Notes under the pieces: model-generated
The model's database searches: none
What the model saw: only the letters and a program-made list of their open reading frames with translations
What the model was told of the DNA's origin: nothing
Shown here: in pieces, positions 1 through 59,056 of the stretch
Layout of the letters: the number at the start of each line of letters is the position of its first letter
Numbering within the stretch: position 1 is the first letter of the stretch
IMG/VR virus record: IMGVR_UViG_3300043395_003306
Span: 1 to 59,056 of that record
Length of the DNA stretch: 59,056 nt
Source: a virus
Lineage: Duplodnaviria > Caudoviricetes
Strand: one strand, 5' to 3'
Program-made: the position numbers and the translations under genes

Positions 1-524
1 GAAGACTTTAGCGGAGACTTACGTCCCTGAGTCCGCAGTGAGCCGTCGTCAGGGTCTGCGTCGGCGCGGAAATACTCCGCCCAGTCCGCAAGACCCATGA
101 TTTCCGTGTTCCAAAAGTAGTGGCGGTACTCTTCTATTGCCGCGGCACTTACTTGGTGGCCCTGCTTCTGTAGACGGTACGACGCCTCGGAAGCGGACAC
201 TCTTCCTATTAAAAGAGTGTCGACCTTTTCACGAACCGCAGGAGCCTCCAGAATACTGGATTTCATCTCCTGTGTTGTTTCGTCGGGATGCAGCAGAGAG
301 TAGATGGCTTTTTGCTTTAGCCACCTTTTACTCTTTGGGTCGTTAGGATCCCAAGCCTTAAACCCCTCAGGAAGGGTAAGGCCCTGGCGGATTCTACCAA
401 GCTCCGCACGCTCTATCGGAGCAAGTCCGTAGAGGCGTAGGGTGCTGTTGATAGTACGTTCCTGTGCGTCCTCGAGGGAAACACACAGGAACGCAACGAA
501 GTTCTCTGCTGGATGGCGTGGCAT
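1..524 (-). CDS. Hypothetical phage protein (partial, runs off the window start)
   Basis: Not in the ORF track. ATG at 524 overlaps the TAA of the upstream gene (TAATG) and the frame is open to position 1: MPRHPAENFVAFLCVSLEDAQ...IEEYRHYFWNTEIMG. Confidence 0.75.
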   Translation of the reverse strand, partial: MPRHPAENFVAFLCVSLEDAQERTINSTLRLYGLAPIERAELGRIRQGLTLPEGFKAWDPNDPKSKRWLKQKAIYSLLHPDETTQEMKSSILEAPAVREKVDTLLIGRVSASEASYRLQKQGHQVSAAAIEEYRHYFWNTEIMGLADWAEYFRADADPDDGSLRTQGRKSPLKS

Positions 525-2050
525 TAAATCTTGTGCGTCTGAAGGTCCTTCAAAGCACTAACCACATTTTCAATTGCAAACATTGCTCGAACTGCAGCCT
601 GCTGCGAAACACTCTGAAGTCCCATCTGCGACGCCAGAACAATATTGGCCAGCTTTGTAGATGCTTCCTCAAGCTCCGGGATGTACTCGATGAAGGTTTC
701 GAGATTCTCGGGATTGATGAAGTTGAGGGCAAGAACAGAGTCAACGGAAGCGACATCTGAAAGGGCGGCGGCTTCCTTGAGAAGGCAGTGCTTCTTCGGT
801 AGCTTAACGTTCGCCAGCTTTACTGCCGCCATAGCGGTTGCTTCTTTTACGCGATCTACTGGCGTGGAAAGGGGCTGTAGTCCGTAGAGCCGAACGGGCT
901 CGGACACGCTCGCCGAACGCTCCAGAAGCTCTACCGCCAGATTCTGCGGAACGCCGGCAGCAGCAAGGTGGAAGATACCGTCTACCCAAGACTGCACGCC
1001 CGAGCCGACTTTATCAAAGACAGGTCCACGAAGATCGCAGCTGTGGTCGTTCCAGGCGCGAATCTCTACCATTGAAGAAAACGCAGATGCCTGTGCCTCC
1101 TTCATTGGTAAGTACATCGCCGTCTTTCCTTGCGCTGGCTGCGGAGCCGCACCACCCTGCGCCGCTCCTCCATCTTCAAGCTGAAGTGGAGAGTCCAAGG
1201 GCATAAACGAGAAGTCTTTTGGAATTGCAATCTCGGTGGGAGACACAGCCGTGGGGCGCTTTAAATTATCTACGCGTGACAGCTGAATTTCCTGCCCAGA
1301 GGGCAGGCGCGTTGCAAAATACTTCCGGCCTTCTACGGTAACCTCGGAAATAATTTCTACGGGCGTGGTGACTACAATTGCTCGTCCATCTGACTTGTAA
1401 AACGCCCCCATTCCTCTGATGTTGGGAGAAGCAGGGAGGTTGAAGTTTACCCCTACCTGGCTCCCAACAATCATAGGCTGGAGCGCATACTGGCTGCCGT
1501 TTACAAACAGGGCCTGTGGGGTCATCTGTCCGGTCATGATGTCCATTAGCTGCGGAATAACGTAGCCAATGATCTGCTTACCGGAGCCCTTCTCCATGAC
1601 CTTGTACATGCCAAAGGTCTGTACGGGCTGCGCGGTTTCAACAAGCGGGTCGGGGTCCGCCTCTACGCCCGTCACAGTAGCAGCACCCATCTGATCTGCT
1701 GCCTGCATGGTCTCTTGGGGCAATACTTCCTGCGCCTGCTTCTCCGATAGGAGTAGGACAACGGGCTGCATGTTGTCCGGCGCAGAAGAGATCTTTACTG
1801 CGTACCCGCCCTCTGCTGGCGTTACCTGGATAACGTCGAATCTCTGGCGTGCAGCAAAAATTTGCGCAGCGTTTGCGGTCTTTTCTGCGTCCGGAGCAGG
1901 ATGAGAAACCAGCTCACTCATGTAATGAAGTAGTGACGCGTTTTTCTCAATGGCGTATCGCCACTCAGGATCCGCCATCACGGACTCAAATCGTGCAAAA
2001 TCTTCTTTATTGATTGTGTCCGCGATGGCCGCGCAAAGAGAGCGAGTCAT
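524..2050 (-). CDS. Putative virion/head-associated structural protein (508 aa)
   Basis: Long ORF with GAGGT Shine-Dalgarno (SD); many K-x-A motifs (EKTA, EKQA, GKTA, MKEA, VKEA, VKLA, LKEA); lies in the head-gene block. Confidence 0.55.
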   Translation of the reverse strand: MTRSLCAAIADTINKEDFARFESVMADPEWRYAIEKNASLLHYMSELVSHPAPDAEKTANAAQIFAARQRFDVIQVTPAEGGYAVKISSAPDNMQPVVLLLSEKQAQEVLPQETMQAADQMGAATVTGVEADPDPLVETAQPVQTFGMYKVMEKGSGKQIIGYVIPQLMDIMTGQMTPQALFVNGSQYALQPMIVGSQVGVNFNLPASPNIRGMGAFYKSDGRAIVVTTPVEIISEVTVEGRKYFATRLPSGQEIQLSRVDNLKRPTAVSPTEIAIPKDFSFMPLDSPLQLEDGGAAQGGAAPQPAQGKTAMYLPMKEAQASAFSSMVEIRAWNDHSCDLRGPVFDKVGSGVQSWVDGIFHLAAAGVPQNLAVELLERSASVSEPVRLYGLQPLSTPVDRVKEATAMAAVKLANVKLPKKHCLLKEAAALSDVASVDSVLALNFINPENLETFIEYIPELEEASTKLANIVLASQMGLQSVSQQAAVRAMFAIENVVSALKDLQTHKI

Positions 2051-2058
2051 GCCGTACC

Positions 2059-4059
2059 TCAGTAGTTATCTTGGGCTTTGTTTGCGATAGCCATACCGCC
2101 AAGTCCGAGTCCAATACCGCCGGCCATAACGCCGTACCCAAGTCCGCGAAGACCACTCCCTGCTGTACGAGCGGCGCGATCTAGGGCCCACTCTCCGCCT
2201 TTAAGAGAATGACGGTACATATCTAGCGGCGTCACAGTTTTGCCAGTTAGTTTTGATGCGTGTTCGGCCTGAGAAGCAAAAATATTAAACTGCTCTGGGC
2301 TCATGTCTTTCGGCATGCCCATTTGCTGCATTGTGTAGGAATGCACCGCCGGGTCTACTGCTGGTGTGCCTGCTCCGGCTGCCCCTGAGGGATTGATAGC
2401 GCCAGGACCCCCTCCCGCAGCTCCTGCTTGAAGTTGGTCTGCTTTTGCACGAAGACGCCCGCGCTTTACCTTAATACTGCGCGACGGGGCTGCCCCTGCC
2501 GCAGCTCCTGCGTTTTCTGTTGCGGGAGAAGGCGTGGCTGCTCTCTCCGCAGCAGGGCTAACCGAGGACGGGGCCTCTGGCGTAGCCTTAGCGGCAGGTG
2601 AAGCTGCCCGAATTTCTTCGGCTTTGGCGGCTAGACCACCCGATGCCGGTGGGGCGCCGCTACGTGCGCGCGGCAGTGTTGGCTCAGTAAGCTCAAATTG
2701 CGCGTTAGTTAGGTCTGGTCGTCTTCCGAGAGACCCAGGTGTCCACTCTGGTCGGTTTAGTACGCCCTCAGGTCCGGTATTTGGGTACTGCATTGAAGCC
2801 CCTCCGGCCGCAGGTCCTGAGCCAGACACAACAGTAGCGCGATCTGCCGCAGGATTTACAGTGGGACGTTCTGCATACGCATTTCCCCGACGACCAGCGT
2901 CAACTACCGTAGGCGGATCCACAGGCGGTTTTGAAGCTGCTGTAGTCGTTGTTGCTTGGGCAGGCGCCGAAGCAGCGGTGGGGGCGGCCGTAAGCGGCCC
3001 CGTTCCCGGCCTTCCAGGAGGTAGTTGCCCGCTAAGGTCTGTAAACCTTGGATCAATCTTTGGGGGTGTGTTTACTGTATGCCCCCCTAAAGTATTGGCC
3101 CCGGGCATGTCTGTCAGGGTTGTACCACCGGGAAGATGACGCACCGGTTTTGGCAGCTCTACCGCTCTGCCGGGTAGTACGTTGGAGTAATGATGACGCC
3201 CCGCACTTTCTAACGTTCGCCCAGCGTCGTCAATTGTTAGGGCCCTTGTGGCCCCTGTGGCCTTGTTTGTCGCAGTAACGGTAGGCGGGTGGTAGGGCAC
3301 TGGCGATGTATGAACTACGGGCGGAGCCTTTACCGGAGGCTTTATGACGCCGCTTACGCGCTTTGCCACCATTTTTTCAAAATTTGCCGCCGCAGCTGGT
3401 ACGTTTTTTGTAACAGCAGCCGCAGTAAAAATAGCGGTCTTTTCTATTTCCTTCTGCCGAAGAAACTCCCGGAGCGGGCTGGGTTCCCCGCTCGCGGTTT
3501 TGTTGGTGGGCGCCGAGCTTAGCTTTGACAGACCAACCGCTGCGCGGTCACCACTCATCATGCCGTATCCCTGACGATGCTGGAACGGCGGGTAGATCTG
3601 GTCGAGGAGAGACTGCGTTCCCGGAAGATCCGACGCTCCGTCAAACATGGCCGGGTTCATCATTGCCGACTCAACGCGATCCTGCGTAAGCGGGTAGGTC
3701 TTTCCGCCGATCTCAAAAACGTGAAACGGCTGAAGAAGGCGGTCTGCAACAATTACGGGTACTCGAAGCTTGTTTGTCGGCTTGCCTAGCTGCTCCTCGG
3801 CGCGAGTACGCCCGGTCTTGTTACGCAGCATGGCGTAGCCGAGAGCATAGCCCGCCTCCGGCTCAACGCGTGTCATCTCGATATCTACGTCGTACTTGGA
3901 GACGAACGGCAGCTGCTTGTGTAGTTCGCTAAGGACCTGCGCAGGCCAACGCTTGTCGTCATCCGGCATACGTGCGATTGCCGCAGCTTCCTTTTCAAAA
4001 AGCTCGGCAGCCGTCTTGTGGCGGATGAACAGAGGCTGAGATGTCGGAGTGTGCAGCAT
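2059..4059 (-). CDS. Putative virion protein with globular N-terminus, Pro/Ala/Thr-rich middle and Gly-rich hydrophobic C-terminus (666 aa)
   Basis: Start re-called to ATG 4059 (MLHTPTSQPLF), which has a GAGGA SD; the track start at 4245 overlaps the upstream gene. Confidence 0.6.
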   Translation of the reverse strand: MLHTPTSQPLFIRHKTAAELFEKEAAAIARMPDDDKRWPAQVLSELHKQLPFVSKYDVDIEMTRVEPEAGYALGYAMLRNKTGRTRAEEQLGKPTNKLRVPVIVADRLLQPFHVFEIGGKTYPLTQDRVESAMMNPAMFDGASDLPGTQSLLDQIYPPFQHRQGYGMMSGDRAAVGLSKLSSAPTNKTASGEPSPLREFLRQKEIEKTAIFTAAAVTKNVPAAAANFEKMVAKRVSGVIKPPVKAPPVVHTSPVPYHPPTVTATNKATGATRALTIDDAGRTLESAGRHHYSNVLPGRAVELPKPVRHLPGGTTLTDMPGANTLGGHTVNTPPKIDPRFTDLSGQLPPGRPGTGPLTAAPTAASAPAQATTTTAASKPPVDPPTVVDAGRRGNAYAERPTVNPAADRATVVSGSGPAAGGASMQYPNTGPEGVLNRPEWTPGSLGRRPDLTNAQFELTEPTLPRARSGAPPASGGLAAKAEEIRAASPAAKATPEAPSSVSPAAERAATPSPATENAGAAAGAAPSRSIKVKRGRLRAKADQLQAGAAGGGPGAINPSGAAGAGTPAVDPAVHSYTMQQMGMPKDMSPEQFNIFASQAEHASKLTGKTVTPLDMYRHSLKGGEWALDRAARTAGSGLRGLGYGVMAGGIGLGLGGMAIANKAQDNY

Positions 4060-4075
4060 GGAATCCTCGGCCGCT

Positions 4076-4084
4076 AGAATAGCA
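4076..4084 (-). promoter_or_regulatory. Possible extended -10 element (TGcTATTCT)
   Basis: TGn-TAnnnT in the short intergenic gap upstream of ATG 4059. Confidence 0.3.
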
Positions 4085-4088
4085 GACG

Positions 4089-4463
4089 TCAGTCTATAAA
4101 GCCCGGTGTAGATATCATAATGGATACCGCAGGGGCAGTGGTAGGGAGAAGTGCAGTCGAGTTTGTTTCGTTCTGAAGGGCTACGTCCGGAATTAGGGAG
4201 CCAGGAAGCGTTACGTCCCCACGCTCGGTAAACCGCGTACTCCATTCCGCGGATAACGCACCTCCTAGATCAAGACCCACAACCGGCACACGGACTGCCG
4301 CTTTTGCGGTGATGTGCTCTACAACTGCCTCAGCAATCGCGTCGAACAGGTAGGAAGCGTCGGTTTTTGTCGGATCATCATCAGGCAACGCCGCAGCCTC
4401 AAGTCTATACGTATCGACCTTAGACTTAATTAGGGCGGAAAGTTCTGAAGCACTGAGCGCCAT
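4089..4463 (-). CDS. Small protein downstream of the baseplate spike gene (124 aa)
   Basis: Coupled to the spike gene (TAATG); contains FDAIAEAVVEHI, a helix of the kind seen in small genes that follow spike genes. Confidence 0.55.
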   Translation of the reverse strand: MALSASELSALIKSKVDTYRLEAAALPDDDPTKTDASYLFDAIAEAVVEHITAKAAVRVPVVGLDLGGALSAEWSTRFTERGDVTLPGSLIPDVALQNETNSTALLPTTAPAVSIMISTPGFID

Positions 4464-5482
4464 TACTCTACCTTGAGCCGGGGTGTGAGGTATGGGGCGT
4501 TGCCGGCGACGGAACTAGTGAGGTTACTGACCAGCGTATCGAGTCCCGGCAGAGAGATGCCCACGGAAAAAAGGGCGGCTTTCAACTGTGTCATGGCGTT
4601 ACTTAGATCAGAGATAAAAGTGTCGCCCAGAATAAACTTCTCGGCCGCAGCCTCATCTTGCTCGTAAATGACCATATCCCCTGTGTTGTCATTTAGGGCA
4701 ATGCGTACATCTTGCGGCTCTATGCCAATTCTACCGGTGCGGTCTGCAACGATCTGTGCTTTTACAACCGACTCTTCGTTGTCCTCTCGTACAAGGAGTC
4801 GGTAGACAGGGTCCTCGACGGTTACGGGCTTATTGTCCTCAATGTCTCCGTAGAGTTCCGTAAGAGCGCCACCTACGTGGATCTCGACTGCGGCGTATTT
4901 TTCGTCTGCAAACGCACGAACCTTTGTCACATACTGGCAGGCCTCAACGTAATCTTCATCTTCTTCGGGTGGTTGTGTTGTGAACGCAAAGGAGGATCCC
5001 GGTGTCTCCATTAAGTAATTCATAGCGTGAGTGCGTATTTGCTTTCCCGTAGCTTCAAGCGCGACAAAGCATAAAGGGGAGATACCTCGAATCTCTACCG
5101 ACCCGTCACGGTTAACGTAAAGACCGTTTTTGAGCGGGGCGACCATACGCATGTCGCCAGGAGACATAGGGTATGGGCTGCTCGTACCGCCGACGTAGGA
5201 TCCGTCTTGGTCGACTAAGCTGCGATATCCAATAATAAACGCTTTGTCTGTTTTGTCCGAGTCGCGCGCAACCCACACCTGCGCGCCTCTTTCTGGGAAA
5301 GCTAAAATGCCGGCGCCCTGTAGGCTGTGTAGGTACGGATTAGCCAGTAACGCATCAAAATAAACGTTTCTGTCCCCCAGGTCTACGGACACCGTACAGG
5401 TAGACTGTGCGGGATTTACGTTTTCAATTTTCCCTGCCTGTATGCGGGCGGGGAATGTTCCACTTTTTGTTCCGCTATTCAT
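4463..5482 (-). CDS. Baseplate spike/puncturing protein (gpV/gp5/gp138-like N-terminal OB fold, 339 aa)
   Basis: GKIENVNPAQSTCTVSV...PYLHSLQGAGILAFPERGAQVWV resembles the gpV OB fold; PGDMRM is followed by beta-rich repeats. Confidence 0.65.
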   Translation of the reverse strand: MNSGTKSGTFPARIQAGKIENVNPAQSTCTVSVDLGDRNVYFDALLANPYLHSLQGAGILAFPERGAQVWVARDSDKTDKAFIIGYRSLVDQDGSYVGGTSSPYPMSPGDMRMVAPLKNGLYVNRDGSVEIRGISPLCFVALEATGKQIRTHAMNYLMETPGSSFAFTTQPPEEDEDYVEACQYVTKVRAFADEKYAAVEIHVGGALTELYGDIEDNKPVTVEDPVYRLLVREDNEESVVKAQIVADRTGRIGIEPQDVRIALNDNTGDMVIYEQDEAAAEKFILGDTFISDLSNAMTQLKAALFSVGISLPGLDTLVSNLTSSVAGNAPYLTPRLKVE

Positions 5483-8400
5483 TTATGCGTAACCCCGGCA
5501 GGAATTAGGGCCTGCGGCTTACGCAGTCCAAATTCTGCTCCGTGCGCAAGCCCCGCCACGTTTGAGCCATGAATATCGGAGGTCCATGCCTGAGACGCCG
5601 CCTCGGTAAACGTGTCCTTGAGTCTGCGGTAGTTGGCGCGAGCAAGGAAGTCCTCAGAGTGGGTCAGAGGAACCTGTTCCATGCTCTTGAGCACGGGCAC
5701 ATGCTCAATCGGCGCAAGACCTTGCTTTTTGGCCTCACGATTTAGGTTTTCAACGTGGTCTAAAGCAATCAGCTGACCACGCAGGTATTCCGGGTGGTCC
5801 GGTGCGTGCTCTACGCGTGCTACGTTAGTCATAGCCTTAACGACAGTCTCAACGTTTCTACGCCGCAGTTTTACGCCAGAGTTACCGTAGGCACTAAGGG
5901 CTTCGTTAGTGAGGTACCCACGAACAGCGTGAATGTTCTTAGTGGCCTCAAGCAACTCATGTGGGTTGATCGGCCCGTGTGACAGGGGATCCCCCGCCTT
6001 AACCTCCAGCCCCGGCTTTACCGTTTCTAGAATATGGCGGTCGGCCAGAATGCGGTGCGCCTTATCGTTGACAAATACGTTGTATCCGCCGCGCGCCTTA
6101 TCCTGCTCGACCTTTGTTACTTTGCCGCTGACGGCCGCAATTGTTGCGGAGCCAGGTAGCGTAGCAGGGACCTTAAAGATTTGCTTCACACGCTCAAATG
6201 CGTCGGCAGTATAGTCCCCACCTTTTTGGGATGAGACGGCTCCGCCGGTGTGGAACGTCTTCATGGCCAGCTGCGTGACCGGCTCTCCAAGGGAGTGACC
6301 CGCAATTACGCCTACGTTTGTACCCACAGAATACGTGTGCCCGTTCTCGTTTAGCCCGTAGCACTTTGCGCAAATGCCTTTCTGCATCTGGCAGTGAAGC
6401 GGCGAGCGCACAATTACCTGAGGAATCTTAGCAACACGAAGTTGCTGGATTACCTGTGATGTCAGAAGGGTGCCCGCAGGTACGTCCTTTCCGCCGGTCA
6501 CATGCACTGGCTGTGCAAGGTACCGGTCATGAACATCGCGGTCGTCGATAGAAAGCGCGGAGCCCTTTGTCGTGTGGCAATCTTCCGCCGTAATTTGGTG
6601 GTCAATTACCGTATTGATGATGACCTTAGACAGGGCGCCAGGCTCTGCCGTGCCTGCCGCACGGTCAATTGCCCCCTTACGAGCACCGTGCATTGAAGTC
6701 CAATACTGGGAGGTAGTGAGCCCCTCTGCGTAGGATTTTGTGATGGGAAGAGCAACTGGGCGGTTCTTTGCGTCAGCAACAAGAATGGGCCCGAAGGTCA
6801 TCTGGCGGAACTGCTCCCAGTTACCGCGGGCCTTTGCAGCAACCCACTCGTACATCTTGTTCTTGCTAGTGCCGTACGCCGCCTCCCCCTTCTTCTTGAT
6901 CTCATCAAGGGCACCGGCGTAGAGCTGTACGATCTTTTGATCCTTCTCTGCCTGAGAAATCTTTGACGAGCGGATTTTCTTTTCCTCGTCCTCGTACTTC
7001 CCAAGAATACTGTCGCGTAACTTGATGGCGTCGTGGAAGTCGTTCAAGGAGAAGGAGCTTCCGTTAAAGTACGCAGCCTTTACGCTGAAGTCCTGTAGAG
7101 ACTTCACGACTCGTGCGTAGTCCTGTTTGTGTTCTTTGGCTACGCGCGTCAACAGGTTTTGCAGAGTTCCCTTGTCGAACCGATAATTTTTATCGTGCAG
7201 AAGCTTTTCGTCGTTCTGCATGTCTGGCGGAAGGAAATGAGCAATAATCGCACGACCAACCGTTGTTTCACGTCCGTGAAATGTGAAAGTCTGGTCTTCG
7301 TGAATCTTTCCATCGTTCCAGAGCTTGTACGCTTCTTCTGCTGAGCCAATCTTTACCTTTGCCGGCTCTCCCCACTTTGTTGCCTGGAACAACCCAATAA
7401 GGAGGTCTTTCTCTGGCATCGGCATGATTTGGCCCGAGGTCGGAGAAAACAGATTGTTTGACGGCATCATTTTCTTGGCATCATTGACCGCTTCGTTGCC
7501 AAGCGGAACGTACAACGCCATGGTGTCGCCGTCGTGGTCCGCGTTGAACCCGGAAGTGACCAGCGGATGCAGGCCGATTGCCTTGCCTTCCGTGATGCGC
7601 GGGGTGAAGGCAAGGATGGAGAACTTATGGAGCGACGGATCGCGCTTTAGAAGAACAGGACGATCAGCAACAACGCGATGTAGAACTTCCACTGCGAAGG
7701 GGTGCTTTTCGTCCACCATCTTCTTGGCTTCGTGGGGGAGGTAGTTGTGGCGGGCATGCAGCTCCTTAACTACGAACGGCTTGTACATCTCAAAGGCGAT
7801 GGGAAGTGGGATCCCGGCCTCGTCTAGACCCAGCTCCGGCGCAGTAATGATCGTAGAGCGGCCCGAAAGGTCTTGGCGGCGATACACAACAGAACTCTGG
7901 AAGTATGAGCCCTTTGTTCCTTCCATCAGCTCCATCAGGCCGCGGTAGTGCCGAGCCTTGGACGACTTCTGTTGAATATCCAGCCCACCTACGCGCAGAG
8001 ACTTCACCGCATCGTACAGGTCTGCAACCTGCCTTTGCTGCGCCGCCTTACCGACGCCTTCTGCCACGTTCTTACGCAGGGACTCGTTTAGAATTCCTAC
8101 ATTCTGGTACAGAAGATTTAGGTCGTCGACGGTCTGAGACCCGTCAGGGTTTACCATCAAAGGACGCATCGTAGGGGGCAGAACCGGTAAGTGCTGCATC
8201 GTATACGCGTCAACAGGCTTGATTCCTGTCTTCTTGAGGGCCTGTAAATACCGAATACGGCGGTACGCCCGGTCTAGCGGCGCGCCTTTTAGCTTCCCAA
8301 TCTGGGAGTTCAGGTCTTTCAGTTCCTTGTCGACGTCAATGTTCTTGAGAGCATCAACAATTACCTCAGTACCCAGTTTCCCACCCTGATGTCCCTCGTG

Positions 8401-11400
8401 CGAGATGAGCTTCTCATACGCCTTTTCATCAATCCCAGTAAGGGACTGGATGGCGCGCTCAAATACGGGGTTGGGTAGGCGGTGGTTGAGGTCGAGGTGC
8501 GTCCAGAAATTACCCTGTAGGCCGCCGGTTAGTTTTTTATCAAACAGACCGCCCTTGTCCTCAATAGTACGGGCCGTGACCTGCTTCAGGTCTCCCTTAA
8601 TTGTGGTCAGCTTGGACGGGGCCGCGAGCTTGCCGGTGCTGAACTTAAGGGTCTGCGCATCTGTAAGCGGCTGAAGAACGTACTTGTCGCCCTTCTTCTC
8701 CATATGCATGCCCATCGCACGCATGTAGTTGATGAACTTCCCCATGCTCTTATTTGGCTTGGGGTCAGGCAGCGGACGGTTTTGCTGAAGAGCTACCCAG
8801 ACATCCGACTGCGACTGGTCGGACTTCCAAGTCTGCGCTTCACGGAGAATGTTTGTCGCCCCGTGCGCCAGAAGAGCGTAAGTCGTAAGCTGGTCAAGTG
8901 TCTGACCGCCGCCGGGAATACCAGACCCACCAGGAGGCTCACCATTAGAGTCATACGCCCCTCCGTGCGAACGGGCTGTCATCTTCTTATCGACTTGATG
9001 GTGAAGCTTTAAAAGGTACTGGTCGCCCGTCAAGATCTGGCCGAGGCTTCTCTTTGTCTTGGGGTCAAATAGTTCTTCGGTGTCAGAGAGCTTGTGCTGC
9101 TTAAGCTCGTCCATGACCTTTTGCGTATAGTCGACACCCGGCTGGAAATTGTCCACGACATACGGCTTTCCAGTCTTGCGCGCAATTTTTGATGCGGCAG
9201 TCTCCAAAAGCTGGCCGATATTCATACGACTTGGGACGCCGGCTGGTCCGAGAATTACATCTACGGGCTTACCGTCCTTATCGTGCGGCATTTCGTGGTC
9301 GGGAAGGATCGTACCGATGATCCCTTTGTTTCCGTAGCGCCCTGTGAGCTTGTCGCCGACGGTAGAGGGCTCCTCTGTACGGACGAAAACCTTTACCGAC
9401 TTACCAGCACGGACAACTTTGGCGACGACTCCGGGGTAATCATGTTCCCAGAATACTGAGCCACGGGTGTCGTAGGGTGTAGCGAGTGATCGTGCGATAG
9501 TCCTCGCCTCATCGCGCGGATCAACGCGAGCAGGCGCAACAACTGCAATAAGGACATCTCCATGCTCTACTCGCTGGCCCTGCTTGATTACTCCATCGTC
9601 TCCCAGCTTATTGACGCGCTGCGCCGTAGCCTTGTCGGGAGAGGAGTACGAAATCCATCGCTTCTTGTCCGTCTGCATCCCAGAGAAAAGCTCTACGCTC
9701 ATTTCGTGAAGGTGGGTAGAGGTCAACTTCTTCGCTGCGGACTCCGACACAACGATTGAATCTTCAAACGTGCGCCCGTGGTACGTCATGTACCCAACAC
9801 GCATGTTGGTGCCAAGAGCTAAACTGCCGTCCCGTGTGTAATTAGAGTCGGCGACAACCTGCCCCTGCTTCACCTTGTCTCCGGCTTTTACAAGCGGGTC
9901 AGAGTGGAGCATGGTCTTTCCGCCGTTTAGCGGGAAATGGTCGTACAGCGCAACCTTGCGTACCTTGCCATCGTCGGCCTTTATATGAATATGCGACTCG
10001 TCTACCTTTGTAACCGTTCCAGCTACCGGGGCCGCGTGTGAGCCAAATGTCCCAACTAACTGGTCAAACGTGTAGTTTGAGTCCGTTTTAGTCTGGACTA
10101 GGGGAGCTTCTCGGTCCTTGAGCGAGATCGCCTGCTCCATTTGCTTTGCCGCAAACATGGCACGGTTGCCCGAGTTTGTAGAAAGAAACGGAACTAAATT
10201 TGCGGCAAATGAAAAGAGCCCCTTTGACGAAGGGAGAACGTACTGCACCTCTGACCAGGGCTTTTGGGCTGTGCGCCGATCCGAGTCAAAGACGGTAACC
10301 ATGTTGCTATTCGGGACAGGCTTTCCATTCTTCCAAGACACCTGATCTGGGTACGCAACTACAGCCTGCTCTAGGGTTCCTGGGGTTGCGTCAACAAAAG
10401 ACCCCTTCTTTACGTCCCACACACGAGTAACAAGCACCTTTCCTTTCTTACGCGCCCCAATTGGAAGGTGGAGAGAGATACCCGTGGCGTCGCTTTCGGG
10501 CGTCTGCACTGGGTCAAGGAAGCCCAAGTGAGATGCGTTGATAAGCTTGTCCTCGGTCTTAATTGTCTCTCCGCCCTTAATACCGCCAAAGTCGGCACCT
10601 AAAATTGTGGTGCGCAAGTGCCCTGAAAGGAACTGTAGTGGGTTCGTCTGCTCCGGAAGTTGCCCGGCGCGAAACGTGTTTCCGATTGTACCTGTGTAGA
10701 GGTCTCGGGCCGGAATCTCAGAAAGCTTAGATGCCCGGTCAATTACCGCGGTGATCTTACGAGTAGCGTCTCGCTGGTTCCGAGTAATGAACCGCTCTAC
10801 GAAATCCGCAGTGCTAGTAATGTCTTTGGCCGCAAGCGTCTGACGGTCGTCCGGCTCTGCGTGTGCGCGAGAGATGTCTAGGATTCTTTTTGACGACGCA
10901 AGCAGCGCGGGGGCAGTAACGTGCCCGAATTCCAGACCAAGCGTGTTGTGCTGGTCCCCGTCTGGGCGCGTTGTCTTCATATCGCTAAACAACTTTGCGA
11001 CGTACGCAGACGCATCCGCAACCGACATAGACGCCGCTTTCTTTTTTTCCTCCGCCGTCTTTGCAAACGTCTTTGGAATCTTAAGTAGGTCTTCGGGCTT
11101 TGCGCGCGCCTTGTTTACCTCGAACACCGTCTTGCCAAACGCCTTTTCAATATCGGCGTCTGACATATTTAGAGACTTGAGTACGGAGTAAACCGGAACG
11201 GTAGACGTACCAATTGCCATCGTGACGCGCCCAGTAGAGCGGTCGATATTTAGGTCGAACCCTTTTTTGCCCTGAAACGCCCAACGTGCCTCAATCTCTC
11301 CGTTGTCCGCGACGCGGTGGTAAACGCCAGGCTTGAGAAGAAAGACGCTGTCGTGTTGCCGCTCGTGACCGTCCACAATGTAGCTATAGCGGCGCGTAAT

Positions 11401-11682
11401 CTTTGGAATGCGTGCAACCGTTACGGTGTCTTCGTCTAGCTTCTTGCCCGACGCAATATCAACAAGACGCAACGTGGCGCGCACAGGAACAGCCCAAGTG
11501 CCTCCTTCTACGCGCTTCTGGTACTGCGACTGAATGTCATCAAGATGCAGGTTGTCCTGCACCTCAATCCCTACCAGCTCAAGGCGCTTCTTTGTTCCCG
11601 CCATGGGGAACTGGCTGCTAATCGCAGCAACAGCGCGAGTTTTGATCTCGTTAAACGCGGCTTCTGGGTTCAGGTCGGGCAT
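5479..11682 (-). CDS. rpoBC: DNA-directed RNA polymerase, fused beta-beta' single polypeptide (2067 aa)
   Basis: Beta motifs: QTPE, NRAMFAAKQMEQA, FEDSIVVS, GDKLTGRYGNKG, PSRMNIGQ, KLHHQVDKKMTAR. Beta' motifs: LPVLPPTMRP, RRQDLSGRS, KRDPSLH, NADHDGD, HGARKG bridge helix, CAKCYG, GEPVTQLAMKTFHTGG trigger loop. Confidence 0.97.
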   Translation of the reverse strand: MPDLNPEAAFNEIKTRAVAAISSQFPMAGTKKRLELVGIEVQDNLHLDDIQSQYQKRVEGGTWAVPVRATLRLVDIASGKKLDEDTVTVARIPKITRRYSYIVDGHERQHDSVFLLKPGVYHRVADNGEIEARWAFQGKKGFDLNIDRSTGRVTMAIGTSTVPVYSVLKSLNMSDADIEKAFGKTVFEVNKARAKPEDLLKIPKTFAKTAEEKKKAASMSVADASAYVAKLFSDMKTTRPDGDQHNTLGLEFGHVTAPALLASSKRILDISRAHAEPDDRQTLAAKDITSTADFVERFITRNQRDATRKITAVIDRASKLSEIPARDLYTGTIGNTFRAGQLPEQTNPLQFLSGHLRTTILGADFGGIKGGETIKTEDKLINASHLGFLDPVQTPESDATGISLHLPIGARKKGKVLVTRVWDVKKGSFVDATPGTLEQAVVAYPDQVSWKNGKPVPNSNMVTVFDSDRRTAQKPWSEVQYVLPSSKGLFSFAANLVPFLSTNSGNRAMFAAKQMEQAISLKDREAPLVQTKTDSNYTFDQLVGTFGSHAAPVAGTVTKVDESHIHIKADDGKVRKVALYDHFPLNGGKTMLHSDPLVKAGDKVKQGQVVADSNYTRDGSLALGTNMRVGYMTYHGRTFEDSIVVSESAAKKLTSTHLHEMSVELFSGMQTDKKRWISYSSPDKATAQRVNKLGDDGVIKQGQRVEHGDVLIAVVAPARVDPRDEARTIARSLATPYDTRGSVFWEHDYPGVVAKVVRAGKSVKVFVRTEEPSTVGDKLTGRYGNKGIIGTILPDHEMPHDKDGKPVDVILGPAGVPSRMNIGQLLETAASKIARKTGKPYVVDNFQPGVDYTQKVMDELKQHKLSDTEELFDPKTKRSLGQILTGDQYLLKLHHQVDKKMTARSHGGAYDSNGEPPGGSGIPGGGQTLDQLTTYALLAHGATNILREAQTWKSDQSQSDVWVALQQNRPLPDPKPNKSMGKFINYMRAMGMHMEKKGDKYVLQPLTDAQTLKFSTGKLAAPSKLTTIKGDLKQVTARTIEDKGGLFDKKLTGGLQGNFWTHLDLNHRLPNPVFERAIQSLTGIDEKAYEKLISHEGHQGGKLGTEVIVDALKNIDVDKELKDLNSQIGKLKGAPLDRAYRRIRYLQALKKTGIKPVDAYTMQHLPVLPPTMRPLMVNPDGSQTVDDLNLLYQNVGILNESLRKNVAEGVGKAAQQRQVADLYDAVKSLRVGGLDIQQKSSKARHYRGLMELMEGTKGSYFQSSVVYRRQDLSGRSTIITAPELGLDEAGIPLPIAFEMYKPFVVKELHARHNYLPHEAKKMVDEKHPFAVEVLHRVVADRPVLLKRDPSLHKFSILAFTPRITEGKAIGLHPLVTSGFNADHDGDTMALYVPLGNEAVNDAKKMMPSNNLFSPTSGQIMPMPEKDLLIGLFQATKWGEPAKVKIGSAEEAYKLWNDGKIHEDQTFTFHGRETTVGRAIIAHFLPPDMQNDEKLLHDKNYRFDKGTLQNLLTRVAKEHKQDYARVVKSLQDFSVKAAYFNGSSFSLNDFHDAIKLRDSILGKYEDEEKKIRSSKISQAEKDQKIVQLYAGALDEIKKKGEAAYGTSKNKMYEWVAAKARGNWEQFRQMTFGPILVADAKNRPVALPITKSYAEGLTTSQYWTSMHGARKGAIDRAAGTAEPGALSKVIINTVIDHQITAEDCHTTKGSALSIDDRDVHDRYLAQPVHVTGGKDVPAGTLLTSQVIQQLRVAKIPQVIVRSPLHCQMQKGICAKCYGLNENGHTYSVGTNVGVIAGHSLGEPVTQLAMKTFHTGGAVSSQKGGDYTADAFERVKQIFKVPATLPGSATIAAVSGKVTKVEQDKARGGYNVFVNDKAHRILADRHILETVKPGLEVKAGDPLSHGPINPHELLEATKNIHAVRGYLTNEALSAYGNSGVKLRRRNVETVVKAMTNVARVEHAPDHPEYLRGQLIALDHVENLNREAKKQGLAPIEHVPVLKSMEQVPLTHSEDFLARANYRRLKDTFTEAASQAWTSDIHGSNVAGLAHGAEFGLRKPQALIPAGVTHK

Positions 11683-11688
11683 AGCGAA

Positions 11689-11694
11689 ATCATA
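11689..11694 (-). promoter_or_regulatory. Putative -10 element TATGAT 6 nt upstream of the RNAP ATG (possibly leaderless)
   Basis: ggtTATGATttcgctATG with no SD; the same hexamer occurs at 16982-16987. Confidence 0.4.
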
Positions 11695-11759
11695 ACCTAT
11701 TGAGGGTCATAAGATAACTGCACTCGACACGAAGTCGTAGATGCAGACAAAGGACAACC

Positions 11760-11882
11760 ATGGAAGACCAAGACGAGCGCACTGAGCAGGTTGAAAATGA
11801 CGACTCCTCCTACGAGGATAGCAGTAGCAGTTTTGCAGACCAGTGCGACGACGCGGTGTTCGGATGGGGAGAGGACGAATAA
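11760..11882 (+). CDS. Highly acidic 40-aa peptide
   Basis: AAGGA SD, then MEDQDERTEQVENDDSSYEDSSSSFADQCDDAVFGWGEDE*; below the track length cutoff. Confidence 0.5.
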   Translation: MEDQDERTEQVENDDSSYEDSSSSFADQCDDAVFGWGEDE

Positions 11883-11975
11883 ATGCTAAGTCTTTTCTTT
11901 TTCTCGTTTCTTGTGGGGTTCTTCCAATTCTACGTTGACACAATTCCGCAATTGATGGACTCGCGCGCGTGGTAA
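11883..11975 (+). CDS. Hydrophobic 30-aa peptide
   Basis: Starts directly after the previous stop, with GAGGA upstream; MLSLFFFSFLVGFFQFYVDTIPQLMDSRAW*. Confidence 0.4.
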   Translation: MLSLFFFSFLVGFFQFYVDTIPQLMDSRAW

Positions 11976-11998
11976 GAAGAAGCCCGCTTGCCCGCCTA

Positions 11999-12283
11999 AT
12001 GAAAGAGGGGACAGGCGGGCTTCGCCCCGCAGCAGAAATTCCCGACTCGGAAGCGGGAGCGACTGAGGCGACGAAGCTTGCATTTTGTCCCTCTTTATTT
12101 GAAGCAACAGACCGAGGTCTCTGCGGGTTTGTTGCATGCGGAGAGTGCCAGTATGCCCCGGAAGGGCGAGGGTGGCTCTGCGCAACTTGCTCGTGTGAAG
12201 AATCCGTTTTGCCTTACTACACCGAAGGAGCATGCACAAAATGCCAGGGATGGAGCATAGTGCTGAGCCTGTGGAAGAAGTAG
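11999..12283 (+). CDS. Cys-rich hypothetical protein (about 94 aa)
   Basis: CGFVACGEC...CATC...CTKC; start uncertain (GTG 11969 or ATG 11999). Confidence 0.5.
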   Translation: MKEGTGGLRPAAEIPDSEAGATEATKLAFCPSLFEATDRGLCGFVACGECQYAPEGRGWLCATCSCEESVLPYYTEGACTKCQGWSIVLSLWKK

Positions 12284-12705
12284 ATTACCGGTGCGATTGG
12301 TGTGCCACCGCAATCTACACGGGCGATGAGGCCTATAACATTGCCGCTTTTAGTATGGGTATCGGGCACCGAACGGGTAACCTATGCCTAGAAGAAGACT
12401 ACTTTGCGGACGGGGGACACGAGGTGCTCGTCCACAAGTGGTGCTTCCGCGCCGCAGTTAGTTCTAGTCTGCTTGATCACGCATCTAAGCTAAACAACAG
12501 CTGCGCTTGGTGCGACTCGTTGTTTCGCCACAACAACCGAGTAGTTGTTGTGTCGCCGCATCAAGTTCGTATTAGCAAACGGCACGGCGGCGTGTTTCTT
12601 GCCCCATTTCAGTTTCCCCACGGAGATATTGAACGCGTGTTTCACGAAGACTGTTTCGTGCCGCACGCGGAGGGCTTTGCGCACCGCCTTTGGTCTGCCG
12701 CCTAA
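12232..12705 (+). CDS. Tandem CxxC...HxxC zinc-finger protein
   Basis: CDWC...VHKWCF and CAWC...FHEDCF internal duplication; true start may be 12250 or 12271. Confidence 0.7.
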   Translation: MHKMPGMEHSAEPVEEVDYRCDWCATAIYTGDEAYNIAAFSMGIGHRTGNLCLEEDYFADGGHEVLVHKWCFRAAVSSSLLDHASKLNNSCAWCDSLFRHNNRVVVVSPHQVRISKRHGGVFLAPFQFPHGDIERVFHEDCFVPHAEGFAHRLWSAA

Positions 12706-14858
12706 CCAACCTGACGACCCAGTGCCCGCTGAGAACCGCCAGCGGGCACTGGGGCCTTCAGGGCATTCATCGGGTTTACTTGCGACCCCGACTCTTCATT
12801 CATTAGCTGGATGACTAGCTGATACAGCGCAGGGTTCTCGGTGCGCATCTTCATTAGCTCTTGCTGCTTTTGCGCCTCGCCCTGCTCATCGCCAACAGTG
12901 TCAAGGTAGGCCTTAGCACGACGGGCAACGTAACGAAGATCTACGCCGCCTTGTCCAACTGTAAGCGGGGATGACATACCTGCCATAGGTACCGGCAAGT
13001 TTCCGCCCGGAGACCCCGCGTTTTCGTCGTATGCGGTCGCACCCTGCGGCATTCCTGGGGTTTGCTGGGCCTGTTCCGGCGGCTGCTCTTGTTCTTGCGG
13101 TGCAGCCTGTTCTTGGGCAGGCGCTTGCTGCTCTTGCCCCTGTACGGCCGCATTCTGCTGCGCCGCTTCCGGTGTCTGTGCATTTGGTGCACGCTGCGCG
13201 GGAGTAAGAGGAGACTGCGGTTGTCCGCCTTGAGCCGCCGCCTGCTCCGCAGCTTGCTGCTGCTGCACTGCCGCCATTTGCTGCTGCTGCTCCATCTGAG
13301 CTTGCCCCTGAAGGGCCTGGGCCTTGATTGAGTAGCGCGAGGAGCGTAGCTGCGCCTCTCCTTGAATATCTGCGGTAGCCGTCTGCATACGCCGTTGCAC
13401 GTCGAGCTGAATCTTCATCTCCTCGTGCATGCGCTTGACCTCTAGCGCCGTGTCCTCGCCCAGCTCCTCGTGCAGACGCTTGTCGGAAATCTTGAGCGCC
13501 TGATTTAGCTGTAGGTAGAACATAGACCGCTGTAGGTCGTCCGCCATCTTGAAGCGGTCAAAGCGAGAGCTGACCTTGGGCCACCGCATAAAGGCAGCAA
13601 TACCGCCAAAGATGAAGTCATTCACCATGCGGTGCCGCGCACGATTGTACCCCATGAACATGTTCTCTAGGGCGCGCAAAGATGTATTACTTCCGCTCCA
13701 CGAAAGGCCACCAAATACGAACTCGATAGGAATACCGGCACCCACCAGCATTTGCTCCGCGACTAGACGGAACTCCTGGTGCAGCATTAGCGCACGGGCG
13801 TCTCCGCCAAACTGCTGCAACCCGATGTTTACCGGCAGGATGGGGATGTAGTTGTTGTCACGCTTCCAGATAGAGAGTTCGGTCTCAATCTTGGACTTCC
13901 AGTTTGTAAGATTGTACGAACCGTAAGGTTGATCATTACCGCCGGTTGACGGACCAGGGAAGATCATGCGAAGGGGCACAATGTGCTCCATCGCAATACT
14001 CTCTTGTGCTTTCTTTAGCGTCTGAAGGTAGAAGGCGTCCTTGAGGAGCGGGTAGATAAGGGGGGATCCCCAGCCCTGATCCTTCTGCGCCAGCGTAGGA
14101 CGCTTGAGGTGGAAGAAGTTATCTGGACTAAAGCGGAGAGACTTACCCTTACGCGCGGCCTCAAGAAACTCTAGGGGCAGGCGTTCGACCGTCTCCGGAT
14201 CGCCCATCGTAATATCGTTAAGAACTGCGCGAGACAATTTGTAATAGTAGCGCGTAAGGCCTGTAACTTCGTTGTGCTTTATCTGGATGTTTTCTGGGTT
14301 CCAGCGCACTAAACGAATGTCACGTACAGAACGAATGTATACATCTCGCTCTTCTGCATAGTCTGCCTTGCGGCAGCTTGGGCAGCTAAGATGAAAACGG
14401 TTGTTCTTCCATCGATATAGCGAGCGATTTGCGTCCGCACGGTAGCGTTCCTTGCAGTGCCGACACGCAAGGTACTTCACAAATGGGTAGTAAACCGAGA
14501 CAAACGCGTTTCCGTACGCGAAGTAGTCTAGCCCGGCTTCTACTTGGAACTGCCGGAGATTAAGCTGCTCCTCTAGATCCTGATACAGCCTCCGCTTACC
14601 GGGGTCGTCTGTGTCAAAGATAATAGGAGTAACGGGGTACTCCGCCATCTTTGTACATGCGACGTTGATAATTGGGTTTGACAGGAAGTAGTAACGACAC
14701 CAATTTAAAAGCTGGTGTACGTTGTCGGGTAAGAACTGCTGCGCAACATCAAAGAATGGCGACGGGTAGCGAACACCAAAGCTACGCTGCCCGCTACTTT
14801 GAAGATTTCGGGTGTTAAACCGGTCCCCAGAATCTACCGATGCACTAAAGAAGTTCAT
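12702..14858 (-). CDS. Putative portal protein with Zn-ribbon insertion and Gln/Ala-rich tail (718 aa)
   Basis: WCRYYFLSNPIINVACTKMAEYP, RWNPENI, FFHLKRP, GWGSPLI and GIPIEFVFG resemble phage portal proteins. Confidence 0.7.
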   Translation of the reverse strand: MNFFSASVDSGDRFNTRNLQSSGQRSFGVRYPSPFFDVAQQFLPDNVHQLLNWCRYYFLSNPIINVACTKMAEYPVTPIIFDTDDPGKRRLYQDLEEQLNLRQFQVEAGLDYFAYGNAFVSVYYPFVKYLACRHCKERYRADANRSLYRWKNNRFHLSCPSCRKADYAEERDVYIRSVRDIRLVRWNPENIQIKHNEVTGLTRYYYKLSRAVLNDITMGDPETVERLPLEFLEAARKGKSLRFSPDNFFHLKRPTLAQKDQGWGSPLIYPLLKDAFYLQTLKKAQESIAMEHIVPLRMIFPGPSTGGNDQPYGSYNLTNWKSKIETELSIWKRDNNYIPILPVNIGLQQFGGDARALMLHQEFRLVAEQMLVGAGIPIEFVFGGLSWSGSNTSLRALENMFMGYNRARHRMVNDFIFGGIAAFMRWPKVSSRFDRFKMADDLQRSMFYLQLNQALKISDKRLHEELGEDTALEVKRMHEEMKIQLDVQRRMQTATADIQGEAQLRSSRYSIKAQALQGQAQMEQQQQMAAVQQQQAAEQAAAQGGQPQSPLTPAQRAPNAQTPEAAQQNAAVQGQEQQAPAQEQAAPQEQEQPPEQAQQTPGMPQGATAYDENAGSPGGNLPVPMAGMSSPLTVGQGGVDLRYVARRAKAYLDTVGDEQGEAQKQQELMKMRTENPALYQLVIQLMNEESGSQVNPMNALKAPVPAGGSQRALGRQVG
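13060..13330 (-). repeat. Low-complexity Gln/Ala/Pro-rich coding tract (CAG-rich)
   Basis: QQQQMAAVQQQQAAEQAAAQ...APAQEQAAPQEQEQ in the portal C-terminal region. Confidence 0.7.
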
Positions 14859-15562
14859 CCGGACACCTGTGCTGGCTGCTCGGTTGGCTTAAAGCCACGA
14901 GCTGCGTCTATCTTACGCCCAAGGAACCTTCCGCCCTCAGAACCAGCAGTATTGAGGATCATTGAGCCGAGTACTCCACCTGCCATGGCTGGCAGCCCGC
15001 CCTTTGCCGCTGCACGAATTGCTCTGGGTGCGCTAGCACCTAAACTGCCCGCAACACCTCCGGCGGCACCTAGTACCCGCTCTGCTCCCCCACGCTCACG
15101 CCCAGTGACCGGGTCTTTTTTCTGTAAATCAGAATAAGCTCCCAGGCCAGTTCCTCCGACAAGCAACGTACGTTGGCCTGGGAGGTGGCGTGCAACGGTA
15201 TTTACGCCTTTACGCCACATGCTTGGTCCTTCGTACTTACCGAAGTTCCCAAGCCAGCCTCCGCGGCGTGCGGCTGCCCGCAGCCCCTTACCGTGGGTAA
15301 TGTCGTCTACGTATTTACCGCCACCTTTAAGGTTTTTATTTGCGTCTTTTAGTTCGTCAGCAAGAAACTCTCGGTTCAAAGGGTGCTCATTAGACGAACC
15401 ACTCCATAATCCCTTCCACGAGTTTTTTGCGGTACTTGGGCGAACCAGGTTTGCCGTTTCCTTAAATGGCGCCGTAAACGCCGGGACAAATCCGCCTTCG
15501 GATGTATTTGCTATTTTCTCTAGTTCGGCAGAAAAAGCCTGAAGCACGGCGGTATTCATCAC
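14855..15562 (-). CDS. Putative internal virion protein, N-terminal ELEKIA motif, Gly-rich hydrophobic C-terminus (235 aa)
   Basis: AFSAELEKIA leader; GAAGGVAGSLGA and AMAGGVLGSMIL glycine-zipper-like segments; coupled to the portal gene. Confidence 0.55.
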   Translation of the reverse strand: MMNTAVLQAFSAELEKIANTSEGGFVPAFTAPFKETANLVRPSTAKNSWKGLWSGSSNEHPLNREFLADELKDANKNLKGGGKYVDDITHGKGLRAAARRGGWLGNFGKYEGPSMWRKGVNTVARHLPGQRTLLVGGTGLGAYSDLQKKDPVTGRERGGAERVLGAAGGVAGSLGASAPRAIRAAAKGGLPAMAGGVLGSMILNTAGSEGGRFLGRKIDAARGFKPTEQPAQVSG

Positions 15563-16353
15563 AGCCCCCGCATACCAAGATCTCGCTGGACGCGTCGGTG
15601 GTTTGTATAATCAATAGCCTCAAGCAGTTTTGCTGCGCATACATCGTCTTGGCTGCCAGAAAAAACCTTTGGGTCTTTCTGAAGAGCGGCTAGTCGGACC
15701 TTTACGCCATCTTGAGGATTTTTAAAGAAAACTTGCGTATTCCTACCGCGCCCTCGCGACATAGCCTGTGGGCTAGGCTTGAAGTCTCGCAAGGAATCAG
15801 TATCGAACCTTTCGGTGCACACATCACAAAGGGTGTCACCAAAAAGCATTTCCCCTTCGTGCCCACAATCACGGCACTTGTACCGCTTCATTCCTGCGTA
15901 GTCGTTTGCAAAATCTAAAGGAGCTGGCAGATACCAAACAGCCTGGTTTAATGCTTGCGCCGCAACATACCGAGCAACGGTATCCGAGAACGAGGGTCGC
16001 TGTACTAGCTTGGCAATATGGTCGCGAATGTAGATTGCGTCATCCACAGCCGCCATCATTTCTCCAACAGAGTGCTCCTGCATATTTTCCGCAGTTGCAA
16101 CCCCAAGGACGAGGGCTTGAGTCAAGAAGTGAAACGGCTCCCAGTCCTCAAAGAAAGAGTCTGAGGTAGCAATAACCCCGGTAGCTAGAAGCCGATTTAG
16201 GTTCTTTTTGGCAACAACTACGCCGGAGTGGTCCACCTCAAGAGTTCTCTTAAGAACCTCAGGTGCCCACTTCATCCACTCGTGTCCGTACTTCTTTGTG
16301 CAGTAGAAGAACAGGACAACAGGCGGGGTTTGCTCGTCCGTTAAAAGTCTCAC
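15559..16353 (-). CDS. Hypothetical protein with CxxC...CxxC zinc ribbon (264 aa)
   Basis: CRDCG...CDVC; coupled to both neighbours. Confidence 0.7.
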   Translation of the reverse strand: MRLLTDEQTPPVVLFFYCTKKYGHEWMKWAPEVLKRTLEVDHSGVVVAKKNLNRLLATGVIATSDSFFEDWEPFHFLTQALVLGVATAENMQEHSVGEMMAAVDDAIYIRDHIAKLVQRPSFSDTVARYVAAQALNQAVWYLPAPLDFANDYAGMKRYKCRDCGHEGEMLFGDTLCDVCTERFDTDSLRDFKPSPQAMSRGRGRNTQVFFKNPQDGVKVRLAALQKDPKVFSGSQDDVCAAKLLEAIDYTNHRRVQRDLGMRGL

Positions 16354-16958
16354 GAACGGAAGCCCCCGTCATTACGCAGCTGAGACTGCGACGCCATGTT
16401 TGCAATGATAATCTGCGCCTCTGGCGCAAGCTCTCGGAACTTGCCTAGCGGGTCCTTGCGAAACTCCGTAACAAAATCCGAGTCAAATAACTTTTCCATT
16501 TGATCACGTGTTGGGCCCGTTGCAAGGCGACGGAGCTGATCTTCGTTTACGTAGTGACCGCCGTGCGTCCAAGACCAAGACGCTTCCTTTACGCGGTCAA
16601 AAACGCAAAGATGCGGGTCAGGAAGATTTGCACCGTAACGGTGGGTCAGGCCCGCATCTGCGTCAAGACGGTGAATCAGCAGCGCCAACTCATCGGGATC
16701 AATTGCCGACGCAACTTTTGCAAGGCGTCCGTATGCCTCTTGTAGCTCAGGATTAGCCGTGAACTCCTGACGCTGCTTCATGTACGTCGTAAAGTGTTGG
16801 CTAAGTCCCTCGCCACCGTAACGAAAGATCTCTTCCGGAATTGAGGCTCCCTGAGCCTCCGCCAACTTCGTAGCCGCAACGGAAAGATCGTGACGATCAT
16901 ACGAATCTAGATCATGCCAGCGGTGCTTTAGATCGGCGATGAGGTCGAAGGCGTTCAC
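16350..16958 (-). CDS. Putative virion protein (202 aa)
   Basis: GTG start with AAGGAG SD; K-x-A motifs TKLA, AKVAS, VKEAS. Confidence 0.65.
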   Translation of the reverse strand: MNAFDLIADLKHRWHDLDSYDRHDLSVAATKLAEAQGASIPEEIFRYGGEGLSQHFTTYMKQRQEFTANPELQEAYGRLAKVASAIDPDELALLIHRLDADAGLTHRYGANLPDPHLCVFDRVKEASWSWTHGGHYVNEDQLRRLATGPTRDQMEKLFDSDFVTEFRKDPLGKFRELAPEAQIIIANMASQSQLRNDGGFRS

Positions 16959-16981
16959 GGTGAGGTCTCCTTGCGCTGCTT

Positions 16982-16987
16982 ATCATA
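16982..16987 (-). promoter_or_regulatory. Putative -10 element TATGAT for the head operon
   Basis: In the divergent intergenic region upstream of the SD; identical to the hexamer before the RNAP gene. Confidence 0.4.
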
Positions 16988-17062
16988 CTATCCCAGTTCA
17001 AAGAACCGTACGAAGTATAACCACAACGCGGGCATAAGTAGCTGCTACGACGGAGGTAGCTA

Positions 17063-17479
17063 TTGGCATCAGACGGGCTGTACGGCCGGAACTTTGGCTC
17101 AGCAGGTACGATTCAAAAACCAGCATGTTACGCAGATGTTTCTAAATACGATGACGGAGACGCAGAGTGCCGGGCGTGTAATTTCCGGGGAACTTGTCGG
17201 TATCAGGTGGAGCAAAAGATCTCAAGGTCTCAAACAGCCTACACCAGTACCGCAAGCCCGGTAATCCGTCCGACGGGCCACGCGACTACAAACACCGCAG
17301 GATCTGTAATTCCTGCGCCAGTTGCAGACCATCAGAGACTTGCCGTTCAAGAAGACGACACATTCATGGGAGCCCTTGCCCATAACAGCTTTCTAAGCGC
17401 GCTTGAGGCAGTAATGCACGAGGCTGTTTACAGCGTGCGTTCTATTCCCAGAAGAAAGTACCCGAACCCTTTCAAGTGA
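17063..17479 (+). CDS. Cys-rich hypothetical protein (138 aa), first gene of the replication module
   Basis: TTG start with GGAGG SD; PACY...ECRACNFRGTC. Confidence 0.7.
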   Translation: MASDGLYGRNFGSAGTIQKPACYADVSKYDDGDAECRACNFRGTCRYQVEQKISRSQTAYTSTASPVIRPTGHATTNTAGSVIPAPVADHQRLAVQEDDTFMGALAHNSFLSALEAVMHEAVYSVRSIPRRKYPNPFK

Positions 17480-17480
17480 G

Positions 17481-18887
17481 ATGAACATGAAGGTGCCCCG
17501 ACTCGACCCTGAAAAGGCCTACATCGGGGCGTCATTGTTTCTTCCTCTATCCAAAGTAGCAGAGGGCCCCGTTCGCGGGGCCCTCACGTTTGGCCTAGAC
17601 CGAAACAATGAGCCCAGGGTTTTAGTCAAAAATCACCCGCACCATATTGAAGTGCCTCGGGCTTTTCTTACCACTCAGCAGTTAAAAGAGGAATTAGAGA
17701 TTGAGGTCGTAGACCTTCGCCCAAAGAATTTCCCACGGTCTAGTCTACGACCTAAACCTGGCTTTTCTCTGCGGGATCGACAACTAGATCCTTGGGCAGC
17801 CTACAAGGACGCCAAGGGCGGGGTTCTTCATTTACCCTGCGGAGCCGGCAAGACCATCATGGGTCTTTATAAGGCGGCGCATGAAGGCCTCTCTACTTTG
17901 ATTGTCTCGCCGCAGGCGGCGCATCTAGACAACTGGATGTCAGAGCTGAAAGATCATTTTCTTCTCGACTCAACGCCTGGTCGTATCGGTGACGGGAAGA
18001 TGGAGTACGACAGGGAAATTGTTCTCTGCACCGTTCAGACGCTTGCGATGCGAGCAGAGGATGGGCAGCTTCCCATAGATTTTGCCTCTCGATTTGGGAC
18101 CATCATCTTTGACGAGACGCACCACATGAGCGCGGAGTTCTTTGCGCGCAGCATCGATATCTGCCTCGGTAACCGCTACGGCCTCACTGCTACGCCCAAA
18201 AGAACAGATCGCAACGAGGGCGTATTCCTCTCGCACATCGGTCCTATTCTCTACAGCGACGACACGCAGGAGATGATCCCAGAGATAGAGGTCATTGAGC
18301 TAGAGACGGAACTTACGTCTGCGGATGAGCGCACCGTTAGCGACCGAAGCGGGCAAAGAAACCTTGCAATGCTGAAGACTTGGCTTGCTCAGAATACCGA
18401 GCGGAACGACGCCATAAGGCGTCGCCTGCAAAAAGCCGTAGCTGAGGGTCGTACCATCTATGCCCTGAGCCACAGCGTCGAGCATGTGAAGGCGTTGTCC
18501 GCCATGTTTCCGGGCAGCGGCTTGATCACCGGGGAAACGCCCAGCGCAGAGAGGCTCAAGGAGCTGAACAAAAGCAAGATTGTCTTTGCGACGTTCGGAG
18601 TGGCAACCGAGAACTACAATCGCAAAGACTTAGACTGCCTGTTTATGCTCACGCCTCTGGCGGCAGATGGTTACGCAGAGGCCCCTCAACTGCGCCAAGC
18701 AATTGGCCGTGTTCAGCGTGCCGCAGACGGAAAGAAAACCCCCGAGGTCATCATCTTCCTTGATCGGAACATTGATGAATGTCGGGGCCTTACCTACAGC
18801 GTTTTGAACTACTTGAAATCTAAGAACTACCCGTTCAGGAACTCGACATGGAACCAAAAGCGTCGCAATCCGATGGTGCGTACCTGA
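17481..18887 (+). CDS. Superfamily II helicase (UvsW/XPB-like, 468 aa)
   Basis: LPCGAGKT (Walker A), DETHH, LTATP, QAIGRVQR. Confidence 0.92.
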   Translation: MNMKVPRLDPEKAYIGASLFLPLSKVAEGPVRGALTFGLDRNNEPRVLVKNHPHHIEVPRAFLTTQQLKEELEIEVVDLRPKNFPRSSLRPKPGFSLRDRQLDPWAAYKDAKGGVLHLPCGAGKTIMGLYKAAHEGLSTLIVSPQAAHLDNWMSELKDHFLLDSTPGRIGDGKMEYDREIVLCTVQTLAMRAEDGQLPIDFASRFGTIIFDETHHMSAEFFARSIDICLGNRYGLTATPKRTDRNEGVFLSHIGPILYSDDTQEMIPEIEVIELETELTSADERTVSDRSGQRNLAMLKTWLAQNTERNDAIRRRLQKAVAEGRTIYALSHSVEHVKALSAMFPGSGLITGETPSAERLKELNKSKIVFATFGVATENYNRKDLDCLFMLTPLAADGYAEAPQLRQAIGRVQRAADGKKTPEVIIFLDRNIDECRGLTYSVLNYLKSKNYPFRNSTWNQKRRNPMVRT

Positions 18888-19210
18888 AGAACCTTACGGT
18901 CTTCATGTACAACAACCGATGTTTCTTGGGGCTGTGGTGCGATGCCCACAGCACGGAAGACGTGATGAAGCGCGGCATCAACGTCCTTGACGCCATTGAG
19001 TTACGAATTCAAATGGCCGGTGACCCTCGCCAGCCGGTCATGCAAGTTGCGCCAAGTCCCGTAGTTCCGGCAAACAAGCCGATCACAATGTGGCTTCCGC
19101 CCTGCGCGCATTTTGCTGTTGAAGACCACAAGGACTTTATCGACATCTACCGCGCCATGACCGGACGTTCGGGGCTGGTGCTTCCTGCTCCTGGGATCTC
19201 GTTCAAATGA
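18848..19210 (+). CDS. Hypothetical protein (120 aa)
   Basis: In operon; ATGA overlap with the UDG gene. Confidence 0.65.
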   Translation: MEPKASQSDGAYLKNLTVFMYNNRCFLGLWCDAHSTEDVMKRGINVLDAIELRIQMAGDPRQPVMQVAPSPVVPANKPITMWLPPCAHFAVEDHKDFIDIYRAMTGRSGLVLPAPGISFK

Positions 19211-19959
19211 GCGTTCGAGGACTTGAGGCGCTGGAGAACTTGTTTGAGGATTACGCAGACTGCACTCGCTGCGGTCTTTGCGAAAAGAGGACGCAGGTCG
19301 TCTTTGGGAGTGGGTCGGTCAGCGCAAACATCCTTGTCGTCGGGGAAGCCCCCATCGAAGAAGACGAAGCGCACGGCGTGCCTTTTATGGGCAAATCAGG
19401 GCGCCTATTCATGGACATGCTTGCGATGATCTGGCCGGACACGGAAGAAATGGCCCGTTTACGCAATTATGATTCTGAGGATAATCAGGGATATTTCATC
19501 GACCTGCGCGAGTACCTTGACCGGCACATCTTCTGGACGAGTATTGTGTCCTGTCGTCCCCCAGAAGGGCGTCAGCCGTCAAACGCGGAGATCACCGCTT
19601 GCTACGACCGGCTGCGCGGAATCATCTACGCAGTAGACCCGATGATCATCATTGCGCTGGGGAAAACGGCGGCCTCTACGGTGGTCGGAAAAACGGTTCA
19701 AGTTACGGACAAAAGAGGTACGATCTTCGACGTAACCGTCGATAGCCCCGTGACAGGGCAACCCGTTCGGTACGCGATGGCGGCCCTGCTGCATCCGAGT
19801 TTCTTGCTGAGAAAGGGAGATCAGTCCCTTGTTGCTGAGAAGAAAGGAGAGACCTACAAAACTCTTCAAGATTTGAAGTACATCTTGTCGCTATTAGACG
19901 CGGAATACAAAGACGCCTACGGACAGGCATTTCCATACCGCAACGAGGAAGCACCATGA
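19207..19959 (+). CDS. Uracil-DNA glycosylase family 4-like (Fe-S) protein (250 aa)
   Basis: CTRCGL, VVFGSG, VGEAP, PFMGKSG, CRPP...EITAC, LHPS. Confidence 0.9.
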   Translation: MSVRGLEALENLFEDYADCTRCGLCEKRTQVVFGSGSVSANILVVGEAPIEEDEAHGVPFMGKSGRLFMDMLAMIWPDTEEMARLRNYDSEDNQGYFIDLREYLDRHIFWTSIVSCRPPEGRQPSNAEITACYDRLRGIIYAVDPMIIIALGKTAASTVVGKTVQVTDKRGTIFDVTVDSPVTGQPVRYAMAALLHPSFLLRKGDQSLVAEKKGETYKTLQDLKYILSLLDAEYKDAYGQAFPYRNEEAP

Positions 19960-20393
19960 ACGACGAACTCTCAAACACTATTGCGATGCTGGTTGATTTT
20001 GTTGAGGAGCGAAACCTCATCCTCAGCGAGATCCGCGAGGCTCACTCTGAAGACTTTGAGCGCATCGACTACTTGAACGAAGAAATTGCCCGAGTCCGAA
20101 AGCTGACGGAAGACCTACTCCGGCAGGGCAAGAAGACGGTTGAAGCTGGTGGGTACACCTTCCAGGTCAAGCCTTACAAGAAGACCGTCATCGACCGCGC
20201 CAATCTCATCGAGAAGGCACGGGAGCGCGGGGAGCTGTCGCGCCTTGTTGAAGACTTCGGGATGGTCTACTACGACGTAAATCCTGACCAGCTTGCGCGT
20301 CTGCCGGACGACATGAAGGCTGTTTACGCAGACTTTATCCGAGTTGAGGAAGACACCCCGAGGGTCTACATGCCCTCGGGCCTGAAGCAGTGA
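19956..20393 (+). CDS. Hypothetical protein with coiled-coil N-terminus (145 aa)
   Basis: GAGGA SD; coupled overlaps with neighbours. Confidence 0.7.
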   Translation: MNDELSNTIAMLVDFVEERNLILSEIREAHSEDFERIDYLNEEIARVRKLTEDLLRQGKKTVEAGGYTFQVKPYKKTVIDRANLIEKARERGELSRLVEDFGMVYYDVNPDQLARLPDDMKAVYADFIRVEEDTPRVYMPSGLKQ

Positions 20394-20725
20394 TTGTAGG
20401 ACGGCTCCGCCACGATGTACGCGTGGCGGGGCTTCCCGATCTCGTCTCAGAACAAAACCTCAAAGCGGAGGATCTACACGTGCCAAAAGACATGTTGAAG
20501 AGTCTTGATGATGCAGGTGCGGCACGCGTGACCATCTCTATGGAGATGAAGGACAACGACTACGGTCGTGGTTTTGGCGCGTTTGCTTCCGTGTCCCTGG
20601 CTTGCCGCCAAGACCAGTTCACAGTCCAGCAGGCGTACGCAGAGGCGTCTGACTTAGCTGCGGCTTTTGTACATGAAGCCTTTCTACTTGCTGAAGAGCG
20701 CTACCGAGACCTGAGGTCAAAGTGA
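20390..20725 (+). CDS. Hypothetical protein (111 aa)
   Basis: GTGA overlaps at both ends. Confidence 0.65.
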   Translation: MIVGRLRHDVRVAGLPDLVSEQNLKAEDLHVPKDMLKSLDDAGAARVTISMEMKDNDYGRGFGAFASVSLACRQDQFTVQQAYAEASDLAAAFVHEAFLLAEERYRDLRSK

Positions 20726-21018
20726 AACGCTCGCTCTCGGAAAACGGGCCTGCAACCTTGGTTGTTAATGAAATTTCGGTGACTCGACTTCCTACTGGTC
20801 TCGTTTCGGTTCAGGCGAGATACACTGTGGACCTCCGCACCGAGGAGTTCTCCGGCTCTGTCGGTGTAGGGTCTACAACCATCTCCGATGACGATCTCAT
20901 CCAGATGGTTGATGAGGCGATGACGGCAATCCAGAACCGGATCAACTCTGCAGTTGGTCTGGCTGCGCCGGATATTGCCGCTACTGTGGAAACCCCGGAA
21001 CAAGATTGGGAGCTTTGA
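20722..21018 (+). CDS. Hypothetical protein (98 aa)
   Basis: GAGG SD, GTGA overlap, abuts the DnaB gene. Confidence 0.65.
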   Translation: MKRSLSENGPATLVVNEISVTRLPTGLVSVQARYTVDLRTEEFSGSVGVGSTTISDDDLIQMVDEAMTAIQNRINSAVGLAAPDIAATVETPEQDWEL

Positions 21019-22419
21019 GTGAACGTCGAACTCGAACTGATCTCAAATATTGTTGACCGTGGCGACTTCAGCGTTGTGCGTAAGAAGGGGATCACCCCCG
21101 ATACGTTCAACACGGAAGAAGCGCGCACGGTCTTTCGCTGGCTTTGGGACGAGTTTCACTCGCCCGCACACCCCGGAGAAGTCCCTGACAAGGACCGGCT
21201 TCGGCGTAAATTCCCGAACTTTGACTACCGCCCAACGCGGAACAGCATTGAAGCGATCACGCTCGACGTGCTCTCCAACAAGATGCGGAATGAGCTTCAG
21301 CTCATCACGCTTGAGGTTGAGGAGCTGCTTGCGGCGGGAGAAGATCCCTTCCTTGTGTTGACGGCGTTCCTCCCTAGGATGCGCGACCTCAACAGTTCGT
21401 CCGCTGACACGGATGGTCTGTTGATGGCAAGTTCTGCGGCTCTGCTTCGACAGGAGTACGAGACAAAGAACCTTGCCGGCGGTATCACGGGCATCCCGTA
21501 TCCTTGGGATCCCCTGAACGTTGCGACTTGCGGGATGCAGCCGGAAGAACTGCTGGTTCTTTACGGACGCCCAAAGAACATGAAGTCTTGGCTTGCCCTC
21601 GCCATGGCAGTCCATGCCTACGAGAGCAACCGTCGAGTGCTCGTCTACTCCAAGGAAATGTCTAAGGAGCAGACCCTTCGTCGTGCTGCGTCGATTCTGT
21701 GCAAGATTGACTACGAGCTTCTTCGCACGGGAAACCTGCATCCGCAGAAGGCCCAGGAGTTCTTTGAGTTCCTTGAAGATCTCGTAAACCTTGAGAACAT
21801 GGCGCAGAACGGTCAGCGCAAGCGTTCGCTTATGTTTGTCGGCGACGCCGACAAGAAGGGCGGTACGGTTGACTCGTTGGCTGCCAAGGCAGAGCGTTTT
21901 GGTGCAGACCTTGTCGTGGCGGACGCGTTCTACCTGATGCGTGACGGTAGAACAAATACGCGAACTGCTGACTGGAAGAATATTGCACACATCAGCCAAG
22001 ACCTAAAGCTCATGGCCCGTGCGCTGAAAATTCCAGTTCTCGGTACAACACAGGCAAACCGTAACGCAAATGCGTCTCACGGCGATGACCTTTCTGAGCT
22101 TGCCGGTTCTGACGCAATTGGTCAGGATGCCGACCTTGTCATGCGGTGTTTTCGCGGTCGCGGTCCGACGGGACGCTCTGCGGTAATGTTGACGTTCCCA
22201 GGTATTCGTGAGGCACAGCTGAATCCGTTTTTGGTAAATGCTGTGCCGGGTACGGATTTCTCGTTGCTCCAAAATAGCGTCGATGTCGCTGCGTTCCTCA
22301 AGGACAAGCGAGCCATGGACCAGGAAGACGAGAATAAGAACCCCAACGGTGCCGCTCCGGGTGGTCGCCCTGCGCAGGGTCAAAAGCGTCCACCTAGGAC
22401 GCCAATGTTCCGCGTATGA
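21019..22419 (+). CDS. dnaB: Replicative DNA helicase, DnaB-like (466 aa)
   Basis: GITGIPYPW, GRPKNMKS (Walker A), SKEMS, VVADAFYLM (Walker B), ISQDLKLMA, TQANR, SDAIGQDAD. Confidence 0.92.
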   Translation: MNVELELISNIVDRGDFSVVRKKGITPDTFNTEEARTVFRWLWDEFHSPAHPGEVPDKDRLRRKFPNFDYRPTRNSIEAITLDVLSNKMRNELQLITLEVEELLAAGEDPFLVLTAFLPRMRDLNSSSADTDGLLMASSAALLRQEYETKNLAGGITGIPYPWDPLNVATCGMQPEELLVLYGRPKNMKSWLALAMAVHAYESNRRVLVYSKEMSKEQTLRRAASILCKIDYELLRTGNLHPQKAQEFFEFLEDLVNLENMAQNGQRKRSLMFVGDADKKGGTVDSLAAKAERFGADLVVADAFYLMRDGRTNTRTADWKNIAHISQDLKLMARALKIPVLGTTQANRNANASHGDDLSELAGSDAIGQDADLVMRCFRGRGPTGRSAVMLTFPGIREAQLNPFLVNAVPGTDFSLLQNSVDVAAFLKDKRAMDQEDENKNPNGAAPGGRPAQGQKRPPRTPMFRV

Positions 22420-23495
22420 GCAACGGCCCGGTTGTCGATGAGATCGCCAAGTACGTCACCGGGCTAAAGAAAGGCGCAGGCAATAACTGGATGGGTTTCT
22501 GCCCCATTCACGGAGAGCAAGCGGGAAAGAGTAAGCCCTCCTTCAGCCTCAACGCAGCAACAGGCATGTGGTACTGCTTTGCTGGGTGTGGCGGAGGAGG
22601 GCTTCCTACTTTTCTGAAGCTTCTCGACGTTCCCCGTCCGCGCGTCGATACGCTGATGGAGAAGTTGCGGCCTCACCTTACAACGGTGGAAAAGAGGGCC
22701 GACCTGACACAGGCAAAGAACCTGTTTCAGACCCCGTACCCCCTGCCCGAGAAACTGCTTGGTATTTACGAAGAGTGTCCCGTCTCCCTGATCGAGGCCG
22801 GCTTCACAGAAGAAACTCTGTGGACACACGATGTGGGATTTGATGAAGAGCAGCAACGGATCACGTTCCCCATCAGGGACCTGAACGGAACCCTTGCCGG
22901 TATCTCTGGTCGTGACGTCACCGGGCGTGCGGCGGAGAAGTACAAAGTTTATCAGCGAGAGCTGCAAGAGATCGGGTTTAAGAACTATAAACTAGAGAAG
23001 GGCAATTACCTGTACCGCTGGGAGCGGGTCTACCAAAACGTGTACGCAAATCCTGACCGCCCGCCTGTCTACATCACAGAGGGATTCAAGGCGTGCCTGT
23101 GGATGGTGCAGAACGGCTTCCCAAATACTGTGGCCCTCATGGGCTCCAGCATGACCGACGTACAGAAGATGTTCATTGAGAGGTTGGGAGGACCTGTGGT
23201 CCTGTGCCTAGACAACAATTCTGCGGGTATTAAAGGTACCGCCAGAATAGGTTATAGGCTATCTGGAGCCCGCATCTTAGTGATGCGGTATCCGCCTGAC
23301 GTTCAGCAGCCCGATGGGCTATCTGCCGAAGCTTTACAGGACGCTGTTCAAAGGGCTTTGTCCCTAACTACATGGAGCAAACAACATCATGAATCGAACG
23401 TCATTCCGCGCTTCCGTTATGGGCGAGCGCAAAGAGAAGAACGGGAAGGGTTGGCGCGGGTCTTTCCGAGACCGCCTCGATATCCCCAAGGATGA
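22416..23495 (+). CDS. dnaG: DNA primase (CHC2 zinc finger plus TOPRIM)
   Basis: CPIH...PSFS...WYCFAGC, RITFPIRD, ITEGFKA, LCLDNN. Confidence 0.92.
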   Translation: MSNGPVVDEIAKYVTGLKKGAGNNWMGFCPIHGEQAGKSKPSFSLNAATGMWYCFAGCGGGGLPTFLKLLDVPRPRVDTLMEKLRPHLTTVEKRADLTQAKNLFQTPYPLPEKLLGIYEECPVSLIEAGFTEETLWTHDVGFDEEQQRITFPIRDLNGTLAGISGRDVTGRAAEKYKVYQRELQEIGFKNYKLEKGNYLYRWERVYQNVYANPDRPPVYITEGFKACLWMVQNGFPNTVALMGSSMTDVQKMFIERLGGPVVLCLDNNSAGIKGTARIGYRLSGARILVMRYPPDVQQPDGLSAEALQDAVQRALSLTTWSKQHHESNVIPRFRYGRAQREEREGLARVFPRPPRYPQG

Positions 23496-24552
23496 GGCTA
23501 CGCCCATCCTGGTCCTTCGCGGCACTTATCAGGATCCCCGTGGCAAGCAGCAGGGGGAGTTGGCGTACCACCCGCACACGGTTCACTCGCTGAAGTTGGC
23601 GGCGTCGGGTCCCGGTTCGTTCCGTGAGATCCCCTGCGCGGGCAAGGACTGCGTTGGTTGCTACGCAAAGGACGGCGGAGATCCCCGCGTCACGACGCGT
23701 GAGAAGTTTGCGCTGAACGTGTTGCACCTCTCGCTGTACCGCAAGGAGCCCATCAAGGACAAGGATGGGAAGGTGCTGACCTACAGCGAAGACGGCAAGG
23801 ACCACCGTCGCGGAGACGCGGTGATGGGTTGGAACGAGGTGACGGGCCGTAAGGACCGCAAGGACATTACTGCTGCCGCCGAGCGTGGCGATGTTCCTGA
23901 GGACGTTGCGCTGTACCGCCGTAAGTACCTCGACCTGGGCCGCAACCACCTTGAAGCCCTCATGGCGATTGACGAGCTTGCGGCAAAGAACTGCTTCTGC
24001 GGCGGTTCCCTTGCTCCGACGGCGTTCCACTGCGAGAGCTGCGACGAGCTTCTGTGCGATGTGGAGAACTCCAACATGACCTCTAAGCAGGTCAACGAGT
24101 ACTCCAGCAGCCGGCAGCGTTGCGGTTCCTGTGGGCATCTCGGCTTCACAAAGATCATCACGATCTGTGATAGCTGCGATGAGCCGTCTCCGATGAGCGT
24201 GTTTGATGTAGTTGCCTATGTCCGTAAGCACGGCGAAGCCACCGCGTCGACCATCATGGTTGAGAAGATCCAGCCCCTTACCGAGTTCACCCTCGCCAAT
24301 GGCGCGGCACTCGTGAAGGACTGGAACGTTGATGCTTCTGGCGTTGTCCCAGTCTGGGCTGACGACGTGGCCCCGTCCATGACGCAGTTCGATTTCGAGC
24401 AGGTGTTCGGCGCGCAGGATGCTGCGTACGTCTCCTCTTTGCTCGGAATTCAGAACCCATTTGGTGGACCTGCTCCGCAGCAGACGCGCCCCTACGGTGG
24501 CGGTGGTGGACAGCAGGGCGGGCCGGCTGGCGCTCGCCGTTTTGGCCGCTAA
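23389..24552 (+). CDS. Putative single-stranded DNA-binding protein with zinc ribbons (387 aa)
   Basis: Lies between primase and polymerase; CAGKDCVGC plus four further Cys pairs; Gly/Gln tail; GGAG SD; followed by a terminator-like hairpin. Confidence 0.5.
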   Translation: MNRTSFRASVMGERKEKNGKGWRGSFRDRLDIPKDEATPILVLRGTYQDPRGKQQGELAYHPHTVHSLKLAASGPGSFREIPCAGKDCVGCYAKDGGDPRVTTREKFALNVLHLSLYRKEPIKDKDGKVLTYSEDGKDHRRGDAVMGWNEVTGRKDRKDITAAAERGDVPEDVALYRRKYLDLGRNHLEALMAIDELAAKNCFCGGSLAPTAFHCESCDELLCDVENSNMTSKQVNEYSSSRQRCGSCGHLGFTKIITICDSCDEPSPMSVFDVVAYVRKHGEATASTIMVEKIQPLTEFTLANGAALVKDWNVDASGVVPVWADDVAPSMTQFDFEQVFGAQDAAYVSSLLGIQNPFGGPAPQQTRPYGGGGGQQGGPAGARRFGR

Positions 24553-24580
24553 TTAGCGCGAACGCACAATTGTGCTGACA

Positions 24581-24603
24581 GCCGGGAAAGACCGGCATTT
24601 TTT
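24581..24603 (+). terminator. Rho-independent terminator
   Basis: GCCGG-gaaaga-CCGGC followed by ATTTTTT. Confidence 0.6.
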
Positions 24604-24619
24604 ATCTCGGAGGGTAAGC

Positions 24620-27037
24620 GTGCCTAATCACGGCTATCAGTTCGTTAAGACGCCGGACCCTATCTACGTCTCCACAGTGGAGGACGCAGAATACTGGGCT
24701 GCCCGTTACTTGGCAGTCGATTCGGTCGCATTTGACACAGAGACAACGGGACTCAGCAAGACTGACGCCCGGATTAAGTTCTTTTCGTTTTCAGACGGCG
24801 CAAGCCGAATTGCTGCGCCAGTACGGCTGCTAGATGTGTTTGCTCCGGTCCTTACCAACCCAAATATCGAAAAGAAAATGGCTAACGCCAAGTTCGATAT
24901 TCACATGTGCGCCAATCACGGAATCCTCATCCAAGGGAACGTGATTGATACGGTTCATATGAGCTGGCATTACGATGAGAATCGCCAGGGCCAGCACGGG
25001 TTGAAGGAGTGTTCTCGCGAGTTTCTTGGGCTGCGAATGGCCCCGTTTACCGAAGTATTCGGGAAGATTGGCAGGAAGAATGACGAGGTTGCGGCTGTCT
25101 GTGCGTTCCACGATGTGATCGAAGCACAGGACACGGAGGAGGCGTCAGAAATCCTTGTGTCGCTAAAGCGGGCCGAGGGCGATGAGGATGTACTAAACAG
25201 CCTCAAGAAACTCTCGCTTGCAAAGCAATCTGGAGAGCCGCTGCCTCTTAAGAAGTTGTTGGCAATGCTTCGTCTGCACGAGCTGGTCGAACGTAGCACT
25301 GTCCGTAAATACGCTTCTACGGTTGAGGTCTACCGATTCTTGGGCGTTGAGTTGGCTCCGGCGGACTACGCTCGTGCCGAGATAGACCTAGAGACATACG
25401 AGCGCAGTATTGCAGCAGAGGTCGAAGCACTCCTGCGTCTCAAGCTGATGCAGCAAGTACGCGTCGATAGCGACCCGCTCGACATGCTCACTCTGATGGT
25501 TGCTGACTACGCGTCTCTTGACGCGTGGGCAACCTATGAGGTCGCTGATGTGCTTACCGAAGAGCTTACGGCAATTGACGAGGGCAACGGCAGCATTCTT
25601 ATTGATCGCTACCGCCGCGTTGCTGCTCCGTTCCTGCGTGTGTTGTGGAATTGTGAACGTCGTGGGTTCCCCATCGACCTACAGCAAATTCGCACCTACG
25701 CAACACAAATGAAGAAGGACATTGAGGCCATTGAGCGGCGCGTTGTGAAACTGACAAAGGATCCCAACGTAAATCTCAACAGCCCTATTCAACTGCGCAA
25801 ACTGTTCTACACACAGAGCAGCACTGGATGGTTTGATCCGTTTGGAGAGGTGCCTACGCGGTGGACCAGCGGAGGAGAATCGGGGGACAAACTTCCCTCG
25901 ACAGATTCCGAAACCCTAGAAGGGTGGGCAGAGCGCGGCAACCTACTTGCGCAGGAAATTATCAAGCACCGTGAGCTTACGAAATTGGAAGGCACGTACT
26001 TCTCCGGCCTGCCGGAGTGGGTTGATTTCCGAAATCGAATTCACACGGACTTGAAGGCGCACGGAGCGCGTACTGGGCGACTTTCTTCGGGTGACCCGAA
26101 CTTACAGAACATCCCCGCAAAGGGAGACTGGGGTCGAGTCATCCGTAAGTTGTTCATCGCAGGCAAGTGGGGCGACTGCGACCCGTCATGGTGTATGCCG
26201 GAGGTTGCGGACATCCCTGTTCCTGTTTTGCCCGATGACACGCCCATGACGCTAATCGTTGCTGACTACGATCAGCTAGAGGTCAAGATTGCGGCGCACG
26301 TCAGCGGAGATCCGACGCTCATCGATACTCTACGTAAGGGTCTCGATGTTCACTCCAAGACCTCCGCAAGCCTTACGGGAATTCCTTACGAGGACTTTAT
26401 TGCTGCCAAGAAGGCGGACAACCCGACGCCGGAACAAGAGAAGCTGATCGACATTCGTTCTGGAAACAAGAGCGCACTGTTCGGCATTTTCTACGGTATT
26501 GGCGCGGTAAAGCTTGGCACGCAGCTTGGTAAGCCCATCAATCGGGTCAAGCAGCGTAATGGGAAGGTCCGAGAGACCTGCCCGGAGGCTCAGGCAATTA
26601 TTGACGGGGTATTCGCAGTTTACCCCGGCCTGAAGGACGCCATCGACGCCACGCACACCGAGTGCATGGAGAAGCTGTACGTCCAGACAATCACGGGTCG
26701 TTTCCGCCGGCTGCCGGATATTATCTCGGACGACCGTATGGTTGCCTCGCAGGCAGAGCGTCAGGCGTTTAACTCGCGCATCCAGGGTTCGGCTGCTGAC
26801 GTTGCGCAGGCTGCGATGCTCAAATGCGAGCGCGACCCTTACCTTCGTGAGTTTGGGGCGCGGATGCTTCTACAAATTCACGACGAGTTGGTGTTCGAGG
26901 TGCCGGATATCCCTGAGTACGTTGCTGCTGCAAAAGAGCGCATCAAGTACCTCATGGAGCATCCGTTTGACTCCGACCTTCTTGTGCCGCTGACTGTTTC
27001 CATCCACGCAGCAAAGACGTGGGGAGACGCGAAGTGA
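24620..27037 (+). CDS. polA: DNA polymerase family A with 3'-5' exonuclease (about 805 aa)
   Basis: FDTETTG, NAKFD, YASLD exonuclease motifs; TGRLSSGDPNLQNIP, DYDQLE, KSALFGIFYG, QIHDEL; start re-called to GTG 24620 after GGAGG. Confidence 0.96.
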   Translation: MPNHGYQFVKTPDPIYVSTVEDAEYWAARYLAVDSVAFDTETTGLSKTDARIKFFSFSDGASRIAAPVRLLDVFAPVLTNPNIEKKMANAKFDIHMCANHGILIQGNVIDTVHMSWHYDENRQGQHGLKECSREFLGLRMAPFTEVFGKIGRKNDEVAAVCAFHDVIEAQDTEEASEILVSLKRAEGDEDVLNSLKKLSLAKQSGEPLPLKKLLAMLRLHELVERSTVRKYASTVEVYRFLGVELAPADYARAEIDLETYERSIAAEVEALLRLKLMQQVRVDSDPLDMLTLMVADYASLDAWATYEVADVLTEELTAIDEGNGSILIDRYRRVAAPFLRVLWNCERRGFPIDLQQIRTYATQMKKDIEAIERRVVKLTKDPNVNLNSPIQLRKLFYTQSSTGWFDPFGEVPTRWTSGGESGDKLPSTDSETLEGWAERGNLLAQEIIKHRELTKLEGTYFSGLPEWVDFRNRIHTDLKAHGARTGRLSSGDPNLQNIPAKGDWGRVIRKLFIAGKWGDCDPSWCMPEVADIPVPVLPDDTPMTLIVADYDQLEVKIAAHVSGDPTLIDTLRKGLDVHSKTSASLTGIPYEDFIAAKKADNPTPEQEKLIDIRSGNKSALFGIFYGIGAVKLGTQLGKPINRVKQRNGKVRETCPEAQAIIDGVFAVYPGLKDAIDATHTECMEKLYVQTITGRFRRLPDIISDDRMVASQAERQAFNSRIQGSAADVAQAAMLKCERDPYLREFGARMLLQIHDELVFEVPDIPEYVAAAKERIKYLMEHPFDSDLLVPLTVSIHAAKTWGDAK

Positions 27038-27324
27038 CGCACGACGACCTAGTACGTCGCATGGTGAAGAAGTCGGGCTACCCAGAACGGGTAGTCCGGC
27101 ATCTTCTTCAGGCACAGATTGAGGTACTGAAGGACGCGCTAATTGCCCAAGAAAAGATAGTATTTCGCACTCTTTTCCACGTTCATACGCAGGAGCGGGT
27201 TATGTCCGTTGCTGCTCCGGGTAAACCTCGCAGAAAGGTGAAAAGGTTAGTACTCTATGTACGACCCTACGCGAGCTTCCGTAAGCTCCTGAACCAGTGG
27301 GGTTCCGAGGTAGACGATGGATAA
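27034..27324 (+). CDS. HU/IHF-like DNA-binding protein (96 aa)
   Basis: MTHDDLVRRMVKKSG...LKDALIAQEKIVFRTLF...VRPYASFRKLLN follows the HU pattern; GTGA overlap with polA. Confidence 0.7.
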   Translation: MTHDDLVRRMVKKSGYPERVVRHLLQAQIEVLKDALIAQEKIVFRTLFHVHTQERVMSVAAPGKPRRKVKRLVLYVRPYASFRKLLNQWGSEVDDG

Positions 27325-27496
27325 GTATGCAGTAGTTTTAGACGAAGAAGCTACGAAGGTTGCCTCTATGTCGGGCCGTCCGTGCCCGTCGTGCGGCAGC
27401 AAGCACGTAGATTACCGCTATCAGACTCCCAATTGTCCAAACTGCGGGACGGCTCCATGGGAGCCGAACAAGTCGAATAAAGACTTTCGTCGGTAG
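27317..27496 (+). CDS. Small zinc-ribbon protein (59 aa)
   Basis: Not in the track; GAGG SD; MDKYAVVLDEEATKVASMSGRPCPSCG...CPNCGTAPWE. Confidence 0.75.
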   Translation: MDKYAVVLDEEATKVASMSGRPCPSCGSKHVDYRYQTPNCPNCGTAPWEPNKSNKDFRR

Positions 27497-27522
27497 GAGC
27501 CGTCCCTCCACTCGGAGGTATC

Positions 27523-28737
27523 GTGCCCCCTCGCAAGAAGACGGTCGAGCCAGCAGCCCCTGCTGGCGTCGACAACACGGGATTTTCAAACCTCATTAAT
27601 ACGCTCAAGACGAAGTACCCCGGCCGCATTTTCCGGGGTGACGAGTACACGATGCCATGGGCCATGCGAAGGCTGCCCACGGGAATTCTCAAGCTGGATA
27701 TTGACCTGCGCGGCGGGCTTCCCGCCGGCGGCATGACCATGCTTGTCGCGCCGGAAGGCATCGGCAAGAACTGGCTCTGCAATCAGGTCATTAAGAATCA
27801 GCAGATTTTGTTTGGAGAGCGTTGCCGTATTGGTGTCGTCTCTCTTGAGATGCCGTACGACAAGCTCTTTGCGCGGGACTGTGGGGTTCGTATTGCCTTG
27901 TCTCCACAAGAGATCCGGTCGATTGAACGTGCCGAGGCTACGTCGCGGCAAGACGATTCTTTCCGTTTCTCTGCTGAAGAGCGCGCTGCGTTCTCTGACC
28001 AAATCGGGGAATTCGTGGTGTGCCCGCCTGACACGGCGGAGCGTGCGCTGTCCATCGCTACGGAGATGGTTGCTTCGCGCGAATTCAACGTCGTGATGAT
28101 CGACTCCTTTGGTTCCATGCTGACCGAGCTTGAGGATCAGAACACGCTTGAGGACAACGTCCGTCCCGGCGGTGCGTCCATCGTGAACAGCCAGTTTGCG
28201 AAGCGCATCAATGCGGCGACTGCGCCCGACAAGAACGGTATGCCAAATCTGACGTGCATCCTTGGCATCAACCAGGTGCGCGACAACATGAAGAAGGCCA
28301 CGCCGTTTTCACCGGACACGATTGAGGCAGGCGGCCACGCACTCAAGCACGCTCGCTGGGTAACCATCCAGTTGCGCCGTCTTGCGTACGTGAACAAGAA
28401 GATCGGCGAGTCGCAGGTTCGTATTGGCAAGACGATTGAGTACGAGATCATGAAGCAGAAGGCCGGCGGCCACGAAGGCGGCAAGGGCAACTACGACTTC
28501 ATCTTCTCGCTCGTTGGGTTTGACCGCGTGAAGGAGTCTATCCGCGTTGCTGCTGACTACGATGTGGTCAGTAAGAATGGCGCGATGTACGAGTTCGGCG
28601 ACCTCACGGTTCGCGGAATTGACGCGTTCACCGAGAAGGTACGGGAGCTTGGCCCCGAAGTGCTTGCCGAGATTGAACGCCTCACGCTGCATGAGGCGGG
28701 CATCAAGTGCAATTACACTGACGAGGACATGGAGTAA
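27523..28737 (+). CDS. recA: RecA/UvsX-like recombinase (404 aa)
   Basis: PTGILKLDIDLRGGLPAG, APEGIGKN, PDTAE, VVMIDS, INQVRD, GGHALKH. Confidence 0.92.
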   Translation: MPPRKKTVEPAAPAGVDNTGFSNLINTLKTKYPGRIFRGDEYTMPWAMRRLPTGILKLDIDLRGGLPAGGMTMLVAPEGIGKNWLCNQVIKNQQILFGERCRIGVVSLEMPYDKLFARDCGVRIALSPQEIRSIERAEATSRQDDSFRFSAEERAAFSDQIGEFVVCPPDTAERALSIATEMVASREFNVVMIDSFGSMLTELEDQNTLEDNVRPGGASIVNSQFAKRINAATAPDKNGMPNLTCILGINQVRDNMKKATPFSPDTIEAGGHALKHARWVTIQLRRLAYVNKKIGESQVRIGKTIEYEIMKQKAGGHEGGKGNYDFIFSLVGFDRVKESIRVAADYDVVSKNGAMYEFGDLTVRGIDAFTEKVRELGPEVLAEIERLTLHEAGIKCNYTDEDME

Positions 28738-29216
28738 TGTCGCAGAAGTGCTGCCCTAATTGTGGCTGCACGGATCTGCGACACTGGAGTGGGTCGTCGC
28801 TCTCTTGCAGCGGGTGCGGAAGTATTCTCCGTCCCTCGCAGCTTGAGAGCGTCGCCCCTCCTCCTGTTGTACGTCCTACGCGGACCATTTCGGACAGGCA
28901 GGAGAAAATAAATGCGAAGCGGTATGACGGCCGCCGCACTATTGCCTCCGGGTCTACTCCCGTAGACAAGGGAGACGTTAAGGGAGAGGGGTTCCGTATG
29001 GAGTGCAAAAGTACGGAGGCTCGGTCTTACTCGCTCAAATTAGACGACCTACACAAGCTCGTAGCACAGGCACAGGACGGGGAGCTGCCAGCATTTACTA
29101 TCGAATTCCGGCCAAAAGACCGTGCCGGGAAATACGAGCAGTATGTTGTTCTTCCGGAAGCCTGGTTCAAAGAGCTATTTCAAACCTACCAACAGGTCAT
29201 TACGGAGAAAGAGTGA
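28737..29216 (+). CDS. PD-(D/E)XK nuclease, Holliday-junction resolvase-like, with N-terminal Zn ribbon (159 aa)
   Basis: CPNCG...CSGCG; QEK...SGS...KGDV...ECKST. Confidence 0.75.
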   Translation: MSQKCCPNCGCTDLRHWSGSSLSCSGCGSILRPSQLESVAPPPVVRPTRTISDRQEKINAKRYDGRRTIASGSTPVDKGDVKGEGFRMECKSTEARSYSLKLDDLHKLVAQAQDGELPAFTIEFRPKDRAGKYEQYVVLPEAWFKELFQTYQQVITEKE

Positions 29217-30046
29217 TCCATACCATAGACGACCTAGCAAACGTCACCGCACAAGACGTTGCGGCCATTCTTGCAAAGATCGATTTGAAGGGGCTTGTCT
29301 ACCGCCAGCTCTCCAAGGATGGGCGGCGTAGGGGCATGACCCGTGATGTGTTTGAGGCGGTTGTGGCAAATGCGCGCCCGCACAAGTGCAAGGCTTGCGA
29401 TGGGCAGGGAGAAATCCAGCCCCACTTCCGCAGTATTGGCACCGTACATCCGTCGTCGGCGCACCGCTGCCGCCTAAAGCTGTACTACGACGTGCTTGCC
29501 GAAATGGAGAGCGAAGAGGAGATTTCCCCAGAACTCCAGTTCATCTTCGATATCGGCCACGCCATTCACGCGACAATCCAGAAGTCGCTGCATCGCGCGC
29601 TGCCCGGCGGGTTTACGGAAGAGGTCACCGTCGACCTTCCCGAATCGTTTATCGAGAACGGACATGCTGACGGCGTTGTGGAGCAGCCTGACCATACCTA
29701 CGTCATCGAAATCAAGACGATCAGCGGGGACGGGTACGACAAGCTGTCGAAGCCGAAGGAGGAACACATCCTCCAGGCATCCATCTACTGCCGTGCGTTG
29801 AACGTCCCGTTCATGTGTTTCCTCTACGTCAACAAAGCCACCGGAGCCATGAAGCAGTTTCCGATGGTCTACGACGAGCGGGTTTACCAGAACTGGCGTC
29901 GCGATAAGATCGAGCCGATTGAGAAGGCACTGGAGACAGGGACTGAGCCTGTGGCGGATGCGGGTAAGTACGAGTGCAGTGGCTGCGGGTACCGCGAAAA
30001 CTGCACCCAGAGAATTGGCGGAAGCCGCAACCCCTTCACGAGGTAA
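29213..30046 (+). CDS. Cas4-like PD-(D/E)XK exonuclease (277 aa)
   Basis: HPSSAHRC, GHAIH, GHADG, IEIKT, QASIY, CSGCGYRENC; start re-called to GTG 29213. Confidence 0.85.
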   Translation: MIHTIDDLANVTAQDVAAILAKIDLKGLVYRQLSKDGRRRGMTRDVFEAVVANARPHKCKACDGQGEIQPHFRSIGTVHPSSAHRCRLKLYYDVLAEMESEEEISPELQFIFDIGHAIHATIQKSLHRALPGGFTEEVTVDLPESFIENGHADGVVEQPDHTYVIEIKTISGDGYDKLSKPKEEHILQASIYCRALNVPFMCFLYVNKATGAMKQFPMVYDERVYQNWRRDKIEPIEKALETGTEPVADAGKYECSGCGYRENCTQRIGGSRNPFTR

Positions 30047-30048
30047 CC

Positions 30049-30639
30049 ATGCCCCCACGTCGACCCGTAGTTGTAGACGAGCCGGAGAAAACCGACCTCT
30101 ACGACACGCCACTTGATGAGGGCCTAGAGCGGTACGTCCTTGCTTCCGAACGCGCTCTTACGCGCGTTTTAGATACGGGACTTACCCCTCACGATGCCAG
30201 GCCAAAAAGAGGAAACCAGTACTTTGACGGACGGTTGCCTCCGAACTGGGCAGCTCTCAACAATCAGCAGATTGGTGAGCTGTTTGAGATGATGACGGCT
30301 CATGCCGATTTTCTCGGGGCCAAGTCTACGCTGGCGAAAGCCGAGCGGCAGAACGCAGAAGAGCGTCTTCGTCTTGTGAAGGCCAAGGTTCGTAAATCGA
30401 AGCTGGGCACTAACGATGACAAGGAAGACGCCACAATCTGCGACTCTCGCTATGTCGAAGCAAACGCACAGTGGCTTGAGGCGTCAGAGTATTACGAGAT
30501 CATTAGCGGCATGATGGATGCCGCTACTCGCGATCTACGAATCCTTTCGCGTCACCTTGAGACCAAGAAGATGGAATTTGAGGGAGGCCGCCGTGTCACC
30601 GGCATGAACAACGGGAGGAACCCGTTTGCCCGGTCGTAG
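30049..30639 (+). CDS. Helical protein, possibly a UvsY-like recombination mediator (196 aa)
   Basis: GAGG SD before ATG 30049; coiled-coil character; function inferred from context only. Confidence 0.5.
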   Translation: MPPRRPVVVDEPEKTDLYDTPLDEGLERYVLASERALTRVLDTGLTPHDARPKRGNQYFDGRLPPNWAALNNQQIGELFEMMTAHADFLGAKSTLAKAERQNAEERLRLVKAKVRKSKLGTNDDKEDATICDSRYVEANAQWLEASEYYEIISGMMDAATRDLRILSRHLETKKMEFEGGRRVTGMNNGRNPFARS

Positions 30640-31114
30640 GCTTGAGATGACCGTACCCTTTCTGCCGCCGAGCGATAACAAAATTCGCGTACATCGGCGG
30701 CAGGGAGGGGAGGTCTACTCCAAAGAGGCAGAGAAATTCAGGACGGATTTTCGTGCGCACGTCCACAAGAATTTCTTCTTACCGATTCAACAATTCGTTC
30801 GAGGACATACCCCGACGGCGGCGTACCGTCTCGTTCTGGTTTTCTACTTTGAAACCCTCGTTAACGAGGGCTGGCTCAAGGTAGGCAAGGACGGCAAAAG
30901 AGGGGCCAAAGGCGTCTATAAGAAGATGGACGCAGGGAACCGGCGTAAGCTCATTGAAGACTGCCTCGCCGATTCCATCGGGCTTGATGACTCCCTCTCC
31001 ATGGAGTTGACCATCGTAAAAACGATGGATCCTGAACAGCCCCGAGTCGTCCTCTTCTTAGAAGAGGTGAATCCTGCCGACTACGGTATTCCGCCGCAAT
31101 TCCTCCGCGACTGA
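30626..31114 (+). CDS. rusA: RusA-like Holliday-junction resolvase (162 aa)
   Basis: PPSDN, KMDAGNRRKLIEDCL, GLDDS, PRVVLFLEE. Confidence 0.8.
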   Translation: MPGRRLEMTVPFLPPSDNKIRVHRRQGGEVYSKEAEKFRTDFRAHVHKNFFLPIQQFVRGHTPTAAYRLVLVFYFETLVNEGWLKVGKDGKRGAKGVYKKMDAGNRRKLIEDCLADSIGLDDSLSMELTIVKTMDPEQPRVVLFLEEVNPADYGIPPQFLRD

Positions 31115-31412
31115 ACACGTATTTTGTCCAAAAGAAGAACAATGGAAGTCCCGCGTATTTTGCCTAGGGCTGCCACACCGAGACGCTTGTGGGGATTGCA
31201 AACACCTGCACTACAGAATAAAGCTCCTTAGAAACATCGGGCTTATTCAAGTGCAGTGCCCCGTAGTTCACGGCCCTCACCCAGAGGGTCCAACAATTAC
31301 GGCGGACATGAAAATTGCGCAGCAAGACGGGCATGAGCAAGTGACGGCAGAAACCTGTAGGTTGGTGCGGCCGTTTTTCCACTGCACGAGTTGCCCGAAT
31401 TCAAAGCACTAA
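31074..31412 (+). CDS. Unlisted Cys-rich protein with duplicated C...C-x8-CxxC motif, non-canonical start
   Basis: Frame open 31071-31412, filling the apparent gap; 8 Cys in two matching units; only CTG/ATC follow GAGGT. Confidence 0.65.
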   Translation: MPTTVFRRNSSATEHVFCPKEEQWKSRVFCLGLPHRDACGDCKHLHYRIKLLRNIGLIQVQCPVVHGPHPEGPTITADMKIAQQDGHEQVTAETCRLVRPFFHCTSCPNSKH

Positions 31413-31419
31413 GGACGGC

Positions 31420-31725
31420 ATGACAACCCTAAAAGACCTGAACAACACAGAGCTTGTAGAGGCGTGCCGTGCTGCGGGACTTGGCGCTGTTGAACGCATC
31501 GTCGCCCCTGTGGCACTACACGCTGTTCTTGAGGGAGTAGAGGATCCGTCGGCATTTCCTTGCCACCTAGAGGGCAAAAGAAAAATGATGGAAGCCCATA
31601 TCGAAAAGAACTGGAGAAGGTTACGTACGCAGTTACCCGGGTGTAACGGTAAATGCGTTTCCTTCGGGTGTCCGAACCTAATTGTCCAGCGCTGTTGGAA
31701 AGGTTTTAGCGGAGACATCCTTTGA
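31420..31725 (+). CDS. Hypothetical protein with Cys-rich C-terminus (101 aa)
   Basis: AAGGA SD; CNGKCVSFGCP...RCW. Confidence 0.75.
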   Translation: MTTLKDLNNTELVEACRAAGLGAVERIVAPVALHAVLEGVEDPSAFPCHLEGKRKMMEAHIEKNWRRLRTQLPGCNGKCVSFGCPNLIVQRCWKGFSGDIL

Positions 31726-32702
31726 GGTGTATCGAGTGCTCCCGACTCCGTAAGTGCGAAAAGGTCACCGTAGAGATGGTCTTTGACGGCCCCATCTGCG
31801 CCCTCTTTGAACCCACGGATATCGGGACACTCTCCGCACGTGAGAGAGCGCTTTGTGATTTTGGGCCGAGTGCCCTTGTTGTCAACTCCAAGGAGAAGAG
31901 TAAAACCATGGCTGATGCCACCGAGACTTTCAAGTTCCGCCTTCCGCTCCGTCAGATCGCCAAGGCACTTGGCAAGGTTGAAAAGGAGCTAGATGCCATC
32001 CGCATGACGGTCCCGCAGCTTCAGGACCTCATCCGTACGGATGTTGCAAACATCGACTCTATGTCGTTTGACGAAGTCACCGCGCTGGCCGCTGAGCTTT
32101 CTAGCGGCAAGGCTCCGACGGTTACGACTCAGGCCACTCCCAAGGCCGAGCCTGTAGCTACTCCGGCTCCGGCCGTGTCTGCCGAGGCTCCTGTGAAGCG
32201 GGGGCCGGGTCGTCCGCCCAAGCCCAAGACGCCGGGCACCCCGGCCGCCCCCAAGGCTGAGGTTGTTGAGGAAGAGCCGGTTGCCGAGGCTGCTCCTGCG
32301 GAGGAACAGGTGGTGACACGGGTTCTGCCGTCGCCCACCAAGCCAGGTCCCAAGGTTCCGATGCGCCGCGGGGCTGCCCCTGTAGTGGAAACCCCGGTTT
32401 CCTCTATTGTAGAGTCCGCACCGGCTACCGTTGGTGCTGGCGATCTCGGCGTTGTGCTATCGGCCCTTGAAGATCTGCGCAAGCGGGTCGACATCATCGG
32501 CCAGCAGAGCGACCTGATCAACTCGGCGGTTAAGGAGCTTCAGAAGAACGTGAAGCGCGTCGAGGATGGATTTGGCGTTCAGGACGACCGCATCTCCGCG
32601 ATTGTTGGTGCGCTCAGCTTCATGTACGCCGAGGCCACGGGCGACGAGGAAGGAACCAGCATCGAGGAAATCGACTGGTCCCAGTTCCTGAGCCGGGGCT
32701 GA
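31722..32702 (+). CDS. AT-hook-containing protein with Pro/Ala linker and coiled-coil C-terminus
   Basis: KRGPGRPPKPK at about 32196-32228; alternative ATG 31908 has an AAGGAG SD. Confidence 0.75.
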   Translation: MRCIECSRLRKCEKVTVEMVFDGPICALFEPTDIGTLSARERALCDFGPSALVVNSKEKSKTMADATETFKFRLPLRQIAKALGKVEKELDAIRMTVPQLQDLIRTDVANIDSMSFDEVTALAAELSSGKAPTVTTQATPKAEPVATPAPAVSAEAPVKRGPGRPPKPKTPGTPAAPKAEVVEEEPVAEAAPAEEQVVTRVLPSPTKPGPKVPMRRGAAPVVETPVSSIVESAPATVGAGDLGVVLSALEDLRKRVDIIGQQSDLINSAVKELQKNVKRVEDGFGVQDDRISAIVGALSFMYAEATGDEEGTSIEEIDWSQFLSRG

Positions 32703-32930
32703 ACGGGCGAAAGCCCAACACTAGCCCCGGAGGCCTCTGAGGTTTCAGACACTTCCGGGGCCTTCGTGTATCTCGAAACGTCTGACCTAATCAGCATGGA
32801 CAAACACGCCCTTTCCGAGTTTGCGTATCGAGAGCTAAACATCTCTCTCGATACCGAGCGGTCAAAGGAGTGGATGGTCCAGCAGATATACAGGTTGGGC
32901 GTAGTAGAGGAAGCTGTCAGCCGCCGTTAG
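32703..32930 (+). CDS. Small helical (Rho-N/HeH-like) domain, in frame after the previous TGA
   Basis: ...VYLETSDLISMDKHALSEFAYRELNISLDTERSKEWMVQQIYRLG...*; start uncertain (readthrough, GTG 32766 or ATG 32796). Confidence 0.5.
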   Translation, partial: TGESPTLAPEASEVSDTSGAFVYLETSDLISMDKHALSEFAYRELNISLDTERSKEWMVQQIYRLGVVEEAVSRR

Positions 32931-32932
32931 AC

Positions 32933-32964
32933 AAAAGCCCCGCAAGTTGCGGGGCTTTTTATTT
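32933..32964. terminator. Bidirectional rho-independent terminator between the convergent modules
   Basis: AAAAGCCCCGCAA-g-TTGCGGGGCTTTT with A and T tracts on either side. Confidence 0.85.
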
Positions 32965-33460
32965 AGCTCAGTTTCTTGATTACGACCCCGCTGCCTCCCG
33001 TCATTCCCCAGGAGCGTGCTGCGGCAATGCTGGCCGCGTTGTTGGGGCTTATCTCACCTACGATACCCGTACAGTTTTGAAACCGGCACATCTCCTCAAA
33101 CGCGTGGAAGAGTCGACGCCCTACTCCCTCCGCACGGTCGTCGGCGTGCACAACAATATCCTCTAGGTAGGCATGAGGCCCTGTGATTGAGCCAATCAGC
33201 ATACCGCGAACTACATGTAGGTTGCTCTCGGCGTACGTGCGGTGTGCAACGAGCACGCATTTCGTGGGCGGCGCGGTACGAAGTTCCTGAGCGACAACCT
33301 CTAGTAGATCGGGTACCCAGGTCTTTCCATCTATGCTGCGCCCAGCCTCTACATCACCGTTAGTGATGTAGAGTTCGCCGTTGCGCGGGGTATGCGCATG
33401 AAAGAAGGCAGCAAGTCTTTCTGGGAAAAACTCACCGCCCATCGAGGAAATAAAAATCAT
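32963..33460 (-). CDS. GNAT-family N-acetyltransferase (165 aa)
   Basis: YLEDIVVHADDRAEGVGRRLF (acetyl-CoA motif A), NAASIAAARSWG. Confidence 0.8.
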   Translation of the reverse strand: MIFISSMGGEFFPERLAAFFHAHTPRNGELYITNGDVEAGRSIDGKTWVPDLLEVVAQELRTAPPTKCVLVAHRTYAESNLHVVRGMLIGSITGPHAYLEDIVVHADDRAEGVGRRLFHAFEEMCRFQNCTGIVGEISPNNAASIAAARSWGMTGGSGVVIKKLS

Positions 33461-33846
33461 TAGCGTCTTCTATCGTGCTCGACTGGTTGTTGCTGTCGTC
33501 TACGCTCTTCCTTACGCACAATGATCTCTTCGTTCTCACCGCCTAGCTTCTCGGGAAGATGGCGTTTTACAACGTTGTAGACTTGGTACGCAAACAAGGA
33601 AGCCACAAGGCCAATCACGGCGTTTACCTTGGCATGCTCGTCGTACCCTATGACTATGCCCGTTACCATACCCACAACGAGGTTCAATATGTCAATTCCA
33701 AGCTTTGCCCACTTACGATTTTCTAGTGAAACCAGGCCTGGGATGTTTGTCCGTGCGACGTGAATTACTGCATACGTCGCAAGACAGTTTAGGAGGAACT
33801 GCTCGCTAAGCATGAGGGTAAATATCGCATCTAGTCCGGACATCAT
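33460..33846 (-). CDS. Holin-like membrane protein (128 aa)
   Basis: Three hydrophobic segments and a charged C-terminal tail; end of the tail operon. Confidence 0.55.
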   Translation of the reverse strand: MMSGLDAIFTLMLSEQFLLNCLATYAVIHVARTNIPGLVSLENRKWAKLGIDILNLVVGMVTGIVIGYDEHAKVNAVIGLVASLFAYQVYNVVKRHLPEKLGGENEEIIVRKEERRRQQQPVEHDRRR

Positions 33847-36800
33847 CCCCAGCCCCCATCTCCGGCTCTGTCAGTTACCCAACCGACGCGTGCACCGCGA
33901 AACTTTACAGCGCCCGGAAGTACGCCATCTCCCGCGACTACAATGGTAGCGCTGTTAAGCTTTGGGGCCGCAGAAAGAGACACTCCCTTGTCCGCTGCTA
34001 TTTCAATAGGGCCACCCAAACCACTTAAAGTGGAGATTTGATGGCTGCCTCCCCAAGTATTTGATCCGTAGATGCTCCCAAGGGTAACCGCGCCGGCATA
34101 GTCCTTAACAAGCTGATTTGGAATGTCTACCGTTGTGCCGTCAGAGCTACGAATACCAATATAGAACTCAATAGCAGCAAAATACGAATAGTGTCGACGG
34201 TCTACGACAAACGCAGATAAATTCCGGTCTTCTATTCCCTTACCGGGGTTGCTAAACGTAAAGGACTCGCTCACCGGAACAGTGATTTCAGTGAGCACCT
34301 CATTAACAGTAGCGCTTGAGGTTGAAATAGGAACCAGTTCCGCGGTATTTATGTTAATTGGGGCTGTGTAAATTACTTCAAAGTAGCCCGCGGAAGACGC
34401 AACGTCTGCGGCGCTACGTGGAGCATCTTCGACACCAAAATCAATACAATTTTGTCGGTAAATAACTAGCCGCATACCGACATTAACATCCCACCCTGTT
34501 TGGTTTTTCCACAGGGTAGCGTCTGTTTGTTCATACCCTATTGCGCCTAACAGGGGTGTTCCGTACTGCCACACTTGAACCGTAGGCGTCCACGTTCCTC
34601 CGCCATCAGCGGTATAAACGGGTTTTACGCTAAGAACGGCATTAAAATTTGTGAGGGTTGATCCATGCGGCGGGGAGAAGGGCAGCAAAAACCCCGTGAC
34701 ACCTGGGGGAATAAACTCACTACCAACTAGGCTGGGGTTTTGTGATGGTGCCGCTAAGACGTAGAATAGCGGATCGTAGAAAGGATGGTAGCCTACGATG
34801 GCAGTTGAGGCGCGTCCTTTCCGAAAGAAGCGACCCCTGTCGTATACGGGAGACTTAAACTCCCACGAAGTGACAGCGCCGGTTTCCTCATTAAATGCCC
34901 CAACTCCGCGCCCCTCTTGGCCGCCACCCCGGTTGTAAAAGACTTCGTACTCAGCCAGTCCCGATACCGGAGTCCATGCTCCATCCGCCGCGGCGTAGTC
35001 GGTACCATCAAGAAGCTCGGCCTGTAGCGGAGAAATAGTCTCAAAACCTTTTACAGGCTGTACGTAGCGAAGAGACCCTACTTTTGCGACCGTAGGAACT
35101 TCAAGTGCCGGCGTGCGTAACGGCTGAACAATTGGCGTGAGGCTCACAGAGCCAATATTTAAAACAGCATTTGCCTCAAACGGAATATCCAACGTAAGGA
35201 ACAGCGGGGCGTCGGCATCTTCAGAAAGAGCGGTAGACGCCAACGGCCCACGCATGTCTCCTGTCGTTGGGGGGCCAAGTACTGTAAGAGACCGAGACGC
35301 CGTTAGCGTAAGCGATCTAATAGTCATTGATCCACTGTTATTTAGGCTAAGAAGGGACTCTTCTACTAAAATTGTTCCGTCTGCTCGGCGAAGGGCAACA
35401 GTACCCGTCCCTAGTGCTGCTGCCGTTAGTGCGTAGTTAAGCTCAAAATTAAACTTGTGCAGGTACGGGGAAACTCCGCGTACAGATGGAAACCACAAAC
35501 GGACTGTAGACGCCACTCCGTCCGTTTCTTCCATTTTAATATTTCCGCCCCAAGCACTGTCGTACTCGGCAGTCACGGTACCGGTACCACTAACTAGCTC
35601 GAGTGCAATCTCCTCATCGTTCAAAAACCCAGGGCTCTGCATTGAGAGGCCAACAGGCGCAGAGCTTACCTTTCGTAGCTGCGGCAGCGAAGAAACTAAA
35701 AGTTCTGTGGTAGTTTTTCCGCTAAAGATCGCAGTATTGGGGATGGGTGCTCTCGGCTGTCCAGTTACCCGGCTCCACCCGTGCTCATAGGTATACGAGC
35801 AATAGCGGGCTTCAAATCCCGCGTCCAGATCATATGCGGCCGCACTACGGTGCACCTCTCCTTCGTACGAACCAACAATCGGACCGACTCCGGATCCCAG
35901 CGTTGTAGGAAACGCTGACACGGAGGACTGAAGTGCTCCTGACTCTAGCTCTATATCTCCGGTGCCTACTGCCGTAGGTGCCGACACAACGGTGTCTTCG
36001 AGAGACTCAGCAATAGAAAGCCACGGAAGTTCGGCCGAATTAATATTCAGCGCGGTACCGATCATAGTCCAGTCGGCAATATCAGCGTACGTTCTAGTCC
36101 AACGGCCGCCAACTAAACAAGCGGTAGTTGTGGTCGGAGTAAGGGCTACGTCTGTTGGGCTATTTGGTAGTAGTGCGACTATTTGCTCTGTTGAATCTGA
36201 ACTAATAAGCTGTGCAATTCTGTAACGTGTACTTAGCCCGGAAAAGAACAACTGCTGGCCGACGTAGGCACTTGGAAGAGAGACACTAACAGTATCTGGC
36301 GGCAGTTTAACCAATGCCACATGCTGCTCAGCGTACAAAGAATAGTCTGGGGCGAGAATCTCTACTGAAATCCACGCGTCCGCATGTCCGGCTGGTGCTA
36401 ATTTTTCAGGAAGCCCAAGGCTGGTACCTGCCAATCCGGGCCAGGCTACCGCGTAATTTTTGGCAGAAAAGCCGACTTCTGTGGTAATTCCTCCGTCCCG
36501 CAAGACGTCTTCAAGCGTGCCAAGGACCGTGGAGGAATATTGTCGCTGGTAAATACTGCCAATTATGTCAATTCCGCCGCCCCGGGCCGCAGAGGCGCCA
36601 TTTGTGTAGATTTTTACGGCCGCCCCGGAATGCTGAAAGTAGCTAAGATCTACTGGCTCTCCCGTAGCAGCCGCAGAAAGCCCCGTTGTCTTTGTCACTA
36701 CGAGGGCGGGATCGTCTCCTTTCTGTGCGACCCACGCACCCCAACTGGGCAGAGTTGTCAGTGAGGTTGCAGGGTCCTTTGCGTAAGACGCGACGTCTAT

Positions 36801-39539
36801 TGTCAATCCGCGTAAAGACCGCCTTTCTACCATTCCGTAGTCTGCCCCAGCGCCGGCCACTCGTAGACCGTGAGCAGGGGAGTAAATCTGTGCGTCAAGT
36901 AGGTACCCAAATGCGCCCGACCCAGCGTCGTAGGCAACAAAATCGGCGTCGTTGAGTTGCGCCGATATGCCAGAACCCTCGCCGCGCCAGTCGAGGGAAA
37001 TGCCCGTACTGGACTCTTCTCCTTGCTCAAGGGAATCAAAGAACACACGCAGTTTGGCGGTACGGTACGCAACATCCCCATACTTGCCGACGAGCGTGTG
37101 GCCTACGGCAACGTGGGCGTTGTAGAAAGCTCCGATTTGGCTTGTCGCTACCGTCGTGTCTAGTAAGACATCCTCGCCATCCAACGTAACAAGGCGGATC
37201 TCATTAGTGCTGTACGTGCGCTGCACAAGGTAGTAGCCAGCATTCGGGCCATTAAAGATGCGGAAAACAGAGCCGCCATTATACGGTGCCTCTACTGGGC
37301 GGGTATCTCCGCCCTCAATCGCAAAGACGTTCTGAAATTCCTCAATCGGCACCCCAACGTCTACTACTGAGGTTCCGCCGTCTATACGAACGGCCGATAC
37401 CGTAATTGTTCGCAGGTTTGTCGCTGTAAAAGAACCCCCGTAGCCTACGCTGACCCGCTCCAGGTGTACAAGGGATTGACCGTGCTTACGCGTAGTAACT
37501 AGCGGAGGGGAGCCGCCGTCATTCTGCTCTCGTACATAAAGAATTCCGACATCGGCCCGAGTTACGCCACCCCGATCTTCGTCCGGCGCAACAAGGTGTA
37601 GAAGTGCGCTGGGGTACTCTACGACGTCTTCGTAGACTTCGTACTGAACGTTTAGGGTACTTGTAAGCTCTGATCCGGGAGACGCCCCAAGGGGGGCAAC
37701 TCGGACGTGCGCTCCATCAATAAATTCCGTGATGAGGAACGGCTCAAGATCTACGAAAGCGCCCCCGCCTCCGGAGAGCTTCACAACACGCCCGATATCG
37801 GCGAGTGTGAAGGTATCGGGATGTGGCGGAACTGCTGCGTATTCTGCCTTTAGAATTCCCTGCCCAAGCAGGTTTCCGGTAAAGGGACCACGTACATACG
37901 TACCCGCCGAAGGTAAAGACTTCTCTGGAGCAACGATAGTTACAGGGCGCTTACGCCCAAGAAGGACACTTCCGGCATCAGAAGTCCTATCGGTAGACAT
38001 GCCGGCGTAGGCACCGCCAAGGCCCTGACGCTGCCACAGCTGTTCAATCTCAAACCCGGTAAGCCCCGGCTGAAGCATCTTAAACGAAGCATCGTCGGTA
38101 AGGGTGTTGGCGTCCTCGCGCTGATTTAGCGTCTCACGCTCAATTCCAAATACCAGCACAATCTTCCCGTCTTCTGGGAAGCGCGCAAGTGGGGGCGTAA
38201 GGGTAACCCAGATATCGGATTCCCATTCCCCACCGCTTGATACCGTGACAGTTCCAAAAGAGCCTGAGGTGCTGTCATTGAGAGGCAGTACGTCTGTATC
38301 TGAAGACGGGCGTACGACAATCTCTTGCTCAGAGACAACGGCCTCTACGAGGTACTTACCGTCGTTGGTGTACGGAGAAGTAACAGTAGAAAACGCAATC
38401 TCTGCGATATCACCTGGCACAACACCCAGGCTGATAAACCCGGTGCCGATGCCCAACGAGGAACAGACGAGGCTGGTCTTGTTGTGGATTTTAGAGATTA
38501 CGGCAGATGCAACCTTAGTACGATTGACGCCAAGGGCATTTCGGCCGTCAGGCGTGGCCGCCGCTGTATCTGGTAGGGCGGAAGTTGGCGCACTTTCTTC
38601 GTCTGCAAAAGACGGGGCACCAAACCCGTTTTCGCCGCGAGTTACGGCTCCGACACGGATAGTACGCACTTCTTCGGCGCTCTCGTCGTACGCAGAAAGC
38701 TCGTGCCCTTTTGTATCCGTGACAAAGAAGGAGCCAGCAATCTCATGCAGAGTCGACGTAGCAGACAACCCGCCTACGTAAATGCGCCCAGTAAGGTTGC
38801 CATCCACAGTATCAAGGTCAGCAAGGCTTATCTGGGTTACCGACCCCGCTGCGTCATAGCGAAAACGCCCAGACCACGTTGAGAGCGTGCTGTCGATAGG
38901 CACAGCCACCGGATACGCGGCTTCGCGATATCCTGCCGTGCGAAGAACGTCAGTATTTGACGCGAGCTGCGCAAGGCCGCGATTGAACGCAATAGATAGG
39001 CGATCTTCCCCACGCGCAACAAAACGTGTCCCAGGCGCATTACCCTGCTCTAGTGGACGAGTCGCGGAAGACTCGATGTCTCCTGCCGTGCATGTAGCTG
39101 CAACGTTCGGGTAAGTAGCAAATCCAAGTATTGCTGCACAGTCATCGGCAAACCCGTCGCCGTTCCAGTCGTTGGTTGCCGCGTGCACTCGGATGAAGGC
39201 GCGTCCGGTTGCTGTCTCGCCTACACCAGCAGTAGCCAGCCGCAGACAACCATCACGCTCCGAAGCGACTGCTATCCCGGATAGCGCACTGTTTAGCGTA
39301 GCAATAATTTCGTTTAAAAGCGCAGAGTGTCCTGCCGTGAACGTCACAGTTACGGGTCCGCTAGTTGTACCCTCGGTCTCTACGACTAGGTCCGCAGGGA
39401 CGGTAGCTACAAGAGCGGCAAATCCGGAAACTGTACCGTCGGCGCTACGGCGCACCGTACCCTGTAGGTACGGCTGGGACAGCACAGATACGTCGGTGTT
39501 GCCTTCAAGATTCGGGCGGCGAATGTACGGCGTGCTCAT
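33843..39539 (-). CDS. Giant tail/baseplate structural protein (about 1898 aa)
   Basis: Thr/Ser/Gly-rich and beta-rich; GEDRLSIAFNRGL segment; repeated GD-x-I...G-x-Y modules; start ATG 39539 (ATGA overlap). Confidence 0.7.
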   Translation of the reverse strand: MSTPYIRRPNLEGNTDVSVLSQPYLQGTVRRSADGTVSGFAALVATVPADLVVETEGTTSGPVTVTFTAGHSALLNEIIATLNSALSGIAVASERDGCLRLATAGVGETATGRAFIRVHAATNDWNGDGFADDCAAILGFATYPNVAATCTAGDIESSATRPLEQGNAPGTRFVARGEDRLSIAFNRGLAQLASNTDVLRTAGYREAAYPVAVPIDSTLSTWSGRFRYDAAGSVTQISLADLDTVDGNLTGRIYVGGLSATSTLHEIAGSFFVTDTKGHELSAYDESAEEVRTIRVGAVTRGENGFGAPSFADEESAPTSALPDTAAATPDGRNALGVNRTKVASAVISKIHNKTSLVCSSLGIGTGFISLGVVPGDIAEIAFSTVTSPYTNDGKYLVEAVVSEQEIVVRPSSDTDVLPLNDSTSGSFGTVTVSSGGEWESDIWVTLTPPLARFPEDGKIVLVFGIERETLNQREDANTLTDDASFKMLQPGLTGFEIEQLWQRQGLGGAYAGMSTDRTSDAGSVLLGRKRPVTIVAPEKSLPSAGTYVRGPFTGNLLGQGILKAEYAAVPPHPDTFTLADIGRVVKLSGGGGAFVDLEPFLITEFIDGAHVRVAPLGASPGSELTSTLNVQYEVYEDVVEYPSALLHLVAPDEDRGGVTRADVGILYVREQNDGGSPPLVTTRKHGQSLVHLERVSVGYGGSFTATNLRTITVSAVRIDGGTSVVDVGVPIEEFQNVFAIEGGDTRPVEAPYNGGSVFRIFNGPNAGYYLVQRTYSTNEIRLVTLDGEDVLLDTTVATSQIGAFYNAHVAVGHTLVGKYGDVAYRTAKLRVFFDSLEQGEESSTGISLDWRGEGSGISAQLNDADFVAYDAGSGAFGYLLDAQIYSPAHGLRVAGAGADYGMVERRSLRGLTIDVASYAKDPATSLTTLPSWGAWVAQKGDDPALVVTKTTGLSAAATGEPVDLSYFQHSGAAVKIYTNGASAARGGGIDIIGSIYQRQYSSTVLGTLEDVLRDGGITTEVGFSAKNYAVAWPGLAGTSLGLPEKLAPAGHADAWISVEILAPDYSLYAEQHVALVKLPPDTVSVSLPSAYVGQQLFFSGLSTRYRIAQLISSDSTEQIVALLPNSPTDVALTPTTTTACLVGGRWTRTYADIADWTMIGTALNINSAELPWLSIAESLEDTVVSAPTAVGTGDIELESGALQSSVSAFPTTLGSGVGPIVGSYEGEVHRSAAAYDLDAGFEARYCSYTYEHGWSRVTGQPRAPIPNTAIFSGKTTTELLVSSLPQLRKVSSAPVGLSMQSPGFLNDEEIALELVSGTGTVTAEYDSAWGGNIKMEETDGVASTVRLWFPSVRGVSPYLHKFNFELNYALTAAALGTGTVALRRADGTILVEESLLSLNNSGSMTIRSLTLTASRSLTVLGPPTTGDMRGPLASTALSEDADAPLFLTLDIPFEANAVLNIGSVSLTPIVQPLRTPALEVPTVAKVGSLRYVQPVKGFETISPLQAELLDGTDYAAADGAWTPVSGLAEYEVFYNRGGGQEGRGVGAFNEETGAVTSWEFKSPVYDRGRFFRKGRASTAIVGYHPFYDPLFYVLAAPSQNPSLVGSEFIPPGVTGFLLPFSPPHGSTLTNFNAVLSVKPVYTADGGGTWTPTVQVWQYGTPLLGAIGYEQTDATLWKNQTGWDVNVGMRLVIYRQNCIDFGVEDAPRSAADVASSAGYFEVIYTAPININTAELVPISTSSATVNEVLTEITVPVSESFTFSNPGKGIEDRNLSAFVVDRRHYSYFAAIEFYIGIRSSDGTTVDIPNQLVKDYAGAVTLGSIYGSNTWGGSHQISTLSGLGGPIEIAADKGVSLSAAPKLNSATIVVAGDGVLPGAVKFRGARVGWVTDRAGDGGWG

Positions 39540-40159
39540 ACGAATCTGATCTCCCACACAACTCGCAGCGTAAAGCTGGTTGTTTTGGTGATTGGCTCAA
39601 ATGTCTTGTACGCCACCGGCGCACGGTCATACGAGTTTGCAAACGAGGTATCCAGCGACGCCGTGCTCCAGTCGTCTGCGGGATTTCCGTCTGTAAACAG
39701 TCCCGCTTCCGTCAAGACTACGGCAGTTGCGGGACTGCCAAAGCTAAACTCGGAGGTACCAAACTCTCTTACAAACTGCACGCTTGTAATAGGCGTTCCA
39801 GTTCCTGAGGCCGGAAAAATTGCAGGGGCATTAACAGCTGCAAGGAATTCAGAGGTCGTGTAGGGAACGGGATCTACAAGAGAGGCAATATCCGCTACCT
39901 CAGTCTGTGCACCGATGCCCATTCCTATGTAGGCAACACGATCCTCTCGAAACGTTGTACGCGGACTAAACGCACTTAGCGCAATCAGCTCTGCTAGGTA
40001 CTCTCTGCCGGTCAGCGTCCAAATGTTCTTTCCTTCTGAGACCTGTCGGCGCTTTCCTCCCTCTCTTGTCTCGGCACGAAACCGGCCCTCTACGACAGGA
40101 TCGTGGTGCAGCACAGAGCGCCACACAGAAGGAGAGAAGAGTCTGAAAAGCGAGGTCAT
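39536..40159 (-). CDS. Baseplate/tail-fibre attachment-type protein (207 aa)
   Basis: KNIWTLTGREYLA...YIGMGIG...LTEAGLF...YKTFEPITKT...VVWEIRF resembles tail collar/fibre N-terminal domains. Confidence 0.65.
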   Translation of the reverse strand: MTSLFRLFSPSVWRSVLHHDPVVEGRFRAETREGGKRRQVSEGKNIWTLTGREYLAELIALSAFSPRTTFREDRVAYIGMGIGAQTEVADIASLVDPVPYTTSEFLAAVNAPAIFPASGTGTPITSVQFVREFGTSEFSFGSPATAVVLTEAGLFTDGNPADDWSTASLDTSFANSYDRAPVAYKTFEPITKTTSFTLRVVWEIRFV

Positions 40160-40362
40160 ACGTGTCTCCGAAGGAAGGATTCGGCGTAATCACGCCCCAC
40201 TCCAAACCGTTCCATAATCTGCTCTGCGGTCGGACTTTGACCAGTTTCAAGAGTATACGCCGCATAGGGCGCTTGGCGTAGTCTTAGTGCACCAGAAATG
40301 CTGAGTTGCAGCCGATCTGCAATCCGAGGCGCATCAATCATCTTCTTTATTGAGGAGAGCAT
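40156..40362 (-). CDS. Small hypothetical protein, possible HTH (68 aa)
   Basis: Coupled on both sides; PTAEQIMERFGVGRDYAESFL. Confidence 0.55.
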   Translation of the reverse strand: MLSSIKKMIDAPRIADRLQLSISGALRLRQAPYAAYTLETGQSPTAEQIMERFGVGRDYAESFLRRHV

Positions 40363-43300
40363 CAGGTCTGTTCCGTCCTAAAGATTCGTCCGGCAAACGT
40401 TCCTATAACCGGCGGAGTGCGGCTTAGGCGGAACGAATAGTCGCTGACCTCCGAGATCATGATTTGAATCATGTCGTCGTACTCAAAAATGTCTCCAGGT
40501 TCTACGCTGGCAACAAAGGGGTCGTTCGCCAAGTCTCCACGCAAGTGGTACGACGATACCGTAGTTACGACGCCAGTTGGGTCTACGATAAACTCTACTG
40601 CCGGGGCAAGCACGGTTAACAGGGGTGCCGGGGCCTCGTCGTCGTTTGGAGGGACTTCTAGTGTGAGGTCAGTAACTCCCACACTTTCGATGACGTAGAC
40701 TCCTGCGTTTCGTGCGGCGCTTTGCAACTCTACGCGCATGCCTGGGGTGACGCCGCCGGCCACAAAGTCACTCGACGCGGAAGTGACTGTCCGAGTTGCC
40801 ATGTCTACGACAGCATCGACAATACCTGTAAACAGCACCGTCATCGGACGCATTACGTCAAGCTCTGCGTACTCCCCAGTCCAAAGTACCTCAAGGGCCG
40901 TGTCTGAGTCGGCGGCAGCCGCATCCAGCGCAGGACGTGTCACACGTATGGTGACACCGACCGCGGTACCCAGCGACCCGCCGCCGAGTTTTACAATGAT
41001 GTCTGCTGGGGACGGAATACCCGCGATCTCAAAGGTCTTACCCACGTCAGATGGAACAGGGCTATTTACGATCTCTACGACATCGCCCTTCCGTATGAAA
41101 GAGCCAGCGTGTTGTAACCCAGTAATTACAGATGTACCGGCTGCTGTGGCCGCGATGTTGGAGACTAAAAGAGGGTTCTGTAGGAGGGCTTCTCGATAAA
41201 CGTAGACCTCCACGGAACCCGAAGCCGTGGATTCTTTTTCAGCCACGATAGTGTCGGACTCTTGTGTTCCCACTGCGCTACGTGTGACCGCAACAACAAC
41301 GTCCTCGTAGGGGGCACCGGAGGGGTCCACGATGAGGAGTCGGTCCCCTGGGGCTACGCGGTTCACGATAAAGTTTCCGCCAGTAGCTACGATGTTTTGG
41401 CTTCCCGCAGTTGCTTCTCCGACCCCAAACCAGATTAGCGGCCCGTCGGCACGCTGAATGACAAACTCTTGGGCCTCCCCCGCCAACACCGTATCAGGAG
41501 AGGGAGACTCTGGAGAGTACGTAGAGAAGTAGAAGGTATCTAACTGCCGAATACGGAGCGTCGTGTCGTCTACGACCTCTCTAATTTCGTAGCTTCCTGT
41601 GTTGGACCCGGAGAGTATAACCAGCACATCGCCTGGGTACTTCACCGTATCGTCGGCCGCTTTTACAAACGCAGAACCTCGGGTCTCAATAGGACCAAAG
41701 TACTCGTTAAGGGGACTAGTTAACGGATCAACAAAACCGCCTCGTGCGGAAGTAACAAGAAGTTCCCCAGACCCGTCTCCGTTGGGCGTTACAAGATCGC
41801 GACCCCTAAACAGCGTGCGAGAACTAAATGCACCCGTATCCGCTGCGCGAAGAGCAACGCTACCGCCGTCGTAGTCGTCCGTCATGTGTGTCGATTCAAC
41901 GCTAAATGCCGGGTCATCAAACAACAAAAGAGTACCGTCAAACGAGATATCTGTTTCTACCGTTACGGTGTCAGAAAGGTAAAGCAGTCCCACAAGTGCC
42001 GGTCGTGTGTAGATAGGGCGTGCATCGTCTACAAAACGAGAAACGAGCGCAATATCTTCCCCAGGTAGCTGGCGCAGATCTACAACCAGCTCCCATGTAT
42101 GGTACTTTTCAATCTCTCTATTAGAGAGCGTTCCGTACCTAGACCACCAATAAGGGTCACTGACGTAGTCGGATATTTGAACTGCGTTTGTTAGAGACTG
42201 GTACGCAAGTACTACGTCTCCGACCGCCAGCGTAAGACCCGTAGCCGGGTTTGTGGCTATGCCAGAGAACTCTGGGGCGCCGTACCCTACGCGGTAGTAC
42301 AGGTACGTACGGTACTTTGCTGTAGGTGACCCCGCCGAATCAATATCTTGGATTGTGACGCGACCCTGGGTTTCCGAGAAGTCGTCGTCTATGTCTACGA
42401 TTAAGCCGTCCGACGCGGAAACTGCTGCTCCCAACAGTAGGTTGGCAGCGGTTACCATGTTTTCTTCTGTAGGGCCGTTAGTGAGTCCGTACGCCAATCC
42501 GCGCACTACCGTTAGGTAGTCTGCCTGCGACGTGCCGAATTCATCTAGCTCGTCTTTTGTAATACCCACTAACGCGCCAAAGTTATCCTCAATCAGTGGC
42601 GAGTTATCGAACAAGGAAATCTCTGCCCAGAGCTGCTTAGGTGCTGCTGCCGCGCCAACAAACGTACCAGGGACAAACTGAAGGTAGTTTGCTGTGTTGC
42701 GGCGGCTCAGTTTATAGCGCAGTCCCGTGGCGGTTGTAGCAAAGACGAGTGCGCTGCCTACCGTAGGCCGTACGCGTATAGAAGTCTCAGACAGTATTTC
42801 CGTGACCACAAAAGTCTCGTACGTACCAGACAAACGTAAAGATACCGTGTCCAGCGGAAGCAACCCGTAACTTACAAGCGCCTCAGAGGGCAGATTTAGA
42901 ATATCAGAACCTGCCACTACGGAAGCGTTGCTGCCCGCAAATGCGCCAGTGCTGTGTACGACAAACTCATCGTTTTGCTGTAGGACAGAGGGTGTCGTGT
43001 CGCGTACCAGTAAAGAGCCGTCTGCCGCCACAACTTGAAATCCGCCTTCTACCTCATCTACCGAGGGTGCGCGGATGTACTCAAACAGGGCCGGTACTCC
43101 GACTAAGTCGTCGTCGACCTTAATCTTAGAGTTACGCCAAAGACCCTGAATGCGCGGAGTAAACGCGGATACGTCTACCCGAACAATTGTCTCATCGCTG
43201 AGCGGTAAATTAAAGTTAGAAGCAGAGAATGCGGTCGAAAGTGCGGCACCATATACATCCGCAGCTATCCTACCTAACTCTACCGTATCCGTATCCACGT

Positions 43301-45077
43301 CGTAGGTAGCGGAAGGAATCTGTAAATCATTAAAAAAGTTATAGATTTCTTCTTGGCTAAGTCCGTAGGCGGCTGGTGCCCCAGAAGACAAAACAGGCAA
43401 CGTCCTGCCAACGCTAAACATTACCTTGTTGCCGTAGGCACCAAGCACCGCGCAAGGCAGTAACGCCTCGTAGTTAGATCGGACATCTTGCACCGAAAAC
43501 TCTATGAGGTCTCCGACAGACGCCCCCTCTTCTTCTATGTCTACACCGGACACCACACACGTATTGCCGATGTACCAAGTTGCATCTACAAGACCGGCAG
43601 GAACACTATTTTTAGGCACCGTAACGACCCACTCGGTGCCAACCAAACTTACGGCTACGATTGGGACAGTAACACCGCCAACATGAATAAGGCGGTCTGT
43701 TAAGCTGTACGGAAGAAGTAATGAGTACGTTTGTGTTGCATTTATAGCGGCGGACATAGCCGTAGTCAGCACATATCCGTTACGCGCGCTATTTACGGCA
43801 CCGACAGTAAACAGAACTCCTGCGTCTGCGCCACCAGTAATCTGAATCTCACGCCCAACCATCGAATCAAAAACATGGCGGGGCGAGACAATAATCTCGT
43901 AAGCGCTTGTAACGGTGGCTGTCCCTGTGACAGTGCCAGATTCGTACACATTGAGGTCTGCCTCAGAAGCAGGCAGAAAGACTTTAGTTGCATACGCGGT
44001 GCCTGGGTAGTCCACCGAGACAGACACAGGTCGCAGAACCGAAAAAGACATTCCAGTTCTGTTTCGGATAGGCGCAGTTCCGATGTCTATCTTGTTGTCG
44101 GAGGACAAACCCCCAGCAAGGCCTACCGCGGTCACTACGTAGTAGTCGGAGTCCGCCCCGGCCACCAGCTTAAGTACGTCGCCTGCTACAACGCCCGCTG
44201 CTGCAAAATCTACAGACAGAGAGGTCAGGACAGAGCTGGTTCTGACGCCCCACAGATCCGTGCCCGACACAACTACGTCCGCAGCCGGATCCAAAGAATT
44301 TCTACGAACTACGTAGCCAGAGGAATCAGAATTTTGCCGAAGGATCCGGTAAGACCCGGCACTACCGCCAGACCCAATTACAAGGTCTTGGCCGACGGCT
44401 CTGTCGGAGGCGGCTACGCCAATAAGCACAACTTCTTGGTGGCTGATAACGACAGCCGTTGCTTCTTGAGAGTCGTCCGTAGTCCTTGCGCCTAGGCCTC
44501 CCTGTACAGGGCCAAGTACAACCTCAAACTCTCTTCCGCGCAGGTCGTAATGTGGGAAGTACGGCAGCCACCGACGCTCGTAGTACTTTTTTATCGTAGA
44601 TAGAGATTTGCTCTGCGACGCCTGGTACGCCCGAGAGATGTCCGTCCCGACTACCTGAGTGTACCCGGACCAGAGGGAAGAAAAGACCTCGGTGCTGCGG
44701 ACAAGTCCCCAGAAGTCACCAACTACCTCGTAGAGCCACGCAGCATCCGGAGTTGTAGGCTCTTGCGTAAAACCCAGGACATACTGACAACTGACGGTAG
44801 AACTTGCCGTCTCGGACTCTAAGCTTTCGTTTGTTACGGTTACCTGTACGACGTAGGTGCCGGGCTGGTCTGGCGTTAGTAGAACCACGCCATCAGATTC
44901 CTCCGCCGAAGAGAGATCTGAGGACAAGAGTAGACTACCTACGGGCTTAGAGAGCAACTCCCAAGTAAACGCTACATTTTCTCCCGTCGAATCATACGAA
45001 GAAGATGCGTTAAGCCGGACAGAGACCCCAGGTGTCGTTAGGAACTCCTGAGGGCTTAGTAAAGCACTTACCGGCAT
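40362..45077 (-). CDS. Giant baseplate wedge-like protein with N-terminal PKD/Ig domain (1571 aa)
   Basis: VRLNASSSYD...FTWEL...PDQPGTYVVQVTV is PKD-like; NFGALVG, GPTEENM, FVDDARPIYT; AGGAG SD. Confidence 0.7.
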   Translation of the reverse strand: MPVSALLSPQEFLTTPGVSVRLNASSSYDSTGENVAFTWELLSKPVGSLLLSSDLSSAEESDGVVLLTPDQPGTYVVQVTVTNESLESETASSTVSCQYVLGFTQEPTTPDAAWLYEVVGDFWGLVRSTEVFSSLWSGYTQVVGTDISRAYQASQSKSLSTIKKYYERRWLPYFPHYDLRGREFEVVLGPVQGGLGARTTDDSQEATAVVISHQEVVLIGVAASDRAVGQDLVIGSGGSAGSYRILRQNSDSSGYVVRRNSLDPAADVVVSGTDLWGVRTSSVLTSLSVDFAAAGVVAGDVLKLVAGADSDYYVVTAVGLAGGLSSDNKIDIGTAPIRNRTGMSFSVLRPVSVSVDYPGTAYATKVFLPASEADLNVYESGTVTGTATVTSAYEIIVSPRHVFDSMVGREIQITGGADAGVLFTVGAVNSARNGYVLTTAMSAAINATQTYSLLLPYSLTDRLIHVGGVTVPIVAVSLVGTEWVVTVPKNSVPAGLVDATWYIGNTCVVSGVDIEEEGASVGDLIEFSVQDVRSNYEALLPCAVLGAYGNKVMFSVGRTLPVLSSGAPAAYGLSQEEIYNFFNDLQIPSATYDVDTDTVELGRIAADVYGAALSTAFSASNFNLPLSDETIVRVDVSAFTPRIQGLWRNSKIKVDDDLVGVPALFEYIRAPSVDEVEGGFQVVAADGSLLVRDTTPSVLQQNDEFVVHSTGAFAGSNASVVAGSDILNLPSEALVSYGLLPLDTVSLRLSGTYETFVVTEILSETSIRVRPTVGSALVFATTATGLRYKLSRRNTANYLQFVPGTFVGAAAAPKQLWAEISLFDNSPLIEDNFGALVGITKDELDEFGTSQADYLTVVRGLAYGLTNGPTEENMVTAANLLLGAAVSASDGLIVDIDDDFSETQGRVTIQDIDSAGSPTAKYRTYLYYRVGYGAPEFSGIATNPATGLTLAVGDVVLAYQSLTNAVQISDYVSDPYWWSRYGTLSNREIEKYHTWELVVDLRQLPGEDIALVSRFVDDARPIYTRPALVGLLYLSDTVTVETDISFDGTLLLFDDPAFSVESTHMTDDYDGGSVALRAADTGAFSSRTLFRGRDLVTPNGDGSGELLVTSARGGFVDPLTSPLNEYFGPIETRGSAFVKAADDTVKYPGDVLVILSGSNTGSYEIREVVDDTTLRIRQLDTFYFSTYSPESPSPDTVLAGEAQEFVIQRADGPLIWFGVGEATAGSQNIVATGGNFIVNRVAPGDRLLIVDPSGAPYEDVVVAVTRSAVGTQESDTIVAEKESTASGSVEVYVYREALLQNPLLVSNIAATAAGTSVITGLQHAGSFIRKGDVVEIVNSPVPSDVGKTFEIAGIPSPADIIVKLGGGSLGTAVGVTIRVTRPALDAAAADSDTALEVLWTGEYAELDVMRPMTVLFTGIVDAVVDMATRTVTSASSDFVAGGVTPGMRVELQSAARNAGVYVIESVGVTDLTLEVPPNDDEAPAPLLTVLAPAVEFIVDPTGVVTTVSSYHLRGDLANDPFVASVEPGDIFEYDDMIQIMISEVSDYSFRLSRTPPVIGTFAGRIFRTEQT

Positions 45078-45091
45078 AGTCTCTCCTGCAC

Positions 45092-45352
45092 TTGACTACC
45101 TTTATCGGAGTTTCCGTGGAAACCACCCCGCTGCCTGCTGATCTTATCCGAGAAATCCTCAAAGGACACGAGAGTATGCTGCACGAGCTTGTGGGGGCAA
45201 ATAGCGCGGCAAAACAGGAGATATTAAGTTCCTCCTGCCCAAAGTGCTCGGTACCCCTTCAGCCCCGTCCGCACCCAGACCCAGAGGTCCTGTTTGGTAC
45301 CGGCAGCATAACGTACCGAGCTTACTGCCCTATTTGCCGCAGCAACCAATAA
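45092..45352 (+). CDS. Small zinc-ribbon protein, opposite to the baseplate operon (up to 86 aa)
   Basis: CPKCS...CPIC; fills the gap exactly; likely start GTG 45116 after GGAG. Confidence 0.65.
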   Translation: MTTFIGVSVETTPLPADLIREILKGHESMLHELVGANSAAKQEILSSSCPKCSVPLQPRPHPDPEVLFGTGSITYRAYCPICRSNQ

Positions 45353-48300
45353 TCACGAAGTCGGACTGTCTACGGCAACTTTTATGTGCTCTCCGTACTC
45401 CTTAACTCCGCTTCCTACAGGACCCGGGACGTAGCACGTAGTTCTGTTGCTCCCGTTGTGGTCGATGACAGTTCCGATGGAATCCTCTGAGCGAGTAAGA
45501 ACAAGACGGCGGTCAAGATCGTGGGCCACCGCGTATAGATACAGAGGGTGCGGGTAGTTCTTGATTGAGTAAGACGCTAATACTGACTCAATTGCCGAAA
45601 GGCGCAGTATTGAGGTCGGCGGCAATCCCGTGATGTACTGCTGGATTGCCTCTTCGGCCAAAGACGCGTCTGCCTCAATCGAGTTGGCTACCGTCGCACC
45701 CACAGACATTGAGATGTACGAGGGCATAAAAGCACGCGCCAGCGGATTGGCGCACAGAATACGGTCTGCCGAGCTGTTGAGCAGCTGCTGTACCTGGACA
45801 GTTGCGGACGAGTACTCGTACTCAACAAGAAGTCGGCGACCCAGTAGCAATAGGCGATTCTCTACCGCGTCGTCTCTGCCAATTGGCAGAAGACTATTGC
45901 TAAACGTCACTTCTGTTTGCTCTTGAGAAGAGAACGTATGGCGCGTATTTGCAGTGCTAAAGAAGTAACCGTCGGCCGTGTACGTCCCAAAGACGGGCTC
46001 TAGTCGCGTTCCACGACTGATGTTGTTGAGGTCTTGCGAGTCTAAAGAGTGCGCCACTACGTCAAAGTAGAAGTACGCTGCCTCTTTTTGTGTAGCCATT
46101 GTTGTAGACGAAATGTGCTGAGAGCTGTTACGCACAAAACCACAGGGCTGGCGGAACCCTACTCGCGGGGCACGCGCTACAGCCTCCGCATGATCCTCCA
46201 TACCGTTACTGGTGGGGGGATCCGCGATGGAGACCAACACAGAACAGGCAGCTGCGTCAAGAGACCGCTCTACGGAGATAACAGGCCACTCTTTTGGTCG
46301 TCCGGAGTAGATACGGAAGGGCCGCACTCCCACAAACTCCGTAGCGTTCCCCAGCTCTGATGCCGCAGGTGCTGTTGTGGGGGCGCGGACAATTGCCCAG
46401 TGCAAGCCCATTTCTGCGTGCAGGAACTCCGCGTCTGCTAGAGTAATTTGGTACCCACCAGATACCGCCGTAATGGCTGTGATTTCATAGCTGCCGGAGG
46501 TTGATAGGAAGTTTGAGCCCCACACGGTCAGGTACTTACCAATGTAGCTACTGCCCAGAGTGCCGCTGGCGTCTGAAACAACGACCTGGGCTGCGGTAGC
46601 TGGGTCTGTCTGACAAGCGTTGCCAGACATGAACACGGTACCGCTGCTTGCCGTTAGGGCGCGGTCAAGGACCAGTTCTGTCGCGGAGAGCCGGCTACTA
46701 ATTCGGTACACCCCGGCGTCGTCACCTTCTTCAATGTAAAGAAGGTCCCCAACCTGAACCACATCGTTAGAGTCAAACGTGTCGGTGTCTTCCCAAATTG
46801 GAGGGGTGACAAACGTAAACTCTGGCGCCGTGACGGAAGGAAGACGGACAGTGGAGGACCCCGCAGTTGTAATTAGTGCAGGAAGCCGCTCAAATACGAC
46901 GTCTGGAGTTGCGTCCTCTGCCGTTTTTAATAGCATGAACTTTTGCTCATGCAGTTGGAATAGATCCCCTTGGGTCAGTCCACGGTAGAACCAAGACTCG
47001 CCTTCCTGCTCTGTAAAGGATAGCCGAAGCGCCGTTGCTCCTGTGTATTCTGTAGGAATACGGCAGTCTCGATAGAGGTTCGGAGGCCCGCCACCATTAT
47101 CGGCTTCCTGCTCGCTGGGAAATAGGCGAACCGGGGGCAGATCTGCTGACGCAGTAAACAGCAGCTGCTCGGCCCCAACCGGAACTGAAAACAACGTAGG
47201 AGCGGCGGGACTATGGATCTCGGTAACTACCGTTCCGGCGGTGGATGTACCAAAAGCAGCCCCATCAGAAAGTTCCGGAACAACTCCAGCAGCTGCAAAA
47301 TCTGTTTTGTCCACAAGAAGGCTTATGTCATTACCCGTACGCACAGACGTAAAAATTAGATTGCTGCTGTCGCCCGTAATTACGACAAATTCCGCATCTG
47401 CGTCAATCTGCTCCTGCATCAGGGCTGCTAGTTCACTTGCCGTCTTAGTGAGGTCGTCGGGTGCTGCGGTAAACACGCCGCGTACCCGCTCGTAGTTGTC
47501 ACGGACCTCAACTACAAACTCCTCCGCGTCTGTACCGGGAGAGGCCGGCGTGTAGGCAAGCGTCAGAACTGCCGCCGTTAGCGTGGGGTCGTCGTAGGTA
47601 AGACGCTTACATGGGCGGGGCCCGAATACCGTTACTGACGTAGGCTCTTGGAAGTACAGCCGGATTTTTTGATCGGCAGTTCGGCGTCCTACTCGGTACT
47701 CCGTAAAGAGCATCTGCCACAGGGCCCTGAGCGTCTTTGCGGGATCTAGCTTAAAGGTCTCGGGGAGATCAAAACCCATTGAGTCTAGGAACCGGAAAAG
47801 CCAAGACAGGAACTGGCCGATCCATTCCCAGGGAGAGACCCCAGTAGTTACTGGAAGGCCACTTACCGACTCTGTGACTGCGGCGTACCCATCAAAGTCC
47901 CCAGGCACTGGTAAAGACGCCAAATCGGGAATGCCGTCAGCAAAGAAAGAGGCGAGATCGCCAAACAACTCTACTGGGAATTCTCCGTCAATAACTACGG
48001 CAGTTACTGGGTAAAACTTTGAGATATCTGCGGTGCCCTCTACGATTGAGTAGGCAGTCCCTACGCGGTACTTGTGTACCGCATGGATAGAGTACTGGCC
48101 CTCATTTGCACCTGCAAGAAGAGACACAACATCACCCGGCTTCGCAAGTGACAGTGCCGGGGGTGCACTAATCAGCTGGCCTGTTGTGTACTTGCTGACT
48201 GCCTCTGCAAAGGTATCTGTAGTAGCAAGCAGCGCCTCCCAATCAAACTCGGGAAGCGCAACAAGCACGTTGTTGCAGCCGTCAAACATCTCGCCTGGCA

Positions 48301-51300
48301 GGCAGATCTCAAACTGCAAAAGCGGCTCAACAAGAGTTGTGACCGTGGCATCAACGGTGGTAGCACTAGAGGTGACAACGTCTCCAGTTGCTAATGCCCC
48401 TCCCGTTGTTCCGGATACGGTAAATCTTCCGCGAACCCCCGTTATGAGTGCGGCCGCTCCCGAGGTCTGCCCAACAATCGTTGCCGACGGGTCGACCTCA
48501 AAGCTCTGTGCGCCTGGACCCGTAATATTGGTGAGCCTTAACGTAGTAGGAGACGTGATCTGCACCGTAGCGCCCATCTCGCTAGCAGTGCCGTCAAACT
48601 GAATAACGGTCTCGCCGTCTGTAAACAGCGAGGCATCGGCGACAACTAGTTCTTGCTCAATATCTGAGATGGTGGTGCTTACCCCACCAGAGGTAGTAAG
48701 CGTCTCCCCGGTACGGAAGGTTCCTTGCGTACTTTCGAACTCGATTGCATCTACAGGAGCACCAAACGTAATTGGTGTCAGACCGTGCACGAAGGCTTTG
48801 GCGTCTGCTCCAATGTTAAACTGATCAACTACGTTTAGCAGCCAGTTTTGCATGTTACGGAAAAACTCCGTAACAGCCACGGGCATGTTGGAGTTTAGGT
48901 AGAACTGCCCGTTTGCCATCAACGTAACGACGGCAATATACCCGTCACACGGCAGGCACTCATCGGAGTAACAGGCAAGTGCTTCAGGGAACTCATCTCG
49001 ACTGGCCGTTAAGTCTCCAGAAGGAGTCCATTCCGTTCCCGGGTCGGGAAGCACAAACGCGTTTCTGCCAATAGCTAGTTCTTTTGCACCCGAGAAGTCC
49101 CCAAGAGAGTACGCACCCAATGGAAGCGCGTAGGGAACGACAATCCCTGAATCTTGAGAAGAGGAGTCCAGAAGGCGTACACCGCCGGGCTTAATACGCA
49201 CAAACGGACGCTGGACGCCCGTTGAGGTGCGGTAGATCTCGTACTCAAGGTTTGAGTTCGTGGCACTCATTGTTGAGTTGAGAATTGGGGCCTGACCGCC
49301 CATTGTGGGGTCAAAGCCGGCAATCGTGTAAATGCCGGCGTCGTTGCCTGATAGGATTCGGAGTGTGTCGTTGACTTCAACACCAAACTGCTGAACATCA
49401 ATTCCAACGCGTACTTTTGCAGAGCCTACAGAAGTAAACAGGTCGTTGCATAGTGCGTCGGCAAAAGGCAGTAGCCGATTCTTTGGCTGAAACAGGTCAA
49501 CAGTCGCCGACGACAGGACTTGAAAATGCAGCCCTTCCTCGGACTCTGTTAGGTCCGTGTCTAGGTAGACATTCTCCCCGTCTACCTCAAGAATTCGATA
49601 CGCCCCAACATCTGCGCCAGTAAGCACAGAGATGACCATTCCCGGGGTGACCCCAAGGGATTCAAGGTCTGAAGAGACGTAGGTAATTGTCCCGCCCGCC
49701 GTGCCGGCAGAGTTAAGGATTCTCTCACCGACAAGGAAACGCCCGCTCAGTCCCGTAAGTGTCACTGTGCCGGTAGTAGAGATGATTGCGGCAGTAGCCA
49801 CCGTAGCGGTAGCCCCACTGTCTTCTCCAACAACCGCCGTTCCCGGGGTAAAGATTGTAGACGTTGAGGTAAAACCCTCAGTAAATGAAACGGCGTAGGC
49901 TACGTTTACAACGTTTCGATCTGTAGAATCCGCACCGTGTGTGATTAGGTGACGACCTTCGACTTCGGTTGTTACGGAAGACAGATCTGCAAAGTACGCA
50001 GTATTTGACTGGTCGATAGAATCCCGTACCCAGACATCGTAGTGACCGCCGATGTGTACCTGATTATCAAGTACCTCGATTGTATTATTGGTGTCCGTAG
50101 GCTGCTGAATCCCACCAGGGATATCGGAAATGGTAATTCTGGAATCAGAGCGCACAACGCAGAATACGCCCGGCAGCATCCCAGGCAGCATCCCCAGTGT
50201 GCTGCTATCTGGTGAGGGCGGCTCCGAGAGGCGGAACAACAAAATTGAGGGAATGTCGGGTAGAGTTTCCCGAGAATCAAACACGATCTCGCGTACGGTA
50301 AACTCTTCGTTACGCTCATTCTGCGGAAGATTGTAGAGTAGGTTCCAGTAGTTAAGCGCAACTACGTCGCCTACCTTGATCTTTGTAGTCCCCGAACGCC
50401 CTCGATCCTCAAACTGCGACAGCAGTAGACAGAACTGCCCTACGATAAAACAGGTGCCGGCGGCAACCACATGTCCGTCCGATGTGCCTGTAATCACATC
50501 TCTCTGCATTTCTGGGTCGCCGTAGCCGACGACCTCTACTGAGCGAATAGTCGGAAACTGCGTTTGAATACGTGTAACAATCCCACGACGCGTATTTAGG
50601 CTGCGCTCTGTGAGGCTGGTACGTACGCGACTAAGCAGCTCTACGTTTGTCTCGCGGGCTGTGCCGCCGGAGAAGGCAAACAAGTTTGTAAACTTGGTGT
50701 ACCCTGTCAGGCTTGTAACGGATGTGAGAGATCCGGCTGGAATGTTGTACGACTGTCCCTGGGTTTCTGCAACAACCTGCACATCTACGTAGTAGTAGTT
50801 GCCGCTTCGCTGAAGAAGTAGCGTTGCTGCTGAGAAGGTCTGGGCAGAAGACGGACGGAAGTTTAGGCCCGAAGAGGTAGAAAACCGAACGGTTGTCGGG
50901 ATGTAAACCTGTACGGGATTTGAGTAGTAAACCCGTACAACTCCGTAAGCAAAATTCCCACTTCTACGCGTAACAAAGAAGTTTGCAGCAAGGGCATCCG
51001 CGTCCTCCTCTCGCATAGTTGCGGCGTTATTTACAGACTGCCCTAACTTAACAAGGGAGACTTCACGCTTTAGTGCTTCCAGAAGTAGGCTTAGTGGATT
51101 GATAAGAAGGTCAACAATTGCATCGCCGTCTTCCGCCGACACGCTAGGGTATTCTTGGCGGAGCCGTGTCTTGAGGAACTCTGCAATATCCGTATCAATC
51201 GGGTCGGTGCCGAGATACTCTGCAACGGGGGCAACAACAGTCTCGTAGAGCGAAGAGCCCGCAGAAACGGAGCGCCCAGCGTAGTAGGCCTCAAGACGCT

Positions 51301-51340
51301 CTACAAGAAGGTCCTTAACGCGATCAGCTTGGATTCCCAT
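45353..51340 (-). CDS. Baseplate J/gp6-like wedge protein, greatly expanded (1995 aa)
   Basis: DALAANFFVTRRSG...VAETQGQSYNIPAG...FSGGTARETNVELLSR...EVVGYGDPEMQRD is the baseplate-J pattern. Confidence 0.8.
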   Translation of the reverse strand: MGIQADRVKDLLVERLEAYYAGRSVSAGSSLYETVVAPVAEYLGTDPIDTDIAEFLKTRLRQEYPSVSAEDGDAIVDLLINPLSLLLEALKREVSLVKLGQSVNNAATMREEDADALAANFFVTRRSGNFAYGVVRVYYSNPVQVYIPTTVRFSTSSGLNFRPSSAQTFSAATLLLQRSGNYYYVDVQVVAETQGQSYNIPAGSLTSVTSLTGYTKFTNLFAFSGGTARETNVELLSRVRTSLTERSLNTRRGIVTRIQTQFPTIRSVEVVGYGDPEMQRDVITGTSDGHVVAAGTCFIVGQFCLLLSQFEDRGRSGTTKIKVGDVVALNYWNLLYNLPQNERNEEFTVREIVFDSRETLPDIPSILLFRLSEPPSPDSSTLGMLPGMLPGVFCVVRSDSRITISDIPGGIQQPTDTNNTIEVLDNQVHIGGHYDVWVRDSIDQSNTAYFADLSSVTTEVEGRHLITHGADSTDRNVVNVAYAVSFTEGFTSTSTIFTPGTAVVGEDSGATATVATAAIISTTGTVTLTGLSGRFLVGERILNSAGTAGGTITYVSSDLESLGVTPGMVISVLTGADVGAYRILEVDGENVYLDTDLTESEEGLHFQVLSSATVDLFQPKNRLLPFADALCNDLFTSVGSAKVRVGIDVQQFGVEVNDTLRILSGNDAGIYTIAGFDPTMGGQAPILNSTMSATNSNLEYEIYRTSTGVQRPFVRIKPGGVRLLDSSSQDSGIVVPYALPLGAYSLGDFSGAKELAIGRNAFVLPDPGTEWTPSGDLTASRDEFPEALACYSDECLPCDGYIAVVTLMANGQFYLNSNMPVAVTEFFRNMQNWLLNVVDQFNIGADAKAFVHGLTPITFGAPVDAIEFESTQGTFRTGETLTTSGGVSTTISDIEQELVVADASLFTDGETVIQFDGTASEMGATVQITSPTTLRLTNITGPGAQSFEVDPSATIVGQTSGAAALITGVRGRFTVSGTTGGALATGDVVTSSATTVDATVTTLVEPLLQFEICLPGEMFDGCNNVLVALPEFDWEALLATTDTFAEAVSKYTTGQLISAPPALSLAKPGDVVSLLAGANEGQYSIHAVHKYRVGTAYSIVEGTADISKFYPVTAVVIDGEFPVELFGDLASFFADGIPDLASLPVPGDFDGYAAVTESVSGLPVTTGVSPWEWIGQFLSWLFRFLDSMGFDLPETFKLDPAKTLRALWQMLFTEYRVGRRTADQKIRLYFQEPTSVTVFGPRPCKRLTYDDPTLTAAVLTLAYTPASPGTDAEEFVVEVRDNYERVRGVFTAAPDDLTKTASELAALMQEQIDADAEFVVITGDSSNLIFTSVRTGNDISLLVDKTDFAAAGVVPELSDGAAFGTSTAGTVVTEIHSPAAPTLFSVPVGAEQLLFTASADLPPVRLFPSEQEADNGGGPPNLYRDCRIPTEYTGATALRLSFTEQEGESWFYRGLTQGDLFQLHEQKFMLLKTAEDATPDVVFERLPALITTAGSSTVRLPSVTAPEFTFVTPPIWEDTDTFDSNDVVQVGDLLYIEEGDDAGVYRISSRLSATELVLDRALTASSGTVFMSGNACQTDPATAAQVVVSDASGTLGSSYIGKYLTVWGSNFLSTSGSYEITAITAVSGGYQITLADAEFLHAEMGLHWAIVRAPTTAPAASELGNATEFVGVRPFRIYSGRPKEWPVISVERSLDAAACSVLVSIADPPTSNGMEDHAEAVARAPRVGFRQPCGFVRNSSQHISSTTMATQKEAAYFYFDVVAHSLDSQDLNNISRGTRLEPVFGTYTADGYFFSTANTRHTFSSQEQTEVTFSNSLLPIGRDDAVENRLLLLGRRLLVEYEYSSATVQVQQLLNSSADRILCANPLARAFMPSYISMSVGATVANSIEADASLAEEAIQQYITGLPPTSILRLSAIESVLASYSIKNYPHPLYLYAVAHDLDRRLVLTRSEDSIGTVIDHNGSNRTTCYVPGPVGSGVKEYGEHIKVAVDSPTS

Positions 51341-51984
51341 CAGAGCGCCACTCCCGTTGTTACTCGGCTACCGTTCTGCGCAGTAACTGCTATCCGAACG
51401 CGTAGCGAGCTGCTGTCGATGTCTGCATCTACCGACAAAACCTGGATGCTGCGTAGCCGCTCGCTGTCGGGAATTCTTGAAGCGGCGGCGGCATGGATTG
51501 CCAGAAGCTGGTTTTCCGTGTTGGCAATTGCTTGACGCACGCGTGCCTCAACTCCGCTTGAGGTATTAAACGGAGTTCCGGTAATCCGCGTCAGTCCGCC
51601 CCCAAGTGAGGGAGAAAAGATGTTGGTACCCGGCGTTGTCAGCAGTACCTTGATGACTGTCTGCATCAGCCTACCCGGCCCAGAGACGTAGCCCTGGCCG
51701 CCACCTACGCTAAGAACAACGCCGCTCTCCTGCCCGGATGCAGCGGCGAGAAGCAAAACGCGTAGGTCGGTTACGATATCTCCGCGCACTTGAGAGGGTA
51801 CTTCCGCAAAAATACGGGTAGTAGACTCTACAATAAACGCCGGAGAGCGGTAGCCGTTGATAAGGACGTCTGCTACGTCCGTAAACCCGGTACCGCGTAG
51901 CTCAAGAAACTCACCACCCTCTCCCTCTCTGTAAGAAGTGGGAAGGGTGATTCCTTGGTAGGATATGGCGCGGAAGTCGATCAC
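51340..51984 (-). CDS. gp25/GpW-like baseplate protein with N-terminal IPT/TIG-like domain (214 aa)
   Basis: LRGTGFTDVADVLING (IPT-like); SGPGRLMQTVIKVLLTTPGTNIFSPSLGGGL (gp25-like). Confidence 0.75.
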   Translation of the reverse strand: MIDFRAISYQGITLPTSYREGEGGEFLELRGTGFTDVADVLINGYRSPAFIVESTTRIFAEVPSQVRGDIVTDLRVLLLAAASGQESGVVLSVGGGQGYVSGPGRLMQTVIKVLLTTPGTNIFSPSLGGGLTRITGTPFNTSSGVEARVRQAIANTENQLLAIHAAAASRIPDSERLRSIQVLSVDADIDSSSLRVRIAVTAQNGSRVTTGVAL

Positions 51985-51999
51985 GGCTCGTATTGTACC

Positions 52000-52284
52000 T
52001 CAAGCTTCCGAGATGAACGCAAAGTCATCCATCAGTTGCCCGTTTTCAGTAAAAATAAGTGCTGCGGCCCGTTCTAAACGTTGAATACGTCCCTTACCCG
52101 CCGCAGCCGTTTGTGTGACAGTCCCAGTATCAAAGTCTACGACGTTAGAATCTATCTCGCGAATTGCAGCTAAAATTCGGTTGGACAGTGAAAACCGGTA
52201 TAGCGCCGAGGCAGTAGGAGATAGCTCTTCAATTGCCAGAAGCCCCATTACTGCCTGTTGCTGTGGGGTAGGGTAAGCGCGCAC
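52000..52284 (-). CDS. Hypothetical protein (94 aa)
   Basis: GAGG SD, coupled overlap. Confidence 0.6.
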   Translation of the reverse strand: MRAYPTPQQQAVMGLLAIEELSPTASALYRFSLSNRILAAIREIDSNVVDFDTGTVTQTAAAGKGRIQRLERAAALIFTENGQLMDDFAFISEA

Positions 52285-53627
52285 TATGCACCTCTCGTAC
52301 TTAGTTGGAAATACGAAGCCGCTCTTTGATTCTCAGCGAGATCTGTAAGAAACAAAAGATCTCCCTGTAGGAATCTCACAACGGAAAACCCAAGGCTCTC
52401 TTCCTCAAGAAGCTGCCTACAACGCTTAGTTGCTTCTTTTGTCTGAGAAGATACCGGCGGATTGTATGACTTAAGCGTAGTAGTGAGCGGCGTTCTGAGT
52501 ACGACCTCAAAAGTCCCAGTGCGCTCAAAGACTTCCTGAGCCGCAACACTAACACCGGTTAGGTCAGACTGAATCTGCGCCAGTGTTCGCAGTATTTCCT
52601 TGATTGTTGTTACCGAAGAAAACGACGAAAGCTTGTCCAAGAGGGCTTTATCTGGGTCCGGTGCAACGTCTAGGAACGCACTACAGGTACTTTGGAACGT
52701 ACGCAACATGGGGTATGGGGCGGGCACAATCTCAAAGGACTCAGCTACAACGGGCGCTGCCAGCGTCACGCTATCGGCCAGCACAGCCGTAATTGTCGTT
52801 GTACCTCCTGCCCAAGAAACAAGGTCACCCGCCCTAATGTAGCACAAAGCGGGGGAACCCTTGGTCCAGGTTATTGATGCCCCAGACAGAGAAAACTCCG
52901 CGTCCTCCGGTACAAATTTCTGTCGGTACGCGGCGCGCAACGAAAGGGACGGTACGCGGTTGGTGACCAACAGGAAAGAGGCAGCGGCAGCTGTCTGCAC
53001 AGTAAACTGGGCAGCCCTCCCGGCGCCGTACACAGTTTCGGAAGCAGTATTTGCCTTTGTCACTGCATCTTCAACGGCCAGTTTACGGATGGGTTCAAAG
53101 TCTGGAGAAGCGTCCGCAAGCAGGGAAACGGAGGATTGAAGGTCGAAGTACTTAGGCATGAACTCCGACAATACCTGAAAGTACTTTCCCTGCGCTTCTA
53201 CGCCCCGCTCAGACAGCCTGCGGCCGACCCTAGTCGACCCAGCAGCGATAGATGCTCGGCGAGAAAGGGCTCTTTGGTACTCTTTCACCGACTCTACAGA
53301 CGTGCCCTCGCGTACGTGTGCGGGGATCTCAGGAAGCGTAGGTGCTGGGGAGCTGGCAAACATTGCCCCCTCTGCGTACGCAACTAGTTGGTCAATTAGC
53401 TGAGATAGCTCCGTAGCTGCTCCAAAAGCCCGGTTGCTCCCTAGATAGATCTGGTAAAAGACACAGTCAGGGTCTGCGATAAACGTCTTTGCAATCTGCT
53501 TGCGGACGCCATCCCAACGAGCTGAGAACGACGTTATTCCCGTAGCTCGCTCTTTCTGTGCGCCAACAGCCCCTGCTGATGCTGACGATGCCCAGGATTG
53601 CTTTGTGTCGGTATTGAAGATGGACAT
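52284..53627 (-). CDS. Putative structural protein (447 aa)
   Basis: In the baseplate operon; one IRAGDLV...TITAV module. Confidence 0.65.
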   Translation of the reverse strand: MSIFNTDTKQSWASSASAGAVGAQKERATGITSFSARWDGVRKQIAKTFIADPDCVFYQIYLGSNRAFGAATELSQLIDQLVAYAEGAMFASSPAPTLPEIPAHVREGTSVESVKEYQRALSRRASIAAGSTRVGRRLSERGVEAQGKYFQVLSEFMPKYFDLQSSVSLLADASPDFEPIRKLAVEDAVTKANTASETVYGAGRAAQFTVQTAAAASFLLVTNRVPSLSLRAAYRQKFVPEDAEFSLSGASITWTKGSPALCYIRAGDLVSWAGGTTTITAVLADSVTLAAPVVAESFEIVPAPYPMLRTFQSTCSAFLDVAPDPDKALLDKLSSFSSVTTIKEILRTLAQIQSDLTGVSVAAQEVFERTGTFEVVLRTPLTTTLKSYNPPVSSQTKEATKRCRQLLEEESLGFSVVRFLQGDLLFLTDLAENQRAASYFQLSTRGA

Positions 53628-53629
53628 GG

Positions 53630-53863
53630 CTATCTCTTTAACCGATCGCGGACTGCGTCGGGATCGAGGTCTAAAACCTCACAGACGTAAGAAAAAGAAC
53701 CTACGCCTCGATACTCCGTACAACGCACCCACTGCCTAGCGTCTTTCCTGTACGCCAGGCTCTCTTTGTTGTTACCCGCGTACCTATAGTCGTCTACGGC
53801 GCGCGCGAGTACGGCAGCCCAGAGAGCCTTTGCAGCATCGGGGTCTACCCTTGACGCTGACAA
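53630..53863 (-). CDS. Small hypothetical protein (77 aa)
   Basis: LWAAVLARAVDDY...ARQW...SFSYVCEVLDLDPDAVR resembles a small uncharacterised phage/bacterial family. Confidence 0.7.
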   Translation of the reverse strand: MSASRVDPDAAKALWAAVLARAVDDYRYAGNNKESLAYRKDARQWVRCTEYRGVGSFSYVCEVLDLDPDAVRDRLKR

Positions 53864-53864
53864 T

Positions 53865-54767
53865 TTACGTCACTGTGATTGTACAAGAGACGCTCAGCAG
53901 GGGATCTACCGGCTGTCGGAGCGCAAACACATCTGGCTTTTCCGCAACCGTCAATGTGGTTGACCCCGGAGCAATACCGCGTATCGTAAGCATATTGTCC
54001 TGTATTAAGTACGAGGCAACTGACGTATCCGCGATAGAGGTCTGCACGTAAGTCCCGAGGACCTCGGAATCTCCGTTGTCTAGCGTGTAGGGCAGGGTGA
54101 CGCGGGTTGTGAGAGTTGCTGTGATCTCTACATCTGCGGTGCCGTCCACGGACAGGTTGACTGTATCTTCCGACAACTCTAAGGCAGCAAGCTCGGGGAA
54201 CAGCAGCTCAGAGATGTCCGCACTTCCGTAATCGGGAATTACGATGCGGTAGGTGGTGTCGTCGGTTCCAGACGCCCAAGCCTCGTACACGCCGTTTCGC
54301 ACCAAGTGAATATCGATATACCCCTCGCTATTAGTCGTCGTGTAGACCTTTGAGGGAAGCATGGCTCTGCCGCCTACGACGCGCGGCCTACCCGTCAACA
54401 TGAAGTAGAGGGTCACGTTACCGCTGGGCGTTCCTGCCGCATTTAGGAGGTACCCGGTTACGCGGCAGAGGTTGGGATCCGTAGAGCCCGGGTACGTCGT
54501 GAGATCGTGCCCCACGGCGTCAAACGAATTCAGAAGTGCGCTGTCTACGTTGATGGTGCAGCGCGAGTCAAAGGCGTACCCAACCTTAAAGAACCGAACC
54601 CAGTATACCTCGTCTTCGGGGAGGTCCGTCGTTACTCGCCCGTCAACGTCGGTTGTTAGCTCGGTGATAAACGTGTCTCCGTCTTCTGAATAGATGCGCA
54701 CAAGCACATCTGCCAGGGGCGCAGGAGAGATGGCGTCGTCAACGACAACAAGAGTGACTTCGGTCAT
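53865..54767 (-). CDS. Virion protein with Ig-like/prealbumin-like domains (300 aa)
   Basis: PLADVLVRIY...TTDVDGRV; CRVTGYL; SIADTSVASY...IRGIAPGSTTLTV (Big_2-like). Confidence 0.7.
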   Translation of the reverse strand: MTEVTLVVVDDAISPAPLADVLVRIYSEDGDTFITELTTDVDGRVTTDLPEDEVYWVRFFKVGYAFDSRCTINVDSALLNSFDAVGHDLTTYPGSTDPNLCRVTGYLLNAAGTPSGNVTLYFMLTGRPRVVGGRAMLPSKVYTTTNSEGYIDIHLVRNGVYEAWASGTDDTTYRIVIPDYGSADISELLFPELAALELSEDTVNLSVDGTADVEITATLTTRVTLPYTLDNGDSEVLGTYVQTSIADTSVASYLIQDNMLTIRGIAPGSTTLTVAEKPDVFALRQPVDPLLSVSCTITVT

Positions 54768-55447
54768 GGAAGGCTCCTACGAATCAGCGGATTCGTATTT
54801 GCGACCTGAACCGCTAACGGGTCATCTGTGTCGCTGACAAGATCAAAGATATCTACCTCTGCCGCGTCTGGGATGGTGACTTGGCGAACCAGCCCCATGC
54901 CTGAGATAGCAATTGTGCCCGTCTGTCCCGGAAGTAGGTACATCTCAAGTAGCCCTTCGGAGTTTGTTTGCGCGGTGCTTTCTCGCGAAACAACTCCTAA
55001 AGGTACGACAGAGTTAGGGCCAAAGTTAGGCGTGAATCGAACGTGCACACCCACCTGATAGTCTCCGCGCGCGTCTAGGAACGTGCCAGTTACCTTGCAG
55101 GTGTTGGCATACCCAACGCCGGGTTCTTCTAGCTCGGACGCGTTTGACGCCGAAGTTACGCGTACCGCGGTAAATGACTCGGTGTTTGTAAACGAGCTGC
55201 CGTCTACGATAAACGTCCAAGTCAGGACGTAGCTACCTGGGTTTACGGGCGCCCAAGTAATGTAGTACGTTCCCGTGGCAGAATTAGTGACGGAACTACC
55301 ACTAAACGAGGCGACGGTAGCGCCCGTTTCCGTCGTGATTACGGCCGACGGAGTGCTGTCGGCATTGGTCGGGATATCGCCGTCAACTGTTGTGAGTGCG
55401 ATGGTTAGCGTGAACTGGCGCGTACGCCCAACGATAGTAGCCATCAC
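54764..55447 (-). CDS. Virion protein with Ig-like domains (227 aa)
   Basis: GTYYITWAPVNPGSYVLTWTF; the CKVTGTFLD unit resembles the neighbouring gene. Confidence 0.7.
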   Translation of the reverse strand: MMATIVGRTRQFTLTIALTTVDGDIPTNADSTPSAVITTETGATVASFSGSSVTNSATGTYYITWAPVNPGSYVLTWTFIVDGSSFTNTESFTAVRVTSASNASELEEPGVGYANTCKVTGTFLDARGDYQVGVHVRFTPNFGPNSVVPLGVVSRESTAQTNSEGLLEMYLLPGQTGTIAISGMGLVRQVTIPDAAEVDIFDLVSDTDDPLAVQVANTNPLIRRSLP

Positions 55448-56091
55448 AGCACCGTGGAAGTTGCAGTTGACTTAATTGATCCAGTTGAGCGACTATACGG
55501 CAAAGTACGGAATGCGGAAACAATAACGAGGGCCTCTCCCCCCTCTGGCGTAGTCCGCACGTACACAAAGTGCTTGCCTTCGCGCGTTGGGACAAAACTA
55601 GCCAGATACACTGGTTTAAATCCCGTAGGCGCGGGTTTAACTAAAAACGATAGTGCAAGGCCTGCTTCGGGAGTTAGCAGATCGGATTCGTGCACAACCT
55701 TTCCAACTACGGTAAGCCCTAAGATCCCGCGGTAAGCCACAGTAGCAGTATCGCCCACTTTTACGGATAGTTCCTGCAGTACTGGTTCTCCAACTGTACC
55801 AACAGCCTGCTCGGCTTCGGAGTAGGAGTAGAACCTAGATGCGTCTGTGCCGGCTGTCGCGTCTCCGCTAAACGCCCGATAAGTGACGTTGTACCACCCT
55901 ACCTCGCTAGGAGTGTAAGACCCCACATAGATTTTAATGTGGTCTGCCGCAGTTGGTATCTCTACGAGAGACACCATTAAGGCTTCGCTAGGAAAATCTG
56001 GATGCTGCACGTATGCCTCGACCAAAAGTCCGGTCTCGGCTTTGTAGAAAAGCGGAATAGGAGTTCCGCGTAGCACAGCATCTTTTTGCAC
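55444..56091 (-). CDS. Two-repeat Ig-like protein (215 aa)
   Basis: YVGSYTPSEVGWY and YLASFVPTREGKH repeats; GTG 56091 with AGGAG SD. Confidence 0.65.
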   Translation of the reverse strand: MQKDAVLRGTPIPLFYKAETGLLVEAYVQHPDFPSEALMVSLVEIPTAADHIKIYVGSYTPSEVGWYNVTYRAFSGDATAGTDASRFYSYSEAEQAVGTVGEPVLQELSVKVGDTATVAYRGILGLTVVGKVVHESDLLTPEAGLALSFLVKPAPTGFKPVYLASFVPTREGKHFVYVRTTPEGGEALVIVSAFRTLPYSRSTGSIKSTATSTVL

Positions 56092-56099
56092 AGTAGCTC

Positions 56100-56615
56100 C
56101 TAGTTGTCGTCGTCTAGTAGTGACGACAAGGTACCCCCGTAGCACCCTTCCATACAGTTTACGGTATTGAACTTCTCGCCGTCAAACGCACCACAAAACA
56201 CCATTTTTACGGTTGCAGAATGCAGGTAGGCCATCAGATAAAATGGGAAATCCCCGGGGTCTATAATTGTCTCGGGTACCCCAATGGGGGCAGTTGCTGT
56301 TGCCACCGCCCCAGTTGGCGTCTTTTGGGCCGCCGCGCGAATTGGCTGCCCAGGCAGGGAGATAAGATACGCGTAGCAGGTAGGATGGCGCGCAAGGATC
56401 GCCCTTACTGATTGGGGATCCTCCGGGTCAAAATCATGCCCGTGTGTGGGGAGAACAGGGATGTCTCCCTCATCCGCCTCAAATACAAATACGTTGGGCC
56501 TAATTGCCGCTTCTTTTCTTTCCCGACGACCCACGAGTTCCGACAGGATAAAGCGGGCCCAGTCTAAAGACAGATCATCGTTTGAGCTATTCTCCCGTAG
56601 ATGTGCTGTCGTCAT
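56100..56615 (-). CDS. Hypothetical protein (about 171 aa)
   Basis: Start re-called to ATG 56615. Confidence 0.6.
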   Translation of the reverse strand: MTTAHLRENSSNDDLSLDWARFILSELVGRRERKEAAIRPNVFVFEADEGDIPVLPTHGHDFDPEDPQSVRAILARHPTCYAYLISLPGQPIRAAAQKTPTGAVATATAPIGVPETIIDPGDFPFYLMAYLHSATVKMVFCGAFDGEKFNTVNCMEGCYGGTLSSLLDDDN

Positions 56616-56952
56616 TAGGCCCCCGTTTGCGCAACTCTGCAAGAATAGCCTTTCCGTGCGCACTTACGTCTTCTAGTAGTTTACCGCCAAGCTGAGTAAG
56701 TGAACTAGCTACTATTGTTTTCGGGTAGGGCAGATTTGTCATTGAGGTGACGGCAACAAGCCCGAGTACCCCCACAAGTTTTTCATATTGGTGAGGCAGC
56801 AGCGTGTACAACGGTTGCCCGTCTAGCGCGTACAAATCTCCCGTCTCTGTGTCGTAAATTGCCCGTGCGCCTTCTAGACCATCTCGGAGTGATAGAACAG
56901 CATTTTGCAGGGTCTTCTTTGGTCGCTTTGTTCCACCAATGAATGCGAACAT
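56587..56952 (-). CDS. Hypothetical protein (121 aa)
   Basis: ATG 56952 with AAGGAG SD. Confidence 0.65.
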   Translation of the reverse strand: MFAFIGGTKRPKKTLQNAVLSLRDGLEGARAIYDTETGDLYALDGQPLYTLLPHQYEKLVGVLGLVAVTSMTNLPYPKTIVASSLTQLGGKLLEDVSAHGKAILAELRKRGPNDDSTSTGE

Positions 56953-56971
56953 CCTTACTCCTTGAAACAGG

Positions 56972-57008
56972 GAAACCCCCGCAGGTGTATAACACCTGCG
57001 GGGGTTTC
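56972..57008. terminator. Perfect 17-bp inverted repeat, probable terminator or processing hairpin
   Basis: GAAACCCCCGCAGGTGT-ata-ACACCTGCGGGGGTTTC directly downstream of the 584-aa gene. Confidence 0.65.
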
Positions 57009-57028
57009 TTGTCCTTCGCAATTATTGC

Positions 57029-58783
57029 TTAGAACGCGCCGCCACCATTTGACCCGCTGATGGGCGACATGACCTCAAGGTACCGGAACGTTGAGAAGCT
57101 CTGCGGAATACCGCTGGGATCGCCGTCCCGGCAAAAGAACTCAAAGCCCATGGTGTCACGGTGGTACGCAGGAATAACCGCGTGCAGCGTGAACACACCG
57201 GGGATCGGACTGTTTGAGCCGTCTAGATTCTGCGGAACTACAGCGAACCCGTTTAGGAACCCGTTTGCCCCTGAAGAGTCCGCCGCCGAGAGGAGGCTGC
57301 CAGCAGAGGGCGCGTTGTACATAGCAACACTCGTACCAGAGGTGCTGTTCTTTGCCTTGACAAAGACCTTACCCGCTGGCGACGTACCAAGCACGTCTGG
57401 ATCCTCAAGAGCACCTGTCTCTCCGTCACGGACGTTAACCGAGATGGAAAGGCGGAACTCTGTGGACTTCGAGAAGATGCGCTCTGGCACGAACGGGAGC
57501 AGCACGGCGTTCGTCTGCACCGCGAGGGTGTCAACCGTGGCCTTGACTGCCGCGATATCGGCCGAGAGTGAGGCGCCAGCGGGCGACCCGATCTTGCTCT
57601 GGATGTCCGTGGTATCGGCCTCGATGTCAACCAGCTGGGCCTTGGCTGCTGCGATACGGCCAAAGACCGTCGTCGTAGTAGCTGAGGTGTCAGATGACGT
57701 GCCGAGCTTATCGGAGACCGCAACTAGACCGTCCGTGCCATCAGACAGGATGTCCCACGCCTGGTAGAGCGCGTGACCTGCTGTGTTTGCGCCCTTACCC
57801 GATACATCGTCGTCCCAGACGTCAGAACCGGCCAGGTTATCGTAGATGGCCTTTAACGCCTGCGCCACGTTTGTCGGAGCTGCGGCACCAACAAAGTAGG
57901 TACCAATATCACCAATCTCGGCCTTGATATCGTCTACGTTTCCGTCAACGGTTGCAAGTGCCGTGTCTACGTCGTCAATGTGCCCCTTGAGTGCCGATAG
58001 GCCGAAGGTGGCACTCTCAACCGCAGTCTTGATGTCATCAACATTGCTGTCGATTGTGGCAATATCGTTCTGGTTATCGTTGATTTCTGCCTGAAGTGCT
58101 GAGAGCCCGTAAGTCGCGTTCTCAAGCAGAGTCTCGATGTTGTCGGCCGTAGTGCCAACGCCGTCTACTGCCGACTTAATCGCCGACAAGCCAAACGTAG
58201 CGCTTTCGACCGCAGTCTTGACATCATCAACGTTGCCGTCGACGGTATCGATCAGCGACTTGAGCGCGCCGAGACCGTCAGTGCCGTTATCTAGGTCATC
58301 CTGGACACCCTTGGCCTTTAGGTAGATTGCGCTGAGCGCCCCCGCAACGTCGTCAGGGACAGACACAAGGCCCGTCCAAGTCTCGCCCGACACGTCACCG
58401 ATCTCAGTCTGAAGGGCGTCAACATCCGCCTGAACAGCAGCCACGTCCGACTCAACGTCGGTAAGCTTGCTAAGCACGTCGGCAAAGTGACCCGTAGGAG
58501 CGTATGCCCACAGAGGAATACGGGCGCCCTCGTTTCCAGCAGAAATGACGGCGTAGTAGGTGCGGTCCGCGGTCATATTCGCGGCGTTTACCTTTAGGGC
58601 GTACAGACCTCCGCCGTTATCTAGGACGCTAACTCCCGCAGACACTGTCGGATCTGCACCAGAGGCGTCGTCCGTCTCGTAGACGGTTGCAACGGGACTC
58701 AGGCCCGAAGCACTCAGCTGGAAGGGAAAATATGCGTTTTTACCGGAGGGAACAATACGATCCCAGAGCATGGTAACAGCCAT
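57029..58783 (-). CDS. Virion fibre-like protein with acidic coiled-coil repeats (584 aa)
   Basis: AAGGA SD; repeated (A/G)T(F/Y/D)GL(S/G)A(L/I)(K/Q)...VDGNVDD units. Confidence 0.7.
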   Translation of the reverse strand: MAVTMLWDRIVPSGKNAYFPFQLSASGLSPVATVYETDDASGADPTVSAGVSVLDNGGGLYALKVNAANMTADRTYYAVISAGNEGARIPLWAYAPTGHFADVLSKLTDVESDVAAVQADVDALQTEIGDVSGETWTGLVSVPDDVAGALSAIYLKAKGVQDDLDNGTDGLGALKSLIDTVDGNVDDVKTAVESATFGLSAIKSAVDGVGTTADNIETLLENATYGLSALQAEINDNQNDIATIDSNVDDIKTAVESATFGLSALKGHIDDVDTALATVDGNVDDIKAEIGDIGTYFVGAAAPTNVAQALKAIYDNLAGSDVWDDDVSGKGANTAGHALYQAWDILSDGTDGLVAVSDKLGTSSDTSATTTTVFGRIAAAKAQLVDIEADTTDIQSKIGSPAGASLSADIAAVKATVDTLAVQTNAVLLPFVPERIFSKSTEFRLSISVNVRDGETGALEDPDVLGTSPAGKVFVKAKNSTSGTSVAMYNAPSAGSLLSAADSSGANGFLNGFAVVPQNLDGSNSPIPGVFTLHAVIPAYHRDTMGFEFFCRDGDPSGIPQSFSTFRYLEVMSPISGSNGGGAF

Positions 58784-58798
58784 AGTAGGATTCCTTTA

Positions 58799-58886
58799 TG
58801 GTGAAGAGTGACGAGATCTCGTCGCGCACTTCCTTGGTGCGTTCTTTTCACCGCTACTTCTGGCGGGACGCCGTTGCGTCTTGCTA
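58799..58886. other. Structured intergenic element (three-way junction plus hairpin)
   Basis: Four stems, including the palindrome GACGAGATCTCGTC; G-U pairs favour folding of the + strand. Confidence 0.4.
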
Positions 58887-58912
58887 AGACTATACACGCC
58901 TACGCGCCCGCG

Positions 58913-59056
58913 TCAACTACGCTCGCGTAGGTGAGATTTCAGGGTCAGGTAGCTGTTGAAGAAACGGCACTCGGCGGATTGCGGCCAGTCGGCCTGCGCC
59001 TGCGAGAGCTGCTCCTGGGTAATTACGAATACCCACACGATTTTCCTACCGCGCTG
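58913..59056 (-). CDS. C-terminal end of a small hypothetical protein (partial)
   Basis: ...QRGRKIVWVFVITQEQLSQAQADWPQSAECRFFNSYLTLKSHLRERS*, open to the window end. Confidence 0.55.
   Translation of the reverse strand, partial: QRGRKIVWVFVITQEQLSQAQADWPQSAECRFFNSYLTLKSHLRERS

Follow-up and report, generated by a model that had tools for sequence, protein, structure and literature searches.

The window analysed here is the whole 59,056-nucleotide stretch of an IMG/VR virus record (IMGVR_UViG_3300043395_003306), a freshwater phage fragment representing 32% of a genome. Its minus strand carries a 2067-aa open reading frame with no internal stops, and this ORF lies between genes for a portal protein and for a baseplate central spike (Table 1). 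The window also encodes baseplate J and a replication module of phage type; a tRNA scan of it found none. An earlier sequence-only reading had proposed that the ORF encodes the β motifs and then the β′ motifs of bacterial RNA polymerase (RNAP) in a single phage-encoded chain, and had recommended HMM searches. With Pfam, Rpb2 domains were found followed by Rpb1 domains (best E 3.8e-63), and the chain is colinear with both bacterial subunits. These results, together with the viral record and the portal, baseplate and replication genes nearby, confirm that the ORF is a phage-encoded, single-chain β-β′ RNA polymerase of bacterial type.

Table 1. Features of the fused polymerase gene and its neighbours (positions in the window; residues of the fused protein)
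Feature	Position	Strand	Residues	Remarks
Portal protein gene	12702..14858	minus		upstream of RNAP, same strand
Fused β-β′ RNA polymerase ORF (P0001)	5479..11682	minus		2067 aa, uninterrupted
Baseplate central-spike (gp5/VgrG-like) gene	4463..5482	minus		start overlaps RNAP stop
β module	8689..11682	minus	1-998	colinear with whole bacterial β; SI1, SI2 absent
Rpb2_3			341-408	Pfam, weak
Rpb2_6 (PF00562)			554-908	Pfam, E 3.8e-63
β flap-tip equivalent	9475..9528	minus	719-736	kept, sequence diverged
β active-site loop GDK...GNKG	9322..9357	minus	776-787	both conserved lysines
Rpb2_7			925-961	Pfam, weak
β/β′ junction	8668..8709	minus	992-1005	linker absent; predicted β-hairpin
β′ module	5482..8688	minus	999-2067	SI3 absent
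β′ N-terminal zinc-binding domain remnant	8488..8637	minus	1016-1065	four-cysteine ribbon deleted
Rpb1_1			1133-1258	Pfam
β′ clamp helices	7993..8124	minus	1187-1230	44/44 positions aligned; predicted docking site of σ-like factor
Rpb1_2			1323-1406	Pfam, E 1e-26
Catalytic aspartate motif NADHDGD	7525..7545	minus	1380-1386	
Rpb1_5			1654-1959	Pfam, E 3e-25
Bridge helix equivalent	6604..6714	minus	1657-1693	37/37 positions aligned
Second β′ zinc site	6361..6579	minus		kept: C1702, C1764, C1771, C1774
Trigger loop equivalent	6160..6321	minus	1788-1841	30/30 + 20/20 positions aligned; without SI3

Relatives of the fused enzyme were encoded by 524 of 599 candidate IMG/VR stretches, that is, at least 524 in total. 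Those among the matches listed were 41-100% identical to it and 1914-2829 aa long, and at least 120 fused relatives were listed, every one with both β and β′ Pfam domains. Identities were 37-89% for viral contigs and 27-32% for the best bacterial loci. Complete genomes carrying a relative measure 182-198 kb, two of them with terminal repeats. Two relatives (L108 and L109) lie on contigs binned into bacterial MAGs; at 162,553 and 204,271 bp, these contigs have the size of phage genomes. In each of five relatives that are 81-100% complete, PF00562 gave exactly one match per genome, and a search for T7-type RNAP (PF00940), run without a positive control, gave none.

In PDB searches with phmmer, residues 33-980 matched residues 49-1040 of a cyanobacterial β (E 4e-76), and residues 1084-2033 matched residues 150-1125 of the C. 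difficile β′ (E 2e-116); archaeal and eukaryotic homologues reached only about 1e-34 to 1e-26. The chain was mapped onto Salmonella β and β′ with element boundaries in E. coli numbering. Besides the elements in Table 1, the flap (58/60 positions) and the lid (13/13) aligned, and the rudder is conserved. Among 35 relatives G776, D777, K778, N785 and K786 are invariant, K778 and K786 being the two lysines of the β active-site loop, and so are the aspartates D1382, D1384 and D1386; the motif reads NADHDGD in the window, against NADFDGD in most relatives. More than 200 columns do not vary even when relatives of as little as 42% identity are included. Every element for the active site and for nucleic-acid handling is present, and the protein is, to judge from its sequence, the whole catalytic core of a multisubunit RNA polymerase of bacterial type in one polypeptide.

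The proposal that the enzyme is streamlined held in part. The four-cysteine ribbon near the β′ N-terminus, the sole module clearly lost relative to bacteria, is deleted: residues 1016-1065 contain no cysteine, and the ribbon is likewise deleted in all six phage rows shown (four fused enzymes, Salmonella phage Arash and Vibrio phage D69). Most of the size gap to the E. coli subunits, by contrast, reflects the absence of three E. coli lineage-specific inserts that many bacteria also lack, with 1 of 119 positions aligned for SI1, 0 of 105 for SI2 and 4 of 188 for SI3. The bacterial flap tip binds σ region 4. Because the flap tip is poorly conserved here and the β′ zinc ribbon is missing, initiation and termination may depart from the bacterial scheme.

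The sequence-only reading had noted almost no linker near position 8700, with KKGDK between the halves, and had asked whether assembly might have created the joint. The β part ends in MGMHME (residues 990-995), KKGDK occupies residues 996-1000 (DNA 8683-8697), and YVLQPLTD follows at 1001-1008. In the bacterial alignment the first conserved β′ segment adjoins the β C-terminus with zero linker, in agreement with that reading, and the modules measure about 998 and 1069 aa. In 35 aligned relatives P1005 and D1008 never vary. One continuous ORF crosses the junction in 80 of 80 related IMG/VR loci, among them one (L052) truncated where its contig stops. In three DNA runs of three studies, contigs span 8683-8697 with zero indels or joints (X3, 7623-8790; X4, 8435-9714; X5, 8545-9282). 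Because all 80 loci share the frame, and because contigs of three independent DNA runs bridge the junction with no indels, the fusion is real and no assembly artefact. The junction is also common to the lineage. Structure prediction, which had also been recommended, gave an AlphaFold2 model of residues 640-1460 (mean pLDDT 80, pTM 0.66) in which the junction is confidently folded as a hairpin, one strand covering model residues 353-358 and the other 361-366 (block pLDDT 87-91); the best Foldseek matches of the model were bacterial β′ chains (E about 4e-28). Three short contigs of an RNA-library run (X24) lie on 8645-9361; RNA libraries can hold DNA, and we claim no transcription from them.

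Two quick trees were made to place the enzyme, with bacterial rows drawn from the 78 closest loci by tblastn; both were built without an archaeal or eukaryotic outgroup, and Helicobacter and Wolbachia sequences were also left out. Under LG+G4, 27 of 27 bacterial RpoB+RpoC rows fell on one side and 16 fused rows, Arash and D69 on the other, with SH-aLRT support of 100. Under LG+C20+F+G4, with 798 core columns, the same split between 16 bacterial and 10 phage rows again had support of 100. Arash and D69 grouped with the fused clan in both trees. The phage enzymes are thus resolved, in these trees, as a clan apart from the sampled bacteria. Nesting within a cellular RpoBC clade had been named as a refutation of a phage system, and the enzyme nested in no sampled clade in either tree.

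Bacterial RNA polymerase normally has five core subunits and is assembled from an α dimer, then β, then β′ with ω. Neither α (PF01000) nor ω (PF01192) was found in any of the five relatives that are 81-100% complete, while the positive controls were found in 14 of 14 genomes; the search used Pfam models in six frames, which very divergent analogues would escape. Host α or ω could still be used. All five near-complete relatives encode a homologous σ-like protein, about 250-290 aa long, and in four of them it shows Sigma70_r3. All of at least 60 listed matches in a PDB profile search with this protein were σ factors (best E 4e-10), and hhalign against Gp10 of Arash gave a probability of 99.7% (E 7e-27). 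The 32%-complete window itself gave no match to the σ-like gene. The family was reached through the relative G002; weak Sigma70_r4 matches in three relatives (G001, G004 and G005) were rejected as σ factors, the proteins having N-terminal MerR/excisionase-like HTH domains.

We then paired window RNAP residues 1000-1460 with the σ-like protein of G001, a relative whose RNAP is 89% identical, in complex prediction. The best of three controls reached 0.00 and this mixed pair 0.73, a mark attained by 58 of 80 solved complexes and by 2 of 110 mismatched pairs. Contact agreement between runs was at least 40% and partner pLDDT at least 68. The predicted contacts fall at RNAP residues 1188-1225, the tightest between RNAP 1194-1221 and σ 69-83. 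Since σ on the clamp helices is a solved textbook pair, the prediction shows likeness to that pair, not binding. The earlier suggestion of a self-contained enzyme is not borne out, given a σ70-family protein in all five near-complete relatives and its predicted docking on the clamp helices; the RNAP probably still needs a phage σ factor.

The gene neighbourhood suggests a link between the enzyme and the virion. The portal protein is 29% identical to Arash portal Gp204 (E 2e-83) and 33% to the D69 homologue (E 1e-98), and the order portal, small ORF, RNAP is common to the window, Arash and D69. Of 72 related loci, 63 have a portal homologue upstream in the same orientation, and 40 of 85 have a central-spike homologue downstream. 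The spike family has a Phage_base_V OB domain in 19 of 37 members, and 17 of its 18 named PDB profile matches, though weak (E 0.011-0.81), were gp5/VgrG-type spikes or tail lysozymes. This 339-aa downstream gene, near α in size, was considered as an α-like assembly subunit and rejected as a gp5/VgrG-type central spike. Two further conserved downstream proteins, of 728 and 508 aa, had no usable match in the ESM Atlas and nothing in Pfam or PHROGs. An SF2 helicase at 17481-18887 was rejected as an orthologue of the Arash virion helicase Gp217 (best E 0.03). Positions 1-17600 hold three σ70-like promoter matches versus 8.6 +/- 2.2 in shuffles; families of direct repeats in the window resemble chance matches, and its intergenic regions gave no common motif that could be a phage promoter. 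In the virion proteome given in the Arash paper, Gp206 is the most detected protein with 3516 spectra, Gp216 has 1210 and the σ factor Gp10 has 467. Because the RNAP gene lies between portal and central spike, and because the Arash homologues dominate that proteome, we infer virion packaging as the leading explanation; the virion evidence is that of Arash, and the Arash polymerase is divided within β′ and shares only 29-32% identity.

The explanation that we judge best as a whole, and moderately probable, is that the source is a tailed freshwater phage of about 150-200 kb, a member of a large metagenomic lineage with Arash and D69 as cultured relatives, and that the fused protein is its sole RNA polymerase, working with a phage σ factor and packaged in the virion. 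The covalent β-β′ link would replace the assembly role of α and ω; neither was found in the relatives. The core would not be self-sufficient: promoter recognition would come from a σ70-family protein of about 250 aa, docking on the β′ clamp helices and encoded beyond the 32%-complete fragment. The RNAP would be made with the structural proteins, in the gene order portal, RNAP, central spike, then packaged and delivered with the DNA, and transcription of phage genes could dispense with the host RNA polymerase as soon as infection begins. Less likely, though a serious contender, is that the same enzyme and σ factor are made only after infection, for middle and late genes, with host RNA polymerase transcribing the early genes, including the RNAP gene. 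The Arash authors admit that abundant enzymes may contaminate purified particles, and a review passage states that many σ-encoding phages use the host polymerase. This reading sits poorly with the Arash homologues being the most abundant by spectra with the σ factor alongside, and with a gene placed between portal and central spike on the same strand, with stop/start overlap and conserved order; the depletion of σ70-like promoter matches points weakly the same way.

An enzyme that recognizes promoters and initiates without a σ-like or any other subunit would fit the presence of all core modules in a single chain, the lack of a σ gene in the window, and the loss of the zinc ribbon and divergence of the flap tip, both near bacterial σ contacts. 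We consider it improbable, in view of the σ70-family protein in all five near-complete relatives and in Arash, there in the virion proteome, and of the kept clamp helices, with their predicted, likeness-only σ binding; further, the window is only 32% of a genome. Very improbable is a cellular rpoB-rpoC fusion, whether as DNA of a bacterium wrongly classed as viral or as a gene recently acquired from a host such as a lineage akin to Helicobacter or Wolbachia. The nearest solved structures are bacterial, L108 and L109 come from MAG contigs, and natural cellular fusions are known (cited in a passage of PMC7483510), but those contigs are of phage-genome size, the flanking genes are phage portal, spike, baseplate J and replication genes, complete relatives of 182-198 kb carry the RNAP, bacterial loci are more distant than viral contigs, and bacterial and phage rows split at support 100 in trees with no Helicobacter or Wolbachia row. 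Just as hard to credit is a dead or repurposed polymerase-like protein, such as a structural or DNA-binding virion component: H replaces F of NADFDGD in the window, yet the three aspartates, both β lysines, bridge helix, trigger loop and more than 200 columns are conserved down to 42% identity, and in the rows shown environmental strain differences are mostly spaced by multiples of three bases, with no indels.

The enzyme had been put forward as the best candidate for an undescribed system, and this claim is not supported, in view of hundreds of near-full-length metagenomic relatives, of cultured Arash and D69, and of a published group. Weinheimer and Aylward described 97 contigs of multimeric-RNAP-encoding Caudovirales (mReC) in 2020 (PMC7481178). 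As presented in the main text, the contigs belong to Caudovirales and come from IMG/VR and metagenomes; some are near or above 200 kb. They have β and β′ found by cellular HMMs, the motif NADxDGD, and RNAPs in a clade apart from cellular ones. The window is a viral contig with β and β′ parts of at least 800 aa each and NADxDGD, as judged with Pfam models where that paper used COG0085/COG0086, and its RNAP stood apart from cellular homologues in two quick trees with a limited bacterial sample and no archaeal or eukaryotic outgroup; the lineage matches mReC by this operational definition. The mReC terminases match PF03237, as does Arash TerL (23.9 bits, cut-off 22); the genes for terminase and capsid both lie outside the window. 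The mReC capsids match PF07068 (Gp23 type), which matched 0 of 5 relatives here in a search without positive control; an Arash capsid homologue, with a weak PF05065 match, is present in four of the five. That main text uses 'fused' or 'fusion' only for crAssphage, never for mReC subunits, and in the openly readable literature, which covers main texts and few subscription journals, we found no described fused phage β-β′ enzyme of this type.

Arash (Gp206 and Gp216, with σ factor Gp10) and Vibrio phages D69, D148 and D181 share the zero-linker junction, the zinc-ribbon deletion, the portal-RNAP synteny and a σ-like factor orthologous to that of the relatives. Their RNAP is 29-32% identical to the window enzyme, and β′ is split after the equivalent of residue 1469/1470, giving proteins of 1525/1527 and 606/609 aa with other genes between, whereas the window family has one chain. 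The Arash paper terms Gp206 just 'beta', and fusion is unmentioned there.

The fused RpoB-RpoC proteins of Helicobacteraceae and Wolbachia are cellular and work with α, ω and host σ factors. They provide a natural covalent fusion in the same order (cited in a passage of PMC7483510); the sampled bacterial loci are at most 32% identical to the window RNAP, and the Helicobacteraceae and Wolbachia fusions stood outside the alignments and trees. The phiKZ/AR9-type RNAPs, in passages of PMC7598289, PMC7824862 and PMC13282480, are likewise phage two-barrel enzymes akin to cellular β/β′, without α or ω and with a virion form, but they consist of 4-5 polypeptides, exist as a virion and a non-virion set, diverge too far to be placed confidently and have no σ recognizable by sequence. 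The window family, in contrast, has one chain, one set, strong similarity to the bacterial subunits and a σ70-family partner in its relatives. The crAss-like gp66 and YonO-type enzymes, according to passages of PMC7481178 and PMC7824862, are also phage-encoded single polypeptides with both catalytic barrels; they escape β/β′ HMMs and lack most β/β′ modules, whereas the window RNAP matches Pfam β/β′ models down to E 4e-63 and is colinear with both whole subunits.

The fullest interpretation, which is possible though we put it forward tentatively, is that this would be the simplest complete bacterial-type transcription machine known: one 230-kDa chain and a small phage σ factor, without α, ω or the β′ zinc ribbon, loaded into the capsid beside the portal and leaving through the tail together with the genome, so that a widespread freshwater and marine lineage would transcribe all its genes independently of the host from the first second. 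In the same interpretation the fusion, because it is common to every sampled member, would be an ancient viral invention and no recent host capture. A natural one-chain core would lend itself, as a tractable minimal model, to the study of assembly, initiation and termination, and with its small σ factor it could serve synthetic biology as an orthogonal two-component transcription system. These questions are directly testable, because the family is abundant, numbering hundreds of viral contigs, and because its cultured cousins, Arash and D69, seem to have the enzyme in their virions. For phage biology, the fused enzyme would be a third route to host-independent early transcription, after the virion RNAPs of N4 type, with a single subunit, and of phiKZ type, in several pieces. 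For evolution, the common junction would be a discrete character for relating a deep-branching viral RNAP lineage to the cellular enzymes.

The gene for P0001, the fused beta-beta' RNA polymerase (RNAP) of the window, was confirmed to be genuine. Its reading frame, 5479-11682 on the minus strand, has 2067 codons and no internal stops, and the Pfam domains agree with the order proposed in the sequence-only reading, in which beta motifs precede beta' motifs in a single ORF. Rpb2_3 at residues 341-408 (weak), Rpb2_6 at 554-908 (E 3.8e-63) and Rpb2_7 at 925-961 (weak) are followed C-terminally by Rpb1_1 at 1133-1258, Rpb1_2 at 1323-1406 and Rpb1_5 at 1654-1959. Because of the ORF length and the Pfam E-values, P0001 is no chance product. 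The junction string quoted in that reading, including KKGDK, was found in P0001 at residues 996-1000, and junction residues G991, P1005 and D1008 are invariant in a 35-sequence alignment. A weak Peptidase_M23 match was also seen in the beta' C-terminal region (residues 1844-1900; E 1.5e-4, below the cut-off) and among the precomputed domains of some relatives; a shared fold of barrel type, rather than a peptidase, is the probable cause.

The same reading had raised the possibility of an assembly artefact near 8700. Contigs from three DNA runs of three studies (two freshwater metagenomes and one aquatic) span 8683-8697 and show no differences other than substitutions; over the 7.5 kb of the window compared with independent contigs, neither indels nor joints were reported, which disposes of that concern. 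Over 5000-12500, these freshwater and aquatic strains differ from the window mostly by transitions; in the rows printed, the spacing of most differences is three bases or a multiple of three, with no indels, a pattern that fits purifying selection on the RNAP gene. A public protein search with P0001 gave 1380 matches among 7998 scored candidates. The 120 matches listed are 1914-2829 aa long and 41-100% identical, span nearly the whole query, and all carry both beta and beta' Pfam domains. In IMG/VR, at least 524 stretches among 599 candidates encode a relative. Among the 80 kept, 79 have alignments that begin no later than residue 27 and end no earlier than residue 2036, the other being cut at a contig edge, and all 80 fetched loci have one continuous ORF: 72 of 2000-2180 aa, seven longer (four of 2408-2973 aa, and L062, L063 and L079 of 2193-2235 aa) and one, L052, truncated by the contig end. 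In sum, four independent lines agree that the beta-beta' fusion is real. A search among shorter proteins returned 30 matches, most from short contigs. Two of the 30, P0123 (1069 aa, from a contig of 115 kb) and P0129 (994 aa, from one of 172 kb), may be genuinely separate beta' genes or else frameshifts, and because of them the fused state, which is the rule in the family, is perhaps not universal.

Intein or LAGLIDADG Pfam domains occur in the RNAP of 14 of the 120 fused relatives listed, these proteins being 2396-2829 aa long. ORFs of 2408-2973 aa are found at four of the 80 IMG/VR loci (L010, L012, L026 and L070) and at L109, a locus from a Bacteroidales metagenome-assembled genome (MAG), and a homing endonuclease lies inside the RNAP region of Vibrio phages D148 and D181. 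The RNAP gene thus seems to be a repeated target of mobile elements.

To map P0001 against cellular enzymes, Salmonella RpoB (1342 aa, canonical start) and RpoC (1407 aa) were added to a 46-row alignment, with element boundaries in the E. coli numbering of the RNAP literature. P0001 is colinear with Salmonella beta plus beta' from end to end. Among solved structures, residues 33-980 align with cyanobacterial beta 49-1040 (E 4e-76) and residues 1084-2033 with Clostridioides difficile beta' 150-1125 (E 2e-116); in archaeal and eukaryotic second-largest subunits the barrel region alone was matched (1e-34 to 1e-26). The aspartate triad is retained, as NADHDGD in P0001 and NADFDGD in most relatives, as are the GDK...NKG lysines, lid, rudder, second zinc site, trigger loop, clamp helices (44/44 positions aligned), bridge helix (37/37) and flap, the tip of which has diverged. 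The lineage inserts are absent (SI1 1/119, SI2 0/105 and SI3 4/188 positions aligned), beta 1101-1240 and beta' 108-250 are partial (83/140 and 107/143 aligned), and the first residues of beta' are missing. In all six phage rows printed, including those of Salmonella phage Arash and Vibrio phage D69, a short loop replaces the four-cysteine zinc ribbon of beta'. Residues 640-1460 were modelled with AlphaFold2 from an alignment of 37 rows (mean pLDDT 80, pTM 0.66). In this model the strand that ends beta and the strand that opens beta' form one hairpin (block pLDDT 87-91), and the best Foldseek matches of the model are bacterial beta' chains (E about 4e-28). The enzyme had been called streamlined. 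Its halves, about 998 aa of beta and 1069 aa of beta', are indeed compact, but the size gap to E. coli is mostly due to E. coli's own inserts; because beta is about 1060-1270 aa and beta' about 1190-1440 aa in the sampled bacteria, the compaction is not radical.

The best matches in the phage collection were Vibrio phages D69, D148 and D181 (187 kb) and Salmonella phage Arash (181 kb), at 29-32% identity. In Arash/D69-type phages a first gene (1525-1527 aa) encodes beta together with 470 residues from the start of beta', and a second (606-609 aa) the remainder; the break corresponds to window residue 1469/1470, and their beta-beta' junction aligns exactly with that of P0001. When one genome per prokaryotic species was scanned, two of the best 80 matches were full-length fused relatives, L108 on a 162,553-bp contig of a Leptolyngbyaceae MAG and L109 on a 204,271-bp contig; either these contigs are mis-binned or they hint at cyanobacteria and Bacteroidales as hosts for other branches of the family. 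The remaining 78 matches, 27-32% identical, come from rpoB/rpoC loci, mostly separate adjacent genes, with a few partial and one, L110, a single 1563-aa ORF. This ORF (L110:164-4855) comes from a 7.1-kb contig with the label 'uncultured bacterium' and aligns at 31% identity with query residues 484-1814; in the tree it forms a long branch that falls between the clans of bacteria and phages. It may represent a further beta-beta'N fusion, from a different lineage.

Nesting within a cellular RpoBC clade had been named as an outcome that would count against the proposal. An LG+G4 tree (46 rows, 1953 columns) put all 27 bacterial rows on one side (100 SH-aLRT) and the 16 fused rows with Arash and D69 on the other (100), so that the phage rows stand apart from all sampled bacterial RpoB+RpoC. 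An LG+C20+F+G4 tree (26 rows, 798 core columns) gave the same split, 16 bacterial versus 10 phage rows; both were quick, outgroup-free searches, with bacteria picked from the closest tblastn matches. The beta-beta' fusion is common to the whole phage clan sampled. The extra beta' split may be ancestral or derived, because monophyly of the fully fused rows relative to Arash/D69 is unsupported (40 and 12). Within the bacteria, L128, L138 and L155, compact-subunit loci from MAGs labelled Gammaproteobacteria/Pseudomonadales, pair with Patescibacteria rows L113, L121, L145 and L177 (100 support), and those labels are probably wrong.

The window, a whole, linear IMG/VR record of estimated completeness 32%, carries a replication module (UDG, SF2 helicase, DnaB-like helicase, primase, family-A DNA polymerase, RecA-like protein, PD-(D/E)XK nuclease and RusA). 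The strand of the RNAP gene also encodes, upstream of it, a 718-aa protein that shares 29% identity with the Arash portal (E 2e-83) and 33% with the D69 homologue of that portal (E 1e-98). The start of the gene immediately downstream overlaps the RNAP stop. Its family matches the Phage_base_V OB domain in 19 of 37 members, and 17 of the 18 PDB matches named for the family profile are gp5/VgrG-type spike or tail-lysozyme proteins, all weak (E 0.011-0.81). The order portal, RNAP, spike and then proteins of 728, 508 and 174 aa is conserved: among 72 single-ORF loci, 63 have a same-strand portal homologue upstream (an upstream flank of more than 3 kb exists in 63 of the 72), 58 have the 728-aa and 60 the 508-aa homologue downstream. 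These last three proteins, without a match in Pfam, PHROG or Atlas, could be baseplate/hub or ejected proteins. Elsewhere in the window, three giant ORFs form a tail/baseplate block. Sigma70-type promoter-like matches are depleted in 1-17600 (3 versus 8.6 +/- 2.2 in shuffles), which would be compatible with a phage that can do without the sigma70 promoters of its host.

Features of the fused RNAP, its genome context and its relatives (window coordinates unless a locus is named)
Feature	Position	Strand	Remark
P0001 junction	beta end, residues 990-995; KKGDK, 996-1000 (DNA 8683-8697); beta' start, 1001-1008	minus	
728-aa ORF	2059-4245	minus	same-strand downstream of RNAP-spike in 67/85 related loci
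508-aa ORF	524-2050	minus	same-strand downstream of RNAP-spike in 68/85 related loci
174-aa ORF, open end	3-524	minus	same-strand downstream of RNAP-spike in 55/85 related loci
1904-aa ORF	33843-39557	minus	no Pfam match
1571-aa ORF	40362-45077	minus	PKD
1995-aa ORF	45353-51340	minus	Baseplate_J
MerR/excisionase-like protein	L099:877-1647 (G001); L098:859-1719 (G005); L100:895-1611 (G004)		near-complete relatives
Intein/LAGLIDADG-bearing relatives			P0015, P0017, P0023, P0028, P0032, P0035, P0048, P0055, P0063, P0083, P0090, P0093, P0106, P0115

Other subunits were sought in whole records of five relatives, one 81% complete with an RNAP 89% identical to P0001, and four 99-100% complete (182-198 kb, two with terminal repeats). 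PF00562 matched exactly once in each; alpha (PF01000) and omega (PF01192) were found in none of the five, the controls being positive in 14/14 genomes, and canonical Sigma70_r2 was below the cut-off in all five. A 252-aa ORF of one genome, with weak r2 and r4 matches, led to a family found in all five relatives. Sigma70_r3 matched in four of its five members, all 60 PDB matches listed for its profile are sigma factors (best E 4e-10), and it aligns with Gp10, the Arash sigma, at 99.7% probability. The gene was not found in the 32%-complete window, which is unsurprising because the window is a one-third fragment. Sigma bound to the clamp helices is a solved textbook pair. Because of this, the docking prediction for window residues 1000-1460 with the sigma-like partner from the relative at 89% identity, which scored 0.73 (best of three controls, 0.00), shows preserved likeness, not binding. 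For comparison, 58 of 80 solved complexes and 2 of 110 mismatched pairs attained that score. Between runs, contacts agree to at least 40%, partner pLDDT is at least 68, and the tightest predicted contacts are those of RNAP 1194-1221, a stretch within the mapped clamp helices, with sigma residues 69-83. Weak Sigma70_r4 matches were misleading in another case, that of a possible phage transcription regulator: a protein of 238-286 aa, conserved in three relatives, which has an N-terminal MerR/excisionase-like helix-turn-helix and is adjoined in all three by a conserved ORF (about 303 aa).

In the Arash paper, the RNAP protein Gp206 tops the spectra of purified virions (3516), with 1210 for Gp216, the other RNAP protein, and 467 for Gp10, which its authors would explain either by early transcription or by abundant proteins having been carried over. 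Because of these spectra and the portal-RNAP-spike order, we infer, as the least secure step, that the RNAP holoenzyme may be packaged in the virion.

The enzyme had been put forward as the best candidate for an undescribed system, a claim that is not supported for the enzyme class and lineage, which are known and have cultured cousins. By the operational criteria of PMC7481178, P0001 fits the mReC lineage of RNAP-encoding Caudovirales. The main text there has no statement that the subunits are fused. The mReC capsid marker PF07068 matched in none of the five relatives, in a search without a positive control, and an Arash capsid protein homologue is present in four of them. The phiKZ/AR9 enzymes differ in being multi-piece, duplicated and sigma-less, and crAss gp66 and YonO in having no detectable beta/beta' similarity; PMC7483510 cites cellular beta-beta' fusions in Helicobacteraceae and Wolbachia. 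The terms 'fused' and 'single polypeptide' are absent from a 2026 jumbo-phage review, and no description of a fully fused bacterial-type phage RNAP was found in the literature searched, whose coverage leaves out most subscription journals. Within that literature, the explicit one-chain architecture, the shared zero-linker junction, the zinc-ribbon loss, the conserved sigma partner and the portal-RNAP-spike module appear to be undescribed. The enzymes of the P0001 family are characterised here by sequence and predicted structure, not biochemically, and the family is large and environmentally widespread among phages.

Follow-up and report, generated by a model that had tools for sequence, protein, structure and literature searches.

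A recurrent histidine in the NADFDGD loop of a single-chain RNA polymerase from an uncultured tailed phage

The stretch of DNA analysed here (the window, 59,056 nucleotides) encodes a complete beta-beta' fusion RNA polymerase in which the catalytic loop, NADFDGD in cellular enzymes, reads NADHDGD. The His at residue 1383 is fixed in the clade to which the window belongs and has replaced Phe repeatedly elsewhere in the same phage family. We conclude that the window polymerase is a known enzyme type with a recurrent single-residue variant and not a new type of active site, as phage multisubunit polymerases of this type are already on record in the accessible parts of two published studies (PMC7481178, PMC10585845). 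The reading that we prefer, and that we hold to be reasonably probable, is that of an active polymerase in which His stands in for the bulky residue flanked by the first two aspartates and hardly affects the chemistry.

The fused polymerase and its catalytic residues

The polymerase gene is an intact open reading frame of 2067 codons (Table 1). In its product, Pfam recognised Rpb2_6 at residues 554-908 (E 3.8e-63, 214 bits) and, in the beta' half, Rpb1_2 at residues 1323-1406 (94.6 bits) and Rpb1_5 at residues 1654-1959 (89.5 bits), all three over their cut-offs; Rpb1_1, Rpb2_3, Rpb2_7 and Rpb1_3 scored under theirs. A PHROG search led to RNA polymerase beta families. Because the beta domains lie in the first half and the beta' domains in the second, the protein represents a complete beta-beta' fusion, and profiles thus recognise both the beta-type and the beta'-type domains of a two-barrel polymerase. 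Thousands of the homologues found by searching are likewise fused, at about 2050-2120 aa each. The best matches among proteins of solved structure are bacterial beta subunits (E 4.6e-49). The domain order and the catalytic residues are the same as in cellular RNA polymerase, exemplified by E. coli; however, the cellular enzyme consists of two polypeptides and carries Phe461, whereas the window enzyme is one polypeptide and carries His instead.

Table 1. Positions of the polymerase gene, its motifs and the neighbouring genes in the window
Feature	Coordinates	Strand	Evidence
Complete beta-beta' fusion, multisubunit-type RNA polymerase gene, 2067 aa	5479..11682	-	intact ORF, Pfam, PHROG
Mg-A loop NADHDGD, N1380-D1386	7525..7545	-	codon translation
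His1383 codon CAC	7534..7536	-	codon translation
beta TFEDS, residues 638-642: acidic pair E640/D641, then S642	9757..9771	-	family alignment
beta GDKLTGRYGNKGIIG, residues 776-790: invariant K778 and K786, then G790	9313..9357	-	family alignment
beta GGQTLDQLT, residues 925-933, family counterpart of cellular GGQRFGEME	8884..8910	-	alignment
beta' KRDPSLHK, including R1347 and P1349	7624..7647	-	R1347 and P1349 each in 240/240 family rows
Presumed bridge-helix segment ARKGAIDRA, residues 1667-1675	6658..6684	-	assigned by motif
Presumed trigger-loop segment KTFHTGG, residues 1808-1814	6241..6261	-	assigned by motif
Portal protein homologue, 718 aa, upstream of the polymerase gene	12702..14858	-	BLASTP against the Arash portal, 29% identity, E 2e-83
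Small ORF between portal homologue and polymerase gene	11886..12239		

Eight residues are reported to be invariant in two-barrel polymerases, namely the DxDxD triad, one beta Asp, two beta Lys spaced eight apart and the beta' Arg-x-Pro, and the Phe of NADFDGD is not among the eight as given in the accessible part of that study (PMC2919709). All eight are present in the window protein (D1382, D1384, D1386, D641, K778, K786, R1347 and P1349), matched to the yeast residues by motif and spacing. In a 240-row alignment of the family, D1382, D641, K778, R1347 and P1349 are each conserved in 240 of 240 rows, K786 in 239 of 239, D1384 in 239 of 240 and D1386 in 234 of 240. In E. coli the corresponding elements are numbered beta' 458-NADFDGD-464, beta E813/D814 and beta K1073 in the sections available to us of two further sources (PMC13198411, bioRxiv 10.1101/2024.06.20.599782).

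The codons on the minus strand (7545..7525) are AAC GCG GAC CAC GAC GGC GAC, so that His stands at 1383 where the canonical motif has Phe. The initial annotation had read these codons in the same way, had pointed out that CAC differs from TTC at two bases, and had listed the three Mg-binding Asp, the beta catalytic Lys and the trigger-loop His (KTFH) as kept, all of which we confirm; both lysines fall within GDKLTGRYGNKG, and the His belongs to KTFHTGG, which we take by its motif to be the trigger loop, as we take ARKGAIDRA to be the bridge helix.

The same annotation had counted the drift of the beta GGQRFGEME motif to GGQTLDQLT, placed at about 8887-8910, among the signs of a remodelled catalytic centre. 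The drift is present (8910..8884), but it is a property of the whole family, whose consensus at residues 924-942 is GGQ-[KSAR]-[ILM]-[GD]-x-L-x-x-Y-A-L-L-A-H-G-A, compared with GGQRFGEMEVWALEAYGA in bacterial beta; the cellular form GGQRFGEME..WALEAYGA is thus matched by GGQTLDQLT..YALLAHGA near the C-terminus of the beta part of the window protein. The drift is also seen in the Phe-bearing majority and is unrelated to the His.

The gene is under strong purifying selection. Compared with five clade members at 84-89% amino-acid identity, dN/dS was 0.042-0.048; compared with the more distant locus L071 (67% identity) it was 0.144. In these comparisons dS was saturated, at 1.8-2.5. The presence of every reported invariant residue, together with dN/dS values of 0.04-0.05, argues for an active enzyme, as had been proposed from the sequence at the outset, and we infer that the window polymerase is active.

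Histidine in the phage family, in cells and in metagenomes

His is fixed in the window's clade, which comprises P0001, P0003-P0005, L071 and further loci from other assemblies, with members 67-93% identical. Three of these, the protein clusters P0003, P0004 and P0005 from other sources, are 87-93% identical to the window protein in the searched region, and L071 is the deepest member (support 100). His was also read in the viral contig L033 and in the metagenome loci L060, L071, L088, L090, L095, L096 and L112. The alignment of homologues that had been proposed as a check on the annotation therefore showed His to be clade-wide around the window, and the position to be variable outside the clade.

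To describe this variability, 263 non-identical homologues were aligned to the query (the 120 best from one search, and the best 150 of about 13,380 from another), with the query's own duplicate (P0002) excluded. At the equivalent of position 1383, Phe accounts for 240 of these proteins, His for 10 and Asn for 4; Leu, Val, Ile and Tyr were each seen twice and Met once. His is thus the commonest replacement of Phe, and Leu and Tyr, which are both single-step mutational intermediates between TTC and CAC, occur in the family. In conservation the column ranks 281st of 1973. A FastTree phylogeny was built without the trait column from the 231 rows with at least 1400 aligned residues (1972 columns; 32 shorter rows were left out), and on this tree the position underwent at least 17 changes among the eight residues used in the family, seven of them between Phe and His. 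His occurs in seven places, each beside a Phe sister; since P0020 is separated from the window clade by a weak node (0.19), a conservative count of His origins is six. A tree of 240 rows, with nine rows added, gave ten changes between Phe and His. We conclude that His has arisen separately about seven to ten times on the family tree.

Two further features of the family alignment concern the region of the loop. Asn replaces the third Asp (column 1386) in 6 of 240 rows and the second Asp (column 1384) in 1 of 240; at least one of these cases (P0210) lies at an insertion junction, and some of the substitutions may reflect misalignment or an intein rather than a dead enzyme. Many relatives (P0040, P0044, P0049, P0097, P0218 and others) carry an insertion, probably an intein, directly after the NADFDGD loop, at the equivalent of window residue 1386/1387; matches to the beta' half break there, at residue 386/387 of that query. 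These relatives are 2400-3700 aa long, match Pfam PF14528 or PF14890, and continue as ...DGDQQ, ...DGDSC or ...DGDSIKGR; the window's own gene has no insertion after NADHDGD.

Beyond the family, genomes, viral contigs and metagenome contigs were scanned with the back-translated pattern [F/Y]NADHDGD, in which the preceding Phe or Tyr was required and Ala was coded as GCN only, so that all counts are lower bounds. Among species-representative genomes (185,579 species, one genome each) there were 25 matches, of which three lie in RNA polymerase genes, all of them archaeal rpoA' (L003, L012 and L017); the other 22 are unrelated proteins or out of frame. The three archaeal genomes are 0.7-0.9 Mb in size with one match apiece, and in L017 the motif lies, according to Pfam, inside an rpoB''-B'-A'-A'' operon. 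Among 61 genomes sampled from the order of L017's genome, 54 matched a free-codon pattern, with TTY in 53 of the 54 and CAC only in L017's genome. Because only three RNA polymerase genes matched and TTY was found in 53 of 54 genomes of that order, Phe can be called nearly invariant in cellular RNA polymerases, as the initial annotation had held, and His is a rare derived state in cells, one that a sole cellular polymerase can live with.

The archaeal RpoA' proteins, from small DPANN-type genomes, share the NADHDGD loop with the window polymerase and are otherwise canonical. The archaeal enzyme is cellular, encoded by several genes (B'', B', A', A''), and belongs to a lineage unrelated to the window polymerase. 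In the rpoB' of these archaea (L017:1680-3485, and L003), GYNMQDA stands at the expected acidic pair, which is Gln-Asp and not Glu-Asp, so that one acid of the Mg-B region is altered.

Among viral contigs, seven of ten pattern matches were RNA polymerase-like. From metagenome contigs, 40 of the 80 listed matches (of 85) align as RNA polymerases with His at the catalytic column, and the other 40 gave no alignment to the query; the RNA polymerase-like loci, at least 40 in number, span 26 distinct 18-residue contexts. NADHDGD was also seen in RNA polymerase large-subunit genes with a eukaryote- or archaea-style context (...PYNADHDGDEMN...), namely L030/L046 (a 155 kb viral contig), L062, L074, L113 and L127, which are possibly genes of large eukaryotic viruses. 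A word-index search with 40 residues around the motif, intended to enrich for His proteins, yielded six proteins, all of them already known.

No part of the transcription machinery is more conserved than the loop that holds the catalytic Mg, and in phage enzymes the single position of this loop that is not a ligand can vary freely; His is favoured there among the replacements for Phe, and at least one free-living lineage uses it. The family thereby offers a natural mutagenesis series for the role of Phe461, with His, Asn, Tyr, Leu, Ile, Val and Met in their respective beta backgrounds. The string 'NADHDGD' returned no paper in the literature searched, nor did we find a published role for the Phe of NADFDGD in that literature, which included the accessible portions of PMC2919709, PMC13198411 and bioRxiv 10.1101/2024.06.20.599782.

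Association with two beta positions and the reading of the variant

We compared one representative per His lineage (n = 7) with 210 Phe rows over 1972 columns by Fisher tests; the columns discussed here were picked post hoc. The strongest association with His was that of Gly790, found in 6 of the 7 His lineages and in 8 of 209 Phe rows (p 1.5e-7); Ser642 came next, in 5 of the 7 lineages and in 7 of 210 Phe rows (p 4.1e-6). Position 642 is Gly in 193 of 210 Phe-bearing members of the family, and position 790 is Thr, Ser or Val in most of the family and Gly in the window. Residue 642 directly follows the beta acidic pair (TFED-S), and 790 lies four residues after the second invariant Lys (GNKGII-G). 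From the motifs, an alignment to solved structures and the numbering in the available parts of PMC13198411 and bioRxiv 10.1101/2024.06.20.599782, the two positions would correspond in E. coli beta to the residue after D814 and the residue four after K1073.

His lineages that lack Ser642 have Ala at 642 with Gly or Ala at 790, whereas the Phe sisters of six of the seven His lineages have Gly642 with Thr, Ser, Val or Ala at 790. The exception is the window clade, which suggests that there the Ser-Gly background preceded His, because the sister (P0007) is Phe-Ser-Gly. Among phylogenetically independent pairs of the first set, 5.9 of 7 showed a background change concordant with His, none a discordant one, and 1.1 no change (median p of the sign test, 0.031). 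Coupling was also seen between positions 642 and 790, with 12 of 20 independent pairs changing in the same way and none in the opposite way (p about 5e-4).

As the columns had been chosen after seeing the data, loci that had not been used in finding the pattern served as an out-of-sample test. The deepest clade member (L071, H-S-G) and the archaeal enzymes (H-A-G), which have Ala/Gly at the equivalents of 642/790 akin to the His background, are consistent with it. However, a well-supported clade of six loci (L051, L077, L063, L092, L093 and L098) reads H-G-A/T/S, L065 reads H-G-T beside an F-G-T sister, L056 reads H-G-G with only the Gly at 790, and L044 reads H-A-V; three further origins of His lack the full pair of changes at 642 and 790. 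A three-way coupling of 1383, 642 and 790 as a rule was dropped because of these out-of-sample lineages, and the combination of His with G642S and T/S790G is therefore a tendency of the window's subfamily and not a requirement for His.

The preferred reading takes the window polymerase to be an active, single-polypeptide, two-barrel DNA-dependent RNA polymerase of an uncultured tailed phage, in which His1383 would stand in for the sole bulky residue, itself not a ligand, that separates the first and second Mg-binding aspartates. Phe or His would act there as a packing residue, and His would be a fixed, selectively maintained and tolerated variant that leaves the chemistry largely or wholly unchanged. 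Some local backgrounds may make the replacement easier; in the window's subfamily these are Ser or Ala at beta 642 and Gly or Ala at 790, two mutually coupled positions that would adjoin the beta acidic pair and the catalytic Lys. Of the remodelled catalytic centre that the initial annotation had proposed, little is left: the GGQ change is family-wide, and the Phe position accommodates eight residues with 17 changes on the 231-row tree, so that the free variation among homologues that had been named as evidence against remodelling was in part observed. What remains in favour of a local re-packing is that His is associated in the window's subfamily with two beta positions by the Mg-B acidic pair and the catalytic Lys.

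Positive selection, and not tolerance alone, could lie behind the recurrence of His (7 of the 17 changes) and behind its association with beta 642 and 790 in the window's subfamily. His1383, Ser642 and Gly790 might then form an alternative configuration that re-packs the Mg-A/Mg-B neighbourhood and has been selected repeatedly. It is consistent with this that Gly790 and Ser642 are the top His-associated residues among 1972 columns and both lie in beta active-site motifs, that all seven first-set His lineages have Phe sisters, six of them with the ordinary background, that 642 and 790 change together, and that His is the commonest replacement; yet the columns were picked post hoc, the out-of-sample loci named above break the pattern, and on the combined 240-row tree the background changed in the same way in 5.6 pairs, in the opposite way in none, and showed no difference in 3.3 of about 9. 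Moreover, Phe occurs on the Ser-Gly background in five rows (P0007, P0061, P0073, P0215 and P0219), so that this background does not require His. We regard such repeated selection as possible but rather unlikely, and we hold the same view of the altered property that it would entail, for example in metal preference, pH profile, rate, fidelity, or sensitivity to a host or small-molecule inhibitor. A bolder version, in which NADHDGD with Ser642/Gly790 would be a convergent second solution for packing the metal pocket, reached by several phage lineages and one DPANN lineage and conferring a different catalytic property, seems to us decidedly doubtful; if it were true, metal or pH dependence, for instance, would be changed, or the enzyme would resist active-site inhibitors.

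A decaying or catalytically dead homologue, recruited for a structural role in the virion, would agree with the great abundance of the homologous protein in virions of phage Arash, as reported in the accessible part of PMC10585845, and with the departure of the beta GGQ motif from its cellular form, but it is very improbable given that the invariant catalytic residues, the presumed bridge helix and the trigger-loop His are all kept and that dN/dS is 0.04-0.05 across all 2067 residues. A sequencing or assembly error with TTC as the true codon, judged unlikely in the initial annotation, can be ruled out, as TTC to CAC takes two base changes and separately assembled relatives from several sources agree on His, with neighbouring codons that differ synonymously (in L033, CAC is unchanged beside GCA for GCG and GAT for GAC).

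Known relatives and genome context

The window is an IMG/VR virus record with a CheckV completeness estimate of 32%, and its polymerase is identical to a 2067-aa polymerase encoded on a contig of 168,138 bases; the window is a fragment of an uncultured tailed-phage genome whose full size is probably about 170 kb. The assignment to tailed phages follows because the window encodes a portal homologue, a baseplate wedge/J domain and replication genes, in addition to its origin as an IMG/VR virus record. Uncultured tailed phages, some of them exceeding 200 kb, in which standard profiles detect homologues of beta and beta' were described as mReC by Weinheimer & Aylward (2020), whose screen required 'NADxDGD' and thus permitted variation at the Phe position, according to the portion of the paper at hand (PMC7481178). 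The window agrees with this description in being a contig of a tailed phage that encodes homologues of beta and beta' and has an NADxDGD motif. The available text of that paper uses the term fusion only for the crAssphage enzyme, whereas the window enzyme is a complete beta-beta' fusion; we found no mention of His at the Phe position in that text (PMC7481178).

The closest cultured relatives, at 29-32% identity, are found in Salmonella phage Arash and Vibrio phages D69, D148 and D181; for Arash Gp206/Gp216 and D69 VPHD69_0261/0264 this identity extends over 71-95% of the query. Arash and D69 share with the window the order of portal, small ORF and RNA polymerase, so that the window combines homology to Arash with the portal-polymerase gene order of the Arash virion RNA polymerase. 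They differ in having the enzyme as two proteins, of about 1525 aa and about 600 aa, with the break behind the N-terminal part of beta'; in Arash one protein holds beta with the N-terminal part of beta' and another the C-terminal part of beta', whereas the window enzyme is a single chain. They also differ in the loop, which in Arash (L133) and D69 (L134) reads AADYDGD, so that Tyr takes the Phe position and Ala the Asn position, in contrast to NADHDGD in the window; the Asn of NADFDGD contacts the substrate ribose in bacterial RNA polymerase. In the part of the report available to us, no protein was more abundant in purified Arash virions than Gp206, the larger piece of the enzyme, which accounted for 3516 spectra (PMC10585845). 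By analogy with Arash, the window enzyme is probably packaged in the virion, from where it would transcribe the early genes; this is an analogy only, because the identity to Arash is just 29-32% and the enzyme is split differently.

Elsewhere in the window, three large open reading frames lie on the minus strand. One of 1904 aa (33843..39557) had no match in Pfam, PHROG or the sequences of solved structures (PDB), one of 1571 aa (40362..45077) begins with an N-terminal PKD domain, and one of 1995 aa (45353..51340) carries an N-terminal baseplate J/wedge domain. On the plus strand, 17481..31114 is a replication and recombination module by Pfam and PHROG, including a helicase, a UDG-family protein, a DnaB-like helicase, a primase, a family A DNA polymerase with a 3'-5' exonuclease domain, a RecA-like protein, a PD-(D/E)XK nuclease and two resolvase-type proteins; RusA is also encoded in the window.
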